A stretch of DNA of 64,000 bases from a virus (lineage: Duplodnaviria > Heunggongvirae > Uroviricota > Caudoviricetes). A program made the translations under genes and the position numbers. Below are positions 1 through 64,000 of this stretch, piece by piece; the stretch's first letter is position 1, and the number at the start of each line of letters is the position of its first letter. Below the pieces are notes generated by a model. That model was not told the origin of the DNA. It ran no database searches and saw nothing but the letters and a program-made list of their open reading frames with translations. The stretch lies in the IMG/VR virus record IMGVR_UViG_3300045988_157791; one strand, written 5' to 3'.

Positions 1-458
1 CGGATTGAGAACGGTAAAGTTTTAATTCGTCTGGTAGCCTCAATGAGACGCTTGCGCATTAAGCCTTCACCATCCGACAGCAAAGTGTCCCCATTCAGCA
101 TATCGATCGCCTGCATTTGAGCATCAGCGACAGTTGCAAACGACTGTTCTGGTATCGACAGTTCAAAACTATTCAGCAGAACATACATTTGCCGCTCTTC
201 ATGCGTCAGACCCGATGCAACAGCCTTCACAATGACGTACCGCAGATCGCGTTCTTTCTCAGAGAGCTGGTTATATTCAGCCGACACGACAACCGGAATC
301 GACATTTGACCGCTGGTAATTTCTAGCGGCTCGCCATCAACGAGAATAGCCCCGGTGCTGTCCTTTACTGTGTAGGTAGCAGATTCGATATCCAGCACGT
401 TGAAGGCAAATGAAAGGGAAACAGCTTCACCGCTACGATACGAGTCGATCTGCGCCAT
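1..458 (-). CDS. hypothetical phage protein, 3' part outside window
   Basis: Minus-strand frame from ATG at 456-458 (MAQIDSYRSGEAV...) open to window edge; start overlaps stop of upstream gene (TAATG); absent from ORF track because truncated. Confidence 0.4.
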   Translation of the reverse strand, partial: MAQIDSYRSGEAVSLSFAFNVLDIESATYTVKDSTGAILVDGEPLEITSGQMSIPVVVSAEYNQLSEKERDLRYVIVKAVASGLTHEERQMYVLLNSFELSIPEQSFATVADAQMQAIDMLNGDTLLSDGEGLMRKRLIEATRRIKTLPFSI

Positions 459-892
459 TACTCACCGCCTTGTGCTTTCAGGATGCCTTCAATCATCTCG
501 ACAATTCCTTTCGCTTTGACACCAACCTGATTACCAATCACACGTAGACCGGCAATGCCTTCATTGTCTGCAATTGACTCCAACTCTTCTCGTGTGAAAG
601 TCTGGATCTGTTTGGCCGGTTCATCTGGTGTCCCACGTTTCATTGGCACAATGTCAGGTGCTGCTGGCTCGGTAATCAGGTCTGCGGTCAACTCGCCACG
701 ATCACTGTATGCGGCAGACGGAGAAACATTTTTGCCCTCGACTGTTGATGCTCGCATTGAGGCACAAATCCTTTGCTGATCGATAAAAGGCAACTCCGCT
801 ACGGACACCCCGTTCTCGAACTGAACGCCGCACAACATTCCCGAATAACCGGAAAATTGCGGTTCTAATAAAACAATTTTTGCTGGTTTCAT
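458..892 (-). CDS. hypothetical phage protein (head module)
   Basis: 144 aa ORF, co-oriented and coupled with flanking structural genes. Confidence 0.4.
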   Translation of the reverse strand: MKPAKIVLLEPQFSGYSGMLCGVQFENGVSVAELPFIDQQRICASMRASTVEGKNVSPSAAYSDRGELTADLITEPAAPDIVPMKRGTPDEPAKQIQTFTREELESIADNEGIAGLRVIGNQVGVKAKGIVEMIEGILKAQGGE

Positions 893-936
893 AACGCATT
901 CTCTCTACATGGGCGGCTTTCGCCGCCCAATATTGA

Positions 937-1857
937 TTATTCCTGTGCAGCAGTGACTTCTACGGTCGCTGTCGCTTTGTGGCTACCATCTTGGGTAGTA
1001 ACCTCGATTGTGGCAGTACCAGCCGCAACGCCAGTTACAACACCGGTTTCGCTATCCACCGTTGCAAACTCGGTATTTTTGGATTCCCAAGTAACGGTTT
1101 TATTTGTTGCTCCTGCCGGCTCGACATTTGCGGTCAGCTGAACAGTTTTGTTTGCCTCAACGGTTGTGCTATTTGGGTCGATTTCGACGCCGGTAACAGC
1201 CACAACAGGCGCAGTTACTTCCACCGTTGCAGTTGCCTTTTTGCTGCCATCTTGGGAAACGATCTCAATCGTCGCAGTGCCAACTTCTACACCAGTAACG
1301 TTCCCGCTCTGGTCTACCGTTGCCTTATCTTCATTTTTGGAAGACCAGGTAACAGCCTTATTCGTCGCATTTGACGGCTGAACATTCGCTTTCAGACTGA
1401 CTGATTTCCCTTTCTCAACAGACGTTGATTCTGGCGTTACCGTTACGGATTGAACGGCTACCGGATTTACGGTGACTTCCACTGAAGCGGAAAGCTGGGT
1501 TTCCTGATCAGTTGCAGTAATTTTTACTTTGCCTGATGCTACGCCAGTTACTAATCCAGTGCCGTTAACGGTTGCAATTTGGTCATTGGCTGACTTCCAG
1601 GTGAATGAACTGGCACTCTTACCCATACTAATACCTGCACTAAGTTGAACAGTTTTCCCAACCAAAACTGACGGTGAAGCCGGGGTTATGTTTACGGATT
1701 GGGAGAGGGGAACCGCCTGCAAACAAGCAGATAGCTGACTTTGTTGCCGCTCGGTTAAAGGTTCATCGGAGATAGAATTGGTAAATCCGGCACGGCACAT
1801 ATGCCCCGTAAAATCCGAAAATGCCTCTTCTGTAATCTTCATCTTTTGTTCTGGCAT
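937..1857 (-). CDS. Ig-like (Big_2-type) tandem-domain protein, probable capsid decoration/accessory protein
   Basis: Three tandem ~70 aa repeats with pattern L.A.V.P..ATNK.VTW.S.N...ATVD..G.VTGV..GTATI; sits directly downstream of capsid gene. Confidence 0.6.
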   Translation of the reverse strand: MPEQKMKITEEAFSDFTGHMCRAGFTNSISDEPLTERQQSQLSACLQAVPLSQSVNITPASPSVLVGKTVQLSAGISMGKSASSFTWKSANDQIATVNGTGLVTGVASGKVKITATDQETQLSASVEVTVNPVAVQSVTVTPESTSVEKGKSVSLKANVQPSNATNKAVTWSSKNEDKATVDQSGNVTGVEVGTATIEIVSQDGSKKATATVEVTAPVVAVTGVEIDPNSTTVEANKTVQLTANVEPAGATNKTVTWESKNTEFATVDSETGVVTGVAAGTATIEVTTQDGSHKATATVEVTAAQE

Positions 1858-1870
1858 TTCTCGCTCCTAC

Positions 1871-1900
1871 AAAAAGGGTGGGCGTATAGCCCACCCTTTA
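1871..1900 (-). terminator. intrinsic terminator-like hairpin between capsid and Ig-like gene
   Basis: GGGTGGGCGTATAGCCCACCC stem-loop flanked by A-run/T-run; on minus strand followed by TTTTTG. Confidence 0.45.
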
Positions 1901-1930
1901 ACATAGATAACTACCTATCTACCACACTGA

Positions 1931-2806
1931 TTAAATTTTTACATTGGTCAGTGCAGCGATAGCCTTATCGTGCTTATTCGCCAGAGAGCAGTACCACTTC
2001 ACACGGGTACGTACTGCGTCTTTGTTCTGTACAGTACCAATGTTTTCAACAACGATACCTGCGTTGTCGCCGCCATACAGACCAGTAACGCCGTTCTCTT
2101 CTGACAGATGCAGGCAGTAGATGCTTGCTTTGCCAGAATCGGTCGGGATGAAGTCGTTGATGATGAACGGAACGCCGTTATGACACAGCATCGGACGACC
2201 GAAGTTCTCCATCATGATTTCAGACGGACCTACGTTTACTGTACGCAGCAGCGCACGGTAAGCACGCAGGTGCTCTGAACGCATCATGATGCAGTCAGCA
2301 CCAAGATCTTTCACCGCATCGACCAGTTCGTCGAACATAGAGAAAGTCATAGATGCACCGGCGATATCGATCTTCTGATCTGCGTGCATCAGGCGTGGAA
2401 TGCCGTCAAACGCCTTGTTGTTGGAGCTGGAGTCACCCAAAATCAGGTTGCGACGGAACGCACGAGCCAGACCTTTAACTTTCTGACGAACCTGAATAGC
2501 CAACTGGTTGTTGGTGTCGGCCATAGTGGTCGCCAGGAATTTATCAACGTCTACGTCACCAGCCAGAATACGCAGTTTCGCAACGCATTCTTCGAAGGTT
2601 GCTGCACCTTCAGGGATGGTGTCGTTAACGTCGATGAAGGTAGCTTCACTCAGCGTTTTTTCACGGTTGTACAGATATGCCTTTGAATTAATTTTCATAA
2701 AAGGCAGGATGGCAAACAGGTCATCGCGATCGATGATAGTTTCGATCACACCCTGTTCAAGTTCGTTGTTAGACAGCTTTTCAGCTTCTTCACGCAGTAA
2801 TGGCAT
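1931..2806 (-). CDS. putative major capsid protein
   Basis: 291 aa; position between scaffold-like and decoration-like genes downstream of portal; identity by gene order and general resemblance only. Confidence 0.5.
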   Translation of the reverse strand: MPLLREEAEKLSNNELEQGVIETIIDRDDLFAILPFMKINSKAYLYNREKTLSEATFIDVNDTIPEGAATFEECVAKLRILAGDVDVDKFLATTMADTNNQLAIQVRQKVKGLARAFRRNLILGDSSSNNKAFDGIPRLMHADQKIDIAGASMTFSMFDELVDAVKDLGADCIMMRSEHLRAYRALLRTVNVGPSEIMMENFGRPMLCHNGVPFIINDFIPTDSGKASIYCLHLSEENGVTGLYGGDNAGIVVENIGTVQNKDAVRTRVKWYCSLANKHDKAIAALTNVKI

Positions 2807-2831
2807 CTATCAATTCCCTTTGATTTAGATG

Positions 2832-3719
2832 TTACTTAAGTCCAATTTTCCCCAGACCGGAGGCCAACTTATCCATAGTCGACTTATTCTTCGGTTGGGA
2901 TATTGTGTAGGTCGATTTGGAATGTGAGCCTACACCCTGCTTGGCTTCGCTACGCATCAATGCGTCAGCTTCCGGATCTGCCCGCACAATGCGTTCAATC
3001 GCGGATTCAAACGGCAACGGCTTACCTTCACCGTCAACCAGAACAGCTCGTTCTTTGTGACCTGCCGGTTTGTCATAACCCACTACGCTACCGTCTTCAC
3101 CCACTTCAAAATGAGAACCGTAGATCACGCGGGCTTTTGCCGGGGTCATCAGAACTTTGTCACGTAGGAAGAGAGAGTTACTGAAGGAAGCGCCCACGGT
3201 CATCTCGACTAATTGAGATTTCAGTGATGCGTTTTCACTTTCCAGTGCTGCATAACGTTCGTCACGCTGTGCCAGCTCTGCCTGGTGTGCTTCGATCATC
3301 TGTTTTTTAACAGCATCGAACTCACCACGACGCTCCAGTTCAGCTTGCTCCGCCTCACGACGTGCGTTTTCTGCGGCCTGTTCAGCTTCTAAAAGCTGGC
3401 GAGCACGAGCCGGATCGATATCACCGTACTGAGCAAGCTGATCGGCCAATGTGCGCTCTTTCTCTTTGCGCTTCATGTTCTCCTTCAGCAGTTCAGCACC
3501 AGCTTTCTTGGTTTTACGAAGTTCGGCCAGTAACTCTTCCTGAGTCATGCCAGCGTATTCGTCATCGCCCTTCGGCTGCTCTTTTTGTTCACCCTGTTTG
3601 TCAGGATCTTGTGTACTCTGCTCATTATCAGCAGCTACACCGCCAGCGCCTCCACGCTCATGCGCTTCAGCGACATCCATCAGACCACGACGGGCCAAAA
3701 GCATTTGCCACAGATTCAT
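2832..3719 (-). CDS. putative scaffolding protein
   Basis: 295 aa, highly charged, long predicted coiled-coil (EAEQAAENARREAEQAELERR...), between portal and capsid. Confidence 0.5.
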   Translation of the reverse strand: MNLWQMLLARRGLMDVAEAHERGGAGGVAADNEQSTQDPDKQGEQKEQPKGDDEYAGMTQEELLAELRKTKKAGAELLKENMKRKEKERTLADQLAQYGDIDPARARQLLEAEQAAENARREAEQAELERRGEFDAVKKQMIEAHQAELAQRDERYAALESENASLKSQLVEMTVGASFSNSLFLRDKVLMTPAKARVIYGSHFEVGEDGSVVGYDKPAGHKERAVLVDGEGKPLPFESAIERIVRADPEADALMRSEAKQGVGSHSKSTYTISQPKNKSTMDKLASGLGKIGLK

Positions 3720-3740
3720 AAAAATTCCTTTTGTTACTTA

Positions 3741-5315
3741 TCACTCGTTCTCTTGAGTAGATGAGTCCCCATTCCCTCGGGGTTGATCTTGCCCGCTTTC
3801 TTGGGCTGCACCACGATCATAAGTAAGTACTGACTTATTTTCAAGGGTATTTAGATCATTTTTTGGAGGAAAATTCAAGAGATCTTTATCAAATTCCTTT
3901 TTCATCGCCTCAGTAATGTTCGGGAAAATCTTCTCAATAAGCATTTCCATCTGGTGACGACGTACAGAGTCCGGTGCCTGAAGTAATGACAGTTTCTCGG
4001 CAACAGAAAATTCATCAGTAAGGCCACGAATATCGAAACTTTCTGGATATGCAATTAAAGAGTGGTCTTCGTCCAGATCTACCCCCATCCATTTCGCAAC
4101 CAGTAGCATGATTTGGCGTTCAGCCCTTTCCAGACGCTCTGCTTTTGTGACAAGCAAGCTATTTACACGCTGGAAGTCATACATTTTTGCGGCACCAGAT
4201 GAATTATCGATTCCCTGTGCGTTGTCCTGCTTCGTTCGCTCACCAGCTACACCAACTGAATGGTAGATTTCGTTAATCACCGTCTTAATCGTAGTGATGA
4301 TCATCTGAGCTTGTTTCGGGTCTGGTGACAGATAAAACGGCTGGTTTCCACCTTCAGAATCGTAGGTGAAGACTCGCTTTGTGCCCATTTCAAGCACTTT
4401 AGTGTGGTTTTCATCACCAGGTAAAAGCGACTGTACCGGTATAGCCAACTGGCTAAATGTCTGATCCTGAATAATGGCATCAAGGTTTGACAGATAGTTT
4501 GCAACCGCACGATCAAGATAAGCGATATCATCGATCAACGATGGGCTGAAATACGGTGATTCACTTTCTCCAATACAATCAACAGGAAACACAGGAACTA
4601 CGCCGAGATTATGCTCACCGCTATCCTCTAAAATAACTTTTGCCTGACGGCGACCTGCTCCACCAGCGCCCTTCTTCACTTCCTCACGGAACAGATACCA
4701 CTCGTTTTGTGTCCACAGACGATAACGTTGGTATTCCTGACCTGTAGAAGTAAAAGGATCTGCGTCATCACGAGCGACTTCCACAATTAACGCCCACAAC
4801 ATATTCCCGTCGTCGTCCCATGCCACATCCAGCATTTGCTGAGGTGAAATCCAGTAGGCGTAGGCGCGAGCATCTTTCTTTTTCTCGTCAGCTACTGACT
4901 CAACATCACCACTCATCGTGCTATCGACAACAACCCATATGCGACCGTAAATAGACGACTGCAAATCAATAGCGGCCATAAATGAGTCAATAGAGGCATT
5001 CTGGCGAGTCGCACGTTTCCAGAAATTGCGGATCTGCTCTGGTGCCTCTTCGATATTTCTATGAATGTCTTCTTTAAAGAGATATTTGTTGATGAGGTTT
5101 ACCACCTCACGAGTGTGGTTGAAGCGATAAGCACGTTCAACTCGCTCCTTAAACTCCTGATCTCCCTCTTTAAAGTAACGAAAGATATTGTCTGTAAACC
5201 AACCACGCCCGCCAGCGTAAGTGCTGGCGAGGAAGTCCCAATGTTCTTTTTTCTTTTCGTATTCCGGGTGGCGTCGCGCCACCAGATCCTTAATTTGTTT
5301 GTCGTTCAATTCCAT
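3741..5315 (-). CDS. putative portal protein
   Basis: 524 aa ORF immediately downstream of large terminase; size and position typical of portal. Confidence 0.5.
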   Translation of the reverse strand: MELNDKQIKDLVARRHPEYEKKKEHWDFLASTYAGGRGWFTDNIFRYFKEGDQEFKERVERAYRFNHTREVVNLINKYLFKEDIHRNIEEAPEQIRNFWKRATRQNASIDSFMAAIDLQSSIYGRIWVVVDSTMSGDVESVADEKKKDARAYAYWISPQQMLDVAWDDDGNMLWALIVEVARDDADPFTSTGQEYQRYRLWTQNEWYLFREEVKKGAGGAGRRQAKVILEDSGEHNLGVVPVFPVDCIGESESPYFSPSLIDDIAYLDRAVANYLSNLDAIIQDQTFSQLAIPVQSLLPGDENHTKVLEMGTKRVFTYDSEGGNQPFYLSPDPKQAQMIITTIKTVINEIYHSVGVAGERTKQDNAQGIDNSSGAAKMYDFQRVNSLLVTKAERLERAERQIMLLVAKWMGVDLDEDHSLIAYPESFDIRGLTDEFSVAEKLSLLQAPDSVRRHQMEMLIEKIFPNITEAMKKEFDKDLLNFPPKNDLNTLENKSVLTYDRGAAQESGQDQPRGNGDSSTQENE

Positions 5316-5341
5316 TTGAATAACCTTAGATAATTACTTAC

Positions 5342-6598
5342 CTATCGAGAACCACCAAGAATAACACGGTTTTTGACTGGATACCTACGATGTACTGGAT
5401 AGCCCAATGCGTCTGCACTATGCTCAATGCCACCTGTCTTATCCATATCTCGTGTTCCAGGCTTGTAGATGACTTTTTCCAGTGAATCAATCAAATGCTT
5501 GCACTTCGGATCGATATACAGCCGGATATCTCCAGATGCGGACATCAGCATTCGGTTAACAGCATTAACACGATCCGCAATTGGCGGGTGCTTTTTCGAA
5601 TAATCGACACGTAAGAATCCCTTCTCTTTGAATATGTCTACGTCAGACTCCCCACGAGCATGTTGGCGATAAGCACCTGCCGGATCTGGAAATACCGTTA
5701 CCTGTGATTTCCAGCGCCAGAAGCGTCTCTCAAGCTCATCACAAACTTCTGCCGTGTTAGAGGAAAAGAGCACCAATTCATCAATTGCCCATAGCTCACC
5801 ATTTGGCTGAGGTTGCAAAATTACTGAAGACATCGGGTCAATGTTGAAGTCCTGCCCTACCCATATAGGCAACCGAGGGTTGAACTGAAGCGGTTTTACA
5901 TGCACGTTACGATCGAACGGGTAGTAAACGCGCCCGGACATGTTCTCAAAGCTGGCCAGGTACTCCTGAGCGAACGATTTGGGGTCCATATCGTTCTTAG
6001 CAGCTTCAATTTCCGCCGTAGGTACAAACGGAGAATCGGCAGTTACAAACTGCCAGCTCTTCCACTGTCCCTTTCTTTGCAGCTCTACGTTCTGGCCTAT
6101 AGTCCACAGTTTGTGAAATTCCGAGAAGCCTTTTGGCGTACCAATGATCAGTGCACCGCCGCGTGTCGATGAAAGAGTAGGTCGTAACACCTTGTACCAG
6201 GTGTCAGCCTTCATATCCTGAAATTCATCAAGCACTACAAAATGCAACGCTACGCCGCGCAGAGTGTCAGGCTTATCAGCACCTTTGAGGGCGATCTCCG
6301 AACCGTTCTTCAACACGATTGTCATCGTGGTGTCGTTCTTTTTCCTAACCCACTTACGAGGCAGAACTTCCTGTAGATCGTCCCACAAAATCTGGCGAGC
6401 CATCTGGTAAGTAGGAGCGACATACCAGACCCTTTGCTTTTTTTCCTTTGCCGCCGCACGAATAATAGTGGAGATCGACAACCGGGATTTTCCCCAGCGT
6501 CGACCAGCACAAACAACTTTAAATCGATGCGGAGACTGGAAGACTTTCATCTGTCCAGAATGCAGTTGCACAAGACTGAGCGAGGACGGGATTGCCAT
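5342..6598 (-). CDS. terminase large subunit
   Basis: Walker A-like VVCAGRRWGKSRLS near N-terminus, followed by nuclease-like C-terminal half; stop/start coupled with small subunit. Confidence 0.7.
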   Translation of the reverse strand: MAIPSSLSLVQLHSGQMKVFQSPHRFKVVCAGRRWGKSRLSISTIIRAAAKEKKQRVWYVAPTYQMARQILWDDLQEVLPRKWVRKKNDTTMTIVLKNGSEIALKGADKPDTLRGVALHFVVLDEFQDMKADTWYKVLRPTLSSTRGGALIIGTPKGFSEFHKLWTIGQNVELQRKGQWKSWQFVTADSPFVPTAEIEAAKNDMDPKSFAQEYLASFENMSGRVYYPFDRNVHVKPLQFNPRLPIWVGQDFNIDPMSSVILQPQPNGELWAIDELVLFSSNTAEVCDELERRFWRWKSQVTVFPDPAGAYRQHARGESDVDIFKEKGFLRVDYSKKHPPIADRVNAVNRMLMSASGDIRLYIDPKCKHLIDSLEKVIYKPGTRDMDKTGGIEHSADALGYPVHRRYPVKNRVILGGSR

Positions 6599-7230
6599 TA
6601 TTCGTCCTCCCCTTCACTTCCAACATCTGTCGCATCAAATTCGCTTAGAGCTTCTTCTTCCAACGTCTCAAGCAATTCGTCATCGATGATTTCAGGCTCG
6701 TCGTCTTCCTGACGTAATTTCGCCACCTGGGAAGGCGTAAGCTCACCAAATACCAGGTTCGGAATTTCTTCCTCGTCATTTTCCGCATGATCCATGCCCA
6801 ATGCTTTGGACGAAACTTCAAAGCATTTTGCAAGGGTATTACTGGCTCTCTGTAAGCTCTTGAGAGAATCCTCAATCGCCCCTAAAGGCTTACCCTCACG
6901 TTTGGCCGTAGTGACTTCGACCATCACCATCTGCCCCAACGCATACGCCCAGCCGTCATAACGTGTACGACGTTCTTCTATCTTTTCCGCACGGGCTTTA
7001 GCGCGAAGCTCTGCGTCAGATTTAAGAGACTCACGAACCATCTTCCCAACAGAGTCCGCGCCTTTCTCTAATCCTCGCTTTTTGAAATGTCTGGAGAGTG
7101 TTTCACGACGAATGCCGTACTCTTCCTCCAGCTTTGAGAGTGTATATTCGCCTGACGTCCATTTGGCTTCAGCTTCGGCCCACTCCGCTGGTGTCAGGCG
7201 AGTTTTTACCTCGTCTTTTTCGACCGTCAT
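6598..7230 (-). CDS. putative terminase small subunit
   Basis: 210 aa, N-terminal HTH-like segment, acidic C-terminus, directly upstream of and overlapping large terminase. Confidence 0.45.
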   Translation of the reverse strand: MTVEKDEVKTRLTPAEWAEAEAKWTSGEYTLSKLEEEYGIRRETLSRHFKKRGLEKGADSVGKMVRESLKSDAELRAKARAEKIEERRTRYDGWAYALGQMVMVEVTTAKREGKPLGAIEDSLKSLQRASNTLAKCFEVSSKALGMDHAENDEEEIPNLVFGELTPSQVAKLRQEDDEPEIIDDELLETLEEEALSEFDATDVGSEGEDE

Positions 7231-7344
7231 AGATCCCTCTAAAACACACAGAGCGCGTCCATGCGCTCTAAAACAACTTGTTTACTGCATCTGCTAACCA
7301 ACTTGTTTTCTGGGGTGTTTAATTAGGTCTGGCATGTCTTACGA

Positions 7345-7405
7345 AGCCTGCTTCCGTATATATTTAATAAGTTACTTATTATTTATATATACAGATGCAG
7401 GTCTT
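7345..7405. repeat. long hairpin with AT-rich loop (copy 1 of 2)
   Basis: GCCTGCTTCCGTATAT...ATATATACAGATGCAGG inverted repeat; near-identical element at 37366-37425. Confidence 0.5.
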
Positions 7406-7425
7406 TAAATAAGCTCCCAGACCGA

Positions 7426-7692
7426 TTACATCACCAGTAACTTCGCTTTGGCTCGACCTAAAGTGGTTAACCCAAGAGTCCGGCGGTGATAGCGATTGTC
7501 ACTGCGTTGGCGCGTATGCCCTTTCTCCACCAGCCCCTTTTTTATCAGAGCGCGAATTGAGAACTGGATACTTTGCTTGGTTGTCTTGTACGGCAAAACT
7601 TCAAGCAATTCGTCCAGGTCAAGTAGATGACCTCGCTCATAACCGAGATTGAGCGTTTTGATGATGTCCTTTTGTTTATCGGTTAACGTCAT
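7426..7692 (-). CDS. small putative DNA-binding protein (winged-helix-like)
   Basis: 88 aa, basic; first gene of tightly coupled operon 7426-10617. Confidence 0.3.
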   Translation of the reverse strand: MTLTDKQKDIIKTLNLGYERGHLLDLDELLEVLPYKTTKQSIQFSIRALIKKGLVEKGHTRQRSDNRYHRRTLGLTTLGRAKAKLLVM

Positions 7693-7701
7693 GGCAAATC
7701 C

Positions 7702-8592
7702 TTATGCCGGTAAAGCAATTTCTAACGGTTTATCCAAAGGTTGTTTGTCGAATGCCAGCAGTGGCAGCGTGTCAGGCAGTCGACGGCCAAAGTCAGGGTT
7801 TCGGTACACACCATACAACGGAGACGTAAAGCTCAGGTTGTGAATGTCCTTGAGCAGCTTCACAATGCTGGCCTCGTCCACCAGACTGTCGGCAATGTCC
7901 TGAATCGTCGTGCCACGATTCCGCCCAGCTTTTGCCAGGGAACTGTTCTTGTGGTAGTCCGCCACCAGATCACGCAGTGCACGGCGACGACGAGACTCGC
8001 TCATAGCGAACAACTCTTTGACGATCGCCTCGTTATCACCCGGGTCGGAGCGGAAATGGCGCTGGAACACACGCAGTGCACTTTCATAGCTCTTCGGTCG
8101 CTCAGGGCGGATGAACTTAAACCCTGCTTTCATGGCGAAGGGATTGTATTTGCTCATCGATGACTGGATCTCAATGATTGGCCGGTCATGCATCCTGCTA
8201 ACCAGGTTAATCATTCGATAAGAGACGCCTACGCCACGATACTGAGTATCCACAACTGAGCGACTGATCACCGCAAAGTTGTTATTCACGTACCGACCCC
8301 AGTACTGGTTAGCCACGGTGGTATTAGTGGTTGGTTTCAACTTAGGAAACATGCGGTGGCGAGGTGCCAGCAGTAGTTTCGGATAAGCCATAACCACGAC
8401 GCCCACCAGACGGTCATCAAGTTCGCAGCGATAGTAAGTTGGCGCGAAAGGTTTGCCGTCTGTTTTGTAGTGAAGCGACTTAAGAGCGTGCCAGTCCTCT
8501 ACAGTTCCCTTTGTGACTGTCATTCGTTCCAGAAAGTCCAGATGACGCGGAAACTCTTCAGGGCGGTAGCGTTTAATGATGATGTCCGTCAT
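7702..8592 (-). CDS. hypothetical protein with GNAT-like motif
   Basis: 296 aa; AVISRSVVDTQYRGVGVSYRMINLV resembles GNAT motif A (R-x-x-G-x-G); weak. Confidence 0.3.
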   Translation of the reverse strand: MTDIIIKRYRPEEFPRHLDFLERMTVTKGTVEDWHALKSLHYKTDGKPFAPTYYRCELDDRLVGVVVMAYPKLLLAPRHRMFPKLKPTTNTTVANQYWGRYVNNNFAVISRSVVDTQYRGVGVSYRMINLVSRMHDRPIIEIQSSMSKYNPFAMKAGFKFIRPERPKSYESALRVFQRHFRSDPGDNEAIVKELFAMSESRRRRALRDLVADYHKNSSLAKAGRNRGTTIQDIADSLVDEASIVKLLKDIHNLSFTSPLYGVYRNPDFGRRLPDTLPLLAFDKQPLDKPLEIALPA

Positions 8593-9254
8593 GAATGGAC
8601 CTCATCATGACTACCATTGTGATATTCCACCTTCACGCGTTCTTTGTAGTGCTTGGTGATCTGCATATCCGGGCGCAGCGCGTTCTTCAGGTCTTCGTGA
8701 GTCGTCGCCACCATTACCGTCGCACCAACCTTTCGAGCGGCACGCTGGAGGTTAGATGCCACAACCTGAGCGGTTACACGGTCTAAAACAGCACCGAACT
8801 CGTCAGCAGCCCACACTTTAGCGCCTGACTCAATCAGTTTGGCAATCTTGAGACGATATTTCTGACCGTCTGACATTTCAGAAGGCTTGCGAACAAACAG
8901 ATATGCATCGTTCAGACCAGCCATAGATAACAATCCAAGCGCATCACTGGTCGTTTTGCCCAACTGATCGATGACGTTAACCTCATTATCGAAGGTAAAA
9001 TCATCGATGGAGGCTACAGACAGCCCTTCATCCTTCATCTGTCGTTGCAACTCGCGCAGCACAACGGATTTGCCGGAACCGGATTGGCCGGTGATGTACA
9101 CCACATCGCCCTGCTTCACTTCCAGCTCCAGATTGTCGTAAAGCGTCCACTCTTTTTCGTCCAGACCAAGCCCGAACGACTCAGCGATTTCCAACGTGCG
9201 CGTGGTTTTATTTACGCGTGTCTGAAACGATACGTTGATGATGTATTTGCTCAT
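8589..9254 (-). CDS. ABC-type ATPase
   Basis: Walker A GQSGSGKS, signature-like MSDGQKYRL, Walker B VWAADEF, H-loop ATTHED; 4-nt overlaps with neighbours. Confidence 0.65.
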   Translation of the reverse strand: MSKYIINVSFQTRVNKTTRTLEIAESFGLGLDEKEWTLYDNLELEVKQGDVVYITGQSGSGKSVVLRELQRQMKDEGLSVASIDDFTFDNEVNVIDQLGKTTSDALGLLSMAGLNDAYLFVRKPSEMSDGQKYRLKIAKLIESGAKVWAADEFGAVLDRVTAQVVASNLQRAARKVGATVMVATTHEDLKNALRPDMQITKHYKERVKVEYHNGSHDEVHS

Positions 9255-9952
9255 GCAGCCATCTCCCCGGAAGAGATCTTCTCCGCATATGCCACAAATG
9301 CGTCTACCCCGCTTTCTCCCGTCATTTCTTCCATGTGGGCAAGCAAATCACCAACAACAATGGCAGAGCCAGCAGGAAGCGTTTTAAAGCCCAATACGTC
9401 GACAACACGTACTTCTTCCGCTGCAACTTCACGACTGATCTCGGTGTGTTCATCCTTCTGTCGTTTAGTTTCTTCGCCAAGATCGATAACTAGCGAGTCG
9501 GTGTCCATTTCTTCTGTCATACTGCCAACGAGAACATTCAACTCACGCTCTTCAAAGCCGAAAACCTCGATATCGTCCAGAACAAGCGACTCAAGCTCTT
9601 TCTGTAGCTTAATTGCATCGTAATCAATGCTGGCAAGTCGGTTATCTTCAAGGCGCTTCGCACGAACCTCGTCATCACTGAGATCATCGCGAACAATAAC
9701 CGGTACGCGCTCAAGTCCAGCAAAAATTGCAGCCTCACGGCGGCCATGACCAGTAATAATTACGTCGTTCTTATCGACCGTAATTGGCTGGTCAAATCCG
9801 CGCTTTTTAATGGCTGCGGCCAGATCTCTGATCTGCTGTTCATCATGCTTTTTGGCATTCATCTCATAGGGAATAAGATCTGCCGGGTCGCGATATACGA
9901 TTTCAAACTTTTTGGTCATTACATACGCTCCTTGTAGTAGTCGACCAGCCAC
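9251..9952 (-). CDS. ParB N-terminal (ParB/Srx) domain protein
   Basis: ITGHGRREAA motif characteristic of ParB-N nuclease/NTPase-like domain. Confidence 0.55.
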   Translation of the reverse strand: MAGRLLQGAYVMTKKFEIVYRDPADLIPYEMNAKKHDEQQIRDLAAAIKKRGFDQPITVDKNDVIITGHGRREAAIFAGLERVPVIVRDDLSDDEVRAKRLEDNRLASIDYDAIKLQKELESLVLDDIEVFGFEERELNVLVGSMTEEMDTDSLVIDLGEETKRQKDEHTEISREVAAEEVRVVDVLGFKTLPAGSAIVVGDLLAHMEEMTGESGVDAFVAYAEKISSGEMAA

Positions 9953-10617
9953 ACCAGAGCCTCACCAGCGTTCTCCATTTCATTACCGGTGTTAATAGCC
10001 TGCTCTTTGATGATGTTTTTTATGGTTTCTGCAACACGATCTGACGCATCGAAAGTTACTTTGAAGCGCATGGTCTGATGTTCCGCACCCACACGTTCGG
10101 TTTTCTCTCGTTTGTCGGTATCGACAGGCTCATCACTACCACGAGACAACGCCTCCAGTGCTTCAAGGTCGATTGCCGCCTCTTTTGCTAAAACCATCGA
10201 GATTTCGTCGTCATACGGGGCGATTTCAGACAGTTGATAGTCAAGTTCTGACTGAATTTCTTCAATGAAGCGTTGCAATGCGATTTGGTCGTCTTCACCG
10301 TATCGCTCGTTGTCCACCAGTGACATCTGTTTAGCTACGACATCGCTAATTTTGCCCACAGAAAGCACCGGAACCGTTGAAATTCCTTGCTCAATAGCGG
10401 CACGCCAGCGATGTTCGCCGCCGAGGATTTCAAAAAATCCATCTTCAAGTTCACGAGCCAAAATTGGCTTAAAAAAGCCCAATTTTTCGATAGAACCTTT
10501 CAGTTTTTCAAAATTCTGCGCACCAACCGAATTGGTGTTCCAGGTATTCGGGCGAAGGTTGGCAACATCAACCTGCAAAATCGTGATTTTTACATCCATT
10601 TTATTGCTACAATCCAC
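9919..10617 (-). CDS. ParB N-terminal (ParB/Srx) domain protein, second paralogous domain
   Basis: ILGGEHRWRAA motif; overlaps start of previous gene. Confidence 0.55.
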   Translation of the reverse strand: MDCSNKMDVKITILQVDVANLRPNTWNTNSVGAQNFEKLKGSIEKLGFFKPILARELEDGFFEILGGEHRWRAAIEQGISTVPVLSVGKISDVVAKQMSLVDNERYGEDDQIALQRFIEEIQSELDYQLSEIAPYDDEISMVLAKEAAIDLEALEALSRGSDEPVDTDKREKTERVGAEHQTMRFKVTFDASDRVAETIKNIIKEQAINTGNEMENAGEALVWLVDYYKERM

Positions 10618-10681
10618 TAAGTAATCACTTACTTATTATAATAGCCAAATAACATACAAAAGGCACTAAGGAAAGAGGTTT

Positions 10682-12241
10682 ATGACTGTTCGGATTGTAT
10701 CTAACGCAGTAAATGCGCTTATTTCTGGCGCAGATGACAAGGTAAAGCAACTGGTGCAGCAAATGTTGAGCTACGAAGTCGAGACTGGCGACTGGAAGGG
10801 CACAAGCACGATGTTCAACTGGAGTAAAAACTCGTTCCCTGCTGGCTTTGCCAAGCCTGTAGCGGCGAACTTGAACAAGGCGGGCATCAAATGTGTTCAT
10901 ATCCGCAAAGACAAAGCCCCGGCGCTTGGAAAGCCAAATCCGGCGGTTAACCCATTCCCATACAATCCTGATTATGCGTATCAGGATCAGACTGTGGAAA
11001 CACTAGTTCGCGAGGGAATGATGATTGCGCAGATCGCTACTGGTGGCGGGAAATCTAATGTTGCCTGCAAAGCAGCTGCACGTATCGGTCGAATGACATT
11101 ATTTTTAACAACCCGCTCTGTTCTGATGTTTCAAATGGCCGAAAACTTCCAGAGATCCATCGACTACCGCGCCAAAAATGGCGAACCGTGGTTAAAAGAC
11201 CAAAAGGTTGGAGTCATTGGCTCGGGTGAGTTCCAGGTATCACGACATATCAACGTCGCTACAGTTCAAACTCTGGCAAGTTTCCTTGAAGAACCACCAC
11301 GCGATGCAACACCAGATAAGAAGAGCTACCACCTCAAACGTCGGGACTTGGTGAAACGCTTCCTTTCAAGTGTGTCTCTGCTTATTCTGGAAGAGGCGCA
11401 TGAGTCTTCAGGCTCTAATTTCTATGACATCGCCAGATTATGTGTGAACGCAGACTATCGTCTGGCGCTTACAGCCACGCCGTTCATGAAGGATTCTACA
11501 GAAGCCAACATGCGTCTGATGGCTGTGGCCGGGCGAATTGAAATTAAAGTCACAGAAAAGTACCTGATTGATCGAGGCATTCTGGCAAAACCGTACTTCC
11601 TTTATCATAAAGTTGCTTACAAGCCAGACGAGGTCAGAATCAAGGCGGAACTTGCCAACAAACACCTTAATTTTAGAGTAGGTATGAGCACTGCCTACCA
11701 AAAGGCTTATCAGTTGGGGATCGTGTATAATTTGGGACGTAACGAGGCCATTGTGCGCGAAGCATTGCTCTATAAGCAACATTCTCTCAATTGTATGACT
11801 CTGGTTCGTCTTAAACGCCACGGGCAAATCCTGATGGAGATGATGAAGGAGTCCGGCCTTAGAGTTGACTTCATTTATGGGGAATCGAACCAGGCGACAA
11901 GGCAAGCAAAGCTGAACAGTTTAGCGTCTGGCGAAATAGATGTTTTAATAGGCTCGACTATTCTGGATGTCGGTGTTGATGTGCCAAGCGTGGGCGCGGT
12001 CATTCTTGCTGGTGGTGGGAAAGCAGAAGTTGAAATGAGACAGCGTGTCGGTCGTGGCTTACGAGCAAAAAAAAATCAGGCAAACGTGTGTTTTATCACT
12101 GATTTCATTGACATTAGCAACAAATACCTGTTGTCTCACTCTTATGAGCGAAAACACATCATCGACACCACACCTGGCTTTGCAGAAGGTGTATTGCCTA
12201 TTGATGGCGCATTCGATTTTGGAGTTCTGAAACGAGATTAG
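10682..12241 (+). CDS. SF2 DEAD/DEAH-box helicase
   Basis: Walker A TGGGKS, motif II LILEEAHE, motif III TATP, motif VI QRVGRGLR; RBS AAGGAAAGAGG upstream. Confidence 0.7.
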   Translation: MTVRIVSNAVNALISGADDKVKQLVQQMLSYEVETGDWKGTSTMFNWSKNSFPAGFAKPVAANLNKAGIKCVHIRKDKAPALGKPNPAVNPFPYNPDYAYQDQTVETLVREGMMIAQIATGGGKSNVACKAAARIGRMTLFLTTRSVLMFQMAENFQRSIDYRAKNGEPWLKDQKVGVIGSGEFQVSRHINVATVQTLASFLEEPPRDATPDKKSYHLKRRDLVKRFLSSVSLLILEEAHESSGSNFYDIARLCVNADYRLALTATPFMKDSTEANMRLMAVAGRIEIKVTEKYLIDRGILAKPYFLYHKVAYKPDEVRIKAELANKHLNFRVGMSTAYQKAYQLGIVYNLGRNEAIVREALLYKQHSLNCMTLVRLKRHGQILMEMMKESGLRVDFIYGESNQATRQAKLNSLASGEIDVLIGSTILDVGVDVPSVGAVILAGGGKAEVEMRQRVGRGLRAKKNQANVCFITDFIDISNKYLLSHSYERKHIIDTTPGFAEGVLPIDGAFDFGVLKRD

Positions 12242-12243
12242 TT

Positions 12244-12522
12244 ATGAGCGAAAAGAAAACAACTTATTGCCAAGTGGCATTGTCTGATAAGGCCAATGAA
12301 AAACTTGGAAAATTTCAAATAAAACTCAAAGAGAAAAAAATCAAGATGTCTAAGGCTGAAGTTATCAATGCCATTCTGGAGACGATGACTATGGCTGAAT
12401 TTGACAAAGTCACATCTGCCGTTGGGGTTTCCGCTAAGACGCGTGAGAAAATCATGCGCATCTATGAGAACTCCAATATGACAAAAAAAGATCTAGAGGA
12501 AATACTGAGCAGGTTGCCGTAA
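12244..12522 (+). CDS. small hypothetical protein, possible ribbon-helix-helix regulator
   Basis: 92 aa, lysine-rich, starts 3 nt after helicase stop. Confidence 0.3.
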   Translation: MSEKKTTYCQVALSDKANEKLGKFQIKLKEKKIKMSKAEVINAILETMTMAEFDKVTSAVGVSAKTREKIMRIYENSNMTKKDLEEILSRLP

Positions 12523-12587
12523 CATTTCATATTTACCCCCTATCTACTAATTCTATGATGTGCTCACTTGTTAGAAAGGAGCACATC

Positions 12588-13154
12588 ATGAGTTGGTTAA
12601 AAGAATTATCATTTGTTGACACCACTGGCGCTAAGAAAAATCATTCTTTCTGGAAAGTCAGCGATCCTTCCGATTTTCTTGTTGGTGCTAATGCTGCTTT
12701 TGAATTGCTTAACTTTTATCAACGTTATCCTGAAATGAAACACAGTCCACTCCTGTACAGAATAACAAACGATATGAATAGGTCTGGTTTATTATCAAGT
12801 GAGTCAGCGAAAGGCTTTTTTAGCAAAATTACGCCACACATATCATTCGATTCAGCAAACGAAATTGATTATCTACCCACGAAACCTCAAGAACAATTAT
12901 CTGTACCACCTGAGAAAAAAGAAAGACGAATTGCCAGCATTGAAAATATATCGAAAGAGCTTCGCACAACAACGTTGAGGCTGCTGAACTTTCTTACGCT
13001 ACTTAATTGGATAGATGATCAAACATTGATTCCATCAACCGATGCGTTGGATAACAGAGTCCTTAGGCTGAACAAAAAATCGCAATTTGGTTTTGTGTTC
13101 ACCAAAAAAGGTGAAGATTTAATCAAAAGAAAATATAGATTATTGAATGATTAA
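12588..13154 (+). CDS. hypothetical protein
   Basis: ORF track 12555..13154; internal ATG at 12588 preceded by AAAGGAG 7 nt upstream chosen as start. Confidence 0.35.
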   Translation: MSWLKELSFVDTTGAKKNHSFWKVSDPSDFLVGANAAFELLNFYQRYPEMKHSPLLYRITNDMNRSGLLSSESAKGFFSKITPHISFDSANEIDYLPTKPQEQLSVPPEKKERRIASIENISKELRTTTLRLLNFLTLLNWIDDQTLIPSTDALDNRVLRLNKKSQFGFVFTKKGEDLIKRKYRLLND

Positions 13155-13539
13155 TAGTCTACATGCAGGTGTATGAGAGCACCTGCATGTGACACTCATC
13201 ACATTTTTGAATGTATATACCTTCGGCTGAAAAAAGATCTTGATAGGCTGAATGATATTTGTAGGCTTCGCCTCCGAAGAAATTCGGAGGATATATGCGA
13301 CAATTTATAAAAACGTGTGACCTAAGAAATATAGTAGATGATATTGCATGTGATGAAATTAGCAAAAAAGAGAAGAACAAAAACGCCAATTAACGCTATC
13401 TACCTATAAATCTGAAGAGTTCAATAGGATGCATATCTGAAACACGCCCTCGACGATACCAAAAAGATTTGTCGAGGGCGTCGGGCTTTCCCTATGTCTG
13501 AACGATTAAATTTTACAGCAATTAAATATTTTGTATATG

Positions 13540-14340
13540 TTATTCTTCTGGTGGTACGACAAAATCGTCGAGTTTATTCTTTTCGTCTCGAAGCAACCTG
13601 ATTTCTTCTTCTGTTATGCATTTGTCATAATCTGTTTGTTCAGAATGGCACAGCGCAACTGCGAATGGATAGCCGGTGTAAGACAGCCCTCTAACAGGTT
13701 CTAATTCACCGTTGTCTTTTTTCCTAAATTTGTAAAAGTCAGGAGTGTCATAATTGGTGACGCTAACAAGAGCATATTTATCATTTTCTCTTGCATACAC
13801 TTCACTAACACCTCTCGATTCGCCCAACTCTCTACTCACATATGTCGAATCACTTGCAGCATCAAACACAGCCTGACCTAATGGAGTTTTTTTTAAATCA
13901 TCTATTTTCTCTTTTTCCTTCCTGATTTTAGATTCGTTTTCCAGATAAAGTTTCACACCATTTTCTTTACATGCTAGATTTTGGCGTTCAAAACGTAATC
14001 GTTCTCTTGCCGAGTTGGTACTTTTATCCATTGTAACGAATACAATCGGGTTACGTTCACGAACATCAAAGATGTGTGCATTGAATGCGGTCGCACCTGT
14101 ATAGGCGTTCAAGACGTTTTTGCCATTCACCTCTCCACATACCATATATGAATAGCTATTTTCACCTAACTGAATAGCTCGCATATTCGTGAACCGACCA
14201 GCATCAGGATCTAGCAGTGTAGAGCGAATATCCTTTTCAACTAGATTTATGGCTCGCTCTTCATCAGAATCACAACCTGTTAATAGTAAAGCCGCTATTA
14301 ACAATGCTAATGAGTATTTTTTATTCACCCCATTCTTCAT
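13540..14340 (-). CDS. putative lipoprotein
   Basis: Signal peptide with lipobox LALLIAALLLTG-C; 266 aa. Confidence 0.5.
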   Translation of the reverse strand: MKNGVNKKYSLALLIAALLLTGCDSDEERAINLVEKDIRSTLLDPDAGRFTNMRAIQLGENSYSYMVCGEVNGKNVLNAYTGATAFNAHIFDVRERNPIVFVTMDKSTNSARERLRFERQNLACKENGVKLYLENESKIRKEKEKIDDLKKTPLGQAVFDAASDSTYVSRELGESRGVSEVYARENDKYALVSVTNYDTPDFYKFRKKDNGELEPVRGLSYTGYPFAVALCHSEQTDYDKCITEEEIRLLRDEKNKLDDFVVPPEE

Positions 14341-14442
14341 GAAACTTATTCCATAATCAATTTTTGGTGGAATGTACGGTTAGTCTGTCTACGCATCATA
14401 GAGATGTATATAATGACCAAAAAAGACTTAAAAAGGTAGACT

Positions 14443-14964
14443 ATGGTTAAAGACATCACCTACGGCATACCGGCTGAAGTCTGGCCGCGAGACTACGAAC
14501 ATGCTGAAAACATACTTATGTTCTGGCGGAAGAACAACATTCCTGTAAGAGTCACGCTTGAAGACGGTCAGGTGTTTTGCATGTACGTTCAGGGGACAAT
14601 GCCTTCCCGCAATAAGCTAGATTTATGCCCGCTTCCATATGATAAAGAAAATCGTATAAGACTCCCACTTGAGCGCATTAGCACAATTGAATCAGGTGTA
14701 ATCGATGGCATTGCTCGCGAGTTCAAAGGTAGGCTAACAATACATCCAGACTATGTTGACAATCAGCCATCACGCCGTGACTTTTTTGCGATATGTCGCA
14801 AGGCTTATCAAAACGACCAATCTATAAGGGTCTACATGGCAGACGGTCGTGAAATAGAAGGGGTGTCAAGAGGCGTTGATGCTTGTCAGGTCACTCTTAA
14901 GTTAGAAGACGGCAGAAAAATACTTGTTTTCTTCGATTGGGTTGAACGAATCCTTCCATTTTAA
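14443..14964 (+). CDS. hypothetical protein with internal duplicated small beta-rich motif
   Basis: 173 aa; IPVRVTLEDGQVF and VTLKLEDGRKILVF repeated segments (Rof/Sm-like pattern, weak); TATAAT at ~14409 upstream. Confidence 0.4.
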   Translation: MVKDITYGIPAEVWPRDYEHAENILMFWRKNNIPVRVTLEDGQVFCMYVQGTMPSRNKLDLCPLPYDKENRIRLPLERISTIESGVIDGIAREFKGRLTIHPDYVDNQPSRRDFFAICRKAYQNDQSIRVYMADGREIEGVSRGVDACQVTLKLEDGRKILVFFDWVERILPF

Positions 14965-14976
14965 ATCTATAAGGGT

Positions 14977-15008
14977 AATAACCGGCTAAGTCCGGTTATT
15001 ATTTTACA
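14977..15008 (+). terminator. intrinsic terminator
   Basis: AATAACCGGCTAAGTCCGGTTATT hairpin followed by ATTTT. Confidence 0.5.
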
Positions 15009-15155
15009 TGCCATTCATTTAAAACTCTTTCAATGCCACTCTGTATAAATATATAAGGTTAAAAGCCTGAATTGATTATTTATTTAGGGAACACCTTCGA
15101 CGATCTTGCTTTTATTTCTAGGACTTTCATCCCTGCAAAAATTTAAAAAAAACAC

Positions 15156-15183
15156 TTGCAATCTTTTTTCACGTATCGATAAT
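15156..15183 (+). promoter_or_regulatory. sigma70-like promoter (TTGCAA-16 bp-GATAAT)
   Basis: -35 TTGCAA at 15156-15161, -10 GATAAT at 15178-15183, ~75 nt upstream of ATG 15259. Confidence 0.4.
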
Positions 15184-15258
15184 TGAACTCGTCGAAAGCG
15201 AGCTGGCTAACGACAGCAAAAAATAAATTCATTTTAATTTTTCGTAAGGATGTCCATC

Positions 15259-15909
15259 ATGGCTAACATTATCATTTCTAAAAAATCCATCGTTGAAGCT
15301 GCTTCCATTGTATCCGATGAACTGCGCGAAAAAGCAGATCTGGCAACTCAAACATATAACGAACATTATAAAAATGGTACGCACACTAAAGCAGACAAAG
15401 CAAATATGCAAGCTGCGACCACTAAACTTGCTTACTTCATCAACAACGTTGTAAACGCTGTAGAAGAAGAAAAATTATGCTCTGTTTTCTACTATGCGAT
15501 CAAAGCAAGTAAACAAGCGCCAGAAGCATTTTTCCGTGATGCAATGGCTAACAGTTATTCTCTGGAAAAACTGGTTTATCTGGTCAAATCAATTAAATCT
15601 GGTAAATGCGTTTATTCCGTCGCTGATATGTCAGGATCTCGTGTATTCGCTTTAATCGATATGATTAACGACGAGATCGACACGTTCACCAATGGCGCTG
15701 TTTTCGATTTAATGAATGAAGCAAAAAAAGCGTGCGAAATTAAATTGGACGCTGGCTATACTCAAGCCAACCAGTTGATCAATCTTTGCGAACGTCTCGG
15801 ACTTGTTGAAAAAGTCAAAGGAGCTGGGAGCGCGAAAGCTGGTACTCAGCAATATCGCTTCATTAAAAATGATTTCTATAACTATCTGGCTGATGCTTTT
15901 AAAGCGTAA
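15259..15909 (+). CDS. hypothetical protein (self-contained moron-like unit)
   Basis: ORF track 15250..15909; ATG 15259 has AAGGA at proper spacing; flanked by promoter and terminator. Confidence 0.45.
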   Translation: MANIIISKKSIVEAASIVSDELREKADLATQTYNEHYKNGTHTKADKANMQAATTKLAYFINNVVNAVEEEKLCSVFYYAIKASKQAPEAFFRDAMANSYSLEKLVYLVKSIKSGKCVYSVADMSGSRVFALIDMINDEIDTFTNGAVFDLMNEAKKACEIKLDAGYTQANQLINLCERLGLVEKVKGAGSAKAGTQQYRFIKNDFYNYLADAFKA

Positions 15910-15921
15910 TTAATGGAATCT

Positions 15922-15944
15922 GGCGCCCACTATGGGCGCTTTTA
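15922..15944 (+). terminator. intrinsic terminator
   Basis: GGCGCCCACTATGGGCGC hairpin + TTTT. Confidence 0.55.
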
Positions 15945-15957
15945 AGGAGTTTTAATC

Positions 15958-16188
15958 ATGTATGTTCTTATCGCTGGCGTTAACGTGCGCAATGAATATT
16001 TTGTTAATCGCATCGCTGGGATCGCTGGCTACGCTGGGCGCTCAGTCGAGTTTATCGATGAAACAACGCGTAAAATTGACTTATTGAACGACCAGGAGCG
16101 AAAAAAAGCTGAGGTGAACGACGCTGATATATTTTTAATGTTAAAAGCGTTTGTAGAAATGGGATTTGAAATCAGTTTACATAAATAA
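15958..16188 (+). CDS. small hypothetical protein
   Basis: 76 aa; AAGGAG RBS; flanked by two copies of the same terminator hairpin. Confidence 0.4.
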   Translation: MYVLIAGVNVRNEYFVNRIAGIAGYAGRSVEFIDETTRKIDLLNDQERKKAEVNDADIFLMLKAFVEMGFEISLHK

Positions 16189-16193
16189 AATCG

Positions 16194-16217
16194 AGCGCCC
16201 ACTATGGGCGCTTTTTT
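16194..16217 (+). terminator. intrinsic terminator (same hairpin as 15922)
   Basis: GCGCCCACTATGGGCGC + TTTTTT. Confidence 0.55.
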
Positions 16218-16240
16218 CGTTTCCAATACTTCCACAATAA

Positions 16241-16264
16241 CGCGCCATTGATGGCGCGTTTTTT
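16241..16264 (+). terminator. intrinsic terminator
   Basis: CGCGCCATTGATGGCGCG + TTTTTT. Confidence 0.5.
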
Positions 16265-16683
16265 ATTGTCTTTGACTCACTCCAACAACATAAAAATAAG
16301 CGCCAAAATAACGCCATAAACGCGCTTTTATATCCTTGCCAGTACATACCCATTACTTAACACATTAACGCGCTTAAAATGCGTTATATTGCGCTATAAC
16401 GTATGGCTAATCATTGGCTTTTAGTCTTGCTATGTGATCCGCGTTTATTTGTCGGCGCGGATCGGCATTTTGTGTTGTTTTGTATCCGCTCGCATATGAT
16501 TGCCACGTTGGGCAACGTGTACGCGCTTACAGTGATTTACCCACGGATTCACATAATCACATAGCGAAAGCTATCTGGATGGCCCAGGGGCTGAAACCCC
16601 CACCAGCGATACCCCAGCGCCGCTACGCAATTTCTGGCGCGATTCCGGGTTTCTCCCGCTCAGTTTTCTACATAAAGGCGAAT

Positions 16684-16805
16684 GCAGCCGTTTCCCGAAA
16701 AAATCCTGGCCGTTTCCCGTCGGCTCATGAATGCGTTCCTCGCCGTTTCTGAAAATTTCCCTGCGGCAGCTGGTGGCTATAGAGAAAGGGCCGTTTCTGG
16801 CCCTC
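16684..16805. repeat. direct-repeat array A of (G)CCGTTTC(C/T) motifs
   Basis: Four copies: CAGCCGTTTCCCGAAA, GGCCGTTTCCCGTCGG, CGCCGTTTCTGAAAA, GGGCCGTTTCTGG within ~120 bp of non-coding DNA. Confidence 0.5.
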
Positions 16806-16812
16806 TTCTCAG

Positions 16813-17295
16813 TTACACGCCATCAAGGATGTGGATGCGGTTGCTTGCGTATACATTCAGCATAAAGTTAGCGCAAAACAGTTTCCATGTGTCAACGCCA
16901 GCGGTATACGTAATGTTTTTGCATTTAATTGCATTGTTGGCGATCCGCATCCCCTGCGATACTGCTTCATCGTCGGAAAATTTGAACGACGATTGAGTTT
17001 TAATCCAGACAGAAATCTGCGTAGCGAACTCAATCAGCTTGGACTGGCAGAATCGCCCGGAGCGCACCGGAAAGACGAACGTTCCGAATCCAGAATTTAC
17101 CACATATGCTTTCTCAAATACCCGCGAGTAACGACGATTGCCAATGATGTTGCGTACAATAATGCATTTTTCTTGTTCTGACAGTTCTACCGTCTCATTG
17201 TGACGCCAGGCACCAAGTACTCGTTTTTCAATGTCAGAGAACGTTACAGCGATATTGCCATGTGCGGGTGCGTTTACAGTAGCGATAAAATTCAT
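16813..17295 (-). CDS. hypothetical protein
   Basis: 160 aa; preceded by conserved promoter/5'UTR block (GATAAT ... GAAAACAATTTGTT ... AAGGAA). Confidence 0.4.
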   Translation of the reverse strand: MNFIATVNAPAHGNIAVTFSDIEKRVLGAWRHNETVELSEQEKCIIVRNIIGNRRYSRVFEKAYVVNSGFGTFVFPVRSGRFCQSKLIEFATQISVWIKTQSSFKFSDDEAVSQGMRIANNAIKCKNITYTAGVDTWKLFCANFMLNVYASNRIHILDGV

Positions 17296-17499
17296 GATTA
17301 ATTCCTTATCGTAAATAACAAATTGTTTTCTTGTTGGCGTTAATTATCGTTGTACGAATAAGGCGTCAAAGTGGAAAGTTGCGGTAGCCGGACGGGAACA
17401 GGTGGGTTTGTCGGTTGCCTGGAGGTAAGAGGTTGGTGTTTTTAGCCTGAGGGAAACAGGATGGTCATTTAAGGCCACCAGCATTGGTGGCCTTAGTCT

Positions 17500-17781
17500 T
17501 TAGTGGAGCAGACCGATGTCGATGGTATCCCCTGAATCACCCACACGGATCATCAGCATGGCGAAGGCGTTTAGTGGATAACTGGCGTGCCATTCAGGGA
17601 AGCGGTCATCTCGCATGAAGTCGGCAATGTCGTAAACGCAGCCCTCAAAGTGGAAGAATCGCGTGCTTACCTGCTCGTCATATTCCACATGATCCATTTC
17701 TTGCTGTTCTGTTTCCGGCAAGTCCAGCCATGATTCAAGGAATACATTTTGTGCTTTAGGGGTAATGGTGAAATCAGTCAT
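17500..17781 (-). CDS. hypothetical acidic protein
   Basis: ORF track 17500..17913; internal ATG at 17781 has GAGG at 8 nt; upstream conserved block. Confidence 0.4.
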   Translation of the reverse strand: MTDFTITPKAQNVFLESWLDLPETEQQEMDHVEYDEQVSTRFFHFEGCVYDIADFMRDDRFPEWHASYPLNAFAMLMIRVGDSGDTIDIGLLH

Positions 17782-17970
17782 GAGCATATCCTCACTGCGT
17801 AAACATGTTGTTTTCTTGTTGGTGTAATTATCGCAGTGTAGATAAGGCATAAAAGAAGTTAATACAGGCTGAATACACAAGAAAGGTTCTGGAAGTTGAT
17901 AACCAGGTTTCAAACTAACCTTCGGTTATTAAAAGTCATTTAAGGCCACCAATGCTGGTGGCCTTAATAA

Positions 17971-18114
17971 TTATCGCCCGATTACGCTAAGGATCTTTTC
18001 CTCAACTGATTTGTTGTTGCGACTAAACTGCCTTGCGTATCTGATGACAGAAGAGGCGTTTTGCTTTCTGACCATCTCGGCTCTTTCCTTCAGGCGTTTC
18101 TTGAAATCGCCCAT
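17971..18114 (-). CDS. small ORF (47 aa), translationally coupled to upstream gene
   Basis: ATG 2 nt after stop of 18117..18491 gene (TAAATATGG); MGDFKKRLKERAEMVRKQ...; below ORF-track size cut-off. Confidence 0.25.
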   Translation of the reverse strand: MGDFKKRLKERAEMVRKQNASSVIRYARQFSRNNKSVEEKILSVIGR

Positions 18115-18116
18115 AT

Positions 18117-18491
18117 TTACCACCAGGCACGGAACGTCAGTCTATTATTGTGAAAGTCGTGGTTCTTAATCAGATCTTCCACAAGCTCTTTCAACTCCCC
18201 CACATCATGCCAGTAACCTTCATCGTACTCCTGACTGCCGAAGAAAAAACCTTCCCGGGTAGGCAAGTACTCTTCGCAATTACTTTCGTTTATGTGCATC
18301 AAATGAGCCTTCAGAAAACAAATGTCATTCATCGTTAATTCTAAAAGCTCACAATTTTCGACTTCACCTACGTTGCGCTCCATCCACCCAACGAGCGCAT
18401 TGAACTTACGGAAGTAAGCAACCTGCTTTCTGGATGCCTCGTTATTCAGATCGTTTTTAGGCTGCGTCTCGATATAGATATCAAGTCCCAT
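18117..18491 (-). CDS. hypothetical protein
   Basis: ORF track 18117..18533; ATG 18491 preceded by AAGGAAACC. Confidence 0.4.
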   Translation of the reverse strand: MGLDIYIETQPKNDLNNEASRKQVAYFRKFNALVGWMERNVGEVENCELLELTMNDICFLKAHLMHINESNCEEYLPTREGFFFGSQEYDEGYWHDVGELKELVEDLIKNHDFHNNRLTFRAWW

Positions 18492-18608
18492 GATGGTTTC
18501 CTTATTAAGTTGCTTCAGTGAAATCATTTTCACAAATCAGATAAGGCAGAAAACAGATTGTTATCGGGCATAAGAAAATGGCGCGGTTTACGCGCCATTC
18601 AAAGAGGA

Positions 18609-19004
18609 TTAAGCGAATACGCTTTCAGGGATTAAGGTGTCAGCAGGAATGCCGGAGGTAATGCGCAGGCCGTACTGACCAATCCAGGTAGTGTTGGTAT
18701 TCAGGCTGGAGGCGAATACGGTGTTAACCATATTCATCATGGTTTCAAACACCTCTTCATCAACCTGGCGGAAGTAGTTCTCGATTTTCAGCAGCAGCGG
18801 GTCAGTTGCATCGAAAATAGACTGGTATTGAGTCGCGTACTCGCCGCCGGAGGCATCACCTTTACGCACGATCGTACTGGCCTGGACTTCGGCACCAGTT
18901 TCGGTGTTGTACGTAACAACGGTGATTTTTGCCACATTCTTACCTTCGGCGGTTTCAGAGGCATAGTAAACATCAACTGTCAGTTTTTCGCGTTTAACGG
19001 TCAT
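18609..19004 (-). CDS. hypothetical protein
   Basis: ORF track 18609..19070; ATG 19004 (MTVKREKL) preceded by GGAGAG and a TTGTAA-17-TAGAAT promoter whose spacer holds the GTAAGTACATACTTAC palindrome. Confidence 0.4.
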   Translation of the reverse strand: MTVKREKLTVDVYYASETAEGKNVAKITVVTYNTETGAEVQASTIVRKGDASGGEYATQYQSIFDATDPLLLKIENYFRQVDEEVFETMMNMVNTVFASSLNTNTTWIGQYGLRITSGIPADTLIPESVFA

Positions 19005-19130
19005 TTCACTCTCCGTAGTGTATTGGTTATTTTTATATTCTATGATCGTAAGTATGTACTTACAATACAAAAAAGCCCCGTAAGGATGGCGGGGCTGTCG
19101 TACGGTCGACTAATTACCACTTGCACATTA

Positions 19131-19442
19131 TCAGGCTATTGCCATCACTGATGCTCTCTGAATCTCTTGCTGGGCCACGCGGTTAACTTCCATCAAAGCC
19201 AGTTCGAGCTGATGTTCCGGCCACATTCTTTGAAATGCCACCCAGCCTTTTCCACGCTGGCGACGAACATTCATTACATAACGAGTAAAGGTGTTTTTAT
19301 CGAAAGACACCGCTGTTTCACGGAATAGACGAATAGAGGTTCCATTGGCAACGATATCCAGCAAAGTTAATTGAGCAACCAGTGCAGGCTTCTCTTTTCT
19401 CTTCTGGTCTTTGTCCAGACCAAGAACCAATGATTTTTTCAT
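19131..19442 (-). CDS. hypothetical protein
   Basis: ORF track 19131..19472 (TTG); ATG 19442 with GGAG at 7 nt. Confidence 0.4.
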   Translation of the reverse strand: MKKSLVLGLDKDQKRKEKPALVAQLTLLDIVANGTSIRLFRETAVSFDKNTFTRYVMNVRRQRGKGWVAFQRMWPEHQLELALMEVNRVAQQEIQRASVMAIA

Positions 19443-19595
19443 CACAACTCCGTAAACAACTTGTTTTCTCAATGGCGTAAATAATACCAGTAAGAAAACG
19501 GCTACAAAGCATATTGATCAGGTGCATGAGCGATATGCAGGTTCTTCCCTGCGGCTATAGAGAAATTAAGCCAGCAAAGCTGGCTTTGGTTGGGG

Positions 19596-19925
19596 TTACT
19601 CGAATACTTCAAGAAACTCCTGAACGTCCCAATGCTGGACGAGGTGAAGATAGACCTTAGAAATCACGTCATTTTCGCTATCGCATGTGAAGTAGTACTT
19701 CTGGCTGCGGTTGTATGTGTCCACACAAAATTCGCTCATATCCATAAAGTCAGCATCTTCACCCATGTCGCAAATCATCAAAGCAGGTGCGTCATCACGA
19801 GTCATCAGCTCAAGCACCCACCGCGAATTGATCAGAGTGGAAGACCAACCTTCTAACTCATAAAACTGATCAAACTCTTTTTGAGTTAATTTCTTGATTT
19901 GGTTGATGTCGATATTTGCAAACAT
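19596..19925 (-). CDS. hypothetical acidic protein
   Basis: ORF track 19596..19946; ATG 19925; downstream hairpin terminator at ~19568-19590. Confidence 0.4.
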   Translation of the reverse strand: MFANIDINQIKKLTQKEFDQFYELEGWSSTLINSRWVLELMTRDDAPALMICDMGEDADFMDMSEFCVDTYNRSQKYYFTCDSENDVISKVYLHLVQHWDVQEFLEVFE

Positions 19926-20287
19926 AAAGCAACCCTTAAACAACATGTTTTCTTATTGGTGTTATTATCGCAATAACGCATAGGCGAAAAAGGATTTTAT
20001 TCCGGTGAATGTGGTTTTGGCAGTGAGTTTTCAGGTTCAGTACCGAGTACACTTTTTACATTATTCTGATTTAGTAGCCGAAGGTGGCTGGTGGGCAGAA
20101 TAATCATCTCCCCGAAAACCTACTGAAATCGATTGTGACCCGTTGGCTGTCTGGCACAATTACGCTGTAGCTGGGCATTCAGAGGGAATCCAGCGGTAAG
20201 TAAGTTCGCCTGCACGTGAGCGCCTCTCTTCTTCCCGCACATTACAGGTGGGTAGCCGCAACTCTCCCTCTCGCTATACCGGTACGC

Positions 20288-20425
20288 CGCCGTTCCTGAA
20301 CCGGCATCGAGCCTTTTCCCGAAATCCACACAGGCAACTCGACCGTTTCCCTGAAAACCTCCAGCCGTTCCCCGAAGGCAACCCAGCCGTTTCTGTAGCG
20401 GGATGCAGCCTTTTCCCTGTATGGA
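20288..20425. repeat. direct-repeat array B of (A)GCCGTTTCC motifs
   Basis: Six copies at ~22-30 bp spacing: CGCCGTTCCTGAA, AGCCTTTTCCCGAAA, GACCGTTTCCCTGAAAA, CAGCCGTTCCCCGAAGG, CAGCCGTTTCTGTAGCG, CAGCCTTTTCCCTGTATGG. Confidence 0.5.
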
Positions 20426-20579
20426 CCGAAGGCTGACCGTAGGGGTGTTACGGGGGATAAAATCAGGAGTTGAATAAATACGAAAAAGGAGGCGACACCC
20501 CTCCTTCCCTCCCAACTTATACATACCTGTCTTGTTCGCTATACATGTTGTGTTTTCTTCGTGTTTTATCTGTTTCAAC

Positions 20580-21400
20580 CTCTCTATAGGCGTTAATGCT
20601 CACTCCTTCCAGAACGTTCTATACGGCGACTATTTCTGTTGGTGAATTGGGTGTGTTGTTTTCCCTGTCGGTGTATGTGGTTTCGTTCGTTTTGCGATGG
20701 TTCTTCTATGGGGTGTTCTCGTCGTTTTGGTGATTGTTCTTCTCCGTGTATGGAGTAATGGCAGGTGGGCGATTCCTTTCGTTATTGTGTTTGAGTTGTT
20801 TGTCTGGAGTGCGTGAAGGGCTTTTGTAGTTATTCGTGTATTGGGTAATGGCGTTTCCCGTGATTGTTATGTTTCGTGTCTTTTGGGATTGAGAGAAACC
20901 TTGCGGTTACAGGCTTCGTTGGGGTTTCAGTGATTCTGATGTTTCTTCGCTGTTTGGGTAATGGCGTGTCGTGGGTATCGCGCGTATGAATGTTTTCGGA
21001 TTGCCTGTGAAAGTTAGGTTGGTTGTCCGGTAGCCTGGGAAGAAGAGGTGGGTCTTTTCGGTAGCCTGCCATAAAGAGGTTGGTTGTTTTTGGTAATGGC
21101 ATATGTGTTATTTAGTTGTTTTGTTATACCTGAAAATAAGTTGTTTATATGGTTATGTAACGCAACGGGAGCGATTTTGAGCGTGTGTTTTTGTTGGTAG
21201 TGTGTTGGGTCGTCTGTGGTGAAAATTGGACGCTGTGGCGCTGTCTGCTGCGTAGAGTTACGGGTATAAGAAGTGATGTGTGAAAACGTCAATTTTTTAG
21301 ACCAAATCGGGTGAAAGCGTTGACGTTTCGTTGATCTGTTATTTAGTTGTTTTCTTATTTGTATAAACAACCATAACCTATTGATATTTAATGATGTGAT
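20580..21400. repeat. GT-skewed non-coding tract with degenerate ~100 bp tandem units
   Basis: Plus strand almost devoid of C-runs; recurring ...GTGTATTGGGTAATGGCG... at ~20751, 20841, 20953, 21090; GTTATTTAGTTGTTTT repeated at 21108 and 21337. Confidence 0.5.
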
Positions 21401-21489
21401 TGCTGGTATGGGAGGGGAGTAGTGGCGATCAACGGATTCTTATAGAAAAGAATCAAATTGTGACCGCCATTATCAATGAGTTGCAACCG

Positions 21490-22059
21490 TTAGTTGTTCA
21501 GATAAACATTTGGAACACGGACGTAGAAGTTCCTGTCGCCGGTAAGTTCCAGAGTAATGTTAATGTCATTACCATTGTCTAGTGTAGCCGTTGCTCTATA
21601 GAACTTATCCGTCACCTTGTCCTCTATTGTCACCTTCATACATTTTGGTGCAGTCGAACCGTTATTCTCTTTCAGAATAGTTGTCACGAGAGGGCAGGCT
21701 GCTTCTTCAAGAGCAACCTCGTCCTTGTGTGGGATGCCGATGAAGATAACCCAAGCCAGCGACGCAACGATTATGATAAATGGCACTCTGCTGCCTTTTG
21801 TAATAGTCGCGCGCTTCCAGAGATAGACAGGCAGGAGGAATACCCCCCATAGAATTGAAGGTGGTTCACAGCCAGACTCCGATAGAGCCATTCTGTCAGC
21901 TACTAACAAACCGATGGTAGTTACACCCCCAATTATAATAGCGTAATTGGTATACTCTTCCGGCGATACTCCAAAGAAGAAAGGCATGAACGCTAGAATC
22001 CACGCATAAATGTTATTCAGAGGTTTTGTTTGTTGGTTCTGGGTTTCCATCACATCCAT
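21490..22059 (-). CDS. putative membrane protein
   Basis: 189 aa with several hydrophobic helices in N-terminal half (AWILAFMPFFFGV, IIIGGVTTIGLLV, ILWGVFLLPVYLW, FIIIVASLAWVIFIG). Confidence 0.45.
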   Translation of the reverse strand: MDVMETQNQQTKPLNNIYAWILAFMPFFFGVSPEEYTNYAIIIGGVTTIGLLVADRMALSESGCEPPSILWGVFLLPVYLWKRATITKGSRVPFIIIVASLAWVIFIGIPHKDEVALEEAACPLVTTILKENNGSTAPKCMKVTIEDKVTDKFYRATATLDNGNDINITLELTGDRNFYVRVPNVYLNN

Positions 22060-22211
22060 TCCATCACATAAAAATCGCGTTTATATATTATCAATTTTCT
22101 CACTTGTATAACCTAAATACGCATCCGTTTATCAATCCACCTTCCACAAACATCAGCTTTAGCTATGAAAAATAACAATCTCAAAGTGAAAACCATTATC
22201 ATAGGAAACGA

Positions 22212-22397
22212 TTAGATGAGATGGTCTAATTCATCATCTATCATTGCTTTAACACTTGAGTCATTAACCCCGTATTGATTTATGAACCGTTTCAGCTCCG
22301 GTGAAAACTGAAGGTAGATATCGTGAGCGTTTTTCACTGTAGGTTCAACGCCACGCATTTCAAGCGCCTTTAGTAGATATGAGTCTTCTTTAAGCAT
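22212..22397 (-). CDS. small hypothetical protein
   Basis: 61 aa ORF downstream of 22434..22742. Confidence 0.3.
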   Translation of the reverse strand: MLKEDSYLLKALEMRGVEPTVKNAHDIYLQFSPELKRFINQYGVNDSSVKAMIDDELDHLI

Positions 22398-22433
22398 AAA
22401 TTCTCCGTTGTCTAGTATGAAGCGATTGCCGGA

Positions 22434-22742
22434 TTACCATTGCCAGCACTCTAGCCCTTCAACGACCGGTGCACCACAATCAAAATGTACAGAGTCAAAG
22501 CCTACATCAAGTACTTTCTGAATGTTCGCAATCGCGCCCTCGGATATACCATATCGACGCAACTCATCTTTCCAGTCATCGTCCTGTAACCCGGCGTGGA
22601 CAATGCAACCGTACTCAATTTGTGAAACCCAATCCAGCTCATTGCTTGCGATCATGAATCGGCGAGCATCTTCCTCTGATGTATGAGATGAGCTGATCAA
22701 TGCCACCTGGTAGGCTTGGGTAATGTTCAACATTTCAACCAC
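22434..22742 (-). CDS. hypothetical protein
   Basis: 102 aa; preceded by conserved block (GATAAT ... GAAAACAACTTGTTTT). Confidence 0.35.
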   Translation of the reverse strand: MVEMLNITQAYQVALISSSHTSEEDARRFMIASNELDWVSQIEYGCIVHAGLQDDDWKDELRRYGISEGAIANIQKVLDVGFDSVHFDCGAPVVEGLECWQW

Positions 22743-22839
22743 TCCAAAACAAGTTGTTTTCTTATGTGGTTTATTATCTCCATCAACAAAAGGCAGAAAA
22801 CAAATTGTTTTAGGTACTGTGTAAATCAGAAGGGATTGT

Positions 22840-22876
22840 GTCTATATGAAAATGCCCGGCGTGTTGCCGGGCATTG
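22840..22876 (-). terminator. intrinsic terminator downstream of metG
   Basis: GCCCGGCAACACGCCGGGC hairpin followed by ATTTTCAT on minus strand. Confidence 0.6.
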
Positions 22877-22894
22877 CGAAGAGAGGTTGTTTAA

Positions 22895-24928
22895 TTACTT
22901 AACCTGGTGGCCAGGTTTAGCACCAGCATCCGGGCTTAACAGGAAGATATCTTTCCCGCCGGGGCCAGCAGCCATCACCATGCCTTCAGAGATACCGAAG
23001 CGCATTTTACGTGGTGCCAGGTTAGCCACCATAATGGTGTGACGACCAATCAGTGCCTGCGGATCCGGGTAGGCAGAACGAATACCGGAGAAGACATTGC
23101 GTTTTTCACCGCCGAGATCCAGTGTCAGGCGCAGCAGTTTGTCAGAACCTTCAACAAACTCTGCGTTTTCGATCAGCGCTACGCGCAGGTCAACTTTGGC
23201 GAAGTCGTCAAAGGTGATGGTTTCCTGAATCGGATCATCTGCCAGTGGGCCAGTAACTGGCGCGGCAGCTGCTTTCACTTCTTCTTTAGACGCTTCCACC
23301 AGTGCTTCAACCTGCTTCATATCGATGCGGTTATACAGTGCCTTGAACGGATTTACTTTATGGCCCAGCAGCGGTTGCTGGATACCATCCCAGGTCAGTT
23401 CTGTATTCAGGAATGCTTCTGCACGTTCAGTCAGTTTCGGCAGTACCGGCTTCAGGTACGTCATCAGCACGCGGAACAGGTTAATGCCCATAGAGCAAAT
23501 CGCCTGCAGATCGGCATCGCGTCCTTCCTGCTTCGCCACCACCCACGGAGCCTGTTCATCGACATAGCGGTTAGCCAGGTCAGCCAGTGCCATGATTTCA
23601 CGGATAGCTTTACCAAATTCGCGGCTTTCCCACGCTTCACCAATCACTTCAGCGGCATCAGTGAAGGTTTTGTACAACTGCGGGTCAGCCAGCTCGCTTG
23701 CCAGCACACCGTCAAAACGCTTATTGATAAAGCCAGCGTTACGGGACGCCAGGTTAACCACTTTGTTCACGATATCGGCATTCACACGCTGAACGAAATC
23801 CTCCAGGTTGAGATCGATATCATCAATGCGCGAAGAGAGTTTCGCAGTGTAGTAGTAACGCAGGCTGTCAGCGTCAAAATGATTCAGCCAGGTGCTGGCT
23901 TTAATAAAGGTGCCGCGAGACTTGGACATCTTCGCGCCGTTCACCGTCACATAGCCATGAACAAACAGGTTGGTCGGCTTGCGGAAGTTGCTGCCTTCCA
24001 GCATGGCAGGCCAGAACAGGCTGTGGAAGTAAACGATATCTTTACCGATGAAGTGGTACAGCTCGGCGGTGGAGTCTTTCTTCCAGTATTCATCGAAGCT
24101 TACGCTGTCGCCGCGCTTGTCGCACAGATTCTTGAAAGAACCCATGTAGCCAATCGGTGCGTCCAGCCAGACGTAGAAATATTTGCCCGGCGCGTTCGGA
24201 ATTTCAAAACCGAAGTAAGGGGCGTCGCGGGAGATATCCCACTGTTGCAGGCCAGATTCAAACCACTCCTGCATTTTATTTGCCACCTGCTCCTGCAACG
24301 CACCGCTGCGGGTCCATGCCTGCAACATTTCGCTGAAAGAGGGCAGATCAAAGAAGAAGTGTTCAGAATCACGCATTACCGGCGTAGCACCAGAAACCAC
24401 CGATTTCGGTTCAATCAGTTCAGTCGGGCTGTAGGTCGCGCCGCAGACTTCACAGTTATCGCCGTATTGATCTGGCGCTTTACATTTCGGGCAGGTGCCT
24501 TTCACAAAACGGTCCGGCAGGAACATGCCTTTTTCCGGATCGTACAGCTGAGAGATGGTGCGGTTTTTAATAAAACCGTTTTCTTTCAGGCGAGAGTAGA
24601 TAAGTTCTGACAACTGGCGGTTCTCTTCGCTGTGCGTCGAGTGATAGTTGTCATAGCTGATGTTAAAGCCTGCGAAATCAGTCTGATGTTCCTGACTCAT
24701 TTCGCCAATCATCTGCTCCGGTGTGATACCAAGCTGCTGAGCTTTAAGCATGATCGGCGTGCCGTGGGCATCGTCGGCGCAGATGAAGTTGACCTCGTGG
24801 CCGCGCATTCGCTGGTAACGGACCCAGACATCAGCCTGGATGTGCTCCAGCATATGGCCGAGGTGGATTGAGCCGTTAGCGTACGGCAGCGCGCACGTCA
24901 CCAGAATTTTCTTCGCGACTTGGGTCAT
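22895..24928 (-). CDS. metG: methionine--tRNA ligase
   Basis: 677 aa from [26 protein letters not shown] (HIGH motif) ... KMSKS ... C-terminal tRNA-binding domain; near-identical to Escherichia MetG as recalled; ORF-track N-terminal 43 aa extension rejected. Confidence 0.95.
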
Positions 24929-25085
24929 AGTAGGCATTACTTCTTTGTAGTGAAAAGGGGCTTGATAGTAACAAAATGGCCTTATGTCTGCCATGTGATA
25001 ACAGCATTTCTCATAAATGATTAAATGTCGTAGCTGGAGTACACTACAAGGCGACAATTGCGCAAATTAAAATAAAGGAGACGGG

Positions 25086-26186
25086 ATGAGCGAGTCCAAA
25101 TCGCCGGATGCCCTGAGAGCAATGGTAGCCGGTACGCTGGCTAATTTTCAGCACCCAACCCTGAAACACAACCTGACTACGCTTAAAGCGTTACACCATG
25201 TTGCGTTGATGGATGACACACTGCATGTCGAACTAATCATGCCTTTCGTGTGGAATAAGCCTTTTGAAGACCTGAAAGAGCAATGTAGTGGTGATCTGCT
25301 CCGTATCACTGGCGCAAAGGCTATTGACTGGAAGCTGTCGTACAACATTGCCACGCTTAAGCGCGTCAAAAACCAACCAGGCATTAATGGCGTTAAGAAC
25401 ATTATCGCCGTCAGCTCAGGCAAGGGCGGCGTAGGTAAATCCTCCACGGCGGTAAATCTGGCACTGGCGTTGGCTGCTGAAGGTGCGAAAGTTGGTATTT
25501 TGGATGCCGATATCTATGGTCCATCAATTCCAACCATGCTGGGCGCGGAAAACCAACGTCCAACCTCACCGGACGGTACTCACATGGCACCTATCATGTC
25601 TCATGGCCTGGCAACCAACTCTATTGGTTATCTGGTCACCGACGACAATGCAATGGTGTGGCGTGGACCGATGGCCAGCAAGGCGCTGATGCAGATGTTG
25701 CAGGAAACTCTATGGCCTGATCTGGACTATCTCGTTCTCGATATGCCGCCGGGCACTGGTGATATTCAGTTGACGCTGGCGCAGAACATTCCTGTAACTG
25801 GTGCGGTTGTGGTAACTACGCCGCAAGACATCGCGCTGATCGATGCGAAGAAAGGCATTGTGATGTTCGAAAAAGTCGAAGTGCCGGTACTGGGTATCGT
25901 CGAAAACATGAGTGTGCATATTTGCAGTAACTGCGGTCATCACGAGCCAATTTTTGGCACCGGTGGCGCACAGAAACTGGCCGAGAAATACAACACGCAG
26001 TTGTTAGGCCAAATGCCACTTCATATCTCTCTTCGTGAAGATCTGGATAACGGAACACCAACCGTTATTAGTCGTCCAGATAGCGAATTTACGGCTATTT
26101 ATCGTGACCTCGCAGATCGCGTTGCTGCCCAAATGTATTGGCAAGGTGAAGTAATACCTGGCGAAATCGCATTCCGCGCAGTGTGA
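25086..26186 (+). CDS. apbC: Mrp/ApbC Fe-S cluster carrier ATPase
   Basis: P-loop SGKGGVGKS, CxxC (CSNCGH); divergent from metG as in the enterobacterial chromosome. Confidence 0.9.
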   Translation: MSESKSPDALRAMVAGTLANFQHPTLKHNLTTLKALHHVALMDDTLHVELIMPFVWNKPFEDLKEQCSGDLLRITGAKAIDWKLSYNIATLKRVKNQPGINGVKNIIAVSSGKGGVGKSSTAVNLALALAAEGAKVGILDADIYGPSIPTMLGAENQRPTSPDGTHMAPIMSHGLATNSIGYLVTDDNAMVWRGPMASKALMQMLQETLWPDLDYLVLDMPPGTGDIQLTLAQNIPVTGAVVVTTPQDIALIDAKKGIVMFEKVEVPVLGIVENMSVHICSNCGHHEPIFGTGGAQKLAEKYNTQLLGQMPLHISLREDLDNGTPTVISRPDSEFTAIYRDLADRVAAQMYWQGEVIPGEIAFRAV

Positions 26187-26214
26187 TAAAAAGGCGGTGC
26201 AATGCACCGCCTAA
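26186..26214 (-). terminator. hairpin terminator between apbC and UmuD'-like gene
   Basis: GGCGGTGCAATGCACCGCC; on minus strand followed by TTTTTATC. Confidence 0.5.
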
Positions 26215-26223
26215 TCAGTTCTC

Positions 26224-26613
26224 CTACATCACGGGACAATCATCAAACTCGCCACTTCTTGCGTCGTTGATAATGTGAGTGATCACACCAAACACGGCAT
26301 TGCTGCCCGTGCATCCATCGTCATCCTTTGGCAATGCTTCCTTCTTACCGGTTCTTAAATCCTCCAGATGCTGACGTGGGTACTTCCGGTATCTTTTTAC
26401 GCGATATTCCCCATCCAGAGCGCATACAAGCAGAGAACCATCAACTGGGGTAAGTGAGGAATCAACCACCAGCAATGCACCCTGTAATATTCCCTCACGA
26501 TGATGACTATCAGCTGCCCGCATGAAGTAGGTCGCTGAAGGATGTCTGATTAGTTGCTGATCAAGAGAAATACGGCTCTCTGCATAATCCGCCGCAGGAG
26601 AAGGGAAGCCCAT
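26224..26613 (-). CDS. UmuD'-like protein (natively lacks the UmuD N-terminal arm; HumD-type)
   Basis: Starts M-GFPSPAADY, i.e. at the position of the UmuD Cys24-Gly25 cleavage site; in-frame TAA 9 nt upstream prevents extension; S24 peptidase-fold C-terminal domain. Confidence 0.6.
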   Translation of the reverse strand: MGFPSPAADYAESRISLDQQLIRHPSATYFMRAADSHHREGILQGALLVVDSSLTPVDGSLLVCALDGEYRVKRYRKYPRQHLEDLRTGKKEALPKDDDGCTGSNAVFGVITHIINDARSGEFDDCPVM

Positions 26614-26712
26614 AGCGTTTTACCTCAATGATACTGTTTATTCATACAGTATACATTGAAAAGGCATAGTTTGTGAAAGCGGGGTTTGCAGGCGCGCCAC
26701 GCTGGGGGCTAA

Positions 26713-27063
26713 TCACATTGGTGGCGTGAACTTGCCATTCATATATTGCAAAATGCTTGACTCAATTTTTTCATTAAAATCAGAATGATGCTCCTCAAGG
26801 ACAAAGCGCGCCTTATTGTTGCGCACAATAACCTCCGCCAACGGACTAACCAGAGATGTGGAGTTAGAGATTTTCTCGGCGCGCTCTACATCGCTTTTAA
26901 ACGTTACGATGAAGTGCTGGTGGCCTGGTGACCGGCGACACAACATGCGTCGCACTTCCACGGTATCTTCACGGCCTTGAGTATGTACAGGAAAGCTATC
27001 GACCACCGCTGTATTGGTGCGGATTGTCTGCATAGAACGCGTGTTGTCGTGATAGTTAAGCAT
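26713..27063 (-). CDS. hypothetical protein
   Basis: ORF track 26713..27105; start uncertain (ATG 27063 has best RBS). Confidence 0.3.
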   Translation of the reverse strand: MLNYHDNTRSMQTIRTNTAVVDSFPVHTQGREDTVEVRRMLCRRSPGHQHFIVTFKSDVERAEKISNSTSLVSPLAEVIVRNNKARFVLEEHHSDFNEKIESSILQYMNGKFTPPM

Positions 27064-27088
27064 GTTTAATGTCTTCCCCATCTTGCCG

Positions 27089-27340
27089 TTATTTTCTTGG
27101 TGCATCCTCGTTCTGATACACCGGATGGCTTCCTTTTGGCAACTGGAGGCTTAACTGCCGGTAGTGCCGTAACCGTTCCATGAAATAGGTGCGCAGGTTC
27201 TCTGGTTGCTCGCGGGCTACCTGTTCAGCTATGACAGGTATGTTCAATCGCTCTTTGTACGCCACACCGCTGGCAGCCAGATCAACGTTAACCTTATCCC
27301 GTTCTTCCTGACTTTTAGCTGCAATATTCCAGTCGCTCAT
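27089..27340 (-). CDS. DNA polymerase III theta subunit homologue (HolE/Hot-like)
   Basis: [43 protein letters not shown] closely parallels HolE ([43 protein letters not shown], from memory). Confidence 0.65.
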
Positions 27341-27342
27341 AT

Positions 27343-27615
27343 TTAAGGCTCACATTTCCAGATGGTATTCTGAACACCCGAACCGGGCGCAAGATTAGGG
27401 TTAGCGTTCGCGCTATGCTGATATACTGCTTTAGACTTCCCATATTGCTGACAGGCTTTATCTGCGGTTTTTTGCAGGCTATCCAGGCCATACCAACCAT
27501 CTGACTGTATGCTTACCTTTTCACCGTCGTTGTATTGCACCATTGCACACCCAGATATAGCCAGTATCGCGCCGACAATAACGCTTTTCCATAAAACTCT
27601 ATGCAACATATACAA
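27343..27615 (-). CDS. small putative lipoprotein
   Basis: Signal peptide + lipobox AILAISG-C. Confidence 0.4.
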
Positions 27616-27654
27616 AAATCCCCTCTGTGAATTGAGGGGATTTTAGCATGGTGA

Positions 27655-28413
27655 TCAGATATCGGCCTTATTCGGAATTTTATCAGCCACCAGCGGCAAT
27701 AAAGCCTTCGCCATTTCATGAACCAACATGGCATCAATGACGCCTAGCGTATGGACCGGCTTAATCTTTAATGCGGCCTCAAGATAGCCTCTTTCCAGAG
27801 TGGTTTTTACGCTTTTCTTGGGCGATTGTTGGGAACTATCCGGAAAATCCGGATGGTTGCCAGCCAGTCTACGCAAAACGGCCTTAACAGCCTCAATACG
27901 GTCATCATCAACTTTTTCTACAATATTGGAATTTAAATACTTCGAAGCCTTGCTATGCCAATCGCTGGTTTTAGGGTCTTGTCCATCCATCAAACGCCAA
28001 GCTTCAGCGATTAACTCATAGCCAGTAACAGTGGCTTCCTGCGCATCACCAATCAGTTGTGTGATCTCTCTTTCAAGCATGCTTAGAGCGTTAGGCATTG
28101 GTTTTTCTTCCGGTACTACTGGCACTGGAGGGGCGGCGTATACTTCAATTGTCCCATTATCAATAGGCCATTCTCCATCCTTGAGGTAGTCACTTGTGCC
28201 GTCAACTTGCTGTTCTGCAATGTGGAATGCACCTATTGGTTTTGCCTCAAGCGAGGCCAGTGCAATTCGTGCCAGTTTTAGATCTCGTGCAACCATCTCA
28301 ATAACAACTTTGCAGTCCGCACCTTCTTTACTAACACGTCCTTTCAAGTCTTCCAGATAACTAACGCTTTCGCGTGCATGGGAGATTAACTGTTCTTTGG
28401 TTAAGGTGGTCAT
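27655..28413 (-). CDS. hypothetical protein
   Basis: 252 aa ORF, coupled to downstream small gene. Confidence 0.4.
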   Translation of the reverse strand: MTTLTKEQLISHARESVSYLEDLKGRVSKEGADCKVVIEMVARDLKLARIALASLEAKPIGAFHIAEQQVDGTSDYLKDGEWPIDNGTIEVYAAPPVPVVPEEKPMPNALSMLEREITQLIGDAQEATVTGYELIAEAWRLMDGQDPKTSDWHSKASKYLNSNIVEKVDDDRIEAVKAVLRRLAGNHPDFPDSSQQSPKKSVKTTLERGYLEAALKIKPVHTLGVIDAMLVHEMAKALLPLVADKIPNKADI

Positions 28414-28598
28414 TAGGCAGCTCTCTCAACAACAAGCAATTCGTCGTAGTCATAATCCGTTTCGGAACCATCCGTACCGAACAGAGTCACTTTGTCACCT
28501 TCCATCCAGAAAGATTTAACCGCACATCGTTTGCCTTTAGATGTTATGACCACATCACCTTGGGTTACATCTTCAGCGCGAACTTCTACTGTTCTCAT
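28413..28598 (-). CDS. small hypothetical protein
   Basis: ORF track 28413..28634; probable start MRTVEVRAEDV. Confidence 0.3.
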   Translation of the reverse strand: MRTVEVRAEDVTQGDVVITSKGKRCAVKSFWMEGDKVTLFGTDGSETDYDYDELLVVERAA

Positions 28599-29139
28599 AA
28601 TGCTGACCCTCTTTGGTGAAAACGCCTGATGCAATACTGTTTATGATGCTGTCAGTACAGGGAGTAGAAAGCTGGGCATCTCCAGCTATTTTCATGACTT
28701 CGACATTCGCATATCGAATACCGAGGTGTATCAGACCTGCTATACCTGACTTAAGTCGAACATTTTCCATAAACAGATCCTTTTCCCGCTGTTTAACGGT
28801 CTCCAGCTCAACACGCAGTTTCTCAAGCGTTAGGGCCATCTCTACGTTCTCCTGCTCAAGACGTCGGATGTGTTGCTGTCTTTTATCCAGTTCGTCCAGC
28901 AGTGCAATCACATCGGGATCACTATCATCAACTACTGTTACGCGTGATTTTTCATAATGTTCATCTGCAAAAGTACGCCCTATCTTAAAATATCCGTCAT
29001 CACTCTCACCGGAACAGGCATAAACAACATGTGCTCCAGATATGCGCTGTATTGACATTTCCTCGCCACAAACAGAGCATTTAGGCGCTGGTTTTGGTGA
29101 ATAACGTTCACGTAACGTCAGGTAGTAAATCTCATTCAC
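28573..29139 (-). CDS. hypothetical Zn-ribbon/coiled-coil protein
   Basis: CSVCGEE...YACSGE cysteine pairs at N-terminus, central coiled coil. Confidence 0.35.
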   Translation of the reverse strand: MNEIYYLTLRERYSPKPAPKCSVCGEEMSIQRISGAHVVYACSGESDDGYFKIGRTFADEHYEKSRVTVVDDSDPDVIALLDELDKRQQHIRRLEQENVEMALTLEKLRVELETVKQREKDLFMENVRLKSGIAGLIHLGIRYANVEVMKIAGDAQLSTPCTDSIINSIASGVFTKEGQHYENSRSSR

Positions 29140-29591
29140 TGTTTATTTCCTGTACGAAGCTCAGCGGCAAAAGCTACTGCGTGATCATGATGTTCAAGTG
29201 TGTATGCGCACTCAGCAAACATCTCCACGCCCTGCGCACGTACTTCAGCCAGAAAAGCATCGGTGGCTGGAGTCTCCGTTAATTCGCTAACCCAATTATC
29301 TCCGTGTTCCTCGGCACACATCGCATCGAATGCTCGCTCAGATTCTTTCAGGGCTGCATTCTCCGCCGCTAATGCGTCTCTCTGCGCCCGCAACTTCTCA
29401 ATTTCAGCAGCCATGTAGTAACCAACCATAGCGAAGACGGCAAAAGAGTTGTCTGCCTCATCAGGCGACACTGAGGCCATTAGCAGGCCATCGTAAAAAT
29501 CGTGACTCCCATTGGTGATCGCCACCGCATAGGAGTCGTGGTTCTCGCGCTTGTGAATGAGAACTACGGGATTTTCGATTTTGTTACTCAT
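29136..29591 (-). CDS. hypothetical protein
   Basis: 151 aa; start context AGAGAAAAACACATG shared with many genes here. Confidence 0.35.
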   Translation of the reverse strand: MSNKIENPVVLIHKRENHDSYAVAITNGSHDFYDGLLMASVSPDEADNSFAVFAMVGYYMAAEIEKLRAQRDALAAENAALKESERAFDAMCAEEHGDNWVSELTETPATDAFLAEVRAQGVEMFAECAYTLEHHDHAVAFAAELRTGNKQ

Positions 29592-29729
29592 GTGTTTTTC
29601 TCTTCTTTGCTGTTACATAAGCACTACCAAGTGCTGGTTTATTTTCACAAATAAGAAAATGTAGAAAACAATTTATTTAAGGCCATAAGTCATGGCCTTT
29701 ATTTATTCATGCAGAAGGATTTGTAGCGC

Positions 29730-30110
29730 CTAATTGCCGTATAAAATGGGTTGAGGCGCTTGCCAGTAAGCTCCACCGTCCCATGTGAACCCCATGCGAA
29801 TAAGAGTGTTTATTGCGGCTTTGGTAGACTCTGATTCGACGCTGACTTTTCGAAACTCTTGAACCTCTTTCGCCAACTTGTATGTAATTGTGCAGGGGAC
29901 GATTGCAGCCCAGCCTTTCTCATGACTGTTAATGACCATCTGGATGTGACCATCCAGAATAGGTTGATCAGGCATGTTATTGAAAACGTCTGCCTGTTTT
30001 TGAATGTGAAGAAAAAGCCTTGCCAGCTCCATTTGCTCACTACGAGACAAGGGATTATCAAGAGGGCTTTTTGCAAAAGCGGCTATACGCTGTGCGTCAA
30101 TGCCAAACAT
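29730..30110 (-). CDS. hypothetical protein
   Basis: 126 aa ORF. Confidence 0.35.
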   Translation of the reverse strand: MFGIDAQRIAAFAKSPLDNPLSRSEQMELARLFLHIQKQADVFNNMPDQPILDGHIQMVINSHEKGWAAIVPCTITYKLAKEVQEFRKVSVESESTKAAINTLIRMGFTWDGGAYWQAPQPILYGN

Positions 30111-30814
30111 CAGCGCACCTCACCATCTTTATGGCTGGAGTTAACTTCCGTCATTAAATGTCTGACGTAATCGACAAGAGAGCCGCCTGGTGGAATCTGG
30201 CATTCCTCAACTAACTGGAAGTAGATATCCGCTGCATTACGTGTATTGCTACCCGCGCATATTCTTTCTTCCCGAAGTGCATGAAGCTCGTTGATCAAAC
30301 GGTCACACTCTCCGTTACGCTGATCCACAACAGCCTCAAGTTCTGCGACGCGTTCACCTGGCGTCTTACCTTCTTTGCGTTGGATGGTAACGACGAAATC
30401 GCCAATTGCAGGGACGTTGTAATCCAGCTCAAGGTAGTTTTTGGCACCGCTGCGGACGAACTCACCCGCGAACATGGTGGCGAACATCGCAGAGGCCACT
30501 TCGCCGTTGAAAAGTGACTCCAGATCTAACGGAGTCCCGGCATCAAGAGCCTCTTTTGCTGTATCCATTGCATCCATGAACCGATCAAACTCATTGGCGC
30601 GCTTTTCCAAGTTTTTCCATTGCTCGCTCCAACGTTTGGCAACGAAGTCTATGAATGTTTTCGCGGATTCATCAAAATCCCCCTCAAACTTAACGATGCC
30701 TTTATCAATAATGATCTGGCCTACCGCATCCTCTGCATAACCTTTCAATGTAAACTTGAAAGGAAAATCAGAATGGCCTGTGACGTTAAAATGCTCTAAC
30801 TGGAGGTTGTTCAT
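30110..30814 (-). CDS. hypothetical protein
   Basis: 234 aa; conserved start context. Confidence 0.4.
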   Translation of the reverse strand: MNNLQLEHFNVTGHSDFPFKFTLKGYAEDAVGQIIIDKGIVKFEGDFDESAKTFIDFVAKRWSEQWKNLEKRANEFDRFMDAMDTAKEALDAGTPLDLESLFNGEVASAMFATMFAGEFVRSGAKNYLELDYNVPAIGDFVVTIQRKEGKTPGERVAELEAVVDQRNGECDRLINELHALREERICAGSNTRNAADIYFQLVEECQIPPGGSLVDYVRHLMTEVNSSHKDGEVR

Positions 30815-30875
30815 GTGTTTTTCTCTTATCGTTTAGTAACTACATTCTTACACAAATTAGGTAAGTATTTACCTA

Positions 30876-32561
30876 TCATTTAACGCGTTTGAAAACGTAT
30901 ACGCTGACTGTGATCCCTGTGTCTTCAAACTCGTTGGTAAACGACTTCCCTCTGGCATAAACGTAATTATCCATCGTCATCCAGTCCAGTATTGGCGCAG
31001 TGCCCGGCAATACTGCTACAAGACGCCCGCCGACTTTCAGATGCCCCAGCGCAGCCAGCGTGTGCTCTCTATGACGACCAAGCGAGTACGGCGGGTTCAT
31101 AACGATTTTGTCGAACTGATAACCTACGTTGTCCTCAGACCACTTTATGAAGTCGCAGCAAATCGTGTTCGTATACCCTTTTCCGCGCAGGATATCAGCG
31201 AAGAGAGGTGCGATTTCTATGCAGGTAACATCTTCCAGATCGGCGTTGATATAGGCCAGAAGATCCCCACGTCCGGCTTGAGGCTCCAGCAGCTTCTCAC
31301 CAGACTTCAATTCAGTGGCTCTGGCAACGTACTCAGCAATCAAGCGTGGGGTAGGGTAGAACTGGTGTGATTTTGTATCCGGTATTAATCCGGTAGCCAC
31401 AATCGTATTTAGCGTATGGCCGATCTCATACGGGAACTGCCAGTGCTTTTTCTCCTGCACGCCGCCAATGAAGCTCAGTGTGCGCTCAAGCTCTTCCACC
31501 TGCGACTTCTGGAGAGCTGAATCAGAGAAGTACCATACGCCTTTGTCTTTGCTTAATCGCCCGTCACGAAGCGCAGTGCGAACCGGCACGGAGATCGTCT
31601 TCTGGATTAACCCGAACTGCTTTGGTGCCCGTGTTTTTGGCGCGGTGCGACATGGCGCGGGGATTGCAGCAGGCATACTGTAAGCCAGCACCTCATTCAA
31701 CTTCCAGGCCACGTCAGGATGTATTTCAAAGTGAACGTTGCCGTTCTTGAACATCTTCACGCGCATTAGATTTCCATCGACGTTCATCCAGTCACCGGTC
31801 TGGCAGTCGTTTGCCCGATACGCAGCTGATAGCACCTCAGCAGTGCGGTTGATGGTAATAAATTCTTTGTGCGCGAAGAAATGAAGCAAGACACGCAGAT
31901 CGTCGATATAGTCCTCTTTGCGATAGTTCACACTAACGCTGTCCCGCCAGAAATCAGAAATGCAGTCAGCGATTATCAGACGTTCGCTGAAACCGTTTGT
32001 CTTATTTGTCTTGTGCGCAGGACTCAGCGCCTTAAACAAGCCATACACGCGCTCAGAGAGATATTTGTGCCTGTCATTCAGCAAATTAAGCATCGTGGGT
32101 ATGACCGTTTCTGCTTTGAACTCCGGTACACCAACGAACTCTTTAACCTTCATCTGGTAGCCGGTTCTGTCAGTTTTGATGACTTCCTGTTTGCCCTCTA
32201 TAAACTGCTCGCGCCACTCATCTCGACGGGAAGCTGGCATGATCAGCAAAACGTTAGTCATGTCCGTGACCTTCCTCCAGTACTCGGCCCAAATATTCTG
32301 TTTCACCCATTCCAGATCGACTTTATCCAACCAACCTCGATTTAAACGCGAGCGATCTTCATCTGGTCGATGGTTTAGTCTCAGCAGGCGATTAATCATG
32401 TTGTGGCGTTCGTCGCCATAAACGAAGTCGTGTACCTGATACATGAAGGCGATCTCTTTCTCGCACTCGGCCACAATTTCGTGGATGACGTTCATTTCCT
32501 GCCGATAGTCGATAGCAGTGTTTGAGTTGGCATCGTCGATGATGGAAAGGGCTGTATTCAT
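30876..32561 (-). CDS. DNA methyltransferase (NPPY motif) with ~400 aa N-terminal domain of unknown function
   Basis: C-terminal region has AdoMet motif I-like EPQAGRGDL and motif IV VMNPPYS; N-terminal two-thirds unassigned. Confidence 0.55.
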   Translation of the reverse strand: MNTALSIIDDANSNTAIDYRQEMNVIHEIVAECEKEIAFMYQVHDFVYGDERHNMINRLLRLNHRPDEDRSRLNRGWLDKVDLEWVKQNIWAEYWRKVTDMTNVLLIMPASRRDEWREQFIEGKQEVIKTDRTGYQMKVKEFVGVPEFKAETVIPTMLNLLNDRHKYLSERVYGLFKALSPAHKTNKTNGFSERLIIADCISDFWRDSVSVNYRKEDYIDDLRVLLHFFAHKEFITINRTAEVLSAAYRANDCQTGDWMNVDGNLMRVKMFKNGNVHFEIHPDVAWKLNEVLAYSMPAAIPAPCRTAPKTRAPKQFGLIQKTISVPVRTALRDGRLSKDKGVWYFSDSALQKSQVEELERTLSFIGGVQEKKHWQFPYEIGHTLNTIVATGLIPDTKSHQFYPTPRLIAEYVARATELKSGEKLLEPQAGRGDLLAYINADLEDVTCIEIAPLFADILRGKGYTNTICCDFIKWSEDNVGYQFDKIVMNPPYSLGRHREHTLAALGHLKVGGRLVAVLPGTAPILDWMTMDNYVYARGKSFTNEFEDTGITVSVYVFKRVK

Positions 32562-32664
32562 AATTGCACCATTAAGAAGTGATTTGTTTAATGGTGCAAT
32601 TATTTCAAAAATGAAAAGGTACTAAATAGAAATAAACAGGCAATCCTTCAAATAAAGGCATTGG

Positions 32665-33336
32665 CTAATCATACTTGGAGGTATTTATCACCAGAATTTT
32701 GTTTGTATAAATCTTCTTAATATCCCATGTGACATTACCGGAATACCATTGACCGTTATATACTTGGTTTCCAGTTGCACCTGTCATTGTTACATAGACA
32801 GGTCTGTCGTAATCGGTTCGTCTATAGTTATATACCCCAACCATAGCAGGCATTACCGCACATGGATACCCCATATCTATTGTAAATTGAGGGTCAGAAA
32901 TAGTGATAAGTTTCGCATCAAGGGGCATCATCTCACCGTGATACACCATTGCGCCTGCGCTGTTATACATGGCAATGCCATAGCCAGAATGTGGTAACAC
33001 CATATCAGAAAAAGCATAAACTGTTATTGTTCCGGGGCTACCATTTACCTGATGCAATCTGAGAGCATTGTATCCGTTACTATGCTCATGAATAAACATC
33101 ATGTTCGCCTTATTACTGCTTTTTATGAAGAAAAAGCATGATTTGTTTGATGGGATTGATGTTTGAAAAACAGAACCTTTAGATGTAGACATTGTCCCTT
33201 TATTAATCAGATTTTGCGGAGTAAATTCTGGACTCATCCACAAACTTCCATCTGATTGAGTAATTGACATCCCGAACATAATTATCCCCAGTATGTGTAT
33301 ATGTAAGAACCAAGCCCCGTATATAAATTTGACCAA
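32665..33336 (-). CDS. hypothetical protein in AT-rich insert
   Basis: ORF starts with TTG in track; overlaps upstream ORF in a different frame; markedly AT-rich DNA. Confidence 0.3.
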   Translation of the reverse strand: MVKFIYGAWFLHIHILGIIMFGMSITQSDGSLWMSPEFTPQNLINKGTMSTSKGSVFQTSIPSNKSCFFFIKSSNKANMMFIHEHSNGYNALRLHQVNGSPGTITVYAFSDMVLPHSGYGIAMYNSAGAMVYHGEMMPLDAKLITISDPQFTIDMGYPCAVMPAMVGVYNYRRTDYDRPVYVTMTGATGNQVYNGQWYSGNVTWDIKKIYTNKILVINTSKYD

Positions 33337-33563
33337 CTAACCGTATTTCCATTAATAGTAACTGTTGGAACAGGTAAATTAATGTAGTTGTCGTTGTTAA
33401 GAGGCATCAATGACCACACGGCATGTAGCGATTTACCCGGTGGCGGATTGGAGTACGTCTTAGAGCCTGATGACGCAGTAAATCGATCAAGAAAAAAAAT
33501 AGGAGTAAGGAAGCCAGTAACGTTAATTCCTTTATTGTTGTAAATCCCTGTACCGTATGCCAT
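33282..33563 (-). CDS. hypothetical protein in AT-rich insert (possibly N-terminal part of a frameshifted gene)
   Basis: 93 aa, N/T/G-rich; overlaps 32665..33336 by ~55 nt. Confidence 0.25.
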   Translation of the reverse strand: MAYGTGIYNNKGINVTGFLTPIFFLDRFTASSGSKTYSNPPPGKSLHAVWSLMPLNNDNYINLPVPTVTINGNTVSWSNLYTGLGSYIYTYWG

Positions 33564-33618
33564 TTTTCATCCTTGTTTTTTATCAACACAATATGGCCGA
33601 TCATGCGGCCATATCAGA

Positions 33619-34188
33619 TCAATTAGAGCTTTGAAAGGCTTTGTGTGGCTGTGTTGCGAGGTTATGTCGATGGCTTAACTCACGCATCATGTCTTCAAGC
33701 CGACTCTTTGTGTCGTCGAGTTGGTCGGCCATTGCTCCCAAAAGCTGACGAACGGCCATCGGATCATCGCTGTTTAGTGATGGCATTTTATAACCCGCCT
33801 GAGAAGACATAAGATTGAACGCAGACATCAACATCGTTAGAGAGGATTTAAGCCCAGCAATTTCACGATCTTTGCTGGCAATAATCGCCTCACTCTTGTT
33901 AGTGTCATCAGTTCGTTGAGTCTCGCTCACCATATCCAAAGTCGCCTGCAACTTATCAGCGCGCTCTTTTTCAGCAAGATAATGAACACCGAAATGATGT
34001 GCTAAAGCTACAACCTGAGTTGGCTCTTCAAAGGTGGACTCAAAATTAAGTGCTGTAACCACTCTCTCAAATATGGAAACGTCTTCTATTCCTCGAAGAA
34101 TGGCTAACATTTTGACCAGTTCATTAGCATCCATTTCTTCGAATAAGGCGTTTTGTTCATCAGCTATCGCTTTGCATTTCTTGCACAT
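33619..34188 (-). CDS. hypothetical protein
   Basis: 189 aa; upstream conserved block. Confidence 0.35.
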   Translation of the reverse strand: MCKKCKAIADEQNALFEEMDANELVKMLAILRGIEDVSIFERVVTALNFESTFEEPTQVVALAHHFGVHYLAEKERADKLQATLDMVSETQRTDDTNKSEAIIASKDREIAGLKSSLTMLMSAFNLMSSQAGYKMPSLNSDDPMAVRQLLGAMADQLDDTKSRLEDMMRELSHRHNLATQPHKAFQSSN

Positions 34189-34327
34189 GTGTTTTTCCTA
34201 ATGCTTAAACAAGTTGTTTTCTTATTGGCTTTATTGTGATGTGGCATAAAAGGGGAGCAAGCTAAACGTAAAGGTGCAAACTCTCTATTTCGGTCAACGA
34301 AACACAAGGGCCATTTGGCCCTTGTCA

Positions 34328-34486
34328 TTAACACGTTGCTTTACGGACTAGCGGATAAGCGAAGTAGATCGCCAGACCAATGAGGACGCCATCAGAAATG
34401 ACAGACATCATCTTTCCCGTAAAATCCACCAACACCGCCATCACCAGAAGAGCAATGACGGTCACAAGCCGGAATCTCTCAAGCAT
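34328..34486 (-). CDS. small hydrophobic peptide (52 aa)
   Basis: ATG overlaps stop of TerB-like gene (TAATG); MLERFRLVTVIALLVMAVLVDF...; followed by hairpin terminator ACAAGGGCCATTTGGCCCTTGT; below ORF-track cut-off. Confidence 0.3.
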   Translation of the reverse strand: MLERFRLVTVIALLVMAVLVDFTGKMMSVISDGVLIGLAIYFAYPLVRKATC

Positions 34487-34911
34487 TAGAGATAAGCATC
34501 CAGTGACAACTGAAGCGCCTGTGCGATCTTTTTCAGGGCCAGCTCTTCTTGTTCGCCAATACCGTCTTGGTCGGCAATATCAAGGCACAGACACAGTACA
34601 TCTACTGCATCATTAGTCCCGGCCACATCAGCCAGCTCACGTAAAGCCTGGGCATTAGCGCGGCGCGGTGAGGCTTCGTATTGAGCACGGATATTGGCGC
34701 TCATTTGGGCAATCTCACCAGCAAACGGAGAAAACGCAGGCAGAGCTGCAATTGTTTTCTCAAGAATGGAAATTTCCTTTGCGTCGCATGTGCCATCGGC
34801 ATAGGAGATCATGTACGCGCCCCACACGGTGGCTTCAACCGCATCTCGGTTCTCCATTTTTTTGACCTCGATAACAGCTTTACGAGTTTTCTTTTTGAAT
34901 AAACCTAACAT
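34486..34911 (-). CDS. TerB-like domain protein (tentative)
   Basis: 141 aa all-alpha protein with TerB-like pattern (AYMISYADGTCDAKEISILE ... LCLCLDIADQDGIGEQEELALKKIAQAL). Confidence 0.35.
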   Translation of the reverse strand: MLGLFKKKTRKAVIEVKKMENRDAVEATVWGAYMISYADGTCDAKEISILEKTIAALPAFSPFAGEIAQMSANIRAQYEASPRRANAQALRELADVAGTNDAVDVLCLCLDIADQDGIGEQEELALKKIAQALQLSLDAYL

Positions 34912-35004
34912 GTGCTTTCCTTTTGTTATTTGTTAAAACAAGTTGTTTTCTAGTTACATGAATTGCTTACGAAAAGACGGTCAATGCATATGCACTAACA
35001 ACCG

Positions 35005-35202
35005 TCAGAAATAACCAAGTACCGAACCGACTGGAAAAACAAAAATCCCAACAACACGAGCCAAGGTCATACCAGCCTGAAACTGGAGATCACCAGAGCA
35101 AACGAGTTTTACAATGTTCGATACCCAACCGGCGGCCATGAGAGCTATGAAAGCCAGAATCGCCAGCCAAGTTTTTCCAAAGTGATTTGAAAACCAGTTC
35201 AT
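35005..35202 (-). CDS. small membrane protein
   Basis: 65 aa, two hydrophobic helices. Confidence 0.35.
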   Translation of the reverse strand: MNWFSNHFGKTWLAILAFIALMAAGWVSNIVKLVCSGDLQFQAGMTLARVVGIFVFPVGSVLGYF

Positions 35203-35450
35203 ACAACCGCCTTAGTCACAGCATGATCCTGAGTAACTGGATGAACTTGAGGTATCGCATCCACCGTCATCCCATCCAGAGTGACAGGACGCTCTACTGG
35301 AGTGGTGGTAATTGTCGTCGACGGAGGTGTGGTGATGGATGAACCCGGCATCAAAAGGCTCTGGCCGGCTGGAACGGCTATCGTCGCCAGTGAAACTATA
35401 ATGAGAACGTAGGCCATTGGTTTCAGCCTCTTTCTTTGAAAATTTTCCAT
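35199..35450 (-). CDS. small membrane-anchored/secreted protein
   Basis: 83 aa, N-terminal hydrophobic segment then T/P-rich region. Confidence 0.3.
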   Translation of the reverse strand: MENFQRKRLKPMAYVLIIVSLATIAVPAGQSLLMPGSSITTPPSTTITTTPVERPVTLDGMTVDAIPQVHPVTQDHAVTKAVV

Positions 35451-35706
35451 TCGAACTGTCCTTGTTGTTTTTCTCCTTCACTAAAGGCCGTGTACTTTTC
35501 GCTTCGCGTGAAGAACCAGAGGTAACAATCGCCCCCACGTTCGCAACAACTGACGCTTGCTTATCTAAACGTTCATTCAGCAACCGAACGGCAGTCTCTA
35601 GTTCATCAAGACGTGACAGAACACGACCGCTAAATAATTCGGCCAAAATTTGACGTAGTGAACGAGGACGTTTAGTTGCAGAAGTGAAATAGGTTTGACG
35701 TGCCAT
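35212..35706 (-). CDS. hypothetical protein (C-terminal extent uncertain)
   Basis: N-terminal ~85 aa look protein-like; C-terminal S/D/H-rich part overlaps 35199..35450 in another frame and may be spurious. Confidence 0.3.
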   Translation of the reverse strand: MARQTYFTSATKRPRSLRQILAELFSGRVLSRLDELETAVRLLNERLDKQASVVANVGAIVTSGSSREAKSTRPLVKEKNNKDSSNGKFSKKEAETNGLRSHYSFTGDDSRSSRPEPFDAGFIHHHTSVDDNYHHSSRASCHSGWDDGGCDTSSSSSYSGSCCD

Positions 35707-35851
35707 GTGGACTCCATCCAGTGTCAGAAAGAGTTGCGGCTGGCGATTGCCAGCCGCCTTTCTCGTTCCATCCTGGAACTGTGTCTTACCGACACATTGT
35801 CATCCTGACGCCGATAAGATACATGATTTAAAATGATAGGTAAACACTTAC

Positions 35852-36445
35852 TTACTGTTTGTTGTAAACAAAACCAATATCTTTCTTGTGAGGCATATCT
35901 GCTGCGGAAAAAGCTGCGATCTTCGCGAGTCGATCACATATTTCATTTTCACGATGCCCGGCGTGACCTTTAACCCACTTCCAGCGAACATTATGTCGAC
36001 TTGCAGCCTCATCCAGACGCTTCCACAGATCAACATTCTTTACCGGTTTTTTGTCAGAAGTCACCCATCCATTGCGTTTCCACCATTTCATCCACTGTGT
36101 CATGCCGTTTTTCAGATACTGGCTATCAGAGTGCAAAATAACGTTGCATGGATATTTCAAACGCTCCAGCCCGATAAGTGCCCCCATCATCTCCATGCGG
36201 TTATTGGTGGTGCTATGAAAACCATCTGAGAACTCGCGTTCCTCACCACGATACTGGAGAACTATACCGTAACCGCCCGGGCCACCCGGATTTTTAAGGC
36301 AAGAGCCATCACTGAAGATTTTCACGGTTTTAAGCTGGGGATTGAACTCTACGACAGGCGTTGTGGAATTGGTGCGGGGAGAATTTTTGTTTTTGGCTTT
36401 TTTGCGAGTTTTTTCTTGCGATCGGGCTGGTGTCTTCGTCGTCAT
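35852..36445 (-). CDS. rnhA: ribonuclease HI
   Basis: FSDGSCL.NPG..GYG, TNNRME, SDSQY, VKGHAGH..NE.CD motifs match RNase HI; ORF-track GTG start at 36499 replaced by ATG 36445 with AGGAG RBS. Confidence 0.8.
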
Positions 36446-36519
36446 ATAAACTCCTGAATCAAGCGCCGCGCCGATTTTTTTCCTCGCGCGTGCGCACACG
36501 CGTGCGTGTTAATAATTAT

Positions 36520-37030
36520 TAAAATAAACAAATTACTTCCCAGAACAGGTTTTTATAAACCTGAACTGAACGAACGAAGTGAGTGAAGTTCACCTCGAAC
36601 GAAGTGAGAGGTTGTCTTTTCAGGTAATACTCTCCCAGGGAGGTGAGTATAAAAATCCCTCACCAACCTGGTCGTTTCATAACCTGAAAAGTTATGGCCT
36701 AAGTCTACTGCCAGCTTAGACTTGGGAAGTTATGGATGACAGCACCCCAGAACCGAGATCTTCCCACACTTTATGAAGGGGAGTACTGGATTCAACCTCT
36801 CGAAACACCCCAGACTCGACAATCATAAAGTGACCCTTGTCTCCGCTCACTTTGGTTCCCCCTTCCCCGACACCTAAACGGCACCGGTTCTACGCTGGTA
36901 GTGAGCTTTTTTAAACCTGACGCCAGTGACGCTTACCCCCACCCATCAGGTCGAGTCTCCAGTCTACGACTGGAAACTATCAGATCTTAGCACTTACAAT
37001 TCACTTTATGAATAGTTTGTACTTATCTAT
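36520..37030. other. ~500 bp non-coding region with multiple stem-loops and short direct repeats (candidate ncRNA or cis element)
   Basis: No ORF >60 aa; direct repeat CGAACGAAGTGAG x2, hairpin GGTGAGTATAAAAATCCCTCACC, ACCCCAGA.CGA x2, terminal GCTCAC...GTGAGC + TTTTTT. Confidence 0.35.
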
Positions 37031-37260
37031 CATTTCGATTGATTATTTTCTCGACCATGTAGTTGAACATTCAAGGCAAACACCTCGTTAATCAACTCAC
37101 CTAAAAGCTGTTCAACAAGTTCGCGATGCTCCCCAAGATGCAAGCACTTAATTGCCCATTCGTACAAGTTGAAAGCCTGCTCGCGATCTTTCATCATTTC
37201 ACGGGCCTGGGCCAGAAAATCGCTCTCTACGAGCGCAACGACATTAGTCGGGTATGACAT
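37030..37260 (-). CDS. small hypothetical protein
   Basis: ORF track 37030..37284; ATG 37260 preceded by AAGGAAA. Confidence 0.35.
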   Translation of the reverse strand: MSYPTNVVALVESDFLAQAREMMKDREQAFNLYEWAIKCLHLGEHRELVEQLLGELINEVFALNVQLHGRENNQSK

Positions 37261-37365
37261 GTTAGTTTCCTTAAAGTGATTCATAAAATCGATTTTAAAG
37301 CGTCTGGGAAGGGGTTCTAGTGGATTCTGTAGTGATGTTCAGGTCTGGAGTCTCTGATACAAAAC

Positions 37366-37425
37366 AGCCTGCTTCCGTATATTAATAATTAATATGTAGT
37401 TATTTATATATACAGAAGCAGGCTA
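37366..37425 (-). terminator. long hairpin with AT-rich loop (copy 2), probable terminator of methylase gene
   Basis: GCCTGCTTCCGTATAT...ATATATACAGAAGCAGGC; on minus strand followed by GTTTTGTAT. Confidence 0.45.
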
Positions 37426-37445
37426 ATTACAGACGCCAGAACAAA

Positions 37446-38039
37446 CTAAGCAGCCTTCTTTGATGGTCTTTTTTTCCTGATCACATTCGCAGGATCATAC
37501 CCTCCCAGACTTTTCATGACGTCCAAAGGGATCTTGCTTATAGAGTGCCCAGCGTCCTGACAGAATCCTCGAAAAACAACGAGCATACTGCCACCTGGGT
37601 TGATGTTTACTTCTACCTGACCCAGATTGACGTCAGGCTCGACAAACGCTACGCGGCCACCAGACAGAATAATCGTCTCATTCGCACACTCTGTTGCACG
37701 CTCATACCACTTTGTATCTAGGGATTGAGGAATTAGCATCACTGTTGTAACTCCGCGAGCCTGCTCACGTATAGCCGCATCAATCCAGGGGGAGATTTTG
37801 GAGTAGGGTGGATTGAGGAAGGCAATTGTACCTGGCTGTCCCCATTCAGATTTCAAAGCATCACGCTCAACGCCTATGAAATTAGGCAGCTTTGCATTGT
37901 CCTTGTTGCAGGCAACGTCAACATCAAATGTCACTCCAAGATAACGTTGAATGGCAGAAAACAGCCAGTCAGGTGTTCTCCAGAGGTCACGAAGAGAGTT
38001 GTCGCGCTTTCGCTGTTTGATTTTTTCGGCTGCAATCAT
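37446..38039 (-). CDS. phage-type N6-adenine DNA methyltransferase (Dam-like)
   Basis: 197 aa with WRTPDWLF and FLNPPYS motifs. Confidence 0.7.
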   Translation of the reverse strand: MIAAEKIKQRKRDNSLRDLWRTPDWLFSAIQRYLGVTFDVDVACNKDNAKLPNFIGVERDALKSEWGQPGTIAFLNPPYSKISPWIDAAIREQARGVTTVMLIPQSLDTKWYERATECANETIILSGGRVAFVEPDVNLGQVEVNINPGGSMLVVFRGFCQDAGHSISKIPLDVMKSLGGYDPANVIRKKRPSKKAA

Positions 38040-38109
38040 CTTCTTTCTCGATAGGTAAGTAAATACCTATTTTTGCATTTGATTTTATGTCTGGCAATCA
38101 AATAAAACG

Positions 38110-38150
38110 CGCCAGAAATGCAAACGAGAAGCTCTCTGGCGCGTTTTTGT
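38110..38150. terminator. bidirectional intrinsic terminator
   Basis: AAAACGCGCCAGA...CTCTGGCGCGTTTTT. Confidence 0.5.
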
Positions 38151-38222
38151 GGTGCTGGGTATGTGATTGGCTTACCCAGCACTATAAAGCTCTCTATGGG
38201 CTTTATTTTCAGTAGGGGAACG

Positions 38223-39032
38223 TCATCCAATAGTGTACTCCGCGACAAACTTCTTAACGATCGGTGATTCTTCGTTCAATGTTAGATTTCCACCGCCTCT
38301 AACGGCAATTCCTGTCGCTGGAAATACAGCCATCATTTGCCCAGCCTGAGTTGACGCAGTGTTAAGCGGATACGGTTTTTCTGGATTGCTCATTAAAGCA
38401 ATCTTAATACTATTACTTGTAGCCTTCTTTTCTGTGAGAAGGTGTCTCATGGAAATTACCGTGTAAACACTAATATCTGGACCTCCGCTAAACCAATTAA
38501 GAAGGTTTAATATCTTATCCTTTGCTTTGACAGGCGCGTTATCGTAAGCGTCTAAGAAAATATCTTTTTCTAAGCCCGCTTTATTGAAAAACGAATCATC
38601 TTTATCACTTAAAGTAAAACGAGGACCTCTTGCAGTACGAGCTTTTTTATTTGTATTGCTATCATTTGACTGTTGAACTTTTAATTCATCATTAACCTCA
38701 ACACACTCTTCAACCTCAATAAATCCCAATTGTTCTGGCTCGTTTTCGGCAGCTTCAACACTTTCAGCGTTAATTACGTTTATAGGCTCATGCGCTAACT
38801 CCAACTCATTTAAAGCAGAGCTGAAATCACCTGCTTTTTCTTCATTGAACAGTTCTTCGGCAACATCATCAGAACTCATGGCTACGCCAGCATCTAGGCC
38901 GAGCAGCAGATCGTCAATATCATCAGTATTTTCAACCTGTGCAGCTTTTTTTACTGGTTCATCAAGTGATTGCAACATGGCTGTCAGCTCGTCCAGATCA
39001 TCATTTGTCATTACATTTTCAACCGAACTCAT
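38223..39032 (-). CDS. hypothetical acidic protein
   Basis: 269 aa, strongly acidic N-terminal half. Confidence 0.35.
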   Translation of the reverse strand: MSSVENVMTNDDLDELTAMLQSLDEPVKKAAQVENTDDIDDLLLGLDAGVAMSSDDVAEELFNEEKAGDFSSALNELELAHEPINVINAESVEAAENEPEQLGFIEVEECVEVNDELKVQQSNDSNTNKKARTARGPRFTLSDKDDSFFNKAGLEKDIFLDAYDNAPVKAKDKILNLLNWFSGGPDISVYTVISMRHLLTEKKATSNSIKIALMSNPEKPYPLNTASTQAGQMMAVFPATGIAVRGGGNLTLNEESPIVKKFVAEYTIG

Positions 39033-39190
39033 GTAAGTCTCCTTCTGTTTGGTTACATTTGCGTTTCGATGGCTACATTTTGACTAAACCTATCAGGCGG
39101 AAAAGTATTAAATACAGGCAGGAAATGATTGAAAGGCGACTGTTCTTTAAAAGAAAGCCTACTTTAAACTTTTTAAAGTAGGCTTTTGTT

Positions 39191-39748
39191 TTACACAATT
39201 TCAGAGGGTAATTTAAAAAATCCGTACTTATTACGTGCCTTAAAGAAGCATTGCATCATTAAGTTTGTGTCATATAAGGCACTATGTGCTTTGGCATGAT
39301 CGTATATAAAGCCAAGAGAGAAGGCCAACTCTTCAAGGCGGGGACGTTTACCGTCTTCTGTGGCCCACAATCCCGATAACATAGTATCTATAACAGGAAC
39401 TTCTGGCAGTCTTACTCCATACCCTGAAAACTCGTGTCGAATAAATGGTATATCAAATGCTTCGCCGTTATGAGCAACCCACACACTACATGCCCCCATA
39501 TAAGCGCCAATTTCGCTGGCATGATTTGACAACAAAGGTTCAGCTGCGAGCTGTTCCAATGAAATGCCATGAACGGCTTGAGCTTTCGGATCTATGTTTC
39601 TGCGAGGGTTAAAACGCATCTCCAGACTATCAATATGTCTCTGTGTCTCCAGTTCATAGCGGGTAATTGCGATTTCAATAATTTTATGACCAGCAAGGAA
39701 ATCCAGTCCCGTAGACTCGATATCGATGCCTGCAACAATCGTTGTCAT
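39191..39748 (-). CDS. DnaQ-like (DEDDh) 3'-5' exonuclease
   Basis: Exo I GIDIESTG, Exo II HNGEAFDIPF, Exo III H...ALYD. Confidence 0.6.
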   Translation of the reverse strand: MTTIVAGIDIESTGLDFLAGHKIIEIAITRYELETQRHIDSLEMRFNPRRNIDPKAQAVHGISLEQLAAEPLLSNHASEIGAYMGACSVWVAHNGEAFDIPFIRHEFSGYGVRLPEVPVIDTMLSGLWATEDGKRPRLEELAFSLGFIYDHAKAHSALYDTNLMMQCFFKARNKYGFFKLPSEIV

Positions 39749-39757
39749 CAGAACTCC

Positions 39758-40177
39758 TTACAACTTCTTAGCGCCCTTAAGTAGTGCGCTACGTACAAAT
39801 TGAGCCGCTTTTTTCAAAGTTTCTTCACTGGTTTCACAGACAATCGGATCTTTCCACTTACCTGACACAGTGTTGAGAATATTGATTTGGTTGCTATCCA
39901 GACAAACAGAGATATAAAGCACCGAGCCACCAGCCAGCATCAAATGCATAGGAAACAGAGGCTTTTTACTGCCTTCACTGAACTGAGACATGGCGATGTT
40001 AATGGCTTCACCCACTTGTGTACCAACAAGCCCCTGCGCAGTTTCGAATATGGCACGAATAGCCAGACGAGCCTCTCGATCGCTCATAAGCGACCGGGAA
40101 TGTTCGTCCGCTACACGAATCAAAGCCTCTGTTGTTTTCCGATCCAGTTCATCTTCAAGCAACATTTCACTAAACAT
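39758..40177 (-). CDS. hypothetical protein
   Basis: 139 aa ORF. Confidence 0.35.
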   Translation of the reverse strand: MFSEMLLEDELDRKTTEALIRVADEHSRSLMSDREARLAIRAIFETAQGLVGTQVGEAINIAMSQFSEGSKKPLFPMHLMLAGGSVLYISVCLDSNQINILNTVSGKWKDPIVCETSEETLKKAAQFVRSALLKGAKKL

Positions 40178-40238
40178 TTTTTATCCTTAACCCATTTTGA
40201 GAGTTTTATTGTCGCAATGTCGAAGAGGCGAACAATTT

Positions 40239-40883
40239 CTAATGAACGGTCACTCGGCCACAGAACCGGTTTTCTATCTTTTCTACAGCGTTATCTAGCA
40301 TTCTCATCACTGATCTGGCTCTTGCTTCAACCGTGCGATATCGGTTGGAAACGACGAAGGTTTGCAGATCTCCCCTTTGCGGATGCAGGTGAATTTTTGT
40401 CAGTTCCCCGCACATCAACGCATCAATACGAGCGACATACAGACGGTCTAATGATGCTCGTTGTGATCGCAAGTAATCTCGCTCTGAGAGAGCGACTCCC
40501 GGGCGTAAGCCAGCAATGGCGTTAAAGTTTGAAATAGCAGTTTTGTGGCAAAACTTTTCGATATCGAGGGCTAACTCAATACACCGATCTTCATTTGTAT
40601 GGCCGACCAAATCCAACGTGTAGGCCATAACATCAGCAGGTGTGCGATCGATAACAAAGCCTTCAACACCACGCGTAAGTAGCTCTATATGCTTTGCTAT
40701 TTCCATTTGAATCTGAAGCCGCTCATATAGAGGCATAGAATCACCTACTCGAACACCGAGGCGGCTCATCAAACTTCCGACACCAGCATCCACGTAAGGG
40801 ATTCCGTAATGTTTGTCGATATATTTAGCCAGGGTTGTTTTCCCACTGCCCTGAGCACCAGTGATCCCAATCCGGTAATCCAT
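40239..40883 (-). CDS. P-loop NTPase, putative nucleoside/nucleotide kinase
   Basis: Walker A GITGAQGSGKTTLAK at N-terminus; context among nucleotide-metabolism genes. Confidence 0.45.
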   Translation of the reverse strand: MDYRIGITGAQGSGKTTLAKYIDKHYGIPYVDAGVGSLMSRLGVRVGDSMPLYERLQIQMEIAKHIELLTRGVEGFVIDRTPADVMAYTLDLVGHTNEDRCIELALDIEKFCHKTAISNFNAIAGLRPGVALSERDYLRSQRASLDRLYVARIDALMCGELTKIHLHPQRGDLQTFVVSNRYRTVEARARSVMRMLDNAVEKIENRFCGRVTVH

Positions 40884-41359
40884 TACGACCTTCTGTATAC
40901 GATCTGCGAAAAGCCAGGCTCTTCCTCGCTGGCTCGTTGGGTATAAGCTGTTTCAACAGGCACAAAGCCTAAATTACGCATCATGCTTGCCGGGAAGAAT
41001 GCATCGGCGTTTGGCACATCAACGCCGATGTGGGAGAGCCAAATCTCTTCAACATGCGGCATGAATAGCGAGTAAATTTGTTCCCCGCCAATCACCCACA
41101 CAGGCTCTGGTAATCGCAACACATCATCCACACCAGCAGGGTAGAATCCATTTGGTACAAAGCCATGAGAGCGCGTCAAAACGAGGTTATGACGCTCTGG
41201 AAGAGGGCGTTTGAGACTTTCCATCGTTTTACGCCCCATAACGACAGTGGCGTTTTTGGTGAGTCTCTTAAATAGCTTCAGATCGGTAGAACAACGCCAG
41301 GGGAGTTCATTCGCTATGCCGATCTCATAGTTACGGCCAACAGCAGCGATCATCTTCAT
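40883..41359 (-). CDS. folA: dihydrofolate reductase
   Basis: 158 aa; MIAAVGRNYEIG..ELPW, VVMGRKT.ESL..PLP.R, VWVIGGEQIY match DHFR pattern. Confidence 0.75.
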   Translation of the reverse strand: MKMIAAVGRNYEIGIANELPWRCSTDLKLFKRLTKNATVVMGRKTMESLKRPLPERHNLVLTRSHGFVPNGFYPAGVDDVLRLPEPVWVIGGEQIYSLFMPHVEEIWLSHIGVDVPNADAFFPASMMRNLGFVPVETAYTQRASEEEPGFSQIVYRRS

Positions 41360-41817
41360 TTGCTCACCTCATAGATGACCGGTCGATGGTGAGAGTCGGC
41401 TAAAGCGGCACGGAGTCGAGGATCGTGCACCAGCGCAGCGATAAGCAGATCGCCTTTATGCTCCGCTAATGTGCGCTTAATATGCTTCTCATAACTGGTG
41501 CCATTCGGTACGAGATGAAGCCAGTCATAATCAACGCCAAAATCTTTCAGCCATCGTTTAGTTGGCGCTTCAAGAGTTTCAGAGCGGCTACTGATAAGCA
41601 CCACTTCAGCCCCTGAGCGAGCAAAACCACGCAACATACGGCTGGTGGGGAAAATGAGTTCATCACCGGCAATGAGCTGGCCTGCATCCGCGTCAGATAC
41701 TGATTTACGATGGCTGGCATTTGCCAGCACACCTTCAATTTCGCATAAGACATACATACCTCTTGCCATATCACACCGCCACTGGAACCTTGATCCACGA
41801 TAGAGGGTCATAGCCAA
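41356..41817 (-). CDS. HAD-like fold protein with atypical motif I (tentative)
   Basis: VVLISSRSE, K, GDLLIAALVHD resemble HAD motifs II-IV but motif I reads CEIEG instead of DxDG. Confidence 0.3.
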   Translation of the reverse strand: MAMTLYRGSRFQWRCDMARGMYVLCEIEGVLANASHRKSVSDADAGQLIAGDELIFPTSRMLRGFARSGAEVVLISSRSETLEAPTKRWLKDFGVDYDWLHLVPNGTSYEKHIKRTLAEHKGDLLIAALVHDPRLRAALADSHHRPVIYEVSK

Positions 41818-42901
41818 GAATTAAAACCTCGTCCCATTTGAAATCATCCAACTCTGACCATTCATGAGGGAAAATAACGACCGGATCTGAATGCTCTGGA
41901 GCCTGTCGTTTCATTAGCTCACACACACCTTCCATGTGGTTGTTGTACAAATGCACGTCAAAGCCAAAATGCACAAATGCACCGGCCATGTGACCCGTAA
42001 TCTTCGCGAGAAAATGAGTGAGAATGCCATAGCCAGCAATATTGAATGGCATACCAACAAAAGTGTCTACGCTACGCTGTACGAGGCAGGAGTTGAGGAT
42101 GCGTTTGGGGATTCCAAGTTCATCCAGTTCAGCTTCAGTAACACTGCCGTCCATCTCCAGATCGTATAGCATCTTGGTGTAGATAGACTCGTAACCGAGG
42201 CGACTGTGTTGAAGACCAATGTCAGTTGCCATCGTTAAACGGGTTTCAAAATCCAGCTCACGACTCCACAAAGAGAAGACAAAGTGGCAAGGTGGCAGTT
42301 TCATATCCTCAAGCTCGCCTACGTTCCATGCGTTAAGCATGATGCGACGATCGGTAGGGTTCGTGCGCAGTGTATCGACAATACGCTGTAGCTGATCGAT
42401 TTCACGGGACAGCACTACGCGATCTTCACTGATACCCAGGTATCCCTCGACTTTGTACCCGCGTTCACGGAAAGTAGCGATCTTGCTCAGATATTCACTA
42501 TGGCTCACGATGCGGGTATCTTCCCATCGACGCCACTGCTTACCGTAAACCGGCCCCAAATCGCCATTCTCATCGGCCCATGCATCCCAAATCTTAACGC
42601 CGTTATCCTTGAGAAATTGGATGTTGCCCGTGCCTTTCAGATACCACTCAAGTTCGACAAGCAGTGGCTTAAGATTTACCGCCTTTCCAGAAATAAGCGG
42701 CACAGTCCCACCAGTAAGCATGTAGTAAGAGGGAACGTAGCAGGTGCTTAAAGTACCAGTGCCTGTGCGATCATCAGCCTGCACGCCGCTTTTAAGCACC
42801 GTCTCAATAACTTTTGCATACGATGCGTTTGTTACCTGACCGTTCGTATGCTCACGATTCAAAAGGAGTGACACAAAAACCTCACAAAGATAAGTAACCA
42901 C
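41771..42901 (-). CDS. thyA: thymidylate synthase (ThyA family) with internal insertion
   Basis: LPPCH (catalytic Cys), RS.D, PFNIAGY (Asn suggests dUMP specificity), DVHLYNNH; 376 aa. Confidence 0.7.
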   Translation of the reverse strand: MVTYLCEVFVSLLLNREHTNGQVTNASYAKVIETVLKSGVQADDRTGTGTLSTCYVPSYYMLTGGTVPLISGKAVNLKPLLVELEWYLKGTGNIQFLKDNGVKIWDAWADENGDLGPVYGKQWRRWEDTRIVSHSEYLSKIATFRERGYKVEGYLGISEDRVVLSREIDQLQRIVDTLRTNPTDRRIMLNAWNVGELEDMKLPPCHFVFSLWSRELDFETRLTMATDIGLQHSRLGYESIYTKMLYDLEMDGSVTEAELDELGIPKRILNSCLVQRSVDTFVGMPFNIAGYGILTHFLAKITGHMAGAFVHFGFDVHLYNNHMEGVCELMKRQAPEHSDPVVIFPHEWSELDDFKWDEVLILGYDPLSWIKVPVAV

Positions 42902-43045
42902 TTATTCATTGCGTGAGTTTACATTTATTGAGAGAACAAGACCAGATAGATAAAAAAATGGTGGCCATAGGCCACCAAAAACGAATAGTTGTTTCAGAAA
43001 TTTAACGCGCCAACGCAATATACACAGATAGATAACTACCTACAA

Positions 43046-43915
43046 TTATTTTTTGATCATTCCGTACATTGCTGAGGCTTTAGCTTGCTCAACAAAGGAG
43101 GATAAATCGACATCACTATAGGTTGGAGACTTCAGAATCTTTCCATCGGAAATTCGAAAACCGATCATCTTATCGGTGCCATCAGCATGGCGGAATCCCA
43201 GATCTGAAGAGTCGTATTTGCAGTTGGCCACAGCCTGGCGACGTTCCTCAACATCAGCAGGCCATAATTTTGTCATGTTAGACCGATGAATTTCGCCAAC
43301 CAGCTCGACTACATTGATACCGAGGAAATCAGCCAGTCGATAGGTCATCATGCACGCCACATAGATTTTGTTCATGACACGGCGCAGTTCCTGAATCAGC
43401 TCAGAATCCTTAACAGTCTTGTTCTCAAGTTTATCTGCCAGCTCTTCGAGCATACATGACGCCTCACGAGCTTCCTGAAATGGCATTGCCATATCATCGA
43501 AAACAGTGTTACCGGGCACAAAAATTGTCTGCATAAAGCGATCAATGCTCTGTTCCTGCGTGTAATAGGTCATGCCGGTAGAAATACCACCTTTGATGGC
43601 GACCATCGTACCAACACCAACGTATAAAAAGTCGGCCATTGCATCCAGCAGTTGCTCAATATCCCCATTCATTGCGGCTGGAATACCTTCCACTACAGCT
43701 TCTTCATGAATCAGGCTTGCACGGAGACGAAGCAGCTCTGGTGTCGGCATAACGCGTCTCGGATGCTGGAAGAGTTCATGAAACTGATCGACCATCTTGT
43801 AAATACTTTCAGTAGCTACACCATGACCTTCATGCAACTCATATGGTTCTGGCTTAAATCCAATGAGTCGATCGGTGGCAAGTTTCAGGTGGTCAGTCAG
43901 TTTGGTAAAGTTCAT
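43046..43915 (-). CDS. putative MazG-like nucleotide pyrophosphohydrolase (tentative)
   Basis: IHEEAVVEG...LLDAMADFLYV resembles MazG EExxE...D motif. Confidence 0.35.
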   Translation of the reverse strand: MNFTKLTDHLKLATDRLIGFKPEPYELHEGHGVATESIYKMVDQFHELFQHPRRVMPTPELLRLRASLIHEEAVVEGIPAAMNGDIEQLLDAMADFLYVGVGTMVAIKGGISTGMTYYTQEQSIDRFMQTIFVPGNTVFDDMAMPFQEAREASCMLEELADKLENKTVKDSELIQELRRVMNKIYVACMMTYRLADFLGINVVELVGEIHRSNMTKLWPADVEERRQAVANCKYDSSDLGFRHADGTDKMIGFRISDGKILKSPTYSDVDLSSFVEQAKASAMYGMIKK

Positions 43916-43992
43916 GCTAGTTTTGTTCCTTCTTAATTCTTGTGATCCATTGTGGCCCAGCGTTGCCAGGCCACATAATGCTTTGTATCGGT

Positions 43993-45135
43993 TTACAGGT
44001 CAGCAAACTGGCTTAGAGAAGCCTTATCCACGGTAGAATCGATCTGACCTACCAGATATGTGCTTTGCTCTGCCTCTTGTGGTGCAATTTGCAGTGTGTC
44101 GGTTAACAACCACTTGTTCATCCAGACCAGCGGATCGGTGGTAACCTCTGGAAATAAAGCCTTCAGGCCAAGACGATTCATAGCCAGATTGGTGCGGTAT
44201 TTTACATAGGTTTTGAGAATATCCGCGTTTAAACCAATCATCGAACCGTCTTTGAAGAGATAGTCTGCCCAGTTCATTTCTTGTTCGGCGACTGATTTCA
44301 TGGTGTCGTAAATGACGTTTTCTTCATCAGCAGCAATCTCTTTCCACAATAAACCTTCGCGACCGGTACGCATGAAGCGGATCATGCGTTCAGTTCCTTC
44401 GCAATGCAGAGCTTCATCACGGGCAATAAAGCGCATAATTTTGGTGTTACCCTCAAGCAACTTCCGTTCGCCAAAGGCAAACGTACATGCAAAACTTACA
44501 TAGAAACGGATCGCCTCAAGCGCATTAATGGACACCAACGTGCGGAAAAGCTGACGGTGCAAAGGGTATGGCTCCCAGCCATATTCATTTACGTACAGAC
44601 GTTCAAACTCCTTCTCACCTAACGACTGGCGCTCGCAGGTCATCCCATAAAGCCTGTCATATTCAGCAGAGATACTGATCGCTCGGTTGATGATTTCTTC
44701 ATCCGTAACAATACCGTCAAAAACAATGCTCGGATCGTCCACCATGCCACGAATAATGTGGGTGTAGCTGCGGCTATGGATAGTCTCAGAGAAAGACCAT
44801 GTTTCAACCCACGTTTCCAGTTCAGGAATAGAGATAAGCGGCAGCAGCGTTGCATTTGGGCTACGTCCCTGAACTGAATCGAGTAACGTTTGATAACGGA
44901 GATTGCTCAGAAAAATGTGACGTTCGTGGTCCCGCAGCTTCGTGTTGAAGTCGATACGATCGCTCGAAATATCAACTTCTTCCGGCCGCCAGAAGAAAGA
45001 CAATTGACGTTCAATCAACTTTTCAAAATCACGGTATTTTTGCTGATCGTAACGTGCCACGTTGACAGATTGTCCGAGGAACATAGGCTCTTTGGTTGCA
45101 TCATTAGCACCCAAACGGAACGTTGAATATGACAT
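43993..45135 (-). CDS. nrdB: ribonucleotide reductase class Ia beta subunit
   Basis: 380 aa; long near-identical stretches to enterobacterial NrdB as recalled ([58 protein letters not shown]). Confidence 0.9.
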
Positions 45136-45241
45136 GTGTTTTTCCTTTTTCTTTTTTGGTGCGTTTAAACAAGTTGTTATCTTATGTGTTTAAACAAGGC
45201 TTACAAATCAAAGAGAAGGTGGGGATATCCCCCACCATATG

Positions 45242-47557
45242 TCAGATTTTGCAGGCTCCGTCGCACTCATCTTCTGGCTCGACGGCTACAGCTTGCGTCA
45301 GTGGATTCTGCGGTTCGTCGTCATCACGCTTTCCTGCCCCATCTCTGGTGTTGTGGTAGTAAAGCGTTTTAACTCCCATCTTGTAGGCGAGAAGCAAATC
45401 TGACAGTAGCGTCATCATTGGGACTTTATCGCCTTCAAAGCGAGAAGGGTCATAGTTGGTATTGGCTGAAATAGCCTGGTCAAAGAACTTCTGGATGATC
45501 GCCACCTTTGTCAGATAGCCGCGGTTGTCCGGCATATCCCACAGGTATTCATACTGTTCCTTCAGTTTTTCAAACTCAGGCACGACCATCTTAACGATGC
45601 CGTCCTTAGAAGATTTCACCGACACCGGTCCACGAGGCGGTTCGATGCCGTTGGTGGAATTAGTGATCTGGCTGGAAGTCTCGCATGGCATTTGTGCCGT
45701 CAGTGTGGAGTTGCGAAGTCCGTATTTTGCAATACGTTCACGCAGTTCTTCCCACGGCATCTTTAACTCAAAGTTGGTTTCGCCACTTTCGTCTAATGAA
45801 GAACGGTAATGGTCGATCGGCAACTGACCAATTGCGTACTTGGTCTGCTCAAACCAGTCACACTCACCTTTTGCTTCAGCAAGTCGGCAGCTGGCATCAA
45901 GAAGGTAATACTGGATAGCTTCGAACGTTTCATGCACCAGTTTATTGCCAGCGGTATCAGAATAACGAACGCCATTCTTTGCCAGGTAATAAGCAAAGTT
46001 GGTTACACCAATTCCCAAGCTACGACGAGCTTTGGCAGGCACTTCGGCTGCCTCCATCGGATAGTCTTGATAATCCAGTAACGAATCCAGTGCAGCAACG
46101 GCATAGAACGCCACCTCTTTAAGAGACTCCAGTGAACGGATGGCTCCGAGGTTAAAAGCGGATAAAGTGCATAGCGCGATCTCACCGTTCGGGTCGTCGG
46201 TAAATGCCAGTGGACGAGTGGGTAGAGTGATCTCCATGCACAGGTTTGACTGGCGAACAGGTGCAAGAGCAGGAATGAAAGCGCCATGCTCGTTAATATG
46301 ATCGACGTTCGCAATATAAATTCGGCCCGTGGACGCTCGTTCCTGCATCAGAGATGAGAACAGCTCAATGGCAGGTACTGACTTCTTGCGAATTGAATCA
46401 TCGGCTTCGTATTTATGGTACAGCTTTTCAAACAGCTCCTGGTCTGTGAAGAAGGCTTCGTACATATCAGGCACATCATGCGGGCTGAACAGAGTGATGT
46501 TCTCGCTTCTGACGAGTCGACGGTACATTAGACGGTTACTCATGACGCCGTAATCAAGATGGCGAACGCGGTTTTCATCAATACCACGGTTATTTTTCAC
46601 CACCAGCAGACTTTCAACTTCAAGATGCCAGATCGGGTAAAACGCTGTTGCTGCGCCACCACGAACACCACCTTGCGAACAAGATTTAACAGCCGTCTGG
46701 AAATGCTTCAGGAATGGAATAACTCCAGTATGGGTGGCTTCACCATTGCGGATCTCGCTGCCCAGCGCACGGATACGGCCAAAACCAATACCAATTCCAG
46801 CACGACGTGAAACGTAGTCGATAATTGCGGCTGAAGCTGCACTAATCCCTTTCAGACTATCGCCAGACTCAATCAGCACACAACTGGAGAACTGACGGGT
46901 TGGAGTACGGACGCCGGCCATGATTGGTGTGGGCAGAGACAGTTTGAACGTACTTGTAACGTCATAGAAACCTTTGACCATCTCCATACGTGTTTTGCCA
47001 GCGCAGTCGTCTTCCCAATTCTGGAACAGACACATGCCTACCAGCATATAGATATGTTGCGGCCCCTCATGAATCTCACCAGTAACACGGTTTTGAACGA
47101 GGTATTTGCTTTGCAACTGCACCGTAGCTGCATAGCCAAAAAGATCGTCACGTTTCGGCTTAATGTAATTGCCGAGTTCTTCGATCTCTTCAAACGAATA
47201 ATGTGTCAGCAAATCCTTGTCATAAACGCCCTTGTTAACGTTCTTGACAATGTGTTGGTAGAAGTTCGGATAGTCGTAACGACCGAAGGCATCTTTGCGG
47301 ATTTTAAAAATGTTCAGGCGGGCAGCCACCTGTGAGTAATTTGGTGCTTCTGGTGAGATCAAATCAGCGGCAGATTTAACCAAAGCCTCATGCAACTGGC
47401 TGGTGGTAATCCCATCAAAAATGCTGGCCGCAGCTCCCATTGCTACAGCGGATGCGCTTACACCACGAATGCCTTCTACGCCATACATTACGACGCGGTT
47501 GTATTTTTCTTCGGATAACGGCTCTGTTTGGCCGTTACGTTTTACGATGCTTATCAT
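45242..47557 (-). CDS. nrdA: ribonucleotide reductase class Ia alpha subunit
   Basis: 771 aa; SLPTPIM.GVRTPTRQFSSCVLIE, SCSQGGVRGGAAT, RQSNLC.EI, C-terminal ...CKI match NrdA. Confidence 0.9.
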   Translation of the reverse strand: MISIVKRNGQTEPLSEEKYNRVVMYGVEGIRGVSASAVAMGAAASIFDGITTSQLHEALVKSAADLISPEAPNYSQVAARLNIFKIRKDAFGRYDYPNFYQHIVKNVNKGVYDKDLLTHYSFEEIEELGNYIKPKRDDLFGYAATVQLQSKYLVQNRVTGEIHEGPQHIYMLVGMCLFQNWEDDCAGKTRMEMVKGFYDVTSTFKLSLPTPIMAGVRTPTRQFSSCVLIESGDSLKGISAASAAIIDYVSRRAGIGIGFGRIRALGSEIRNGEATHTGVIPFLKHFQTAVKSCSQGGVRGGAATAFYPIWHLEVESLLVVKNNRGIDENRVRHLDYGVMSNRLMYRRLVRSENITLFSPHDVPDMYEAFFTDQELFEKLYHKYEADDSIRKKSVPAIELFSSLMQERASTGRIYIANVDHINEHGAFIPALAPVRQSNLCMEITLPTRPLAFTDDPNGEIALCTLSAFNLGAIRSLESLKEVAFYAVAALDSLLDYQDYPMEAAEVPAKARRSLGIGVTNFAYYLAKNGVRYSDTAGNKLVHETFEAIQYYLLDASCRLAEAKGECDWFEQTKYAIGQLPIDHYRSSLDESGETNFELKMPWEELRERIAKYGLRNSTLTAQMPCETSSQITNSTNGIEPPRGPVSVKSSKDGIVKMVVPEFEKLKEQYEYLWDMPDNRGYLTKVAIIQKFFDQAISANTNYDPSRFEGDKVPMMTLLSDLLLAYKMGVKTLYYHNTRDGAGKRDDDEPQNPLTQAVAVEPEDECDGACKI

Positions 47558-47630
47558 GTATCACCAAATAAAGAGGGCCACTAAATATAGTGGCCCATGT
47601 TAATAGATAAGCACTTACCTATCAATGAAA

Positions 47631-48200
47631 TCAAATGAGAGACTTAAGAACATCGCGCACCTGGCGGAACTGATCTGTTTGCATACCGGTATGGATGGCA
47701 GCCACCGCATCAGCCAAATGTTCGTTTTTGTTCACGAGAACATCCTGTCCAGATTGCTTACGACGCAGCCACGGTGCTTTAGGGTGTTTTTTCGTAGCCC
47801 ACTGGATAATCTCTTCTTTCGATGTAGTAAGTTTATTGCCGACAAAATGCTTGATTTCGTTTGGAGTAACCTGGATCAATGGCTTATCCACACACGCAAG
47901 TACACCGATACAAATACCGTAAGACGTCTGCGAACGAGAGTTTTGGCTCCCAACCGGTAGCTCACAAAAAACCATATTTGCCTTATCAATGATTGGCTTC
48001 GCAACACGCCATATTTCACTGGCGCGGCGCAGATCGTCACTGTTCACACGAACGGTCTTTTTGTTACTCCCCGCTTTAGTCTCAACAAGAGTAAGGCCGT
48101 GAATCTCAAGTTCGTCCGTCTCAAGGTCTAAAGTGCCCACAGCAAGCCCAAAGTTGCTCATTGAGGGATCAACACCAACTACGCTGATTTTTTTACTCAT
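47631..48200 (-). CDS. RuvC-like Holliday junction resolvase
   Basis: 189 aa; N-terminal ISVVGVDPSMSNFGLAV with catalytic Asp in RuvC-like position. Confidence 0.5.
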   Translation of the reverse strand: MSKKISVVGVDPSMSNFGLAVGTLDLETDELEIHGLTLVETKAGSNKKTVRVNSDDLRRASEIWRVAKPIIDKANMVFCELPVGSQNSRSQTSYGICIGVLACVDKPLIQVTPNEIKHFVGNKLTTSKEEIIQWATKKHPKAPWLRRKQSGQDVLVNKNEHLADAVAAIHTGMQTDQFRQVRDVLKSLI

Positions 48201-48209
48201 ATAGTCTCC

Positions 48210-48953
48210 TTACCATGTTCCCCATATAGGGTTTTCCAATAATCTCGCCTCCAACGAATTGGCTACTATTGCCGTTTGCAACGTTGGTTGGGGATAGTTT
48301 GCAAAGTCTGAATACTCATTTTCCTGCGTGACACGTTTATCTGCGGCATGTTTAACACCACTTGCTATGAAATGACGCATGATGCCCAATAGCCTCCGAC
48401 TGTCTGCACTATCGTTTGCTAAAACATGAGGGAGCTGAAGTTCGATTTCTACCATTTCTCCATACTTACCAACAAACTGTAGTTTGTCCGCACTGTACTT
48501 TTTATCCCTCCTTTGGATAAGGAAACCAGTAAAAGCATCACCTGGCGATGCCAAACTATCCACCCGCTTATTGGCAAGTCGAATAAGGTTCGTGAAAGCC
48601 ATACAGTGATGCGCACCCATTCCCCCAAAGAACCCTTCGCTATTAATGTTAAGATCTTCAGTTTCATGGGATGCAATAAACCCAGGCCCGACGTTGGGAA
48701 GATATCCCCCCTCAACAAAAGGATTAATCAGGATCGGCGCAATACATCCAGGTGGTAGTGATTTCAAACTTTGCATCAATGGCGTCTCGGATATTAGACC
48801 AAGCAACGCGGCGAATTGTACTCCGTCAATATTGTTGCTGCCCCACAGAATACGTGGAGCCGCACCATTGGAAGTATGCCCATTGATCAGTTTTATCGAC
48901 TGCATCACTGCAAATACCTGCAAAAACTGCGAGCGGCTTAATTTAAACGACAT
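48210..48953 (-). CDS. hypothetical protein
   Basis: 247 aa, overlaps SbcC-like stop region. Confidence 0.35.
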   Translation of the reverse strand: MSFKLSRSQFLQVFAVMQSIKLINGHTSNGAAPRILWGSNNIDGVQFAALLGLISETPLMQSLKSLPPGCIAPILINPFVEGGYLPNVGPGFIASHETEDLNINSEGFFGGMGAHHCMAFTNLIRLANKRVDSLASPGDAFTGFLIQRRDKKYSADKLQFVGKYGEMVEIELQLPHVLANDSADSRRLLGIMRHFIASGVKHAADKRVTQENEYSDFANYPQPTLQTAIVANSLEARLLENPIWGTW

Positions 48954-50859
48954 AGCTGCGCCCCTCTTTAACTTCCAGCGTAATAGTTTCCCGGAACCAT
49001 GACTTCATCTCTTTATGGGAGATAATCAGCACAGTACCTCGCTCGCGAGCTTTGGACTCCAGAATACCCATGAGGCGTTCAAGACCGGCTGTATCGAGTG
49101 CATCGTCAATTTCGTCGCCGATAAACAAATCGATGTTTTTACTCGCCCGGTTACTAACCAGATCCTGCAATGCCAAAGAACACGCAATGCGAACCTTCCG
49201 CTTCTCACCACCAGAGAGGGTCTGGAACGACTTACTTGAACCTTTCTTCTGCACACTAATGTTGAATTTGTCGCGATACTCACCTTTTTTAGTGACATCC
49301 ATCGTCGACCACTCAGCAGTAATATTCCCGTCAGACAACGTATTGAGATACTCGGCAGTGCGTGTATTCAGGAAAGGCGTAACAGACGTCAAAATATGAG
49401 AACGCACCCCGGCAGGAGAGTAGACCTGACGAGCTTTTTCCAATAGCAACGTTTGTTCCTGAATAGCCTTCAACTCATCTTTTAAGGACTTGAAGGTAGA
49501 CTTACTGGATACCAGGTTATCTTCGTGTCTGGCGATAAGAGCAATAAACGGATTAATCTCTTTTGATATACGATCGACCTCAGTACGAGCACGAGTCACA
49601 AGAGACTCAATAGCAACAACCTCCTTCTCACGATGACGCAAAGATGAGAGTTGTTTCGTAAGCTCTTCAATCCGGGCAATGATAGCCGTTACATCAGGTG
49701 TCGTTTTAACAAGGGCAGACTCAATGCTTAACGCTTTCTCAAGATTCGTTTTGTGTTTAGCCATTGCCTCTGCAAGTGTCTTCGCCTGACCAATTTCATG
49801 ACGTGCTTGTTCAATGAAACTCTCCTTCACCGTTGATAGATCTTCTTCGCAGTAGGCTTTGCCACAAGTAGGGCATGGTGATCCCACTTTAGTACCAACC
49901 TCTTCTGCTTTGGTCTTAAAATTACGCGCGCGGTTCATTGCATCAGCCTGACTATTTTCTGTAGCTTTGATGCTTGCCCGAATATCAGTTATCGCACCAC
50001 GAACTTTGAGCAACTTGGCGTCATGTTCTTCTTTTGAGGCTAACTTTTTGCGCTCACTTTCGATTGCCTTCTCGGTATCACGTATCTGTTCGGGAAGAGT
50101 GCGGATCTCAAGTTCAACTTCCGTTAACTCAACTTCGGCACTGGCCAGCCCAGCCAGGGCATCGTCATAACGTTTAGAACGCTCTTGCTCCCATGATTCA
50201 GAGGAGGCTTTCGCTGACTCAATTTCTGACTGTGTTGCCTCAATGGTCGAGATTGTCGACTCCAATTTGGTTTTAACCACATCCATACGTGCGGCAGCTG
50301 CATTAGCTCGCTCACGAGCAATAGCGTAGGCGCGTGTCAGTCTGTCAACGCCAGCGGCTTCTTCTACGATGGTTTTGAGGTTTTTGTCGGACATTCCAGG
50401 TAAATCTGGCATAGCTTCTTGGCTCGCATAGATGGAAGCCATGAAAACCTCTTTAGATGCACCGATCAGACGCTCGACGAACTCCTGCGTCAGCGCATCT
50501 TTGCCTTTCGTCATATCGCCATCTTCACCACGAACGATAAGACGATTTTTGAACTCTTTGTGTTTACGGTGACGAATGATTGCGTATCTCTTGCCTTCAT
50601 CCTCGATGGTTACTGCAACACGACAGTTCTTTTCATGGTCGGTAGACAACACATCGTCACCCTTCACACCATGAGCTGTTTCGCCATAAAGACACCACAT
50701 CAGGCTATTCATTAGAGTTGACTTTCCAGAGCCATTACTTGATGCGGAACTATCATCACTATTAACACCCTGAATAAGCACTAAACCACGCTGATCTAAC
50801 TCGACCTCCGCGCTGGCGATAGCCATAAAATTCTCAACCTGGAGCTTTAAAAACTTCAT
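48943..50859 (-). CDS. sbcC: SbcC/Rad50-like ATPase
   Basis: Walker A SNGSGKST, long coiled coil with CPTCGK zinc hook, C-terminal LSGGEKRK and DEIDDALD. Confidence 0.75.
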   Translation of the reverse strand: MKFLKLQVENFMAIASAEVELDQRGLVLIQGVNSDDSSASSNGSGKSTLMNSLMWCLYGETAHGVKGDDVLSTDHEKNCRVAVTIEDEGKRYAIIRHRKHKEFKNRLIVRGEDGDMTKGKDALTQEFVERLIGASKEVFMASIYASQEAMPDLPGMSDKNLKTIVEEAAGVDRLTRAYAIARERANAAAARMDVVKTKLESTISTIEATQSEIESAKASSESWEQERSKRYDDALAGLASAEVELTEVELEIRTLPEQIRDTEKAIESERKKLASKEEHDAKLLKVRGAITDIRASIKATENSQADAMNRARNFKTKAEEVGTKVGSPCPTCGKAYCEEDLSTVKESFIEQARHEIGQAKTLAEAMAKHKTNLEKALSIESALVKTTPDVTAIIARIEELTKQLSSLRHREKEVVAIESLVTRARTEVDRISKEINPFIALIARHEDNLVSSKSTFKSLKDELKAIQEQTLLLEKARQVYSPAGVRSHILTSVTPFLNTRTAEYLNTLSDGNITAEWSTMDVTKKGEYRDKFNISVQKKGSSKSFQTLSGGEKRKVRIACSLALQDLVSNRASKNIDLFIGDEIDDALDTAGLERLMGILESKARERGTVLIISHKEMKSWFRETITLEVKEGRSYVV

Positions 50860-51134
50860 ATAACACCTCTGATACCGTGTGTTAGCTTTTGGCCTTCTTT
50901 CAATCTGAACTCCGTATGCGCCGGGAAGGATCTGCGCCTCAATACGCCTTTTCTTGTTAACCTTCCAAGATAAAACGCTACGGGATTTCCTTGTGGCGGG
51001 TAGGGCTTGTGAAACATCACCGTCTGGCCTCGTTCAAGTCTTTTCATCGTGATGGCAAAGTCTCGAAAGCTCCCATAACGACTTTGCTTCACACAGCCTC
51101 CGAACTCTCCGCTTCGGTGAGGATTTCCTGACAC
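50856..51134 (-). CDS. hypothetical small basic ORF between sbcD and sbcC
   Basis: 92 aa, Arg/Gly-rich, fills an unusual 230 bp gap; possibly non-coding. Confidence 0.2.
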   Translation of the reverse strand: MSGNPHRSGEFGGCVKQSRYGSFRDFAITMKRLERGQTVMFHKPYPPQGNPVAFYLGRLTRKGVLRRRSFPAHTEFRLKEGQKLTHGIRGVI

Positions 51135-52174
51135 AAAATATCCAATTTGCTCAGATCAAATCCGCCGTCAGTATCGTGGACAATCTTGCAATAAGCAGAT
51201 ACCGACTCTCCCAGGCTATCGATTTTGCTGGTTTCAGTTGTGCTGGCTGTACCTTCCATCATTGATGACTTACGGATGAAGTTGCACACGACACCTTTTG
51301 CACCCATTGTTTTGAGGATGTTCTGGTACTTAATGCCTTCTTCATCGTTCTCAATTACGGCGCGGAAACGCACGTAGTTGCCGCGAATTTGGTCATCAGC
51401 AACATCATCTTCCAGGTTAATGAATTTAGGCGCACTGGTTTCGTAGTGACTGAAACTGCCGTCCGGGTTTACGATCATGTAGCCAGCCAGAGATCCAACA
51501 TCTCCCCAATTTTGATGAGTCAGTGCACCGACACTGATAACTCCAGGAATGACCTCTTTGTGGTTGTGGTAATGCCCACTAAGCACGAGACGAAAGCCGA
51601 TATCCTTTAACTCCTGCGCATCGATACCGACGTCAGGCATTGTTGGAATGGCTTTGTTAATGGATGTATGGATAACAACGTCATGATTATCACCTTCTAC
51701 GCTCTTACGTAATGCTTTCAGATCGCTGATAAGCTCCGCATGATTGTTACGCCAGCTAATCAGGTGGACAGTCACATCACCAATTTTTATTGAGTGTGGG
51801 CGCTTGCCACATACGATTACCACGCCGATAGAACTCAGCGATGCTGCTGCGTTGGCGCTATATACTGAATCGTTGGTTTCAAGATCGTGATTACCGGCCA
51901 GCATTACTACTGTCAGATCAAGCTCGTTGATAATCCACTTGTACGTTTCAGTTACGTAATGCAAAACAGAAGGGGACACAGTTCCTCGGACGTGAAATGT
52001 ATCACCGGCAACCAACATGTACTTACAACCGGCCTTCTTCATGGCGATGGCTGCTTCTTTCGTTGCTTCCAACTGTATTTCAAGTCTGGAGTTAAGCCCC
52101 TCAGCGTTCGTCGTGGAGAACGCATCCCATTTGTGGTAGTGGCAGTCAGAAATGACGCCGTATGGCAAAGTCAT
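51089..52174 (-). CDS. sbcD: SbcD/Mre11-like nuclease
   Basis: Calcineurin-like phosphoesterase motifs GDTFH, GNHD, GHYHNH. Confidence 0.75.
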   Translation of the reverse strand: MTLPYGVISDCHYHKWDAFSTTNAEGLNSRLEIQLEATKEAAIAMKKAGCKYMLVAGDTFHVRGTVSPSVLHYVTETYKWIINELDLTVVMLAGNHDLETNDSVYSANAAASLSSIGVVIVCGKRPHSIKIGDVTVHLISWRNNHAELISDLKALRKSVEGDNHDVVIHTSINKAIPTMPDVGIDAQELKDIGFRLVLSGHYHNHKEVIPGVISVGALTHQNWGDVGSLAGYMIVNPDGSFSHYETSAPKFINLEDDVADDQIRGNYVRFRAVIENDEEGIKYQNILKTMGAKGVVCNFIRKSSMMEGTASTTETSKIDSLGESVSAYCKIVHDTDGGFDLSKLDILCQEILTEAESSEAV

Positions 52175-52428
52175 GTGTTTTTCCTTTGTGGTTATTTTGA
52201 TACAAATTCTAAGAGCAATGAGGAGGTAAACAACTATGCATAACGGTATGTTAGGAATGAAACGAGCGCCTTAATATACAAAATTTATAAGTAAGTATAT
52301 ACCTATTTATCGTGGCGCAACTTTGCTTGTCTGTATGACTAAAAATAAGACAGGATCACTGTAGAACGCTATGAGAGCTATTTTGAGGGGGCGTAGATTC
52401 TATCTACGCCAATATACGATCTGGAGGG

Positions 52429-53073
52429 TTACAGCGCGTCAGTGGGCTTTTTACGCGCTGCATTTATGCTTATGACGCCAGCTTTAGGACGTGGATCGAC
52501 AAGGTTCAGTTCTTCTTCGCTATGGTATTCAAGGTCGAACTCACGTTTTACATGTCTGATGTAGATTGCAGTGAGCAGGCTATCTTTGGTCAGGAAGTGT
52601 CCGTAGGATTTGCGGATCACTTCTTCAACCTTCTCGATTTTCTCACCACCCATGCAGAGGTGATTAAACCGGCTGTGTTTCCGCAACATCTCGTCAACTG
52701 GGCCTGAGTAAACCTTGTCTACTTTCCCAAAACGAATGATTTTTCCTGTATCTGCGGATACAAGGCAAATCAGTTTGTCTGGTGATAAACGATCTCGCCA
52801 CGTTACTCCTGAACGGAGTGTGTTGAAGTAGGGCGCATCCAATCCGATGATCGGTTTACGAAATGCGAGCAATGGAACGTACCTGATACAACTATTCAAA
52901 TGAAAGTTCACACCAGCCTTATCAAGTTTAATTCTGGTTTCGTAGATCGGGCACTTCGCCGCTATACCGCAGATATCACAAAGTAACTTCTGCTTATTCA
53001 GGTTGGAATTTGATTCGATAGTGTAGGAGCCGTCCTCAAGACGACGAACCCAGCGCGTGCGTTTTAGATCCAT
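52429..53073 (-). CDS. hypothetical protein adjacent to replication origin
   Basis: 214 aa ORF. Confidence 0.35.
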   Translation of the reverse strand: MDLKRTRWVRRLEDGSYTIESNSNLNKQKLLCDICGIAAKCPIYETRIKLDKAGVNFHLNSCIRYVPLLAFRKPIIGLDAPYFNTLRSGVTWRDRLSPDKLICLVSADTGKIIRFGKVDKVYSGPVDEMLRKHSRFNHLCMGGEKIEKVEEVIRKSYGHFLTKDSLLTAIYIRHVKREFDLEYHSEEELNLVDPRPKAGVISINAARKKPTDAL

Positions 53074-53160
53074 AATCGTTTTTTCAGTAGTTATTGGCCG
53101 ATGCTACGATAACTCATTAGGCATACCTTAATCTGCATTTGCCTGTTTTACTTATCCCAG

Positions 53161-53810
53161 TTATCCACTGGATAGATCCAAATAAGAGATCCCAAGTAAG
53201 ATCAAATAGAAGATCCAAAGAGATCCCCGATCGCCTCTAGCCGTTGCGGTTACTGGTCTGAAAGGGTGTTGCCATCCACTATGGAGAGCAAAGAAACCTC
53301 TGTAGAGAGCTGAATAACCGCTATGAAGAGTAAAACAACCACTCTGGAGAGCTGTATATATCCACTGTAGAGAGTAGAGCACATTGTCTTTTATGGATAA
53401 CTTAATGACTTAATTCTTCATTAACATACTGATATACATAGATATATTTTAAACTCTACTCTTAGTCATGATTCTTATGTCCTTAAATATCCACAGAAGA
53501 GTAGAGTTACCTGTTCTTGAAATCCTCTGATTTTTATCCACAGGCCCGATCCAGTAATTCAGATCACAAAGAGAACCAAAGAGACCCATAAAGACCCAAT
53601 AAGATCCCCGCCCACCTCAAACCGTTGTGCCATCTGCCTTCAGACATGATCGATATCCACTATAGAGAGCGAATAATCCACTATAGGGAGCAAAGCAACC
53701 ACTATAGAGAGGAGAAAAACCACTATAGACGGTAGGATAACCGCTGTGATGAGTGCTACTATCCACTGTAATCAGCAAAGGCCACCAAAGCCGTCGAATA
53801 ACAAGAGACA
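53161..53810 (+). promoter_or_regulatory. plasmid-type replication origin: two GATC clusters, DnaA-box-like sites, two sets of 21-bp-phased iterons
   Basis: Six GATC in 53176-53232 and more at 53548-53651; TTATCCACA at 53534; iterons (A/T)NCCACT(A/G)T(A/G)GAGAG at 53275,53296,53317,53338,53360 and 53655,53676,53698,53719,53740,53761. Confidence 0.7.
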
Positions 53811-53816
53811 TTTGGA

Positions 53817-54872
53817 ATGAGCGAAAACGGCAATAAAAACATAGCGATCGTTGAAGCATTTTCAGAAACAGATAAAAAGACAGGCGAAGTTGTTACGTTG
53901 GTTCCTAACACTAATAACACTGTTCAGCCTGTTGCTTTGATGCGTCTGGGCCTCTTCGTTCCGACGCTGAAATCGACATCCAGAGGAAGAAAGGGGCAAA
54001 TGGTCTCTATGGATGCCTCTGCTGAACTCAAACAGCTGTCTCTGGCAAAAGCCGAAGGGTACGAAGACATAAGGATCTCTGGCCTTCGGCTTGATATGGA
54101 TAACGACTTTAAAACGTGGGTGGGAATAATCCACGCGTTTGCCAAACACAAGGTCGTTGGCGATACTGTCACGTTGCCGTTCGTTGAGTTTGTAAGGCTG
54201 TGTGGCATTCCGACCGCCAGGTCATCAGCGAAGTTACGCAAACGCCTGGACAGTTCGCTAAGCCGTATTGCCACAAATACCATCTCGTTCCGTAGCAAAG
54301 GCTCTGATGAGTTTTACGTAACGCATCTTGTGCAAACGGCAAAATATAGTGTCAAGCACGATACGGTCGAACTGAAAGCAGATCCCAAGATTTTCGAACT
54401 CTACCAGTTCGACAAAAAGGTTCTTCTGCAACTCCGGGCTATAAACGAACTCTCAAGAAAAGAATCCGCTCAGGCGCTTTATACTTTTATTGAAAGTTTG
54501 CCGCCTGATCCGGCACCAATATCACTAGCCCGTTTACGCGCCAGACTTAATCTGACAAGTCGCACTATTACTCAGAATGCGACGGTAAGAAAGGCTATGG
54601 AACAGCTGCGAGAGATAGGATATCTCGATTACACGGAAGTTAAGCGCGGAAACTCGGTCTACTTCGTCATCCACTATAGGCGGCCAAAGTTACGCCAGGC
54701 ACAAATATCAACAAAAATCGATAATGATGAGACGGAATATAGCCTCCCAGATGAGAATCAAGATGACATTATCGACGTTGTGCCTGACGAAAAAGAAGGC
54801 AAAATGGTCATGTTGAGTAAAGAAGAACTGGCGCTTCTCGAAGAGTTGCGCAAGGCAAAGACTCGCAAATAG
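53817..54872 (+). CDS. repA: iteron-binding replication initiator RepA (P1/RepFIB family)
   Basis: [54 protein letters not shown] closely parallel P1-type RepA as recalled; flanked by iterons. Confidence 0.7.
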
Positions 54873-54873
54873 C

Positions 54874-55360
54874 CCAACCACTGTAGTTAGTAGTAAGGCT
54901 CACTATCCACTGTAGTGAGCCTTACTTATATCTGTAATTCGCTATCCACTATAGTGAGTATCGTTATCTGTTGATAACCACTGTAGGCAGTAGAATGCAA
55001 ATACTGAATTAAATGTTAGTGATCACTAACACTGATGAAACAAGGGCTGCGAGGTTAGTGGTCACTGGGTATCTTGGAAAATTTACTGTCTATAGTGGTT
55101 GTTGTCGCCCTCATCTTTGAGCGTATCCACTGTGGCGAGTGGATATCCACTGAAAACAGCAAAGGCTTACTCACCATAGTGGATACCCGCTGGACATCTC
55201 ACTCCAATACTCACCATAGTGGTTGTTTGATGCGAATGAAAGGCTGTCTACTCGCTACAGTGGTTAGCAGATATGTAGGAAGGTTTTGTTACTGACTACA
55301 GTGGATAATGAGCTGGATACGAATGCGGTGAGTAGTCTGCTCACCGCAGTGGTTGGTGCT
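54874..55360. repeat. downstream iteron array (incA-like), both orientations
   Basis: About 12 copies of CCACTGTAG / CCACTATAG or inverse CTATAGTGG / CTACAGTGG. Confidence 0.65.
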
Positions 55361-55361
55361 A

Positions 55362-55574
55362 TTAGTGTATTTTCTTCAACAGACCCCAAAGTGTTCCGGC
55401 TTTTGTAGTCAGTTTTCCTGTTTCTGGATCGTACATACGCCATTCACGCCGCTGGTGGACGATATACCCATCTTCACGTTCCAGACGCTCAAGAATGCCA
55501 GGCTGCTTGAAACCCTTAGCACGCCAGTAGCCGCTTGTTTTCTCGATTTCCAGACCTGCCAGTGTTAATGCCAT
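55362..55574 (-). CDS. small hypothetical protein
   Basis: 70 aa; start overlaps stop of upstream gene. Confidence 0.3.
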   Translation of the reverse strand: MALTLAGLEIEKTSGYWRAKGFKQPGILERLEREDGYIVHQRREWRMYDPETGKLTTKAGTLWGLLKKIH

Positions 55575-55909
55575 TATCCAACCTCCTTGCAGTCATCGAA
55601 AAGGTAGCTTTGCTGAGAAGCGTGAACGCCATAGAAGCCCTTGTATTTGTTGTATACGAAGTGGTCTTCTCCGACGCCGGTTAATTTGCCATTACGATTT
55701 GTGAGATATGGGGATGACAACACTCGATCGTCACGCACAACATAGAACTGGTCGCCGCTGTCTACGACCATCGCTCCATATGGTGCTTTTATGACGTCGG
55801 TAAGAGCGCCATTCTTAACGTCGGCTACAGACATTTCACACTGATAAACAGTGGTGTCGGCCACAACGATCGAAGAAAGGAACAACAGCGCGAATAGGAT
55901 GGCCTTCAT
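55574..55909 (-). CDS. small secreted protein
   Basis: N-terminal signal peptide MKAILFALLFLSSIVVA; 111 aa. Confidence 0.4.
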   Translation of the reverse strand: MKAILFALLFLSSIVVADTTVYQCEMSVADVKNGALTDVIKAPYGAMVVDSGDQFYVVRDDRVLSSPYLTNRNGKLTGVGEDHFVYNKYKGFYGVHASQQSYLFDDCKEVG

Positions 55910-56085
55910 GCTGCCACCTCTTTGATTACATCAAATGCTGAATTAAATACGAGCACGATAGCCAAAGCGTTTATGACTACGTCGTGCACCGGGGAAAAGA
56001 CTTTACGAATGACACCAGTGAAAATGCAGTCGATGACAAAAGCTATTGAAACGATGAGTAACAAGTATTCAATAAAAATCTTCAT
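55906..56085 (-). CDS. small membrane peptide (59 aa)
   Basis: MKIFIEYLLLIVSIAFVIDCIFTGV...; stop overlaps next start (ATGA); below ORF-track cut-off. Confidence 0.3.
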   Translation of the reverse strand: MKIFIEYLLLIVSIAFVIDCIFTGVIRKVFSPVHDVVINALAIVLVFNSAFDVIKEVAA

Positions 56086-56124
56086 GATAGGTAGATACTA
56101 ACTTATATAAATTTTACTGTAAAC

Positions 56125-56400
56125 TCACTCAAAAGTGCTGATGCTTAAAATACGCTCAAGATGTTCGGCATCTTCATCACTGATTTGTTGAGTCTCTTCT
56201 ACGTACCAACAGTTGCCGTTATGCCAACAAACACCATCATCATCAACCATCACTGAATCAGCGTCATGACCTGTATATTCAACGAGAATACGCTGGATCA
56301 GCGCGTCAGTTTCTTCGTCGTTAAGGCCATCGGCTTTGACCATAAAAAGCGGAAACACGTCATAGACAGTGCTGGTAACGATTCGAACTAAAACTCTCAT
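56125..56400 (-). CDS. hypothetical acidic protein
   Basis: 91 aa; start context GGAAAAACACATG. Confidence 0.35.
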   Translation of the reverse strand: MRVLVRIVTSTVYDVFPLFMVKADGLNDEETDALIQRILVEYTGHDADSVMVDDDGVCWHNGNCWYVEETQQISDEDAEHLERILSISTFE

Positions 56401-56455
56401 GTGTTTTTCCTTTTGTGGTTAGTGTTTACTTATTTTGTTAGTTATGAATAGGCGA

Positions 56456-56881
56456 TCAATCTTCTTGTTTAGGGAAAAACTGTTCAATAACTCTGTCAAC
56501 GGCTGTGTCTATATGGAGTAGATGCCACACAACCATATCTTTGCTTCCCATGCCTTGTGTGAATATCACGTCATACTTACGCCATGCGCAGTGGAACCAA
56601 TATGCTGAGTCATCAATTGGTAAATCCTCTCCCGCCTCTTTGAAGTATTTCAGCAGCATTGCCTGCTCTGCCGTTGGCGTTGGACCTATTTCCTGAGCGT
56701 ACATACGGATGAATCGCTGCCAGTCTGTCTCGTCGGGGGTTGGATCTGGTGGGGTCATTTCTGCGATAGCGTTTCGTAGCTGATGCGCCCAATCAGGTTC
56801 AGGAAAGCCTTTTGCTACTTCATCATCAATAACATCCAGAGCCACGTTTGCGGCATCGTAGAGTTTCTTAATAGCTGTCAT
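56456..56881 (-). CDS. hypothetical protein
   Basis: 141 aa; upstream conserved block. Confidence 0.35.
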   Translation of the reverse strand: MTAIKKLYDAANVALDVIDDEVAKGFPEPDWAHQLRNAIAEMTPPDPTPDETDWQRFIRMYAQEIGPTPTAEQAMLLKYFKEAGEDLPIDDSAYWFHCAWRKYDVIFTQGMGSKDMVVWHLLHIDTAVDRVIEQFFPKQED

Positions 56882-56972
56882 GTTTTCTTATCCTTTTAAA
56901 CAAATTGTTTTCTTAATAAGATAATTGCGATAAAAAAGGCGTCCAACTGGACGCCTGAACTTTTTAGGGGAG

Positions 56973-57803
56973 TTATTTCACTGTAATGAAAGGAGTGTTA
57001 GCCCCTTGAGTCATGTACTGCGGTAACTGGCCATTCCATTTATTGATGGCTTCCAGTTCCATAACGTTCGGGTTTTGACGCAGAGCTTCACCGCGCAGAC
57101 GAATGGCGTCTGCTTCTGCTTGCGCACGAGCACGGATAGCATCAGCTTCACCATTAGCCTGTTCACGTAGCATATTCGCCTCAGCTTTACGTTGTTCAAC
57201 TTCCTGCTGACGTTGCAGAGTACGCTGGTTAGCCGTTACTTTGGCGTTAATAGATTCAATGACAGTTTTTGGGTAATCAGGCTTTCCAACCCATGACAGG
57301 CTCAGTACCTCAATACCAACCGGAGACATCTCTTTCTGAATATCTTTCAGTGCGTTGTCCAGCAATTGTGCCTTACCACCGTCGATAAATGAGTCAGTGG
57401 TCATACGGCTGGCCAAACGGTTTAGAGAGTCGGCAATTTTCTGACGCAGATCTGATTCGGTGATATCGTCTACGCCTTTGCGATAGGTCTGGAACACCGT
57501 CGTTACCTTGTCACGATTAACCAGATACGCAACGCCAATTTTGTGACCAATAGCAGTACCGTCACTCATCTGGAATGTGAACGGCTCGTCGTAGGTCTTC
57601 ATTTGTTTGAAGGTCGGGAATACGTAAAGTTCGGTGTTAAGACCTGTCCATTGGCGACCAACGCCAACCACTTCACCAATCCCTTTGTCTTCACCTAATT
57701 TGTTTACTTTGATGCCAACGTATCCAGGCTCCACGCGATCACAGCCAGTAAGACCCATTGTGCAAATAGCCGCCAGAGCAACTGCAAGTAAACCTTTCTT
57801 CAT
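56973..57803 (-). CDS. SPFH/band-7 domain lipoprotein
   Basis: Lipobox MGLTG-C, SPFH-like core, C-terminal coiled coil (QRQQEVEQRKAEANMLREQANGEADAIRARAQAEADAIR). Confidence 0.55.
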   Translation of the reverse strand: MKKGLLAVALAAICTMGLTGCDRVEPGYVGIKVNKLGEDKGIGEVVGVGRQWTGLNTELYVFPTFKQMKTYDEPFTFQMSDGTAIGHKIGVAYLVNRDKVTTVFQTYRKGVDDITESDLRQKIADSLNRLASRMTTDSFIDGGKAQLLDNALKDIQKEMSPVGIEVLSLSWVGKPDYPKTVIESINAKVTANQRTLQRQQEVEQRKAEANMLREQANGEADAIRARAQAEADAIRLRGEALRQNPNVMELEAINKWNGQLPQYMTQGANTPFITVK

Positions 57804-57806
57804 TAC

Positions 57807-58007
57807 TTATTTCCCCTTTGCTTTGATTAATGAGTTGATAAACTTACGACCAGCAATAAGACCGATTACAGGAGCACCAAAACCAACGATAACTCCAAAC
57901 ATGACGGCTAAATCACTCTTGGTAGAAATCAGCGACGGAACCAGTAAACCGTAGATGAGAGCCACTGAAAGGCCTGTGGCTACTGCCAATAGATAGATTT
58001 TGATCAT
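57807..58007 (-). CDS. small two-helix membrane protein upstream of SPFH gene
   Basis: 66 aa, two hydrophobic helices. Confidence 0.4.
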   Translation of the reverse strand: MIKIYLLAVATGLSVALIYGLLVPSLISTKSDLAVMFGVIVGFGAPVIGLIAGRKFINSLIKAKGK

Positions 58008-58099
58008 GTGTTTTCCTATGTGGTTGTTATGCGAAAATAATAAGTAAGTACTTATATATTTTCAAGAGATAAACAAGGCGTCCTGTGGACGCCTTGTGT

Positions 58100-59173
58100 T
58101 TACTCTTCTACTGACTCGGTGGGGTTGTCTTTTGCTCTTCGGTCGTCGATTGCCTGCAAAGCCGCAATGATTTCAGCCAGTGGCTTCTCCCGATACATCT
58201 CAACGATCTGCGATTTGGTGTATTTCTTGTCACCAATTTCAACTCGCCCGCTGGCGTTCTTTGGCAGGTATCCTTCTTCCAGCATGTACTCGACGAGCGA
58301 TTCGATAACGTCGAGGCCACGAGTAGGATCGAAGTAGAATTTCCAGGTGCATTTGCCATACGGTGGTGCAACTTTGTTTTTGATGCATTCTGCGCCTACG
58401 TCCTGGCCGATCTTCTCTTTACCATCCTTCATCACCGATGCACCAAGACGGATACGTACAGAAGCGTAGAACTTCGGTGAATCTCCACCTGGCGACGTAG
58501 TAGGGTCGCCAAACATTACACCGATTTTTGTGCGAACCTGATTCAAGAAGATGATGCAGGCGTTGTATTTGCGTGCCCACAAAGCCAGAGTAGGGAAGTT
58601 CGCACTCGTCGCACGAGCCAGTGCCGTATTGTCGTTCATGTTTAGCTGATCTTTGTCTTTGGCAGTGCCTTCAGCCATCTTTTCGAACTTCTCGGCTTTG
58701 GAGTTCGGAACCATAGACGCAAGAGAGTCAGCCACGATACAGATAGGTGCTGATTCGGGGATAAGCTCTTCATCACGAACCAATTTAAGTATTGTGCCGA
58801 TCAACTCTACAGAGTCTTCGAAGGTATCTGGCTGCTTGTATACCCACTGACCGTCATCCTCATCTGCGTTCAGGCCATTGGCTACAGCCAGGCCAACGTC
58901 AAAACTGTTTTCATGATCGAGGAATACCGCCAGACCATCTTGTTTTTGAGCGGAGATCATCGCTGCTGTTGCAAGGAACGTTTTCCCTGCACTTGGAGGA
59001 CCGAATACTTCGACGATACGACCACATGGGAAGCCGCCATCGTAACGACCAGAAATAGCTTTGTTTAACGGTGGAAAGCCTGTATCAATCCAATGAGTTA
59101 CTTTCTGAATTTCGTCGTTGCTACCGATTTTCTTTTTCAGAGCAAGTGCCAGTGCGGATTTTCCTTTTGCCAT
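58100..59173 (-). CDS. RecA-family recombinase
   Basis: Walker A GPPSAGKT; IFLNQVRTKIGVMFGDPTTSPGGDSPKFYASVRIRL parallels RecA [36 protein letters not shown]. Confidence 0.7.
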   Translation of the reverse strand: MAKGKSALALALKKKIGSNDEIQKVTHWIDTGFPPLNKAISGRYDGGFPCGRIVEVFGPPSAGKTFLATAAMISAQKQDGLAVFLDHENSFDVGLAVANGLNADEDDGQWVYKQPDTFEDSVELIGTILKLVRDEELIPESAPICIVADSLASMVPNSKAEKFEKMAEGTAKDKDQLNMNDNTALARATSANFPTLALWARKYNACIIFLNQVRTKIGVMFGDPTTSPGGDSPKFYASVRIRLGASVMKDGKEKIGQDVGAECIKNKVAPPYGKCTWKFYFDPTRGLDVIESLVEYMLEEGYLPKNASGRVEIGDKKYTKSQIVEMYREKPLAEIIAALQAIDDRRAKDNPTESVEE

Positions 59174-59175
59174 GA

Positions 59176-59448
59176 TCAGGCTCCTTTTGTTTCGTTGATT
59201 CGTTTTAAAGCGGCGGATTCATCGAATACAATCGCATCGTGGTTAAGGAGTCTGGATACACGAGCGAGGATTTTTACGACCTGCTCGCTGACTAATCCAA
59301 ACTCGCGATCTGTCGCTTTCATTCCGGCAGCGCCTAGAATTGACGGCAGTGCGATGACAGCGTACTCACCGTGATAAAAGACAATCTCTTTTGCCAGTTG
59401 GGCAGGGGTGGTTGTAGCGCCATTGATAATCGATTTAAGCATTAGCAA
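59176..59448 (-). CDS. small hypothetical protein
   Basis: 90 aa ORF between flap-endonuclease and RecA-like genes. Confidence 0.3.
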   Translation of the reverse strand: MLMLKSIINGATTTPAQLAKEIVFYHGEYAVIALPSILGAAGMKATDREFGLVSEQVVKILARVSRLLNHDAIVFDESAALKRINETKGA

Positions 59449-60437
59449 TACCTTTCGAATGGAAGAACAAACACTTCAAGGTCTTCAAGGAACGAACGGA
59501 AATTCAGCTCGTAGCACAGTTGCTCGAATGCTTTCACGTCACGATTGCCTTTGATTGTTTCGATTTCGGTAGGCGGAAACTTCGTCTCAATCAGGTTCAT
59601 TAGCGTGATGTTTCTCTTGAACGCTTCGAGCATTCGACAGCCTGTTTTCTCGTTGAAGGCATTCTTCGCTAGTTTGTTGAAGGCGGTCTTATGACGCCCT
59701 TTATTAACCACGATTGAGCCGTCGTTGATGCCGCGTACCATCGTTGCGACACTTCCCCATTCATGCAGCAGCTCTTTCGCACCGCCAGCACCAATGCCAC
59801 CAACACCGCTAATGTTGTCCGAGTTATCGCCTTGTAATGCTTTTGCTTCCAAAAATGCGCGAGGCGTGGCGAATCCTGTCAGCTCCGCAAATTGCTCAAA
59901 ATTAACCTGCTTGTTTTTGGCGTCTTCACGCAGGCTTACCCAGCTTACGTTTTCACGAACTAACTGAAGCCAGTCGCTATCGCCTGTTAACAGATAGATG
60001 TGTTCAACGGTTGGCTGCGGTGCCATGCGGGATACCAGCAGCCCGGCCAGATCATCCGCTTCTGCATCTTTTGCAATGAGTTGGGTAACTCCAAGCGCGG
60101 TCATCATTTTGAGGATGTATGGCTTCTGGATAGCAAAGCCTTCCTTCATCTTTTTCATATCAGGATCGTCGTCGCGATTTGCTTTGTAGTCCGGGTAAAA
60201 GTCGCGACGCTTGTCACTAAATCCATCCCAAAGAATCATAGGTCGGGCATGGAGGATGGAGGCATAACGACGGACGTTCTTAACAAAGCCGAAAGCAGCC
60301 TGTACTTCCATTTCGCCGTTGTGCAATTTGTCAGATTGTTGGTGGTAATAACCCAGGCTATTGCCATCTACGAAGAGATAATTCACCGGTACATTCCTTC
60401 CAAAAAGTAAGGCGTCCGTAGACGCCTTACTGGTCAC
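59442..60437 (-). CDS. 5'-3' exonuclease / flap endonuclease
   Basis: N-terminal LFVDGNSLGYY, central TGDSDWLQL, GDNSDNISGVGGIGAGGAKELL typical of Pol I-type 5' nuclease. Confidence 0.7.
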   Translation of the reverse strand: MTSKASTDALLFGRNVPVNYLFVDGNSLGYYHQQSDKLHNGEMEVQAAFGFVKNVRRYASILHARPMILWDGFSDKRRDFYPDYKANRDDDPDMKKMKEGFAIQKPYILKMMTALGVTQLIAKDAEADDLAGLLVSRMAPQPTVEHIYLLTGDSDWLQLVRENVSWVSLREDAKNKQVNFEQFAELTGFATPRAFLEAKALQGDNSDNISGVGGIGAGGAKELLHEWGSVATMVRGINDGSIVVNKGRHKTAFNKLAKNAFNEKTGCRMLEAFKRNITLMNLIETKFPPTEIETIKGNRDVKAFEQLCYELNFRSFLEDLEVFVLPFERYC

Positions 60438-60446
60438 GTAATGGGA

Positions 60447-61475
60447 TTACAGAGAGTCCAGCTCTCTCAGTAGGTCATCCAGACCTTCGTCTTCCGTCGC
60501 AGATGCGGCTGCTACAGATGTCGCTGCGACTGCTTCAGACTCTTTGACTGATACGGCAACGGCAGCGGAACTTGCTTCTGGTTTAAATTCAGTTTCAACG
60601 GCACGGAGGATTTCTTCATCAACCAGACTGGTTGGTTCAGAAGCTGGGGTGTGAGCGGTTGCTACAGCAGTCGCACCCTCCGTATGACCAGTGACAGAGC
60701 CAAATCCAGGTAGTGCCGCAGCCGATGTTTTCGCGGTTGAGGAAATTGCTGGTGCAGATGCTGCGGCAGTTGGTGCAGCGATGCCAATCAGACGACCCAT
60801 AGTGCGAACTGTCGACAGAAGACGAGTTTCATCAGCCTGATTTGCGTATGCGATCAGATCATGCTGGGTGTTCCAGAATTTATCTTCGATATCGCCTTTG
60901 TAGACTTTACGCTTAGGCGAGACGTCATATTTGGTATCGCGACCAGAGCCAGTACGTTTAATCAGGAATGCGTAGCCTTCCTCTTTGCTCAGTGGATTGC
61001 CGATATCATCAGCGATGTCTTCGGTGATTGCTTTGCAGATATCATCGAATACAGTAGACGGCAGCTCGATTAACTGGCATTTCTCAGCATCTGCGAAATC
61101 CTCACGAGCAGAAAGAATGCCGTTGACCAGGTAGCGAGGAGTGGCACGCATTTGACCGATGCGTTCTTCCATTGCTTTGTTACCCTTGTGACGAGCGCGA
61201 CCTTCCATAACCATTTCGCATAGCTGACAAGCGCGACCGTGAGTATGTTGCTCACAAATATAAGCGTTGGTTGCTTCTTTACCTTCCTCGTTCTGATACT
61301 TAACGTAGTGCATACCGAAAGTCTGGAAGAACTTACCGTTTGGGTCGTCTTTATTCGGGAAGATGCGGATATAGTTGACGCCGTCTTTTAAGCGAGTCAG
61401 ATCAACGTTGTTGCCACGTTTGGCGGCAATGTCTTCACGAGTTTTGTTAAGCAAATCAAGTAATGTCTTAGACAT
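60447..61475 (-). CDS. putative ssDNA-binding protein (gp32-like)
   Basis: Possible Zn site CEQHTHGRACQLC, Ala/Ser/Thr-rich linker, acidic tail DEGLDDLLRELDSL. Confidence 0.45.
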   Translation of the reverse strand: MSKTLLDLLNKTREDIAAKRGNNVDLTRLKDGVNYIRIFPNKDDPNGKFFQTFGMHYVKYQNEEGKEATNAYICEQHTHGRACQLCEMVMEGRARHKGNKAMEERIGQMRATPRYLVNGILSAREDFADAEKCQLIELPSTVFDDICKAITEDIADDIGNPLSKEEGYAFLIKRTGSGRDTKYDVSPKRKVYKGDIEDKFWNTQHDLIAYANQADETRLLSTVRTMGRLIGIAAPTAAASAPAISSTAKTSAAALPGFGSVTGHTEGATAVATAHTPASEPTSLVDEEILRAVETEFKPEASSAAVAVSVKESEAVAATSVAAASATEDEGLDDLLRELDSL

Positions 61476-61592
61476 GTGTTTCTCCTTGTTGTGATTTGGC
61501 CGATGGCGCTATGCGCGTTGGGCTTTCGTTCATTCGTGGCTCTTTCGAGCTGTTAAATGATAGATCAGTACTTACTTATTATCTATCAAAAA

Positions 61593-62024
61593 TCAACGGG
61601 GAGTAATAAAGCGTTCAGAGCCTAATCGCTCTAATTCAACGATGGCCATCTTTGACGCCTGAACGATCATGTCTCGGCGATGCGAAAAGGCGGCGACAGC
61701 ATGTTTGTATATGTCTGCGATGTGCCGTGCTTCATCCAACTTCTGCCGTTTAGACAGATACTGTGGGTTTGTTTTAACCTTAGCGTCCAGTACAGACTCG
61801 TTGAACTTAATGCCGTTCATACTCAAGTTCTTACGCTCTGTGTCGTATAGCTTTGCTTCAACAGCTTCAAGGTTAAGTTTTGCCTCTGCGACATCTCGAT
61901 CTGCCTGCGCTAGTTTTGACCCATACTCCATTAAAAGCCGTGGCTGTTTACGCCATACTTCCTCAAGGTTGTCGCGGTCGAACTCCAGATCGGCCATGAT
62001 TTTAGAAAAAATATCAGTGTTCAC
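61593..62024 (-). CDS. hypothetical protein
   Basis: 143 aa coiled-coil-like protein. Confidence 0.35.
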   Translation of the reverse strand: MNTDIFSKIMADLEFDRDNLEEVWRKQPRLLMEYGSKLAQADRDVAEAKLNLEAVEAKLYDTERKNLSMNGIKFNESVLDAKVKTNPQYLSKRQKLDEARHIADIYKHAVAAFSHRRDMIVQASKMAIVELERLGSERFITPR

Positions 62025-62232
62025 TCTAATAGGTTCCTACTTATAAAATCTGTATCAATTATATCAAACAGAGAACGGGTTTATGGCGTCATGTCAACTT
62101 TGTTCAGGGGAAAATATTGAGATCACCGAAGATAATTAGTTGTCTTATTTTGGTAAGCTGTGCTGACCATCTTTAGGTCACATACATGAGATGGATGGGG
62201 GTGTGGCATGAACGGATGAAATTCAGTCGCCG

Positions 62233-62261
62233 TTGACAGATGTCAACACTGTGAATAGAAT
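62233..62261 (+). promoter_or_regulatory. sigma70 promoter TTGACA-17 bp-TAGAAT with overlapping palindrome
   Basis: TTGACA 62233-62238, TAGAAT 62256-62261; TTGACAGATGTCAA dyad overlaps -35; GGAGG RBS before ATG 62279. Confidence 0.55.
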
Positions 62262-62278
62262 ACTATTATCGGAGGCGA

Positions 62279-62503
62279 ATGAAGCAACATCCGAATAAGC
62301 ATATTCAAGCAGCCATTGACTATGCATTAAGTAAAGGCTGGATCTGGGTAGCAGCTGGTGGTGCTGCACATTGTTTTTGCAGACTGCGATGCGGTAATCC
62401 AGAAGGTGAACACAAAACTCACCAAATGAGCGTATGGTCGACTCCGGGTAATCCCGAAAACCATGCCAAACAGATCAAACGAATGGTTGATCGTTGTAAA
62501 TGA
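62279..62503 (+). CDS. HicA-like toxin (tentative)
   Basis: 74 aa; LSKGWIWVAAGGAAHCF and trailing basic segment resemble HicA family pattern (..GW....GSHH.F.H). Confidence 0.4.
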   Translation: MKQHPNKHIQAAIDYALSKGWIWVAAGGAAHCFCRLRCGNPEGEHKTHQMSVWSTPGNPENHAKQIKRMVDRCK

Positions 62504-62527
62504 TTTCAAGGCGGCATTAGCCGCCTT

Positions 62528-63127
62528 TTGCAGAAACTGTCCAACTATCTTCAAAGGAAAACTATGGCGCTTTATAACTTCACTCTGACGCTCTCAGGCG
62601 TATCGTATGAGACGGAAGGACTGGAAGACGCGCTGTACCAAAACGGCTGTGACGATGCGCTAATTTGCGCATATGGAAACTCCGTCTATGTAGAATTTGA
62701 CCGCGAAGCACAATCACTTGATGCAGCTATCGCATCTGCGGTCGACAATATTGAATCAGCCGGTATCGGTGCAATTGTTGAATCCGTCGACTCGGCTCTT
62801 GTGGGCTTAAGCGATATCGCGGAACTGACAGACCTGTCTCGCCAGGCAGTGGCGTTGCTCAAAGACGGTAAGCGCGGAAGCGGCGACTTCCCTTGCCCTG
62901 TACAACGCATAAAAGGCCAGTCTCCTCTCTGGGATTGGGCTGATGTGGCTGAATGGCTCATGAATAACGGACGACTTAAAGAGGGCGATCAAATTGTCCA
63001 AAATGCCCGAACTTTGAGTAAATGGAATCTGGCGCTTCGAAACAGCGTCTCGAAAGATTTCAACGAAATAGAGCAAATTGCGGAGAAACTGATTAAACGC
63101 CGCAAAGATATTGCGAAATGCGCATAA
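62528..63127 (+). CDS. HicB-like antitoxin with C-terminal HTH (tentative; start may be 62564)
   Basis: HTH-like LSDIAELTDLSRQAVALLKDGKR; immediately downstream of HicA-like gene. Confidence 0.4.
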   Translation: MQKLSNYLQRKTMALYNFTLTLSGVSYETEGLEDALYQNGCDDALICAYGNSVYVEFDREAQSLDAAIASAVDNIESAGIGAIVESVDSALVGLSDIAELTDLSRQAVALLKDGKRGSGDFPCPVQRIKGQSPLWDWADVAEWLMNNGRLKEGDQIVQNARTLSKWNLALRNSVSKDFNEIEQIAEKLIKRRKDIAKCA

Positions 63128-63456
63128 TGATGCCCGCCAATTGGCGGGCATCTGTTCTCTGTAAAGGTGTCTGGCATCGTCTGGTTCGTTAACGTTTACT
63201 AAACCAATGGTGACAAAAATTAGTTATCTTTGAAAAATAAAGGTTGCATGAAAAGAAGGGGTATGCGTTAATAGCATCGTTGGTTTGCAAGACAGACCTT
63301 ATGTAAGCAGTTTTAGTAAAGCAGTCTCAGTTCAGTGTTATCTTCTGATTTCCCTTCTTCGTGAGTCTCCTCCTTAAGTGCCTAAGTAAGTCCCAATCTA
63401 TACAGATCAAATTCTCGCCGCACTATGTGGCTCACAAAATTAAGAAGGTAATATCT

Positions 63457-63672
63457 ATGTCTAATAAAATGACTGGTTTAGTAAAATGGTTTAACTCTGA
63501 TAAAGGCTTTGGCTTTATTTCTCCTGCTGATGGCAGTAAAGATGTTTTTGTACATTTTTCGGCAATTCAGAGTAATAATTTCCGCACTTTGGAAGAAGGC
63601 CAGCAGGTCGAATTCTCTATCGAGAATGGGGCTAAAGGCCCAGCAGCAGCAAATGTCGTTGCTCTAAGCTGA
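63457..63672 (+). CDS. CspA-family cold-shock protein
   Basis: [38 protein letters not shown] (RNP1/RNP2); ORF-track start 63361 rejected in favour of ATG 63457 with AAGAAGG RBS. Confidence 0.85.
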
Positions 63673-63947
63673 TTCAACGCTGATGATCCTCATTTCTACA
63701 ATAACGAAGACGGTGTAAGCCTGAGTGGATAGATTTGCAGGATTGTACAAGTTGAATAAATTAGCATGGTAAGGCCATGCTAATTAAATCGACACAACGG
63801 CCAGTTTATTCCATAAAAGTGAATTGCCCATTGTGGCGAAATGCGGGGTTGCCGCATGAATAGTCAAAGGCAGAAGCTAACTGCCGGCATGGCAAAACAA
63901 AGTGCGTAAGAGGAGTGACTTCCTCAACAAGCGCCATAATTCTTTAT

Positions 63948-63976
63948 AAACCCGCCAACAGGCGGGTTTTCTTTAT
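63948..63976 (+). terminator. intrinsic terminator
   Basis: AAACCCGCCAACAGGCGGGTTT + TCTTTATT. Confidence 0.5.
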
Positions 63977-64000
63977 TACTTATTTATTGTCTCCGCGATA

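Follow-up and report, generated by a model that had tools for sequence, protein, structure and literature searches.

What function might be served by a gene-free stretch of a phage-plasmid that opens on a row of short, co-oriented repeats? The question is raised by a locus at 19.9–21.5 kb of the window, the 64,000-nucleotide stretch of viral DNA analyzed here (IMG/VR record IMGVR_UViG_3300045988_157791), which comes from an SSU5-type phage-plasmid and is ~98% identical to the plasmid pLF82 and phage Cyrano; the whole plasmid measures 108 kb. Phage-plasmids of this type occur very frequently in clinical Klebsiella, E. coli, Enterobacter, and Salmonella, and resistance genes are among their cargo (PMC9600943). 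In the literature that we searched, we found no description of the phage-mode replication origin, early-gene control, or cis-acting sites of this group; a preprint on heteroresistance phage-plasmids concerns another family and was set aside. One concrete and testable candidate for the missing cis element is a conserved 1.5-kb gene-free unit that may have an orphan iteron array at its left edge; it could serve as a handle for curing, incompatibility, or copy-number work.

A phased repeat array is conserved among SSU5-type phage-plasmids

The repeats at the left edge of the locus (array B) share their motif and strand with a smaller group (array A) located 3.6 kb to the left:

16687–16798, plus strand: array A, four units, at 16687 and 16709 (GCCGTTTCC) and at 16742 and 16790 (GCCGTTTCT)
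20289–20416, plus strand: array B, six 9-mer cores NCC(G/T)TT(T/C)C(C/T) on the same strand
20289–20297, plus strand: array B core GCCGTTCCT
20311–20319, plus strand: array B core GCCTTTTCC
20342–20350, plus strand: array B core ACCGTTTCC
20364–20372, plus strand: array B core GCCGTTCCC
20386–20394, plus strand: array B core GCCGTTTCT
20408–20416, plus strand: array B core GCCTTTTCC

The six same-strand copies described in the initial annotation are thus confirmed, as is their shared orientation with array A. The spacing of ~25 bp given there is replaced by measured start-to-start distances of 22, 31, 22, 22, and 22 bp, which correspond to two or three helical turns. The strand that carries them has 16 copies of the degenerate motif over the whole 108 kb, against 16.6 expected under a Markov model, but 10 of these 16 copies fall in arrays A and B. 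The largest cluster within 140 bp holds six copies, compared with one or two in 60 simulations, and a stricter 10-mer with one mismatch allowed gives 13 matches in the window versus 3.7 expected. The clustering of the motif in array B is far beyond chance.

Array B maintains an identical register in SSU5, pHCM2, and relatives from Enterobacter and Citrobacter. In the alignment with SSU5, the cores are identical at 45 of 48 positions (94%) and the spacers at 55 of 93 (59%), with no indel in 141 bp, compared with 3–4 indels per 100 bp just outside the array. Register, order, and cores are kept across five lineages in which the flanks are 57–75% identical. A natural variant has lost precisely one 22-bp unit, and in the most divergent lineage the motif is kept with the 22-bp register loosened. 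Judging from these alignments, both the motif core and the exact register of array B are under purifying selection. The locus matches 717 plasmid records, and the motif is carried by hundreds of SSU5-type phage-plasmids of gut bacteria.

In array A, the second unit (A2) reads GCCGTTTCCCGTCGGC and contains a GCCG-N8-CGGC dyad, and the terminator hairpin of the gene at 16813–17295 encloses the last unit. The spacing of this array, 22 bp and then 33–34 bp, is kept in all lineages sampled.

The array forms the left module of a non-coding unit

Two open reading frames can be drawn mechanically across array B:

20120–20578, minus strand: open reading frame of 152 aa, judged non-coding
20248–20436, plus strand: open reading frame, judged non-coding

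PGAP places no coding sequence in 19925–21481 of pLF82 or in the corresponding region of any RefSeq relative, and the open stretch over array B differs in frame and length between lineages. A 22-bp unit deletion breaks it even in a 92%-identical relative, and p09EL50 and PhiR41_1 are broken by such a deletion. Conservation of ORF 20120–20578 as a protein, which would have spoken against the view that these frames are artefacts of the repeats, was checked, and its reading frame is not kept among the relatives; that view holds. Bulk RNA-seq (strand not assigned) gives a low signal over 20120–20524, like that over the downstream operon, and none over 21014–21370. A real repeat-containing protein encoded by either frame can be dismissed with near certainty: a 152-codon open frame does exist and the Cyrano re-annotation lists a hypothetical protein there (CYRAN_104), but frame and extent differ in every lineage, the RNA signal is close to the floor, and PGAP annotates nothing. 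The "hypothetical proteins" annotated over the region should be removed. A known or structured RNA was likewise ruled out on both strands. Neither an Rfam match, at the gathering threshold or at E≤5, nor a tRNA was obtained; across 20 non-redundant sequences, RNAalifold with column shuffles detected no conserved fold (z of -0.47 for the plus strand and -0.59 for the minus strand).

To the right of array B, the sequence continues into further conserved elements:

20425–20525, no strand assigned: conserved block with near-invariant GACCGnAGGG, GTTACGGGGGAT, TTGAATnnnTACG, GCGAnnCCCCTC, and CTTATA (TATAAG on the minus strand)
20483–20509, minus strand: terminator-like hairpin with a T-run, in this lineage only; the pairing is lost in the SSU5/pHCM2 lineage
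20600–21420, plus strand: GT-skewed non-coding tract with islands conserved in five lineages
21028–21089, plus strand: tandem pair of 31-bp units CGGTAGCCTG...GAGGTnGGT
21103–21127 and 21334–21358: two conserved AT-rich 25-mers in the tract
21374–21386, minus strand: IHF-consensus site
21424–21468, no strand assigned: invariant nested palindrome GGCGATCA..GATTCTT-ATAGAA-AAGAATC..TGACCGCC
21471–21483: IHF-consensus site directly after the palindrome

Over 900 bp, the GT-skewed tract contains 359 T, 262 G, 156 A, and 123 C, and GGGTAATGGC-type motifs recur in it at 20753, 20843, 20956, and 21091. A paralogous copy of the 31-bp-unit pair is present at 17382–17443 (64 nt, 77% identity, E 4e-7), such that each pair lies ~600 bp to the right of its own array. 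Three of the five IHF-consensus sites in the window are in or beside the unit, and the AT-rich 25-mers and two of the IHF-consensus sites are 0.7–1.1 kb from array B. No DnaA box was found in 19.9–21.5 kb.

Positions 20256–21483 align as a single block in all lineages, and the genes on either side vary. SSU5 and pHCM2 carry an inserted plus-strand gene that separates array B from the neighboring operon, and array B stays joined to the GT-skewed tract. The earlier suggestion that array and tract form one locus is well supported by this arrangement. The description of the tract as a tandem-repeat tract must be given up: Tandem Repeats Finder reports no tandem array in 20.0–21.5 kb at a score of at least 30, and the tract holds only dispersed families of short motifs. 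Nor is it a decayed copy of the PHROG 1641 gene that adjoins array A, as no leftover similarity was detected. On the evidence of annotation and alignment, the repeats are real, non-coding, and physically tied to both the conserved block and the tract, and array B is the left module of a conserved non-coding unit of ~1.2–1.5 kb composed of array, conserved block, and tract. Among the annotated parts of pLF82 listed, this unit is the largest gene-free stretch.

Array B resembles the iterons of replication origins

We scanned 2.9 million viral contigs for the exact pattern of three cores at a 22-bp period and obtained 53 loci. The inspected loci from outside the SSU5 family are all origin-type iteron arrays. 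Five are contained in genes for O-like initiators (PHROG 9773, E down to 3e-79) and adjoin GATC-rich repeats; among the others, one is inside another uncharacterized ORF and one is beside DnaA boxes. Unit A2 matches the O-type iteron GCCGTTTCCATTCGGC at 14 of 16 positions. In a fifth lineage of the SSU5 family, known from IMG/VR viral contigs alone (L026, L035, and L060), unit B4 reads AGCCGTTTCCCTTCGGCAATGCT and matches the O-type iteron at 15 of 16 positions as well as in the spacer. The O-type dyad is GCCGTTTCC(A/C)(T/G)TCGGC; its core and 22-bp period recur in all units, and the full dyad is found only in A2 and B4-type units.

The search for an initiator on the plasmid gave negative results. 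When O-like proteins were compared with the whole plasmid by tblastn, only the trivial translation of the repeat was recovered, and what the ORF over array B has in common with O proteins is confined to the repeat, read as "NGNG". Thirty plasmid proteins, among them the neighbors of the helicase and primase and those of the arrays, were scanned with PHROG and Pfam and revealed no O-, Rep-, or DnaD-like domain apart from RepA, and hhalign comparisons of two candidate families with the O-like N-domain returned a probability below 1%.

The plasmid has a RepA origin at 53.1–53.8 kb, where 21-bp iterons (CCACTATAGAGAGC) lie beside repA together with DnaA boxes and GATC repeats. These iterons are unrelated to arrays A and B in sequence and position, which rules out the arrays as RepA iterons. 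Cumulative GC skew has its extremes only at the RepA origin and no switch in Chi polarity was found on the plasmid, and both were uninformative as indicators of an origin. As a separate observation, the 9-mer CTATAGAGA, which is common to the RepA iterons, occurs singly at 16777, 19555, and 20581.

The six units of array B have what is expected of the direct repeats of an iteron origin, namely at least three repeats of ~17–22 bp in helical register, but no cognate initiator was found encoded in cis. By analogy, our tentative first choice among the explanations is that array B, as an orphan iteron-type array, offers six helically phased sites on double-stranded DNA to a putative sequence-specific binding protein, within an origin-like locus that would act in cis in the SSU5 family. 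This protein, a product of the phage-plasmid or possibly of the host, would coat the in-phase sites cooperatively along one face of the helix. The resulting nucleoprotein complex would then act on the adjacent AT-rich 25-mers, IHF-type sites, palindrome, and GT-rich strand, and array A would be a second, distant iteron cluster. From conservation and analogy, we infer a cis-acting role in replication, incompatibility, or titration. Our best guess, by analogy again, is that besides the RepA origin at 53 kb the locus would provide a second origin for the phage (lytic) mode, or a site of origin-like character for assembly or copy control. Yersinia pestis pMT1, which persists as a plasmid only, has lost both arrays together with the early and nucleotide-metabolism region, and the arrays are therefore dispensable for plasmid-mode maintenance. 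Several features fit the iteron reading less well. The AT-rich elements are 0.7–1 kb away, farther than in classical iteron origins, no cognate initiator was found on the plasmid and no DnaA box in the unit, the dyad is present in some units only, and the most divergent lineage keeps the 22-bp register only loosely.

Other readings of the arrays

Between the two arrays lies a set of small genes that could be the target of their action instead:

16813–19946, minus strand: six-gene early operon of small genes (PHROG 1641, 1845, 7971, 2473, 5125, and 7645) between arrays A and B

It is possible, if on the doubtful side, that one DNA-binding regulator occupying arrays A and B silences or insulates this operon by looping or as a roadblock, with array B serving as an upstream regulatory region 270–470 bp from the operon promoters. 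Co-oriented arrays bracket the same small-gene operon in every lineage, array A is positioned exactly at its convergent end with one unit in the terminator, and the helical phasing favors cooperative binding on one face. Moreover, the sole sigma-70-like site returned by the promoter scan (20023–19994, minus strand) lies with a copy of the recurrent early-promoter motif between array B and the first gene; the TATAAG at 20517–20522 on the minus strand is conserved and has no convincing -35 element. The gene inserted in SSU5 and pHCM2 nevertheless separates array B from the operon and leaves it with the GT-skewed tract. Most of the six genes have their own copy of the recurrent promoter/5'UTR motif, and the small genes already possess a palindromic operator-like element. 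Lysogens, moreover, show weak expression of the operon and not silence. No regulator was identified. The PHROG 1641 gene, which always adjoins array A, yields a confident model (pLDDT 89) with no fold match or sequence match in the PDB and no sign of DNA binding.

A second regulatory reading concerns RNA and involves a gene 1.7 kb from array A:

14443–14964, plus strand: FljA-family gene, a core gene of the SSU5 supergroup with tandem Hfq-like folds; a candidate trans-factor only

Here the minus-strand repeats (C/A)GGGAAACGGCUG, found in the operon leader (array B) and trailer (array A), would be RNA sites for an FljA-family tandem-Hfq translational repressor, which we consider unlikely. The gene product is homologous to FljA over its full length (Pfam PF03614, E 1e-80), and the model of the protein consists of two Hfq-like folds (pLDDT 82; Foldseek probability 1.0). 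Members of the family are present in 831 plasmids, 341 of them from Klebsiella, a genus not known to bear flagella, and their host distribution is nearly that of the array. According to the statement in PMC2652032 that cites Yamamoto and Kutsukake (2006), FljA blocks translation of fliC mRNA. The 12-mer TGAGCCGACGGG is common to the E. coli fliC 5'UTR and the minus strand of A2 and is the longest match of that UTR on the plasmid, but ~0.85 12-mer matches are expected by chance plasmid-wide, 11-mer matches occur in the expected number, and the comparison was post hoc. The RNA-seq profile described above, low over array B as over the operon and zero farther right, would suit a transcribed leader. 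On the other hand, the extended match is confined to A2, neither strand has a conserved RNA structure (z about -0.5), and the exact 22/31-bp register fits the helical phasing of DNA better than RNA binding. pMT1, furthermore, keeps an fljA-like gene without the arrays. The FljA–fliC operator target is a single mRNA leader and the SSU5 arrays are phased and multi-copy, and the likeness is weak and limited to one unit. It is a little less likely still that the arrays, and perhaps the AAAACAAnTTGTTTAAGG early-gene leaders too, are the native targets of the family and that the protein is a core post-transcriptional regulator. If this were true, the Salmonella flagellar phase-variation repressor FljA would be a domesticated phage-plasmid regulator, and phased multi-copy repeats would be a loading platform for FljA-family proteins on RNA (or DNA). 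In any case, FljA deserves to be flagged as mainly a phage-plasmid family.

The unit as a whole could also be a site for handling virion DNA, similar to the iss region of T5 or related to cos/pac, with a role in entry or packaging. T5-like phages have an untranslated region of 1.2–1.66 kb with many direct and inverted repeats that is more conserved than the adjacent variable small early ORFs (bioRxiv 10.1101/866236). The SSU5 unit has a similar anatomy, being, like untranslated repeat region 3/iss of T5, a gene-free stretch of 1.2–1.7 kb with several repeat families in a large siphovirus, and its right end carries the invariant palindrome and IHF-type sites. Chi sites are also positioned near the arrays:

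16600–16607, minus strand: Chi site flanking array A
16769–16776, plus strand: Chi site flanking array A
20087–20094, plus strand: Chi site GCTGGTGG, ~203 bp left of array B, with the offset kept in most lineages

A conserved Chi beside the arrays would provide a shield from RecBCD entering at a nearby end, and the unit would lie ~12% into the genome if that end adjoins the terminase genes (~7.3 kb). We nonetheless judge this reading improbable. T5 iss has eight ordered DnaA boxes and is part of a terminal repeat, but the SSU5 unit has no DnaA box and hence no such series; the terminase genes are ~14 kb off; and the direct repeats resemble replication iterons rather than terminase R sites.

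The near-identity of some units to O-type iterons, spacer bases included, raises the possibility that the arrays act on a lambdoid phage resident in the same cell, by titrating or recruiting its O-like initiator, or that they are the decaying relic of a captured lambdoid origin. The hosts do overlap, as seen for Klebsiella prophage ST405-OXA48phi1.2, a Providencia phage, and phage mEp390, the last of which has the O-like family. Among 5426 complete E. coli genomes, however, an origin with this type of iteron was detected in just 2, too few to select for a decoy, and in a relic the cores and register would not have stayed intact in five lineages. We regard both versions as very unlikely.

The prospects of a partition centromere, bound by the partner of ParA or by proteins with a ParB N-domain, are similarly poor. 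Type Ib and type II centromeres typically consist of direct-repeat arrays, and two ParB-N-domain genes are located at ~9.3–10.6 kb. The arrays neither adjoin a par operon nor are demonstrably served by one: the small ParA-like gene and its 117-aa partner lie ~40 kb off (pLF82 31.4–32.4 kb), in a region that holds no motif cluster. pMT1 lacks the arrays and is still inherited stably, though it may use another par system.

Comparison with known systems

Plasmid iteron origins and copy-control arrays are exemplified by P1 incC/incA, RepFIB, R6K, and pSC101. The SSU5 arrays resemble these in having direct repeats of ~21–22 bp in clusters of 4–6, with more than one cluster per replicon. Array B differs from the plasmid's RepA origin in that repA, DnaA boxes, and GATC repeats are not found nearby.

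The closest sequence likeness is with the iterons of O-like initiators of the PHROG 9773/345 type (loci L019, L033, L043, L059, and L061 of the contig scan and Klebsiella phage ST405-OXA48phi1.2), with which the arrays share the core GCCGTTTCC and the 22-bp period. Lambdoid O-type iterons come as 4–5 direct copies with one polarity per array, as in SSU5, and some SSU5 units have the GCCG-N8-CGGC dyad in common with them. The O-type arrays, however, are inside the initiator gene, adjoin three GATC-containing repeats, and have a dyad in every unit. Those of SSU5 are intergenic and without an initiator gene, mostly consist of the left half-site only, include one 31-bp spacing, and number two.

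Bipartite origins with distant repeat clusters are also known from the ori/crr of phage P4 and from EBV oriP, which combines a family of repeats with a dyad symmetry element. The binders established there are P4 alpha and EBNA1, respectively, whereas for the SSU5 arrays both a binder and a role in replication are putative. In overall layout, the SSU5 arrays correspond to both systems, with a pair of clusters that are built on one binding motif, lie kilobases from each other, and point the same way.

Array B lies in a gene-free interval of an SSU5-type phage-plasmid

The window derives from an SSU5-type phage-plasmid: over 19900-21450 it shares 97.9% identity with Escherichia phage Cyrano (plasmid pLF82 of E. 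coli LF82), 91-97% with three further E. coli phage-plasmids, and ~72% with Salmonella phage SSU5. pLF82 and the window are collinear (window position = record position - 54347), with head genes followed by an early region and then by the RepA origin (53.1-53.8 kb) and repA. No CDS is annotated between 19925 and 21481 in pLF82 (NCBI PGAP annotation), nor is there one in the corresponding 1.4-2.0 kb gap of SSU5-family plasmids from Salmonella, Klebsiella, Enterobacter, Citrobacter, and E. coli. The Cyrano re-annotation has two hypothetical ORFs in this gap, CYRAN_103 and CYRAN_104; in published lysogen transcriptomes the first is at floor and the second low (PMC9928086, S1 table). The searchable literature on SSU5-type phage-plasmids yielded no description of the locus. 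Elsewhere, the phage-plasmid carries divergent, host-type metG (methionine-tRNA ligase) and apbC/mrp genes (~22720-26010) and a full-length Rfam cspA thermoregulator (185.7 bits; 63279-63697, plus strand), with a cspG-like cold-shock gene directly downstream of the corresponding stretch in pLF82.

The gap contains array B, in which the six same-strand repeats described in the initial annotation were recovered in the same orientation as the four copies of array A. Their spacing, previously put at ~25 bp, was measured as 22, 31, 22, 22, and 22 bp, corresponding to two or three helical turns. The motif is not enriched over the whole 108-kb plasmid (16 occurrences on the array strand vs 16.6 simulated). 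It is clustered: the two arrays hold 10 of the 16 occurrences, and the largest cluster within 140 bp has six copies vs 1-2 in simulations (60 Markov runs). Chi (GCTGGTGG) is found 17 times on both strands of the 64-kb window vs 1.5 expected, and the three Chi sites beside the arrays are kept in most lineages.

Arrays and neighboring features (window positions unless stated)
14443-14964, plus: gene annotated as 'transcriptional regulator', full-length FljA family (PF03614, E 1e-80)
16600, minus: Chi, 88 bp left of array A
16687, 16709, 16742, 16790, plus: array A, four motif copies
16769, plus: Chi near array A, ~25 bp right
20087, plus: Chi, ~203 bp left of array B
20289, 20311, 20342, 20364, 20386, 20408, plus: array B, six copies of NCC(G/T)TT(T/C)C(C/T)
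L069 11386-12413 (= pLF82 31385-32412), outside the window: ParA-like gene and partner

Array register is conserved across lineages

A 671-bp region matched 717 plasmid records (Klebsiella 310, Escherichia 224, Enterobacter 90, Salmonella 48, and others) and 12 phage records, and a pattern scan of IMG/VR added ~45 further loci. Five lineages with 57-75% mutual identity over the unit could be distinguished. Six units in an identical 22/31/22/22/22 register are present in both the window lineage and the SSU5/pHCM2/Enterobacter/Citrobacter lineage, while 3-4 units at 22 bp are found in the Klebsiella lineage and in a fifth lineage known from IMG/VR contigs only (L026, L035, L060), and 2-3 units in pSTM_Phi. 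Between the window and SSU5, the eight-base cores of array B are identical at 45/48 positions and the spacers at 55/93, with zero indels in 141 bp, compared with 3-4 gap events per 100 bp in the sequence adjoining the array on its right. p09EL50 and PhiR41_1 lack exactly one 22-bp unit. PhiR41_1 (L002 6054-6425) and CMS-2020a (CP054387), which is also short of one unit, carry an insertion of ~370 bp that separates the first small gene from the stretch left of array B; that of PhiR41_1 maps against window 19953-19946. Array A is at least as conserved as array B, with spacings of 22 and then 33-34 bp in all lineages, and the most divergent relative found (FljA-like protein 36% identical) keeps the motif at both loci in a looser register.

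Array B and the GT-skewed tract form one unit

The proposal that array B and the neighboring GT-skewed tract belong together was borne out: 20256-21483 aligns as a single block in every lineage, with variable genes on either side. In SSU5 and pHCM2 an inserted plus-strand gene separates array B from the operon on its left, and the array B-tract junction is intact. A 100-bp block right of the array includes near-invariant pieces, and beyond it ~900 bp are strongly skewed (G>C and T>A). The tract had been called a tandem-repeat region, but Tandem Repeats Finder returned nothing there, and its motif families are instead dispersed and conserved.

Features of the unit and related motifs
20600-21420: four GGGTAATGGC-type motifs, conserved and dispersed in the GT-skewed tract
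21028-21091: tandem pair of 31-bp CGGTAGCCTG units
21103-21127 and 21334-21358: AT-rich 25-mers, 92% mutually identical
21374-21386 and 21471-21483: IHF-consensus sites flanking the palindrome
21424-21468: invariant nested palindrome GGCGATCA..GATTCTT-ATAGAA-AAGAATC..TGACCGCC, right edge of the unit
17329, 17814, 19467, 19951, 22760, 22811, 34220, 34949, 56911 (starts), minus: recurrent early-gene motif

Five IHF-consensus sites occur in the whole window, two of them in the unit (21374, 21471) and a third just outside (19887). A paralogous tandem pair of ~31-bp CGGTAGCC(T/G)G...GAGGTnGGT units is shared by 17382-17443 and 21028-21091 (64 nt, 77% identity); it lies ~600 bp right of array A and ~610 bp right of array B (both CCGTTTCC arrays), so that the two loci have a two-module plan in common. 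In many small early genes the recurrent motif, GCGATAAT..CCAAyAAG-AAAACAAnTTGTTTA(A/C)GG, directly precedes the ribosome-binding site, and it resembles a shared promoter combined with a palindromic operator or 5'UTR element; 21103-21127 and 21334-21358 in the tract are degenerate copies of it.

Over array B no Rfam family was matched, either at the gathering threshold or with E<=5, no tRNAs were found, and RNAalifold energies (20 sequences, <96% mutual identity) were no better than those of column-shuffled alignments (z -0.47 and -0.59 for the two strands); a structured RNA was therefore rejected. Left of array A, the convergent intergenic region 16200-16440 has several GCGC-rich hairpin terminators and repeated AACGCGC/TAACGC motifs, and its weak sub-threshold Rfam sRNA matches are probably terminator artefacts.

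Possible roles of the array

The cores and the integral-turn register are strictly conserved, no signal of coding or of an RNA fold is seen, and every comparable array is an origin iteron array; together these point to array B as a candidate array of co-operatively bound protein sites acting at the DNA level. The best single reading, which we hold tentatively, is an origin-like, phage-mode cis-acting locus: the array is joined to a conserved, motif-rich, gene-free unit, with IHF-type sites, AT-rich repeats, and a palindrome nearby, and it is dispensable in the plasmid-only derivative pMT1. This Y. pestis plasmid keeps the neighboring plus-strand block and has lost both arrays and the whole early and nucleotide-metabolism region, including the small-gene operon; its sequence (L073, NZ_CP009904.1 66686-85195) runs from the helicase-FljA-like block through an IS1541 copy straight to SbcCD-like genes. 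The arrays are thus not needed for plasmid-mode replication or inheritance, with the proviso that pMT1 may use another par system.

The main weakness of the origin-like reading is that no initiator could be identified. No O-like protein was found in pLF82, where tblastn detects only the repeat translated as 'NGNG', or by PHROG and Pfam scans among 30 proteins around the arrays and helicase/primase genes, and two candidate families, compared profile to profile with the O-like N-domain, gave probabilities <1%. The PHROG 1641 protein, always encoded beside array A, has a confident predicted fold (pLDDT 89) with no solved-structure match. The unit has no DnaA box, no polarity is seen among the plasmid's 25 Chi sites, and cumulative GC skew is monotonic over the plasmid with extremes only at the RepA origin. 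That origin (53130-53800; repA start ~53818) is P1-like, with two similar modules, each comprising a DnaA box, GATC-rich short repeats, and 5-6 iterons of 21 bp (CCACTATAGAGAGC); solitary copies of their 9-mer CTATAGAGA are also present at 16777, 19555, and 20581 (minus strand).

Control of the small-gene early operon (16813-19946, minus strand), which the two arrays bracket, by an operator or looping mechanism is possible but less probable. FljA-type RNA binding at the arrays is unlikely. The FljA-family gene belongs to the core set of SSU5-type phage-plasmids; it was found in 831 plasmids (341 in Klebsiella), and its host distribution is almost that of the array. Most family members in the protein database are on contigs of ~105-115 kb, and a chromosomal protein with a phase-1 flagellin repressor annotation (Atlantibacter hermannii, P0084) is only ~40% identical, so the family looks mainly phage-plasmid-borne. 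The AlphaFold model of the phage-plasmid protein (pLDDT 82) has two predicted tandem Hfq-like folds (Foldseek probability 1.0, target TM-score 0.7-0.84), which fits the reported action of FljA on fliC mRNA (PMC2652032). The E. coli fliC leader and the minus strand of unit A2 have the 12-mer TGAGCCGACGGG in common, but ~0.85 such matches are expected by chance somewhere in the plasmid and a single unit carries it; the match may serve as a lead and is not evidence.

The remaining readings are less likely than these two. A T5-iss-like or packaging role is improbable. An O-protein decoy or relic is very doubtful; lambdoid origins with the O-type iteron occur in 2 of 5426 complete E. coli genomes, making a decoy or hijack role against lambdoid phages seem unlikely. 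Equally doubtful is a partition centromere: the small ParA-like ATPase (PHROG 164) and its 117-aa partner (family unknown), which probably make up the type Ib partition system of the plasmid, are encoded ~40 kb from the arrays, with no motif cluster at the ParA-like gene. Two ParB-N-domain proteins and an ABC-type ATPase are encoded at ~8.6-10.6 kb, near the terminase genes. Finally, that array B encodes a real protein can be practically dismissed, in keeping with the earlier view of ORFs 20120..20578 (minus) and 20248..20436 (plus) as probable artefacts, since the stop-free stretch varies in strand, frame, and length between lineages and spans at most 81 codons in p09EL50 (92% identical).

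Comparison with O-type origin iterons

When 2.9 million viral contigs were scanned for three cores at a 22-bp period, all inspected loci outside the SSU5 family proved to be origin-type iteron arrays. Five lie inside 'replication initiation O-like' genes (PHROG 9773, E 5e-35 to 3e-79) and adjoin three GATC-containing repeats, one is within another, uncharacterised ORF, and one adjoins DnaA boxes. Homologues of the O-like initiator are found in Providencia phage PSTRCR_117lys, coliphage mEp390, and a Klebsiella prophage, the related mEp390 protein being without these iterons. The subfamily with the origin inside the gene includes IMG/VR loci L019, L033, L043, L059, and L061 and Klebsiella phage ST405-OXA48phi1.2 (L071); the origin order is three GATC repeats, TATAGAGA, and then 4-5 iterons GCCGTTTCCATTCGGC at 22 bp, which translate as ..NGNG.. 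linkers. Most SSU5-family units correspond only to the left half-site of the O-type iteron (GCCGTTTCCATTCGGC plus a 6-bp spacer). However, unit A2 (GCCGTTTCCCGTCGGC, or ...CCCTTCGG in other lineages) agrees with it at 14/16 positions and unit B4 of the IMG/VR-only lineage (AGCCGTTTCCCTTCGGCAATGCT) at 15/16 and in the spacer, so that the likeness to O-type iterons reaches past the bases used in the search.

Follow-up and report, generated by a model that had tools for sequence, protein, structure and literature searches.

The strongly GT-skewed stretch of this DNA is the mirror strand of an untranslated, A+C-rich segment of about 880 bases on the minus strand (20610-21487), whose strand skew is under selection and which most likely acts as RNA, either as a giant Rho-loading barrier or as a decoy. 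It lies at the centre of a 1.5-kb gene-free control region (19947-21489, minus strand), the largest conserved non-coding element of the window, by which we mean the whole stretch of 64,000 nucleotides that was analysed. The window is part of an SSU5-like phage-plasmid, a plasmid family of ~110 kb found in E. coli, Klebsiella, Salmonella and their relatives. The control region was described nowhere in targeted full-text literature searches, yet it is real and conserved; a 2026 heteroresistance preprint was set aside, as it deals with a different phage-plasmid family.

The control region and its distribution

The control region is bounded by two minus-strand reading frames, one upstream (21490-22059) and one downstream (19596-19946), and all flanking genes use the minus strand as sense. 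A gap of ~1.4-1.6 kb is found at the matching position in E. coli, SSU5, pHCM2, Enterobacter, Cronobacter and Klebsiella, the gene-free stretch being narrower at the Klebsiella locus L050. With variable accessory genes on one side and conserved small early genes, arranged as a block, on the other, the region forms a border: the upstream neighbour gene varies by lineage, and the homology between lineages begins sharply at a hairpin just inside the region.

The tract is confined to plasmids. Of 5426 complete E. coli genomes, 243 carry it, as do 841 plasmids in PLSDB, from Klebsiella, Escherichia, Enterobacter, Salmonella, Citrobacter and Cronobacter. The Cyrano phage-plasmid of E. coli LF82 is 97.8% identical to the window at the tract. 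Large IncFIB/HI1B plasmids of Klebsiella were rejected as an independent occurrence, since they carry a near-identical fragment of a Klebsiella phage-plasmid, and a viral-contig scan with the downstream protein for wider relatives returned close relatives only.

An earlier note, made from the letters alone, had called the tract non-coding, and this is borne out. The PGAP annotation of NCBI places no gene in 19947-21489 in close RefSeq relatives, and in an alignment of eight diverged lineages the reading frames of both strands are conserved neither in position nor in frame, with many frame-breaking indels. Judged by eye, small plus-strand reading frames starting from TAATG inside the boxes described below also lack conserved frames, and their stop-start spacing is inconsistent. 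A coding function of the tract was therefore rejected, as neither strand holds a conserved reading frame.

Strand composition under selection

The skew that the earlier note reported at 20580-21400 is real and lies in that span, but its limits are different, the tract running from about 20610 to 21487 inside the 1.5-kb conserved non-coding region. Compared with background variation, as the note had proposed, the GT fraction in 800-nt windows has its maximum here (0.706 at 20626-21425), 7 SD above the window mean of 0.500 ± 0.029, and the next most extreme 800-nt windows have values of 0.558 and 0.432. On the plus strand, C falls to 12%, the GC skew is +0.35 to +0.46 and the AT skew is -0.25 to -0.55, while the GC content of 44-46% means that the tract is not AT-rich.

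This unusual composition has been kept during divergence. The skew is 0.68-0.74 in all lineages, the most distant included, although some of them are only 67-73% identical; the skew is under selection. In the drifted sequence, the sense strand of the eight-lineage alignment holds 35-39% A, 29-32% C and 13-17% G, and the composition is maintained even where the lineages can barely be aligned. The substitutions are themselves directional: A<->C exchanges make up 29% of those in the tract and G<->T exchanges 5%, a ratio of about 6:1, compared with 13% and 14% in the adjacent control region.

Hairpin, promoter-like element, boxes and arrays

Read along the minus strand, the region opens with a conserved hairpin just past the upstream stop codon (21423-21469), which has a 9-bp outer and a 6-bp inner stem in the consensus fold and, in the window, a folding energy of -20.9 kcal/mol (z = -3.3). 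Its apex TTTCTATAAG is constant, and the stems are lineage-specific; in lineage L049 the loop is retained on an unrelated 11-bp stem (GUCAACCUCUC/GAGAGGUUGAU). Only CUUUCCCC follows the hairpin, where an intrinsic terminator would have a U-run.

A regulatory block of conserved islands on the minus strand (21262-21364) comes next. It contains an early-promoter-like word, ATAAGAAAACAACTAAATAAC (21338-21358), and a promoter-like element, TTGACG-N17-TTATACCC (21262-21292; in general form TTGACR-N17-TTATACCC), that points into the tract and whose -35 is overlain by an inverted repeat, GTCAACG (21318-21324) and TTGACG (21287-21292). The -35/-10-like pair occupies one shared alignment column in seven of the eight lineages and is present in the most distant lineages too, with an altered spacer sequence of unchanged 17-nt length. 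Its -10 (TATACC) is poor. Of the promoter-like sites on the plus strand, just one is conserved, and it is directed away from the tract. We also observed two ~60-bp AT-rich patches (21107-21165 and 21336-21402), and noted that the one Chi site of the gap falls outside the skewed stretch, whereas GATC occurs in the gap only at the upstream edge of the tract.

Farther into the tract, a conserved minus-strand island, CGCTCCCGTTGCGTTA (21158-21173), precedes a copy of the dispersed palindrome AAAACAA-N-TTGTTTT (21133-21147, assigned to neither strand), and a second AAGAAAACAA-like word on the minus strand (21107-21127) follows it. This copy is degenerate in the window and near-perfect in other lineages. 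The palindrome occurs 16 times in the window, compared with 0.85 expected, mostly 5-25 nt upstream of minus-strand gene starts. Three tandem units of about 31 nt, ACC(A/C)ACCT..N..CAGGCTACC, occupy 20999-21084 on the minus strand; in L049 and L051 they have diverged to ACACCACTC..CAGGCA. Type III antitoxins of the ToxI kind consist of tandem repeats of ~34-45 nt followed by a toxin gene. The tract was rejected as such an antitoxin because no reading frame follows the three units, and the same units, in 2.5 copies, directly precede the -35 in the ordinary promoter of the gene at 16813-17295 (window 17380-17450).

Four boxes of the form YGCCATTACY lie in one orientation on the minus strand between 20754 and 21101 (21092-21101, 20957-20966, 20844-20853 and 20754-20763). 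The words pointed out by the earlier note do recur: GCCATTAC, which is complementary to the note's GGTAATGGC core, has four minus-strand copies (20755, 20845, 20958 and 21093), and GTTATTTAGTTGTTTT is present twice (21107 and 21338). Across the window, GCCATTAC has 8 matches against 1.6 expected. The lineages carry four to six boxes with variable spacing, and in the distant lineages L049 and L051 all copies have changed together, to TGCCATCT(C/T)CCA or GCCATC(C/A)CCCAA. The degenerate tandem units of ~100 bp that the note had seen did not hold up. Tandem Repeats Finder, run at a minimum score of 30, reported nothing in 20580-21400 and no array in the tract; the boxes are spaced irregularly, at 90, 113 and 135 nt in the window and at 41-232 nt in other lineages; and the segments between them, once the shared box is removed, are no more alike than shuffled sequences in four of six pairs, the other two being marginal. 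Only the short box and a few words recur, and a tandem-repeat array was rejected.

Beyond the tract lies a conserved GA-rich island on the minus strand, GTATAAGTTGGGAGGGAAGGAGGGG (20483-20522), ending in an intrinsic-terminator-like hairpin and U-run (20509 to 20483). Hairpin and U-run are good only in the window's own lineage and degenerate in the others, and in L049 and L051 the GA-rich part is enlarged to about 180 nt. Next comes an iteron-like array of six copies of (C/T)(A/G)GGGAAA(A/C)GGC on the minus strand (20289-20419), spaced at 21-31 bp (~22 bp), with a second small array 3.6 kb away (~16680-16760); both are conserved in all lineages, L049 and L051 included. At the far end of the region, the downstream gene has its minus-strand promoter/operator module, GCGATAAT..AAGAAAACATGTTGTTT (19938-19971), which belongs to a dispersed family of such modules.

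A predicted structure-free RNA and a putative Rho-loading barrier

Since the tract is almost only A and C on the minus strand, its RNA cannot fold. From about 21320 to 20540 the minus-strand RNA reaches only -5 to -16 kcal/mol per 120 nt, compared with a background of -27.9 ± 6.7 kcal/mol, whereas the plus-strand RNA folds like the background. The lack of structure is therefore strand-specific. The sense strand also has the composition of a rut site, being C-rich and G-poor over far more than the usual ~70-80 nt: a zone with at least 28% C and at most 16% G per 78 nt runs unbroken for 878 nt, four times the runner-up on the sense strand (223 nt). With low structure in the minus-strand RNA, and with neither a PGAP gene nor a conserved reading frame, the segment resembles rut sites in structure and in being untranslated as well.

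Published strand-specific RNA-seq (GSE154648) of the uninduced lysogen LF82 carrying Cyrano (OV696614) shows that the tract is silent beside an expressed gene (PMC9928086 S1 Table). The upstream gene, CYRAN_102, has FPKM values of ~45-590. For CYRAN_103, a reading frame inside the tract (window 21014-21370), the FPKM is 0 in LB and never exceeds ~14 under the other conditions; the iteron array is at background level (~6-17), and CYRAN_105, the downstream gene, has an expression and regulation of its own that do not depend on the silent tract (PMC9928086 S1 Table). Expression thus falls from ~45-590 to 0-14 across the boundary between gene and tract, a fall for which the hairpin could account.

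Among the three roles the earlier note had suggested, namely a packaging site, a lytic origin and a CA-rich transcript from the minus strand, the transcript fits best: only the minus-strand RNA would be free of structure, this is the sense strand of all flanking genes, and the promoter-like element points in. However, the strand is silent in the RNA-seq data of the uninduced lysogen (FPKM 0-14), so that any such transcript must be conditional or unstable.

We tentatively favour, at rather less than even probability, an RNA-level Rho-loading barrier or leader. RNA polymerase would arrive from the accessory genes or start at TTGACG-N17-TTATACCC, and the resulting RNA, naked, C-rich, G-poor and ribosome-free, would be a substrate for Rho loading; the transcript would therefore be cut short by termination and then shortened as far as the conserved hairpin. 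As long as the element is a plasmid (the lysogenic state), the tract would in this way serve as a very long rut-type barrier or leader that shields what lies downstream, the iteron array and the early genes, from read-through. The four to six lineage-specific boxes and the 31-nt units may be sites for a putative trans-acting factor that modulates the barrier in lytic growth. The analysis shows the composition, the lack of structure and of coding, the conservation with its substitution bias, the conserved hairpin and promoter-like element, the concerted change of the boxes, and the silence of the sense strand beside an expressed gene; that Rho takes part, that the tract serves to insulate, and that a factor binds the boxes, and which one, we infer.

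The strand-specific lack of structure next to normal plus-strand RNA, the 878-nt rut-type zone lacking a conserved reading frame, the silence of the sense strand right after CYRAN_102, the constant-loop hairpin at which homology starts exactly, and the retained spacing of the promoter-like element all argue for a Rho-loading barrier. The tract likewise resembles rut sites and Rho-dependent terminators, such as lambda tR1 (rutA-boxB-rutB) and the rpoS 5'UTR leader, in lying after a gene as untranslated, C-rich, G-poor and unstructured sequence, with a hairpin at its start and a collapse of the transcript downstream of an expressed gene. However, it is about ten times longer and carries conserved, lineage-specific boxes and repeats. 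As a rut site needs only ~80 nt, 880 nt with conserved boxes go far beyond what a terminator requires. Moreover, the drop in expression comes no more than ~120 nt after the stop codon, and the hairpin by itself could explain it; a leader role is not required because the downstream gene has its own promoter. The boxes, the adjacent 22-bp array and the 31-nt units, which are three helical turns apart, resemble DNA-binding sites, and the poor -10 (TATACC) also speaks against the barrier.

A possible decoy RNA for an RNA-binding protein

The tract could instead encode a non-coding RNA of the lytic phase, acting as a multivalent decoy, which we consider possible though somewhat doubtful. A candidate repressed promoter at ~21262-21292 would fire on induction and yield an unstructured, A+C-rich RNA of 650-780 nt, whose four to six boxes would titrate an RNA-binding protein away from its targets, as CsrB does CsrA. 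Candidate partners are the FljA-family tandem Sm/Hfq-like protein of the element, encoded 6 kb away (window 14443-14964), host Hfq, or Rho. The conserved spacing of the promoter-like element, the inverted repeat over its -35 and, in the window's lineage, the terminator at 20509-20483 point to such a transcript, and silence in uninduced lysogens is consistent with a repressed gene. Box number varies and the copies change together between lineages, as would be expected for sites read by one co-evolving factor.

A PF03614 (FljA) protein is encoded among the core neighbours of the tract in all lineages. In its structural model, two modules of one helix and five strands match Hfq structures (TM 0.7-0.88 on the target; rmsd ~1-1.6 Å). 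FljA is known to repress the translation of fliC (PMC2652032). A link of the tract to fliC was rejected: the box and the E. coli fliC 5'UTR share ACCCAATAC, but the local alignment scores lie within the dinucleotide-shuffle null in all eight lineages, so that the similarity is due to chance. Nor are canonical (ARN)≥4 motifs of the Hfq distal face enriched in the tract over its composition. That the terminator is not conserved and that an unprotected C-rich RNA would be a target of Rho as well also weigh against a decoy.

The tract resembles the sponge RNAs CsrB/CsrC, RsmY/Z and CrcZ in offering several copies, variable in number, of a short motif in a single-stranded context near the gene of an RNA-binding protein (here the FljA-family protein with its Sm/Hfq-like model). 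It differs from them in lacking Rfam homology, in a motif that is neither GGA nor a CA-motif, and in boxes 40-230 nt apart rather than densely packed. Rfam 15 gave no match in the tract at gathering score or at E up to 10, and only three matches at chance level (E 2-9) within 19800-21700. A Csr/Rsm sponge was rejected on the lack of an Rfam match, together with GGA motifs that, judged by eye on the alignment, are few in the A+C tract and not conserved in the window's lineage. CsrA sites were rejected as well, since by eye the window's lineage has lost the GGA of the extended box. The G-rich iteron array does carry GGA motifs, but its expression in the lysogen is only at background level.

AgvB, reportedly described by Tree and colleagues in 2014, is a prophage-encoded anti-sRNA that mimics C/A-rich targets of GcvB. 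AgvB and the sponge SroC invite comparison, as an RNA of the tract, phage-borne and rich in C and A, would by its composition complement the GU-rich GcvB seed; however, the tract is far longer than these sRNAs, and its predicted duplexes with GcvB R1 are less than 1 SD better than the window background. A GcvB sponge was rejected, since the mean duplex energy in the tract is -18.2 kcal/mol compared with -14.7 ± 4.1 kcal/mol for the whole window and no site stands out; the GcvB sequence used had been verified against 5426 genomes. The P4 CI RNA with seqA-seqC and P1 c4/ant offer another parallel, an untranslated leader with repeated short sequences in the lysogenic control of a phage-plasmid, but the sequences are unrelated and no small RNA complementary to the tract was found.

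The more specific proposal, that the tract RNA is made on induction and, as a decoy for the Sm/Hfq-like FljA-family repressor or for Rho, acts as an RNA 'antirepressor' of the lysis-lysogeny switch, appears rather unlikely to us. If a decoy reading were true, transcription of the tract would free early mRNAs or cause general antitermination, and a decoy RNA of this kind would be a new regulatory principle.

DNA-level and other alternatives

A function of the DNA itself, as a lytic origin or as a protein-DNA assembly for copy control, partition or silencing on the array, the 31-bp units and the boxes, also seems unlikely. The skew would then mark a spacer free of hairpins, promoters and reading frames, or a path along which activating transcription runs, on the model of P1 oriL or lambda ori; P1 oriL is activated by a repressor-controlled promoter. 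Six direct repeats spaced at ~22 bp adjoin the tract, with the second array 3.6 kb off, both conserved in all lineages. The spacing of the 31-bp units would place sites on one face of the helix, and the two ~60-bp AT-rich patches, the inverted repeats and the operator-type palindromes are also compatible with protein-DNA assembly. The element moreover encodes its own DnaE, DnaB-like helicase, primase, ligase and RNase HI. Iteron origins such as lambda ori, P4 ori/crr and P1 oriL similarly combine direct repeats about two helical turns apart, a second array kilobases away and nearby promoter-like elements under operator control.

Unlike these origins, the control region has no adjacent initiator gene and no DnaA boxes (TTWTNCACA) in the gap, and its asymmetric part spans 880 bp and is not AT-rich. 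The neighbouring proteins lack Rep-like domains. RepA is encoded 33 kb away (53817-54872), and its iterons, ATCCACTATAGAGAG (53270-55350), are unlike the array beside the tract, so that neither an adjacent cognate initiator nor Rep-matching iterons were found. The direct-repeat array itself is beside the tract rather than within it, and the AT-rich patches lie 700-900 bp from the array, leaving no AT-rich element nearby. The cumulative GC skew has no turning point at the tract, running monotonically over the whole plasmid, but it is uninformative because nearly all genes lie on one strand. Finally, binding sites leave the retention of A and C on one strand between them unexplained. The lytic origin suggested by the earlier note thus keeps an iteron-like array next to the tract, but does not explain the skew, lacks DnaA boxes and stands 33 kb from the RepA origin.

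It is improbable that the tract has no function at all, as a set of decayed duplications of promoter modules or an accident of composition. It does share the 31-nt units, AAGAAAACAA words, the palindrome and ACGCCAWY beside the -10 with ordinary promoter regions, and other promoter regions are mildly A+C-rich on the sense strand (0.63-0.67), but length, position, composition and architecture are kept in all lineages and the substitution bias is directional.

An R-loop zone, in which a G-rich plus-strand transcript would hybridise with the C-rich template, is very improbable. ColE1 RNA II, T4 oriF and immunoglobulin switch regions are the natural comparisons, and both the GC skew of +0.35 to +0.46 over 800 bp and the RNase HI and 5'-3' exonuclease of the element would suit it. 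However, the left edge lacks a conserved plus-strand promoter, the conserved plus-strand site pointing away; genes and regulatory motifs all have the opposite orientation; and a plus-strand RNA with 40% U would form weak RNA:DNA hybrids.

A packaging (pac/cos) site, the remaining suggestion of the earlier note, has hardly any probability left. Its one argument is general, namely that words repeated in the non-coding DNA of phages may serve as terminase sites. The terminase genes (window 5342-7230), however, lie ~13 kb away and are preceded by a non-coding region of their own; in the linear records of the phages SSU5, Cyrano and PhiR41_1 the tract has an internal position; and its skew and other features are unlike those of known pac/cos sites.

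Significance

The defining trait of the tract is active selection for an unfoldable RNA over almost 900 nt, which is unusual. Enterobacteriaceae of clinical and animal origin widely harbour SSU5-like phage-plasmids, which carry resistance and other accessory genes, and the control region sits exactly where their variable gene content meets the conserved one. If the tract acts as a barrier, it would show how mobile elements keep transcription of newly acquired genes from reading through into their core circuits.

Composition and coding status

The extreme strand skew reported in the earlier note proved genuine. The GT fraction at 20626-21425 reached 0.706, the window-wide maximum, against an 800-nt background of 0.500 ± 0.029 with all other windows at or below 0.558. 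C accounts for just 12% in the tract, where GC skew is +0.35 to +0.46 and AT skew -0.25 to -0.55. Seen from the minus (sense) strand, the tract (20610..21487) is one unbroken zone of 878 nt with C ≥28% and G ≤16% per 78 nt (rut-type criteria), the next longest on the same strand being 223 nt. Triplex and Z-DNA explanations were ruled out, because the tract has neither purine/pyrimidine asymmetry nor long alternating runs.

The recurring words quoted earlier do recur, but not as degenerate ~100-bp tandem units: TRF found no tandem array in the tract, and inter-box DNA shows no significant self-similarity. What recurs is a 10-nt box, YGCCATTACY (minus strand), spaced irregularly at intervals of 90, 113 and 135 nt, and of 41-232 nt in other lineages. 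The region is indeed non-coding, as had been proposed: PGAP left 19947-21489 empty, the place and frame of ORFs vary among eight lineages, and their alignment is rich in 1- and 2-base indels.

Conservation across lineages

A gene-free gap of ~1.4-1.6 kb occupies the same position in the eight lineages, whose identity in this region is just 66-73%. It is also present in the most distant relatives found, L049 (marker protein 51% identical) and L051 (K. oxytoca), while L050 (marker protein 56%) has a narrower gene-free stretch and retains the A+C-rich tract. The skew was 0.68-0.74 in all lineages examined, including the distant ones, and the sense-strand composition is kept at A 35-39%, C 29-32%, G 13-17% and T 15-18%. 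In mid-tract, the window and SSU5 lineages are barely alignable except for the boxes, with composition unchanged. A<->C and G<->T substitutions make up 29% and 5% of the differences in the tract, and 13% and 14% in the neighbouring non-skewed part of the gap. Composition alone predicts a ratio of ~2.3:1; the A<->C excess beyond it therefore reveals that sense-strand changes toward G or T are being removed.

Architecture in the sense direction

The region opens with a hairpin (21469-21423, minus strand) directly 3′ of the upstream stop codon. Its stems vary among the window, SSU5 and, completely, L049, and its apical sequence UUUCUAUAAG is constant. Because inter-lineage homology starts exactly at this hairpin and the upstream gene differs in almost every lineage, the region marks the boundary of a zone into which accessory genes insert. 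At the homologous loci L002 and L005-L010, the upstream genes encode hypothetical proteins of 61 to 399 aa, with metG, apbC and RM systems nearby.

Next lies a regulatory block (21364-21262, minus strand) with the early-promoter-type word ATAAGAAAACAA..., an inverted repeat GTCAACG...TTGACG, and a promoter-like TTGACG-N17-TTATACCC that points into the tract. The latter is conserved in seven of eight lineages; L049 and L051 have a different spacer sequence at the same spacing. The A+C body holds a conserved island CGCTCCCGTTGCGTTA, one palindrome AAAACAA-N-TTGTTTT, three ~31-nt tandem units (20999..21084) and four boxes. All box copies in L049 and L051 read GCCATCT(C/T)CCA or GCCATC(C/A)CCCAA in place of GCCATTACCC, and the 31-nt units have also changed together; such concerted change points to a trans-acting recognition factor that co-evolves. 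The 31-nt units (ACCxACCT..CAGGCxACCG) also occur in 2.5 copies at 17380-17450 (minus strand), directly upstream of the -35 (TTGACG) in the promoter of gene 16813..17295, and for this reason are probably a regulator-binding module common to an ordinary promoter and the tract.

The tract is followed by a GA-rich segment that closes with a terminator-like hairpin (20509-20483), good solely in the window's lineage, by an iteron-like array (20289-20419, minus strand) of six repeats (C/T)(A/G)GGGAAA(A/C)GGC at ~22-bp spacing, and last by the promoter/operator module of the downstream gene. A second small array of this repeat, 3.6 kb away at ~16680-16760, flanks with the first a cluster of seven small early genes; even the most distant lineages keep both arrays, which bear no relation to the RepA iterons.

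The palindrome belongs to a family of 16 copies in the window (≤2 mismatches; 0.85 expected), at 7270, 7295, 14916, 17315, 17800, 18550, 19453, 19937, 21133, 22746, 22797, 29665, 34206, 34935, 45166 and 56897. Nearly all lie 5-25 nt upstream of minus-strand start codons, including those of nrdB and the gene that directly precedes the large terminase gene, often after a GATAAT-type -10 within the word AAGAAAACAA. The palindrome looks like an operator or 5′UTR target of a global phage-plasmid regulator.

RNA folding and expression in the lysogen

A strand of A+C cannot self-pair. Minus-strand RNA of 21320-20540 folds at -5 to -16 kcal/mol per 120 nt, compared with -27.9 ± 6.7 kcal/mol window-wide (99th percentile -12). 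Plus-strand RNA of the tract, where G-U pairs are possible, folds at background; freedom from structure is thus peculiar to the strand that serves all neighbouring genes as sense strand.

Strand-specific RNA-seq of uninduced E. coli LF82 carrying the phage-plasmid Cyrano (GSE154648, reanalysed in PMC9928086) covers the sense strand of the tract. As log2(FPKM+5), the upstream gene CYRAN_102 reaches 5.6-9.2; CYRAN_103, an ORF inside the tract on the same strand (window 21014-21370), 2.32 in LB (FPKM 0) and at most 4.27 elsewhere; CYRAN_104, over the iteron array, 2.6-4.7; and the downstream CYRAN_105 5.5-7.8 outside stationary-phase LB and 2.3-4.4 within it. Thus, in uninduced cells, sense transcription ends at the tract start and transcription of the downstream gene is driven independently. 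Two of the Cyrano genes most highly expressed in the lysogen encode a 129-aa S24 (LexA/UmuD-like) peptidase with no evident DNA-binding domain (26224-26613, minus strand), which reaches log2 ~12 in macrophages, and an Mrp/ApbC-type ATPase (25086-26186, plus strand) (PMC9928086 S1 Table).

Possible roles of the tract

We rank an RNA-level role first, because the need for the inter-motif filler to stay A+C on one particular strand makes sense only for RNA (or single-stranded DNA). Rho loads on C-rich, G-poor, unstructured, untranslated RNA, and any sense transcript of the tract would therefore be a Rho substrate. We tentatively propose that the tract is a Rho-loading barrier, which the lysogen expression data fit. 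Lying where the variable accessory region ends, it would block read-through from whichever gene sits inserted upstream and so shield the iteron array and early genes. Our confidence stays low because the tract is ten times what a rut site needs, the hairpin alone could give the drop in expression, and the boxes demand an extra trans-acting factor.

The leading alternative, in which the tract encodes an inducible decoy RNA, is possible but doubtful. It draws on an FljA-family protein encoded ~6 kb away in every lineage (full-length PF03614 match, E = 5e-81), whose AlphaFold model consists of two helix + five-strand modules matching Hfq structures. FljA blocks fliC translation (PMC2652032). Targeted tests of such a link nevertheless failed: fliC 5′UTR similarity, ARN motifs and GcvB pairing all gave no support. 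The protein itself (14443-14964, plus strand; 173 aa; PF03614, repressor of phase-1 flagellin) is a core gene product of all SSU5-like phage-plasmids examined. Its two tandem modules (pLDDT 83, pTM 0.81) superpose on Hfq crystal structures with target TM 0.7-0.88 and rmsd ~1-1.6 Å; the model suggests that members of the FljA family are RNA-binding regulators built of tandem Sm-like modules, and that they may have arisen in phages.

A role at the DNA level, built on the iteron array, seems unlikely, as it leaves the skew unexplained, and an initiator, DnaA boxes and a neighbouring unwinding element are all missing. The plasmid replication region lies at 53270-55350, where >15 iterons of the type ATCCACTATAGAGAG, at 21-bp spacing and inverted downstream, lie to either side of repA (53817-54872), a layout resembling P1/RepFIB. 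An R-loop, a packaging site, as suggested earlier, or no function at all are minor possibilities.

Distribution and significance

The interval 20400-21500 was matched at 97-98% identity in 243 of 5426 complete E. coli genomes, on plasmids of ~100-115 kb and never on a chromosome. It also matches Cyrano (OV696614) and, at 72%, Salmonella phage SSU5. A sensitive search found the region in 841 PLSDB plasmids, almost all non-mobilizable, from Klebsiella, Escherichia, Enterobacter, Salmonella, Citrobacter, Cronobacter and others. The complete relative NZ_AP027904 is laid out in the usual SSU5-type manner: almost all its genes lie on the strand equivalent to the window minus strand, and repA is 33 kb and the terminase genes ~13 kb from the tract.

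Large conjugative IncFIB/HI1B resistance plasmids, such as the 296-kb K. pneumoniae pAZS099-NDM-IMP (L004:4850-5500), embed a fragment of at least ~650 bp with the hairpin, regulatory block, 31-nt units and first boxes, adjoining a DUF262/type I RM cluster; the fragment is near-identical to the Klebsiella phage-plasmid version and evidently a recombination product. The region in CP091407.1 and NZ_CP099893.1 (E. coli and E. albertii plasmids) is ~370 bp longer than the window's and its alignment splits in two, suggestive of an insertion within the gap.

No Rfam family matched the tract, and the literature searched held no description of the region. Elsewhere, 63279-63697 (plus strand) is a full-length match to the cspA thermoregulator 5′UTR (RF01766, 185.7 bits); the phage-plasmid includes a gene for a cold-shock protein together with its RNA thermosensor. 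A Rho barrier here would be a known mechanism in an unusual form, within an element that is conserved, widespread and experimentally tractable.

Follow-up and report, generated by a model that had tools for sequence, protein, structure and literature searches.

A few phages and giant viruses encode aminoacyl-tRNA synthetases, for which a boost of translation has been proposed. Methionyl-tRNA synthetase (MetRS) charges both the initiator and the elongator Met-tRNA, and its gene, metG, is essential. The closest described system is the plasmid-borne metG of Shigella sonnei (pWPMR2), which yields a tolerant or persister subpopulation favouring antibiotic survival (Tam et al. 2024, medRxiv 10.1101/2024.10.27.24316207, via PMC12452169). 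A metG gene on a phage-plasmid is already known from that work, as cited in PMC12452169, and tolerance is the sole phenotype that the latter account reports, for S. sonnei only. The pWPMR2-like clade is also the subject of bioRxiv 10.1101/2025.09.12.675607. Changes in metG that confer persistence reduce MetRS function or expression (PMC11004401). Our literature search beyond Tam et al. found no other paper describing a cassette of metG and apbC.

The window analysed here, a stretch of 64,000 nt, comes from a phage-plasmid of the SSU5 supergroup, specifically of the E. coli/Shigella clade to which pECOH89, phage Cyrano and the S. sonnei plasmid LR213459 belong. In our favoured reading, which we consider probable, this phage-plasmid carries a chromosome-derived, self-contained metG-apbC accessory cassette in a variable slot between its accessory and DNA-metabolism arms. 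LR213459, which stands in here for pWPMR2 of the literature, shares the backbone family, the slot and the gene pair with the window: its apbC is 98.6% identical, the spacer between the genes is the same 157 nt and metG likewise measures 2,034 nt. The two differ in the enzyme. MetRS of LR213459 has three substitutions (G134C, A410T and D565E) that occur in no other allele compared, the window included, and D565E lies four residues from ETIT (569-572), the segment whose deletion gives tolerance.

Assignment to the supergroup follows from both arms. The flanks are 95-98% identical to Escherichia phages PhiR41_1, CMS-2020a and Cyrano and approximately 79% identical to SSU5; for the siphovirus-type structural module (terminase, portal, capsid, tail; positions 1-21476) the same values are found against PhiR41_1/CMS-2020a and SSU5, respectively, and the order of genes is syntenic. 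Portal, terminase (TerL), capsid, ParB and RepA are all annotated in a close relative. Of the plasmid maintenance functions, both repA and ParB-type partition genes are present. A search of 5,426 complete E. coli genomes with the portal/terminase backbone gave 245 matches in 237 genomes, all on plasmids and none on a chromosome, with an identity of at least 95% in 216 of the 237. In the same genomes metG is plasmid-borne in 220 places. PLSDB holds approximately 189 plasmids with the apbC allele of the window at 95-100% identity, the next matches reaching only about 83%. Near-identical genomes have been deposited as phages as well, namely Cyrano and PhiR41_1 (recorded host K-12 MG1655).

Comparison of relatives shows that practically every member of this clade has the cassette, which neither SSU5 nor the sister clade carries. 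Cyrano, PhiR41_1, CMS-2020a, pECOH89 and related SSU5-like 'phage-like plasmids' have the architecture (about 108-112 kb), the cassette and the junctions of the window. They vary in the gene to the left of the metG terminator (a DUF5983 gene in the window, other small open reading frames or a DUF1380 gene elsewhere) and in the metG alleles, which are up to about 5.8% apart. The sister lineages SSU5 and E. coli S56 plasmid B are syntenic with the window on both sides of the slot, but the slot itself lacks metG and apbC: SSU5 has a RelA/SpoT-like gene and ydfZ instead, and S56 plasmid B has ISKox3, ydfZ and an LprI-family gene.

The layout of the block is given in Table 1. The original prediction of a full-length metG and a divergent apbC in about 3.4 kb is borne out by the open reading frames and the NCBIfam equivalog matches; the listing of open reading frames also offers metG a longer version with a TTG start at 25057. 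Its placement between two phage modules proved right too, with a head-morphogenesis, partition and accessory arm on the left (capsid, portal, terminase, ParB) and a DNA-metabolism arm on the right (humD, hot, methylases, rnhA, DHFR, thymidylate synthase, nrdAB, repA). The composition of the block is distinct: GC content across 23001-26000 is 0.50-0.52, above the 0.42-0.43 of the two intervals on its left and the 0.45-0.48 of the five that follow on its right.

Table 1. Coordinates of the cassette and of neighbouring features in the window
Feature	Position	Strand	Description
Backbone motif AAACAANTTGTTTTCT, two copies	22744-22813		Immediately outside the metG terminator
metG terminator-like hairpin	22842-22875	minus	AATGCCCGGC-AACAC-GCCGGGCATT; 10-bp stem, 5-nt loop, T-rich tail
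metG	22895-24928	minus	ATG-started open reading frame, 677 aa, 2,034 nt
Divergent control region	24929-25085		157-nt spacer between metG and apbC
apbC/mrp	25086-26186	plus	366 aa, 1,101 nt, divergent from metG
apbC-humD hairpin	26192-26212		9 bp, G+C-rich, between convergent apbC and humD
humD (UmuD'-like)	26224-26613	minus	Right-hand context
repA	53817-54872		Flanking CCACTATAGAGAG repeats (iterons)

Two intergenic motifs recur throughout the backbone: AAACAANTTGTTTTCT matches the window 24 times (0.26 expected) and TAGGTAAGTANTTACCTA 21 times (0.12 expected). Between 22842 and 26223 we found no copy of either, as had been foreseen, and the nearest are the two copies of AAACAANTTGTTTTCT listed in the table. 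These mark the point where the backbone resumes and thus place the left boundary of the cassette at about 22814-22842. On the right, homology to P1-type phage-plasmids begins at about 26225-26234 (87-90% identity for humD), so humD lies outside the chromosomal capture. No tRNA genes were found in the window and no Rfam families in or near the block, the sole match in the window at gathering score being a cspA thermoregulator (63279-63697). An autonomous unit of this kind, with its own control region and hairpins, a deviant composition and a position between phage modules, resembles phage morons and auxiliary metabolic genes. Unlike these, it carries as cargo an essential housekeeping gene that the host already possesses, and the two copies remain recombinationally coupled.

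The terminators had been described as native-looking, which holds for their form but not for their origin, as they are unlike the terminators of every sampled chromosome. The metG hairpin is common to the phage-plasmid copies inspected. It was found by eye and is missing from the automatic terminator scan, probably because extension of the stem shortens the T tail that is counted. The hairpin between apbC and humD is called by the scan on the minus strand and has no T run on the apbC strand, which makes it a terminator in the direction of humD. It also displays a compensatory double change (GGCGG...CCGCC in the window, GGTGG...CCACC in two relatives). The spacer is near-invariant, with few variable positions in the 10 phage-plasmid copies extracted, and is composed of two parts: the 47 nt adjoining metG are Escherichia-like (89-94% identity) and include a putative extended -10-like element (TGnTACTAT, assigned by eye), and the part nearer apbC is similar to Citrobacter only, at about 77-79% identity. 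A sigma-70 promoter scan of the spacer gave no strong or convincing match.

Both products match their chromosomal equivalogs well above the NCBIfam cut-offs (MetRS: NF001100, 1019 bits against 587, residues 4-677; ApbC: NF008669, 759 bits against 348). A profile search of the metG product returned PF09334, PF19303 and PF01588, and all elements of a dimeric-type MetRS are intact: HLGH, KMSKS (residue 333), the Zn knuckle CPKC...CEVC, the anticodon-binding domain and the C-terminal tRNA-binding domain. Differences from the K-12 enzyme are limited to S151A, S319T, V442I and R538K, each of which also occurs in Escherichia chromosomes, and a chromosome-sized contig of 5.0 Mb encodes an identical protein. 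The window allele encodes a wild-type-like MetRS. A variant or resistant MetRS was considered as well and is ruled out for this allele, given that the four changes are conservative and shared with chromosomes. ApbC, a P-loop NTPase and Fe-S cluster carrier, retains the deviant Walker A motif (GKGGVGKS) and the CXXC motif (CSNC). Residues private to its phage-plasmid allele fall mostly within the N-terminal 69 positions.

The suggestion that the block is captured chromosomal DNA stands, as the divergent mrp-metG arrangement of K-12 is kept and both proteins are equivalogs of chromosomal enzymes. With the K-12 locus the cassette shares the orientation of the pair, the gene lengths, the protein functions and the 47 nt directly preceding metG. 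It departs from that locus in its terminators, in the spacer on the apbC side and in lacking yehE and yehF. Chromosomal homology extends from the metG stop codon on one side to 47 nt upstream of the metG ATG on the other. ApbC of the window has a three-residue N-terminal deletion relative to K-12, with 94.5% amino-acid and 82% nucleotide identity. Recent capture from E. coli can be ruled out on the basis of this 82%, together with the non-Escherichia terminators and most of the spacer.

The two genes have different histories. Among the 80 best loci, the nucleotide identity of apbC is highest to chromosomes of Escherichia, Citrobacter and S. diarizonae, at 80-84%, and falls below that for all others. 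Synonymous divergence (dS) amounts to 1.2-1.8 from Escherichia and 1.4-2.0 from Citrobacter, and the gene branches outside the crown of Escherichia in the tree. No donor species was found among the best 80 of 484 relatives (at most 95% amino-acid and 84% nucleotide identity) by a pattern-based scan of ApbC against genome contigs, which could miss a lineage. Relative to the sampled chromosomes, apbC is an orphan, deep-branching lineage. Within the phage-plasmids it is strictly conserved: across 11 copies 81 sites are polymorphic, 73 of these being third codon positions, yet the copies encode only two distinct proteins, with dN = 0 at dS 0.02-0.10. Up to 24 nucleotide differences from the window leave the protein unchanged in 10 of the 11 copies. 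For metG the dN/dS against other phage-plasmid copies is 0.008-0.018. Both genes are intact and under strong purifying selection, very strong for apbC. What causes the strict conservation of ApbC is not accounted for by our favoured explanation.

The metG gene groups with Escherichia alleles, with 92-97% nucleotide identity to Escherichia and 87% to Citrobacter. A metG match is present in all 5,426 E. coli genomes and chromosomal in 5,424, so the plasmid copy is additional to the chromosomal one. No match of the window allele in these genomes exceeds 97.0%, because the allele has its own conversion tracts. These are evident from comparison with the near-identical pSCU-306-2, from which the window differs at one of 1,395 nt in the left flank, 0 of 157 in the spacer and 0 of 1,101 in apbC, that is one mismatch in 2,653 flanking bases, against 88 mismatches in the 2,034 nt of metG. 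In 81 of these 88 cases the base in the window is one found in E. coli chromosomes. This concentration of chromosomal bases in metG points to gene conversion. At 42 sites the window has a base that none of the four E. coli chromosomal alleles has, and 41 of these match other phage-plasmid alleles. Mosaicism is also supported by a run-length permutation (p <= 2e-4) and a PHI-style homoplasy test (p = 0.001). Together the patterns indicate sequence exchange between metG of the window and an allele from an E. coli chromosome, through gene conversion confined to the chromosome-homologous stretch. Ongoing conversion by the current host was not seen in two phage-plasmid/host pairs; the plasmid and host copies of metG are 129-133 nt apart in these pairs, which makes conversion episodic rather than continuous.

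Overall, the cassette is real, selectively maintained cargo of chromosomal origin that is fixed in its lineage. We infer an ancient joint capture of metG and apbC from a stem- or sister-Escherichia lineage, after which apbC would have kept the depth of the capture and metG would have been drawn toward Escherichia alleles by repeated homogenisation. Possible alternatives to this course of events are a donor whose apbC was unusual and assembly in two steps. In the plasmid state the cassette would be transcribed from its own divergent promoters, and selection may act on the changed supply of MetRS (and ApbC). As the window MetRS is wild-type-like and lacks the substitutions private to S. sonnei, any effect would come from dosage or expression rather than from an altered enzyme. 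The published persistence changes lower MetRS function or expression and an extra wild-type-like copy should do the opposite, so the step from dosage to tolerance is weak for the window allele.

These results describe a mobile element, both phage and plasmid, that takes an additional copy of an essential translation enzyme into E. coli, E. albertii and Shigella; its backbone was detected in 237 (about 4%) of the 5,426 complete genomes of E. coli. According to PMC12452169, the plasmid-borne metG has been linked to survival of antibiotics in epidemic S. sonnei. The strict conservation of ApbC, the discordant ages of the genes and the chromosomal conversion of plasmid metG may be additions to the published record, and they suggest that ApbC deserves attention besides metG. 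For surveillance, they suggest that plasmid and chromosomal metG alleles be typed jointly. The phage-plasmid identity, the old and lineage-fixed capture, the discordant gene histories and the prior description in the literature all go beyond the original prediction.

A stronger version of this history, which we put forward only tentatively, regards the cassette as an ancient resident with diverging fates for its two genes: apbC would survive from an unsampled stem-Escherichia lineage, its protein held fixed by a role peculiar to the phage-plasmid, and metG, still close enough to recombine, would swap tracts with the chromosomal metG of one host after another. If true, the phage-plasmid would act as a shuttle of essential translation-gene alleles between Escherichia lineages and could seed tolerance-relevant metG variants in chromosomes.

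Turning to other functions, the cassette could serve the phage itself, the extra MetRS and Fe-S carrier boosting translation and metabolism in lytic growth. Its presence in separately deposited phage genome records, its position beside a large nucleotide and DNA-metabolism module (nrdAB, thymidylate synthase, DHFR, rnhA) and the strong purifying selection are all in line with this. We nevertheless regard it as unlikely: a separate control region free of backbone motifs suggests expression independent of the phage programme, neither SSU5 nor the sister clade needs the cassette for viability, and the encoded MetRS is identical in protein to an enzyme that the host already has.

Less probable still is a back-up or addiction module, in which the plasmid metG frees the chromosomal gene to gather deleterious or tolerance-conferring changes and the phage-plasmid becomes hard to lose. 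Such a role would draw on the essentiality of metG, on the raised persistence of mutants with reduced metG function (PMC11004401) and on the recombination between phage-plasmid and chromosomal copies. Yet the chromosomal gene is retained almost throughout the E. coli genomes, as described above, and both carrier hosts that were examined encode the common wild-type MetRS (WP_001338997.1) on the chromosome, with no damaged copy seen.

It is highly improbable that the cassette is neutral, hitch-hiking chromosomal DNA that arrived by illegitimate recombination and awaits purging. The slot does hold variable cargo, with an IS element and unrelated genes in relatives, but neutrality is at odds with an ApbC protein that is unchanged in 10 of 11 copies, a metG dN/dS of about 0.01-0.02, the compensatory change in a terminator stem, near-universal presence in the clade and tightly trimmed boundaries. 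Among the rows inspected, only isolated copies are suspect: one record has metG as two class I tRNA ligase fragments, and another carries no metG annotation.

Finally, an assembly chimera or an ordinary prophage integrated beside chromosomal metG, for which nothing speaks except the unexpected gene content, can be dismissed on the evidence of assembled genomes: a 5-kb stretch with both junctions aligns as a single piece at 96-98% identity to circular plasmids of about 106-115 kb in 193 of the 5,426 independent complete genomes, the junctions recur in separately deposited phage records (Cyrano, PhiR41_1), none of the 245 backbone matches is chromosomal, the chromosomal neighbours yehE and yehF are missing, chromosomal homology does not reach past the metG stop codon and apbC shares only 82% identity with its E. 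coli counterpart. The artefact that had been offered as an alternative to capture is thereby refuted, and for annotation the lesson is that a housekeeping pair among phage genes is not necessarily a misassembly.

The block consists of two complete genes separated by a spacer of 157 nt. The metG product scores 1019 bits against the NCBIfam methionine--tRNA ligase equivalog (cut-off 587) and the apbC product 759 bits against the ApbC equivalog (cut-off 348). Pfam domains are the catalytic, anticodon-binding and C-terminal tRNA-binding ones for MetRS and the NUBPL-type P-loop for ApbC; the HLGH, KMSKS and Zn-knuckle motifs of the former and the Walker A and CXXC motifs of the latter are all intact. 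A hairpin flanks the pair on each side, the one beyond apbC having no T run when read in the apbC direction. At 0.50-0.52, the GC content of the block exceeds that of the DNA on either side (0.42-0.43 immediately left of it, 0.45-0.48 right of it). Two motifs recur in intergenic DNA across the whole window: AAACAANTTGTTTTCT (24 matches against 0.26 expected) and the palindrome TAGGTAAGTANTTACCTA (21 against 0.12); both probably serve the backbone as promoters or operators. A window-wide search for both gave zero copies at 22842-26223, even as two copies of AAACAANTTGTTTTCT lie at 22744-22813, just outside the metG terminator. The original prediction of a metG and divergent apbC block between phage modules, free of the recurrent intergenic motifs, is thus borne out in ORFs, families, hairpins, GC content and motifs alike.

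Positions of the cassette features and of other elements in the window
Feature	Position	Strand or location	Detail
metG	22895-24928	minus	ORF listing, 2,034 nt; ATG start giving MTQVAKK
apbC	25086-26186	plus, divergent from metG	ORF listing, 1,101 nt
metG hairpin	22842-22875	3' of metG	10-bp, T-rich tail; spotted by eye, absent from automatic scan output
apbC/humD hairpin	26192-26212	between convergent apbC and humD	9-bp, G+C-rich; automatic scan, humD strand
Recurrent motifs (examples)	17316, 19454, 22747, 22795, 34207, 34936, 56898; and 5327, 30858, 38052, 47604
humD and hot	26224-27340
DHFR gene	40883-41359	minus	nucleotide-metabolism module
cspA thermoregulator	63279-63697	plus	RF01766, full-length
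repA	53817-54872
Iteron-like repeats	53270-55300	both sides of repA	direct and inverted
57-nt AT-rich element	7345-7401; 37366-37422		two copies
A/C-rich tract	20600-21400		about 800 nt
Paired 36-nt repeats	21024 and 21055; 17408 and 17436

Arm matches, gene content and a plasmid-only backbone show that the window is a stretch of an SSU5-supergroup phage-plasmid of the pECOH89 clade. Its left arm (1-21476) and right arm (26200-48000) are 95-98% identical to the Escherichia phages Cyrano, PhiR41_1 and CMS-2020a, and about 79% to Salmonella phage SSU5. According to the RefSeq annotation of the near-identical relative pSCU-306-2, capsid, portal, large terminase, ParB proteins and helicase lie left of the block, and humD, theta subunit, methylases, RNase HI, DHFR, thymidylate synthase, nrdAB and RepA lie right of it. 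Of 5,426 complete E. coli genomes, 193 have circular plasmids of ~106-115 kb with which the 5 kb spanning both junctions (22000-27000) align in one piece at 96-98%; this stretch also aligns with the same three phages. This recurrence rejects an assembly or composite artefact, one of the two origins originally proposed; the other, capture of chromosomal DNA, is supported by an arrangement that mirrors the K-12 mrp-metG pair. A chromosome with prophages is rejected as well, as the backbone matches plasmids only: 237 of the 5,426 genomes have the portal-terminase segment, every one on a plasmid and none on a chromosome.

Within this clade the cassette is essentially fixed, as can be seen from the counts: 216 of the 237 backbone matches reach at least 95% identity, metG occurs at 220 plasmid-borne places in the 5,426 genomes, and the apbC allele is present at 95-100% on about 189 PLSDB plasmids from E. 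coli, S. sonnei and E. albertii, separated by a gap from chromosomal copies at about 83%. The position itself is a variable cargo slot. Between the same conserved neighbours SSU5 instead holds ydfZ and a RelA/SpoT-like gene, whereas S56 plasmid B, from a sister clade present in E. coli (portal 82% identical), holds ISKox3, ydfZ and an LprI-family gene. The SSU5 gene (85670-86311 in SSU5) is annotated as guanosine polyphosphate pyrophosphohydrolase/synthetase, another translation/stringent-response-linked gene at the position of metG in the clade of the window. The slot also carries a humD-hot module common to P1-type phage-plasmids: humD and hot (DNA polymerase III theta) match P1, P7, D6 and RCS47, with 87-90% identity in the humD segment. 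This sequence similarity points to an exchange of modules between SSU5-type and P1-type phage-plasmids directly beside the cassette. In E. albertii p3RM15116, a shortened 62-kb relative, metG-apbC is kept and genes for a GNAT acetyltransferase and a polysaccharide deacetylase take the place that humD has in the window; shrinkage of the element thus seems to leave the cassette intact.

Since the layout equals that of the chromosomal mrp-metG pair of E. coli K-12, the history begins most simply with joint capture of both genes. Escherichia chromosomes are homologous only from the metG stop codon to 47 nt upstream of the metG start; no sampled chromosome resembles the window in the metG terminator, in most of the spacer or in the hairpin after apbC. 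The depths of the two genes are discordant, giving two genes with two histories. For metG, identity is 92-97% with the chromosomal copies of Escherichia and 87% with Citrobacter, and dS to Escherichia is 0.16-0.42. For apbC, dS is 1.2-1.8 against Escherichia and 1.4-2.0 against Citrobacter, values no shallower than the 1.1-1.5 that separates Escherichia from Citrobacter in the same gene. A tree of first and second codon positions places the phage-plasmid apbC copies in one clade (100% support), outside crown Escherichia (94.5%) and within the Escherichia-Citrobacter-S. diarizonae group (100%). A protein scan with one genome per species yielded no donor-like apbC: among the best 80 of 484 relatives none exceeded 95% amino-acid or 84% nucleotide identity.

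The phage-plasmid metG alleles are up to about 5.8% apart, equal to the divergence between Escherichia species, and their differences form a mosaic. The window is the clearest case of gene conversion. Compared with pSCU-306-2 it has 1 mismatch in 1,395 nt of left flank, 0/157 in the spacer and 0/1,101 in apbC, against 88/2,034 in metG. At 81 of these 88 sites the window carries the base of an E. coli chromosomal allele (CP53 alone accounts for 77), while pSCU-306-2 shares the CP53 base at only 11. Tracts identical to chromosomal alleles (nt 545-884, K-12; 1580-1928, CP53) alternate with phage-plasmid-identical ones (1346-1628), and of the 42 sites differing from all four E. coli chromosomal alleles 41 match other phage-plasmid alleles. 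A run-length permutation of polymorphic sites (p ≤ 2e-4) and a PHI-style homoplasy test (p = 0.001) are both significant. Phage-plasmid-diagnostic sites gather at both gene ends, adjoining the non-homologous flanks, as expected if conversion requires homology on both sides. Conversion is episodic. Plasmid and co-resident chromosomal metG differ by 129 and 133 nt in two carrier strains, and no allele above 97.0% identity to the window metG was found in 5,426 genomes.

Both genes are under strong purifying selection in the phage-plasmid. Among 11 apbC copies 73 of 81 polymorphic sites are third positions and only two distinct proteins occur (dN = 0 at dS up to 0.10); the exact ApbC protein is found on at least 1,000 public contigs. 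For metG, dN/dS is 0.008-0.018 against other phage-plasmid copies. Together with a spacer of only a few variable positions and a compensatory double change in the apbC/humD hairpin, this excludes neutral hitch-hiking. With its own control region, a hairpin on either side and none of the backbone motifs, the block fits the picture of a putative autonomous, moron-like expression unit.

Four residues, each a natural Escherichia polymorphism, set the window MetRS apart from that of K-12, and the exact window protein was also found on a 5.0-Mb contig. All genomes searched have a metG match (chromosomal in 5,424 of 5,426). The window MetRS is an ordinary enzyme, encoded in addition to the chromosomal one. 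The only phenotype reported for phage-plasmid metG is that of Tam et al. (medRxiv 10.1101/2024.10.27.24316207, in the summary given by PMC12452169): in S. sonnei, its expression produces a subpopulation with a predisposition to acquiring cephalosporin resistance. The MetRS of S. sonnei plasmid LR213459 carries G134C, A410T and D565E, private among the alleles examined, the last lying 4 residues from ETIT 569-572, whose deletion in E. coli MetRS gives antibiotic tolerance (PMC11004401). In contrast, the window MetRS has none of these substitutions. Since it is wild-type-like and known persistence metG alleles reduce MetRS function (PMC11004401), the step from an extra copy to tolerance is the weakest link for the window allele.

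Carriage of the metG-apbC pair by this phage-plasmid clade is already known, as is the clade itself; modest additions are the discordance in ancestry, the conversion tracts and the ApbC constraint, which may or may not already stand in the primary paper. The cspA thermoregulator scores 185.7 bits (gathering score 78) and a relative has a cspG cold-shock gene annotated at the matching position, so the phage-plasmid appears to carry a cold-shock gene plus its RNA thermosensor. The DHFR gene is labelled 'trimethoprim-resistant DfrA51' by PGAP in a near-identical relative; a backbone phage gene may therefore be counted as a resistance determinant.

Several repeats were seen in the window. Iteron-like repeats (A)TCCACTATAGAGAG flank repA, and the two copies of the 57-nt element are 81% identical with inverted ends (AGCCTGCTTCCG...CAG(A/G)AGCAGG). 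The tract left of the cassette has few ORFs and, on its minus strand, a strong excess of A and C over G and T (plus-strand AT skew as low as -0.60, GC skew as high as +0.51). It has no match in Rfam, and its counterpart in the RefSeq relative (9903-11490 of locus L001) has zero annotated genes. It holds 3-4 copies of GCCATTAC(C/T)CAA and one of the two pairs of 36-nt repeats, and may be a non-coding RNA or a protein-binding array.

Follow-up and report, generated by a model that had tools for sequence, protein, structure and literature searches.

In the title of a 1999 paper by McLenigan et al., cited in PMC4713147 and PMC7092418, the P1 protein HumD (humD, P1_gp103) is characterized as functionally homologous to UmuD'-like proteins and as facilitating SOS mutagenesis. 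A second P1 protein, Hot, binds the exonuclease domain of the host epsilon subunit and can stand in for theta in stabilizing epsilon; a crystal structure of the epsilon186:HOT complex is available (PMC2528190, PMC3664792). P1 is a phage without a polymerase of its own, and its Hot protein acts on the epsilon of the host (PMC2528190). P1 hot is reportedly expressed during lysogeny as well as during the lytic cycle (Chikova and Schaaper 2007, as cited in PMC7556043). The genes are arranged in P1 in the order hot, lxr (on the opposite strand), LexA-binding site, humD, phd and doc, and the hot-lxr-humD segment is reported to vary strongly among P1-like phage-plasmids (PMC9603915). HumD and Hot have been characterized genetically and structurally in P1, and curated models and RefSeq already name these genes.

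The locus analyzed here is located in a 64 kb stretch of viral DNA, referred to as the window. As judged from its sequence, it is an already known system, namely the P1 HumD/Hot pair on another phage-plasmid backbone. The window humD shares with its P1 counterpart the product length of 129 aa, a start at the equivalent of UmuD Gly25, the motif AADSHH, a LexA box upstream and the lack of an adjacent umuC. Differences occur in the surroundings: P1 humD adjoins phd/doc, whereas the window humD adjoins apbC on an SSU5-like siphovirus phage-plasmid, and the stop codon upstream of the start is TGA at -15 in P1 but TAA at -9 in the window. In a DNA alignment of both regions hot, humD and the LexA box with the ribosome-binding region are conserved, whereas the central gene is replaced. 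On plasmids with 99.9% identity, the RefSeq label is 'HumD family translesion DNA polymerase' (or 'S24 family peptidase') for humD and 'DNA polymerase III subunit theta' for hot. The features of the locus are compiled in Table 1.

Table 1. Features of the humD-hot locus and DNA-metabolism genes of the window discussed in the text.
Feature	Position	Strand	Description	Basis
Hairpin (G+C-rich), then T run	26192..26212	minus	between convergent apbC and humD; 9 pairs, 7 of them G-C	
humD	26224..26613	minus	129-aa pre-truncated UmuD' homologue, HumD family	NF051876, phrog_811, identity to P1 HumD
Shine-Dalgarno GAGG, then in-frame TAA	26626-26623 (GAGG), 26622-26620 (TAA)	minus	TAA 9 nt before humD ATG	sequence reading
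LexA (SOS) box (predicted)	26632..26651		TACTGTATGAATAAACAGTA (minus-strand reading)	consensus match
Sigma-70-type promoter (predicted)	26648..26677	minus	TTCACA-18-TATACT; -10 overlaps the LexA box	10/12 consensus positions
orf116	26713..27063	minus	between humD and hot, function not assigned; holds the place of lxr in P1	
hot	27089..27340	minus	83-aa DNA polymerase III theta homologue	PF06440, NF008207, identity to P1 Hot
orf90	27343..27615	minus	small protein with lipoprotein-type signal (..AILAISGC)	phrog_7757 (function not assigned), E 1.4e-52
DnaQ-like gene	39191..39748		DEDDh 3'-5' exonuclease, 185 aa	PF00929, 79.4 bits
recA homologue	58100..59173		RecA homologue	PF00154, 145.8 bits

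The phage-plasmid

By comparison with complete plasmids, the window belongs to a ~110 kb SSU5-like E. coli phage-plasmid that has its own metG and apbC. The 10 kb segment from 22000 to 32000 is 98.8% identical to plasmid p2 of E. coli E03, which is circular and comprises 109,854 bp. This plasmid harbors genes for terminase, portal, major capsid, tape measure and tail fibre together with repA and ParB, a set of DNA-metabolism genes (nrdAB, the thymidylate synthase gene thyA, dfrA51 and genes for RNase HI, DNA ligase, a DnaB-like helicase and dnaE) and four tRNAs. Thus the characteristics of the SSU5-like type, a circular molecule of ~110 kb, siphovirus structural genes, repA/par and a large DNA-metabolism set, were all found via E03 plasmid p2. 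Another member of this type is Cyrano from E. coli LF82, an SSU5-like siphoviral element that is induced by genotoxic stress and in which an apbC homologue is among the genes expressed in lysogeny (PMC9928086).

A chromosomal prophage located beside metG/apbC, as these two neighbors might suggest, was rejected as the source of the window because both genes are plasmid-borne copies: the 22000-32000 segment is nearly identical to a circular 110 kb plasmid, and the 3' end of apbC is only about 81-83% identical to the chromosomal copy. Adjoining humD, the phage-plasmid carries apbC/mrp and metG, the latter encoding a full-length methionyl-tRNA synthetase, at 22895-26186.

The sequence-only reading had listed RecA-like and DnaQ-like proteins for this element, and both were recovered by profile searches (Table 1).

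The UmuD'-like protein

The product of humD begins with MGFPSPAADY, as read from the open reading frame. It matches NF051876, the NCBIfam equivalog model for the HumD family, over residues 1-129 of 129 with 219.7 bits; this profile has 129 positions and a curated cut-off of 120 bits. Further matches were obtained with Pfam Peptidase_S24 and with phrog_811 (UmuD-like). The model for UmuD proper (NF007621) gave only 87.9 bits, below its cut-off of 110, and the cleavable N-terminal arm is absent. The nearest solved structures are those of UmuD' (1UMU, 1I4V) and UmuD, and the alignment starts with residue 1 of UmuD'. Compared with E. coli UmuD the protein shows 43-45% identity in tblastn and phmmer alignments whose starting point, UmuD residue 25, corresponds to the N-terminus of UmuD'; the tblastn alignment covers UmuD residues 25-139 at 43% identity. 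The S24 peptidase fold is shared with E. coli UmuD and UmuD'. In relation to UmuD, however, the first 24 residues and the Cys24-Gly25 cleavage site are missing, and the window protein has a 4-residue insertion and a C-terminal extension of 10 residues.

The protein shares 119 of 129 residues (92%) with P1 HumD and differs from it by ten amino acid substitutions. The corresponding genes are 86% identical, so that the identity of the protein exceeds that of the DNA. This difference between protein and humD DNA lends support to purifying selection on humD and hot. Orphan UmuD'-like proteins of about 129 aa that are 62-71% identical over their full length also occur in the temperate phages N15 (gp26), phiKO2 (Gp23), HK140, HK639 and BTP1.

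The sequence-only reading had proposed that the UmuD-like frame starts right after the UmuD cleavage site, behind an in-frame stop located 9 nt upstream, and that the protein is therefore made directly in the UmuD' form. The alignments, which begin at UmuD Gly25, agree with the first point, and the TAA codon is present at the expected place before the ATG. The in-frame upstream translation reads ...YE*TVSLR*NAM, with stops 9 and 27 nt before the ATG. Owing to these two stops, an alternative upstream start that would provide humD with a UmuD arm can be ruled out. Translation thus starts at the residue equivalent to Gly25 and at the size of UmuD', with neither arm nor cleavage site, and the protein would be produced directly in the UmuD' form, as had been suggested.

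Unlike E. coli umuD, the window humD is not organized in an operon with umuC. A tblastn search of the window and the complete E03 plasmid with E. coli UmuC revealed no UmuC or other Y-family polymerase, hidden or otherwise, the best match (E 0.72) being located in the plasmid; the claim that the window encodes no UmuC was therefore upheld. The annotation of the complete E03 plasmid does not list a Y-family polymerase either.

Predicted SOS control of humD

The predicted LexA box upstream of humD is the sole site in the 64 kb with three or fewer mismatches to the 20-nt consensus, a level that was reached by no site in shuffled sequences. It is also the sole CTGT-N8-ACAG site in the window, and in an alignment it coincides with the LexA-binding site that is annotated upstream of P1 humD. 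As suggested by the predicted box and its homology to the P1 site, humD would be controlled by LexA. The hairpin and T run downstream of humD likely represent the terminator of this gene, as predicted only from a consensus match, and the stretch between orf116 and humD yielded no terminator prediction. With a LexA box positioned over the promoter -10 and a hairpin followed by a T run downstream, humD resembles a single-gene SOS unit.

The theta homologue and neighboring genes

The presence of a theta (HolE)-like protein near humD, as claimed in the sequence-only reading, is well supported. The hot product reached 116.5 bits with PF06440 (DNA_pol3_theta; cut-off 34.6) and 104.7 bits with the NCBIfam theta model NF008207 (cut-off 97). 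It is identical to P1 Hot, for which structures have been solved alone and with epsilon186 (PDB 1SE7, 2IDO), at 76 of 83 positions (92%, E 1.3e-46), and residues 5-69 could be aligned with E. coli theta (1DU2; E 1.7e-19). Both Hot proteins comprise 83 aa, and the differences between them are confined to residue 2 and to the C-terminal tail (residues 72-82). E. coli HolE belongs to the same Pfam family, but the window Hot is nearer to P1 Hot than to HolE, from which it differs by a longer, dissimilar C-terminal tail. The similarity to UmuD and HolE thus holds in pairwise comparison, and each of the two proteins is 92% identical to its P1 counterpart.

The arrangement of the genes differs from what had been read initially. 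The UmuD-like and the theta-like genes were said to lie two genes apart, and elsewhere side by side within 26224-27340; this interval spans three genes, and a single one, orf116, separates humD from hot. The longest open reading frame of orf116 extends over 26713..27105 and encodes 130 aa, but all homologues begin at its Met15. Thus, the gene probably corresponds to 26713..27063 and encodes 116 aa. Compared with its family, orf116 is shortened at the C-terminus, and the usual partner gene is missing.

On the other side of hot, only 2 nt separate the stop codon of orf90 from the hot ATG, so that orf90 is probably co-translated with hot. A hairpin at 27615-27644 is located directly upstream of orf90. 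The late promoter LPhot of P1 is not conserved upstream of the window hot, which instead follows this small lipoprotein-like reading frame.

Predicted function of HumD and Hot

The two genes are very probably phage-plasmid orthologues of P1 humD and hot that have a P1-type arrangement on an SSU5-like element and whose products, by analogy, act as the P1 proteins do. As in P1, humD would be repressed by the LexA protein of the host. After DNA damage and inactivation of LexA, humD would be transcribed and translated straight to the UmuD'-sized form, without the need for RecA-mediated self-cleavage. HumD would then dimerize and associate with UmuC, giving rise to a Pol V-like translesion polymerase; the UmuC of the host is the proposed partner because the element has none of its own. 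The hot gene would be transcribed as part of the unit upstream, probably along with orf90, and Hot would bind the N-terminal exonuclease domain of host epsilon (DnaQ) in place of theta and thereby stabilize epsilon. An action on translesion synthesis and proofreading of the host had already been suggested from the sequence, and it would fit the literature on the P1 proteins (PMC7092418; PMC2528190). In contrast to P1, the closest complete relative has a DnaE of its own, and a DnaQ-like exonuclease and RecA are encoded in the window; the partners of Hot and HumD could therefore differ from those in P1.

A LexA-inducible activator of Pol V on common clinical E. coli plasmids could affect stress-induced mutagenesis, for instance under fluoroquinolones.

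The protease site and born-truncated UmuD' homologues

The protease site of the window HumD had been called degenerate in the sequence-only reading, based on AADSHH in place of GDSM. This comparison is right, as the window protein lacks the Gly of the GDSM region and has His in place of Met, and the catalytic dyad is lost in most members of the clade to which the protein belongs. In the window HumD itself, however, the equivalents of UmuD Ser60 and Lys97 are both kept, as S36 and K73.

The retained dyad could point to another role, in which HumD mainly modulates SOS or RecA, for instance by binding of RecA filaments, by formation of heterodimers with host UmuD or by trans-cleavage of host UmuD, and thus affects induction or survival of the phage-plasmid. 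It would be in line with this that the element carries its own RecA. P1 HumD is reportedly poorly expressed and is said to bind RecA filaments in vitro. The relative Cyrano is inducible by genotoxic stress (PMC9928086).

As a test for constraint on the dyad, the conservation of the site was assessed in related proteins. From a search of 1.84 billion cluster representatives, 23 diverged full-length born-truncated proteins were aligned with nine full-length UmuD-type proteins. All 23 born-truncated proteins begin with M-[G/A/S]-F where UmuD has Gly25. The same one-residue gap removes the Gly of GDSM in 20 of them, and a Gly at this position is found in none (0/23). Ser and Lys are both kept in only two of the 23, namely in the cluster of P1 and the window and in a close relative. 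GDSM and Lys are present in seven of the nine full-length UmuD-type proteins, and an eighth shows GHSM together with Lys. This indicates that the protease chemistry is not a conserved property of the born-truncated clade. The decay of the dyad in the diverged proteins of the HumD type fits a dispensability of self-cleavage after genetic removal of the arm, and this chemistry would evidently no longer be required once the arm is lost in this way. At 50% identity, the born-truncated UmuD' homologues fall into at least 23 clusters that make up a broad clade, and almost all of these clusters have lost the Ser/Lys dyad.

A main role of HumD in modulation of SOS and RecA is therefore unlikely. It also conflicts with the conservation of the part of UmuD' that faces UmuC, and with the report that P1 HumD complements UmuD' function (McLenigan et al. 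1999, by its title as cited in PMC4713147).

Mosaic structure of the locus

Any match to the locus was detected in 744 of 5426 complete E. coli genomes, mostly on plasmids. The apbC-humD junction that is typical of the SSU5-like backbone was present in 203 of these 5426 genomes, and the whole arrangement of humD, orf116, hot and orf90 in 16. Among E. coli elements of this backbone, the hot segment thus occupies the apbC-humD site in 16 of 203 (~8%). The position of humD beside apbC is the common state, and humD is a stable backbone gene of SSU5-like phage-plasmids. Cyrano and pMRY16-002_2 contain metG, apbC and humD, but the genes upstream differ and hot is absent at the locus; a Hot homologue was not detected in the whole Cyrano record.

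Pairwise BLAST comparisons revealed a mosaic joint at about 26660. The segment 25000-26660 is 97.4% identical to the SSU5-like Cyrano and pMRY16-002_2. The adjacent segment, from 26661 to about 27900, is missing from both and matches phd/doc plasmids of ~92-93 kb (orf116 97-100%) as well as P1 (hot 93%). The window HumD represents the allele of the SSU5 backbone, with 99% identity to Cyrano HumD, whereas the orf116 and hot alleles belong to the P1/D6 type. This pattern is most simply explained by a recombination between co-resident phage-plasmids with a crossover in the conserved region of humD and the LexA box. A P1/D6-type segment containing orf116, hot and orf90 would have been recombined into an SSU5-type backbone just upstream of the backbone humD and its LexA box. 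The pair is also found on SSU5-like phage-plasmids, with hot as an occasional recombinational import from P1/D6-type elements. This import is an example of gene exchange between two families of phage-plasmids with E. coli as a common host.

The proximity of humD and hot goes back to common descent with P1-type regions and is thus not independent evidence of a functional coupling; the two genes would stand together because they were inherited together. A coupling read from the adjacency is unsupported, as phage HK639 and Klebsiella phage Kp4864-1 also encode a theta homologue, which is located far from the UmuD'-like gene. The adjacency is a feature of the P1 type.

Given its sporadic occurrence, the segment with hot, orf116 and orf90 might be neutral recombination cargo that hitch-hikes in the element and has no selected role there. 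Only ~8% of the backbone relatives carry it, orf116 is shortened at its C-terminus and lacks its usual partner gene, and the region is highly variable also in P1-like phage-plasmids (PMC9603915). However, hot is intact, its product has kept 92% identity with P1 Hot, and the trio of hot, orf116 and humD recurs in at least two plasmid backbones. It is hence rather improbable that the segment is mere cargo.

Polymerase genes of the element

The element differs from P1 in its replication genes. A polymerase gene, as known from the closest complete relative, and an exonuclease gene are present here, and both are absent from P1 (PMC2528190). For the DnaQ-like exonuclease of the window, the closest solved structure is that of E. 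coli epsilon (E 8e-11). The protein ends at residue 185 and is devoid of the C-terminal alpha-binding segment of epsilon.

Hot could accordingly serve as the theta subunit of a Pol III-like core of the element itself, formed by the plasmid DnaE and the 185-aa DnaQ-like exonuclease, rather than act in the replisome of the host. In favor of this, genes for DnaE, a DnaB-like helicase and a ligase are found on the closest complete plasmid, and the window provides an epsilon-like DEDDh exonuclease, a gp32-like SSB and RecA. On the other hand, hot is found at this site in only 16 of the 203 backbone elements and is absent at the locus in Cyrano and pMRY16-002_2. As it is missing from most backbone relatives, Hot cannot be an obligatory subunit. 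Moreover, the exonuclease is distant from epsilon and lacks the alpha-binding segment (PMC2528190), and the window Hot is 92% identical to a P1 protein that acts on host epsilon. The carriage of hot in ~8% of the elements, the missing alpha-binding tail and the near-identity to P1 Hot make a dedicated theta of the element very unlikely. The most extended version, in which this minority of SSU5-like phage-plasmids has a self-contained fidelity and mutagenesis toolkit, with the acquired Hot completing a DnaE/exonuclease/theta core and the pre-activated HumD working with the RecA of the element so that the phage-plasmid sets its own replication error rate without dependence on the host, is likewise very unlikely. 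The host proteins UmuC and epsilon are the favored partners of HumD and Hot.

Additional genes

Further genes for DNA metabolism were observed in the window, encoding a 5'-3' exonuclease (59442-60437) and a T4 gp32-like SSB (60447-61475). The gene dfrA51 is carried by SSU5 and was recently described on SSU5-type phage-plasmids (PMC12217456). In the window, this gene for a trimethoprim-resistant dihydrofolate reductase would be expected at ~40880-41360, a position derived only from the annotation at 8131-8607 of the E03 plasmid. A run of small early genes of the lambdoid type is located at 28413-30110, and its content varies among related phage-plasmids. It includes a gene for an Ead/Ea22-like protein at 28573-29139 (PF13935).
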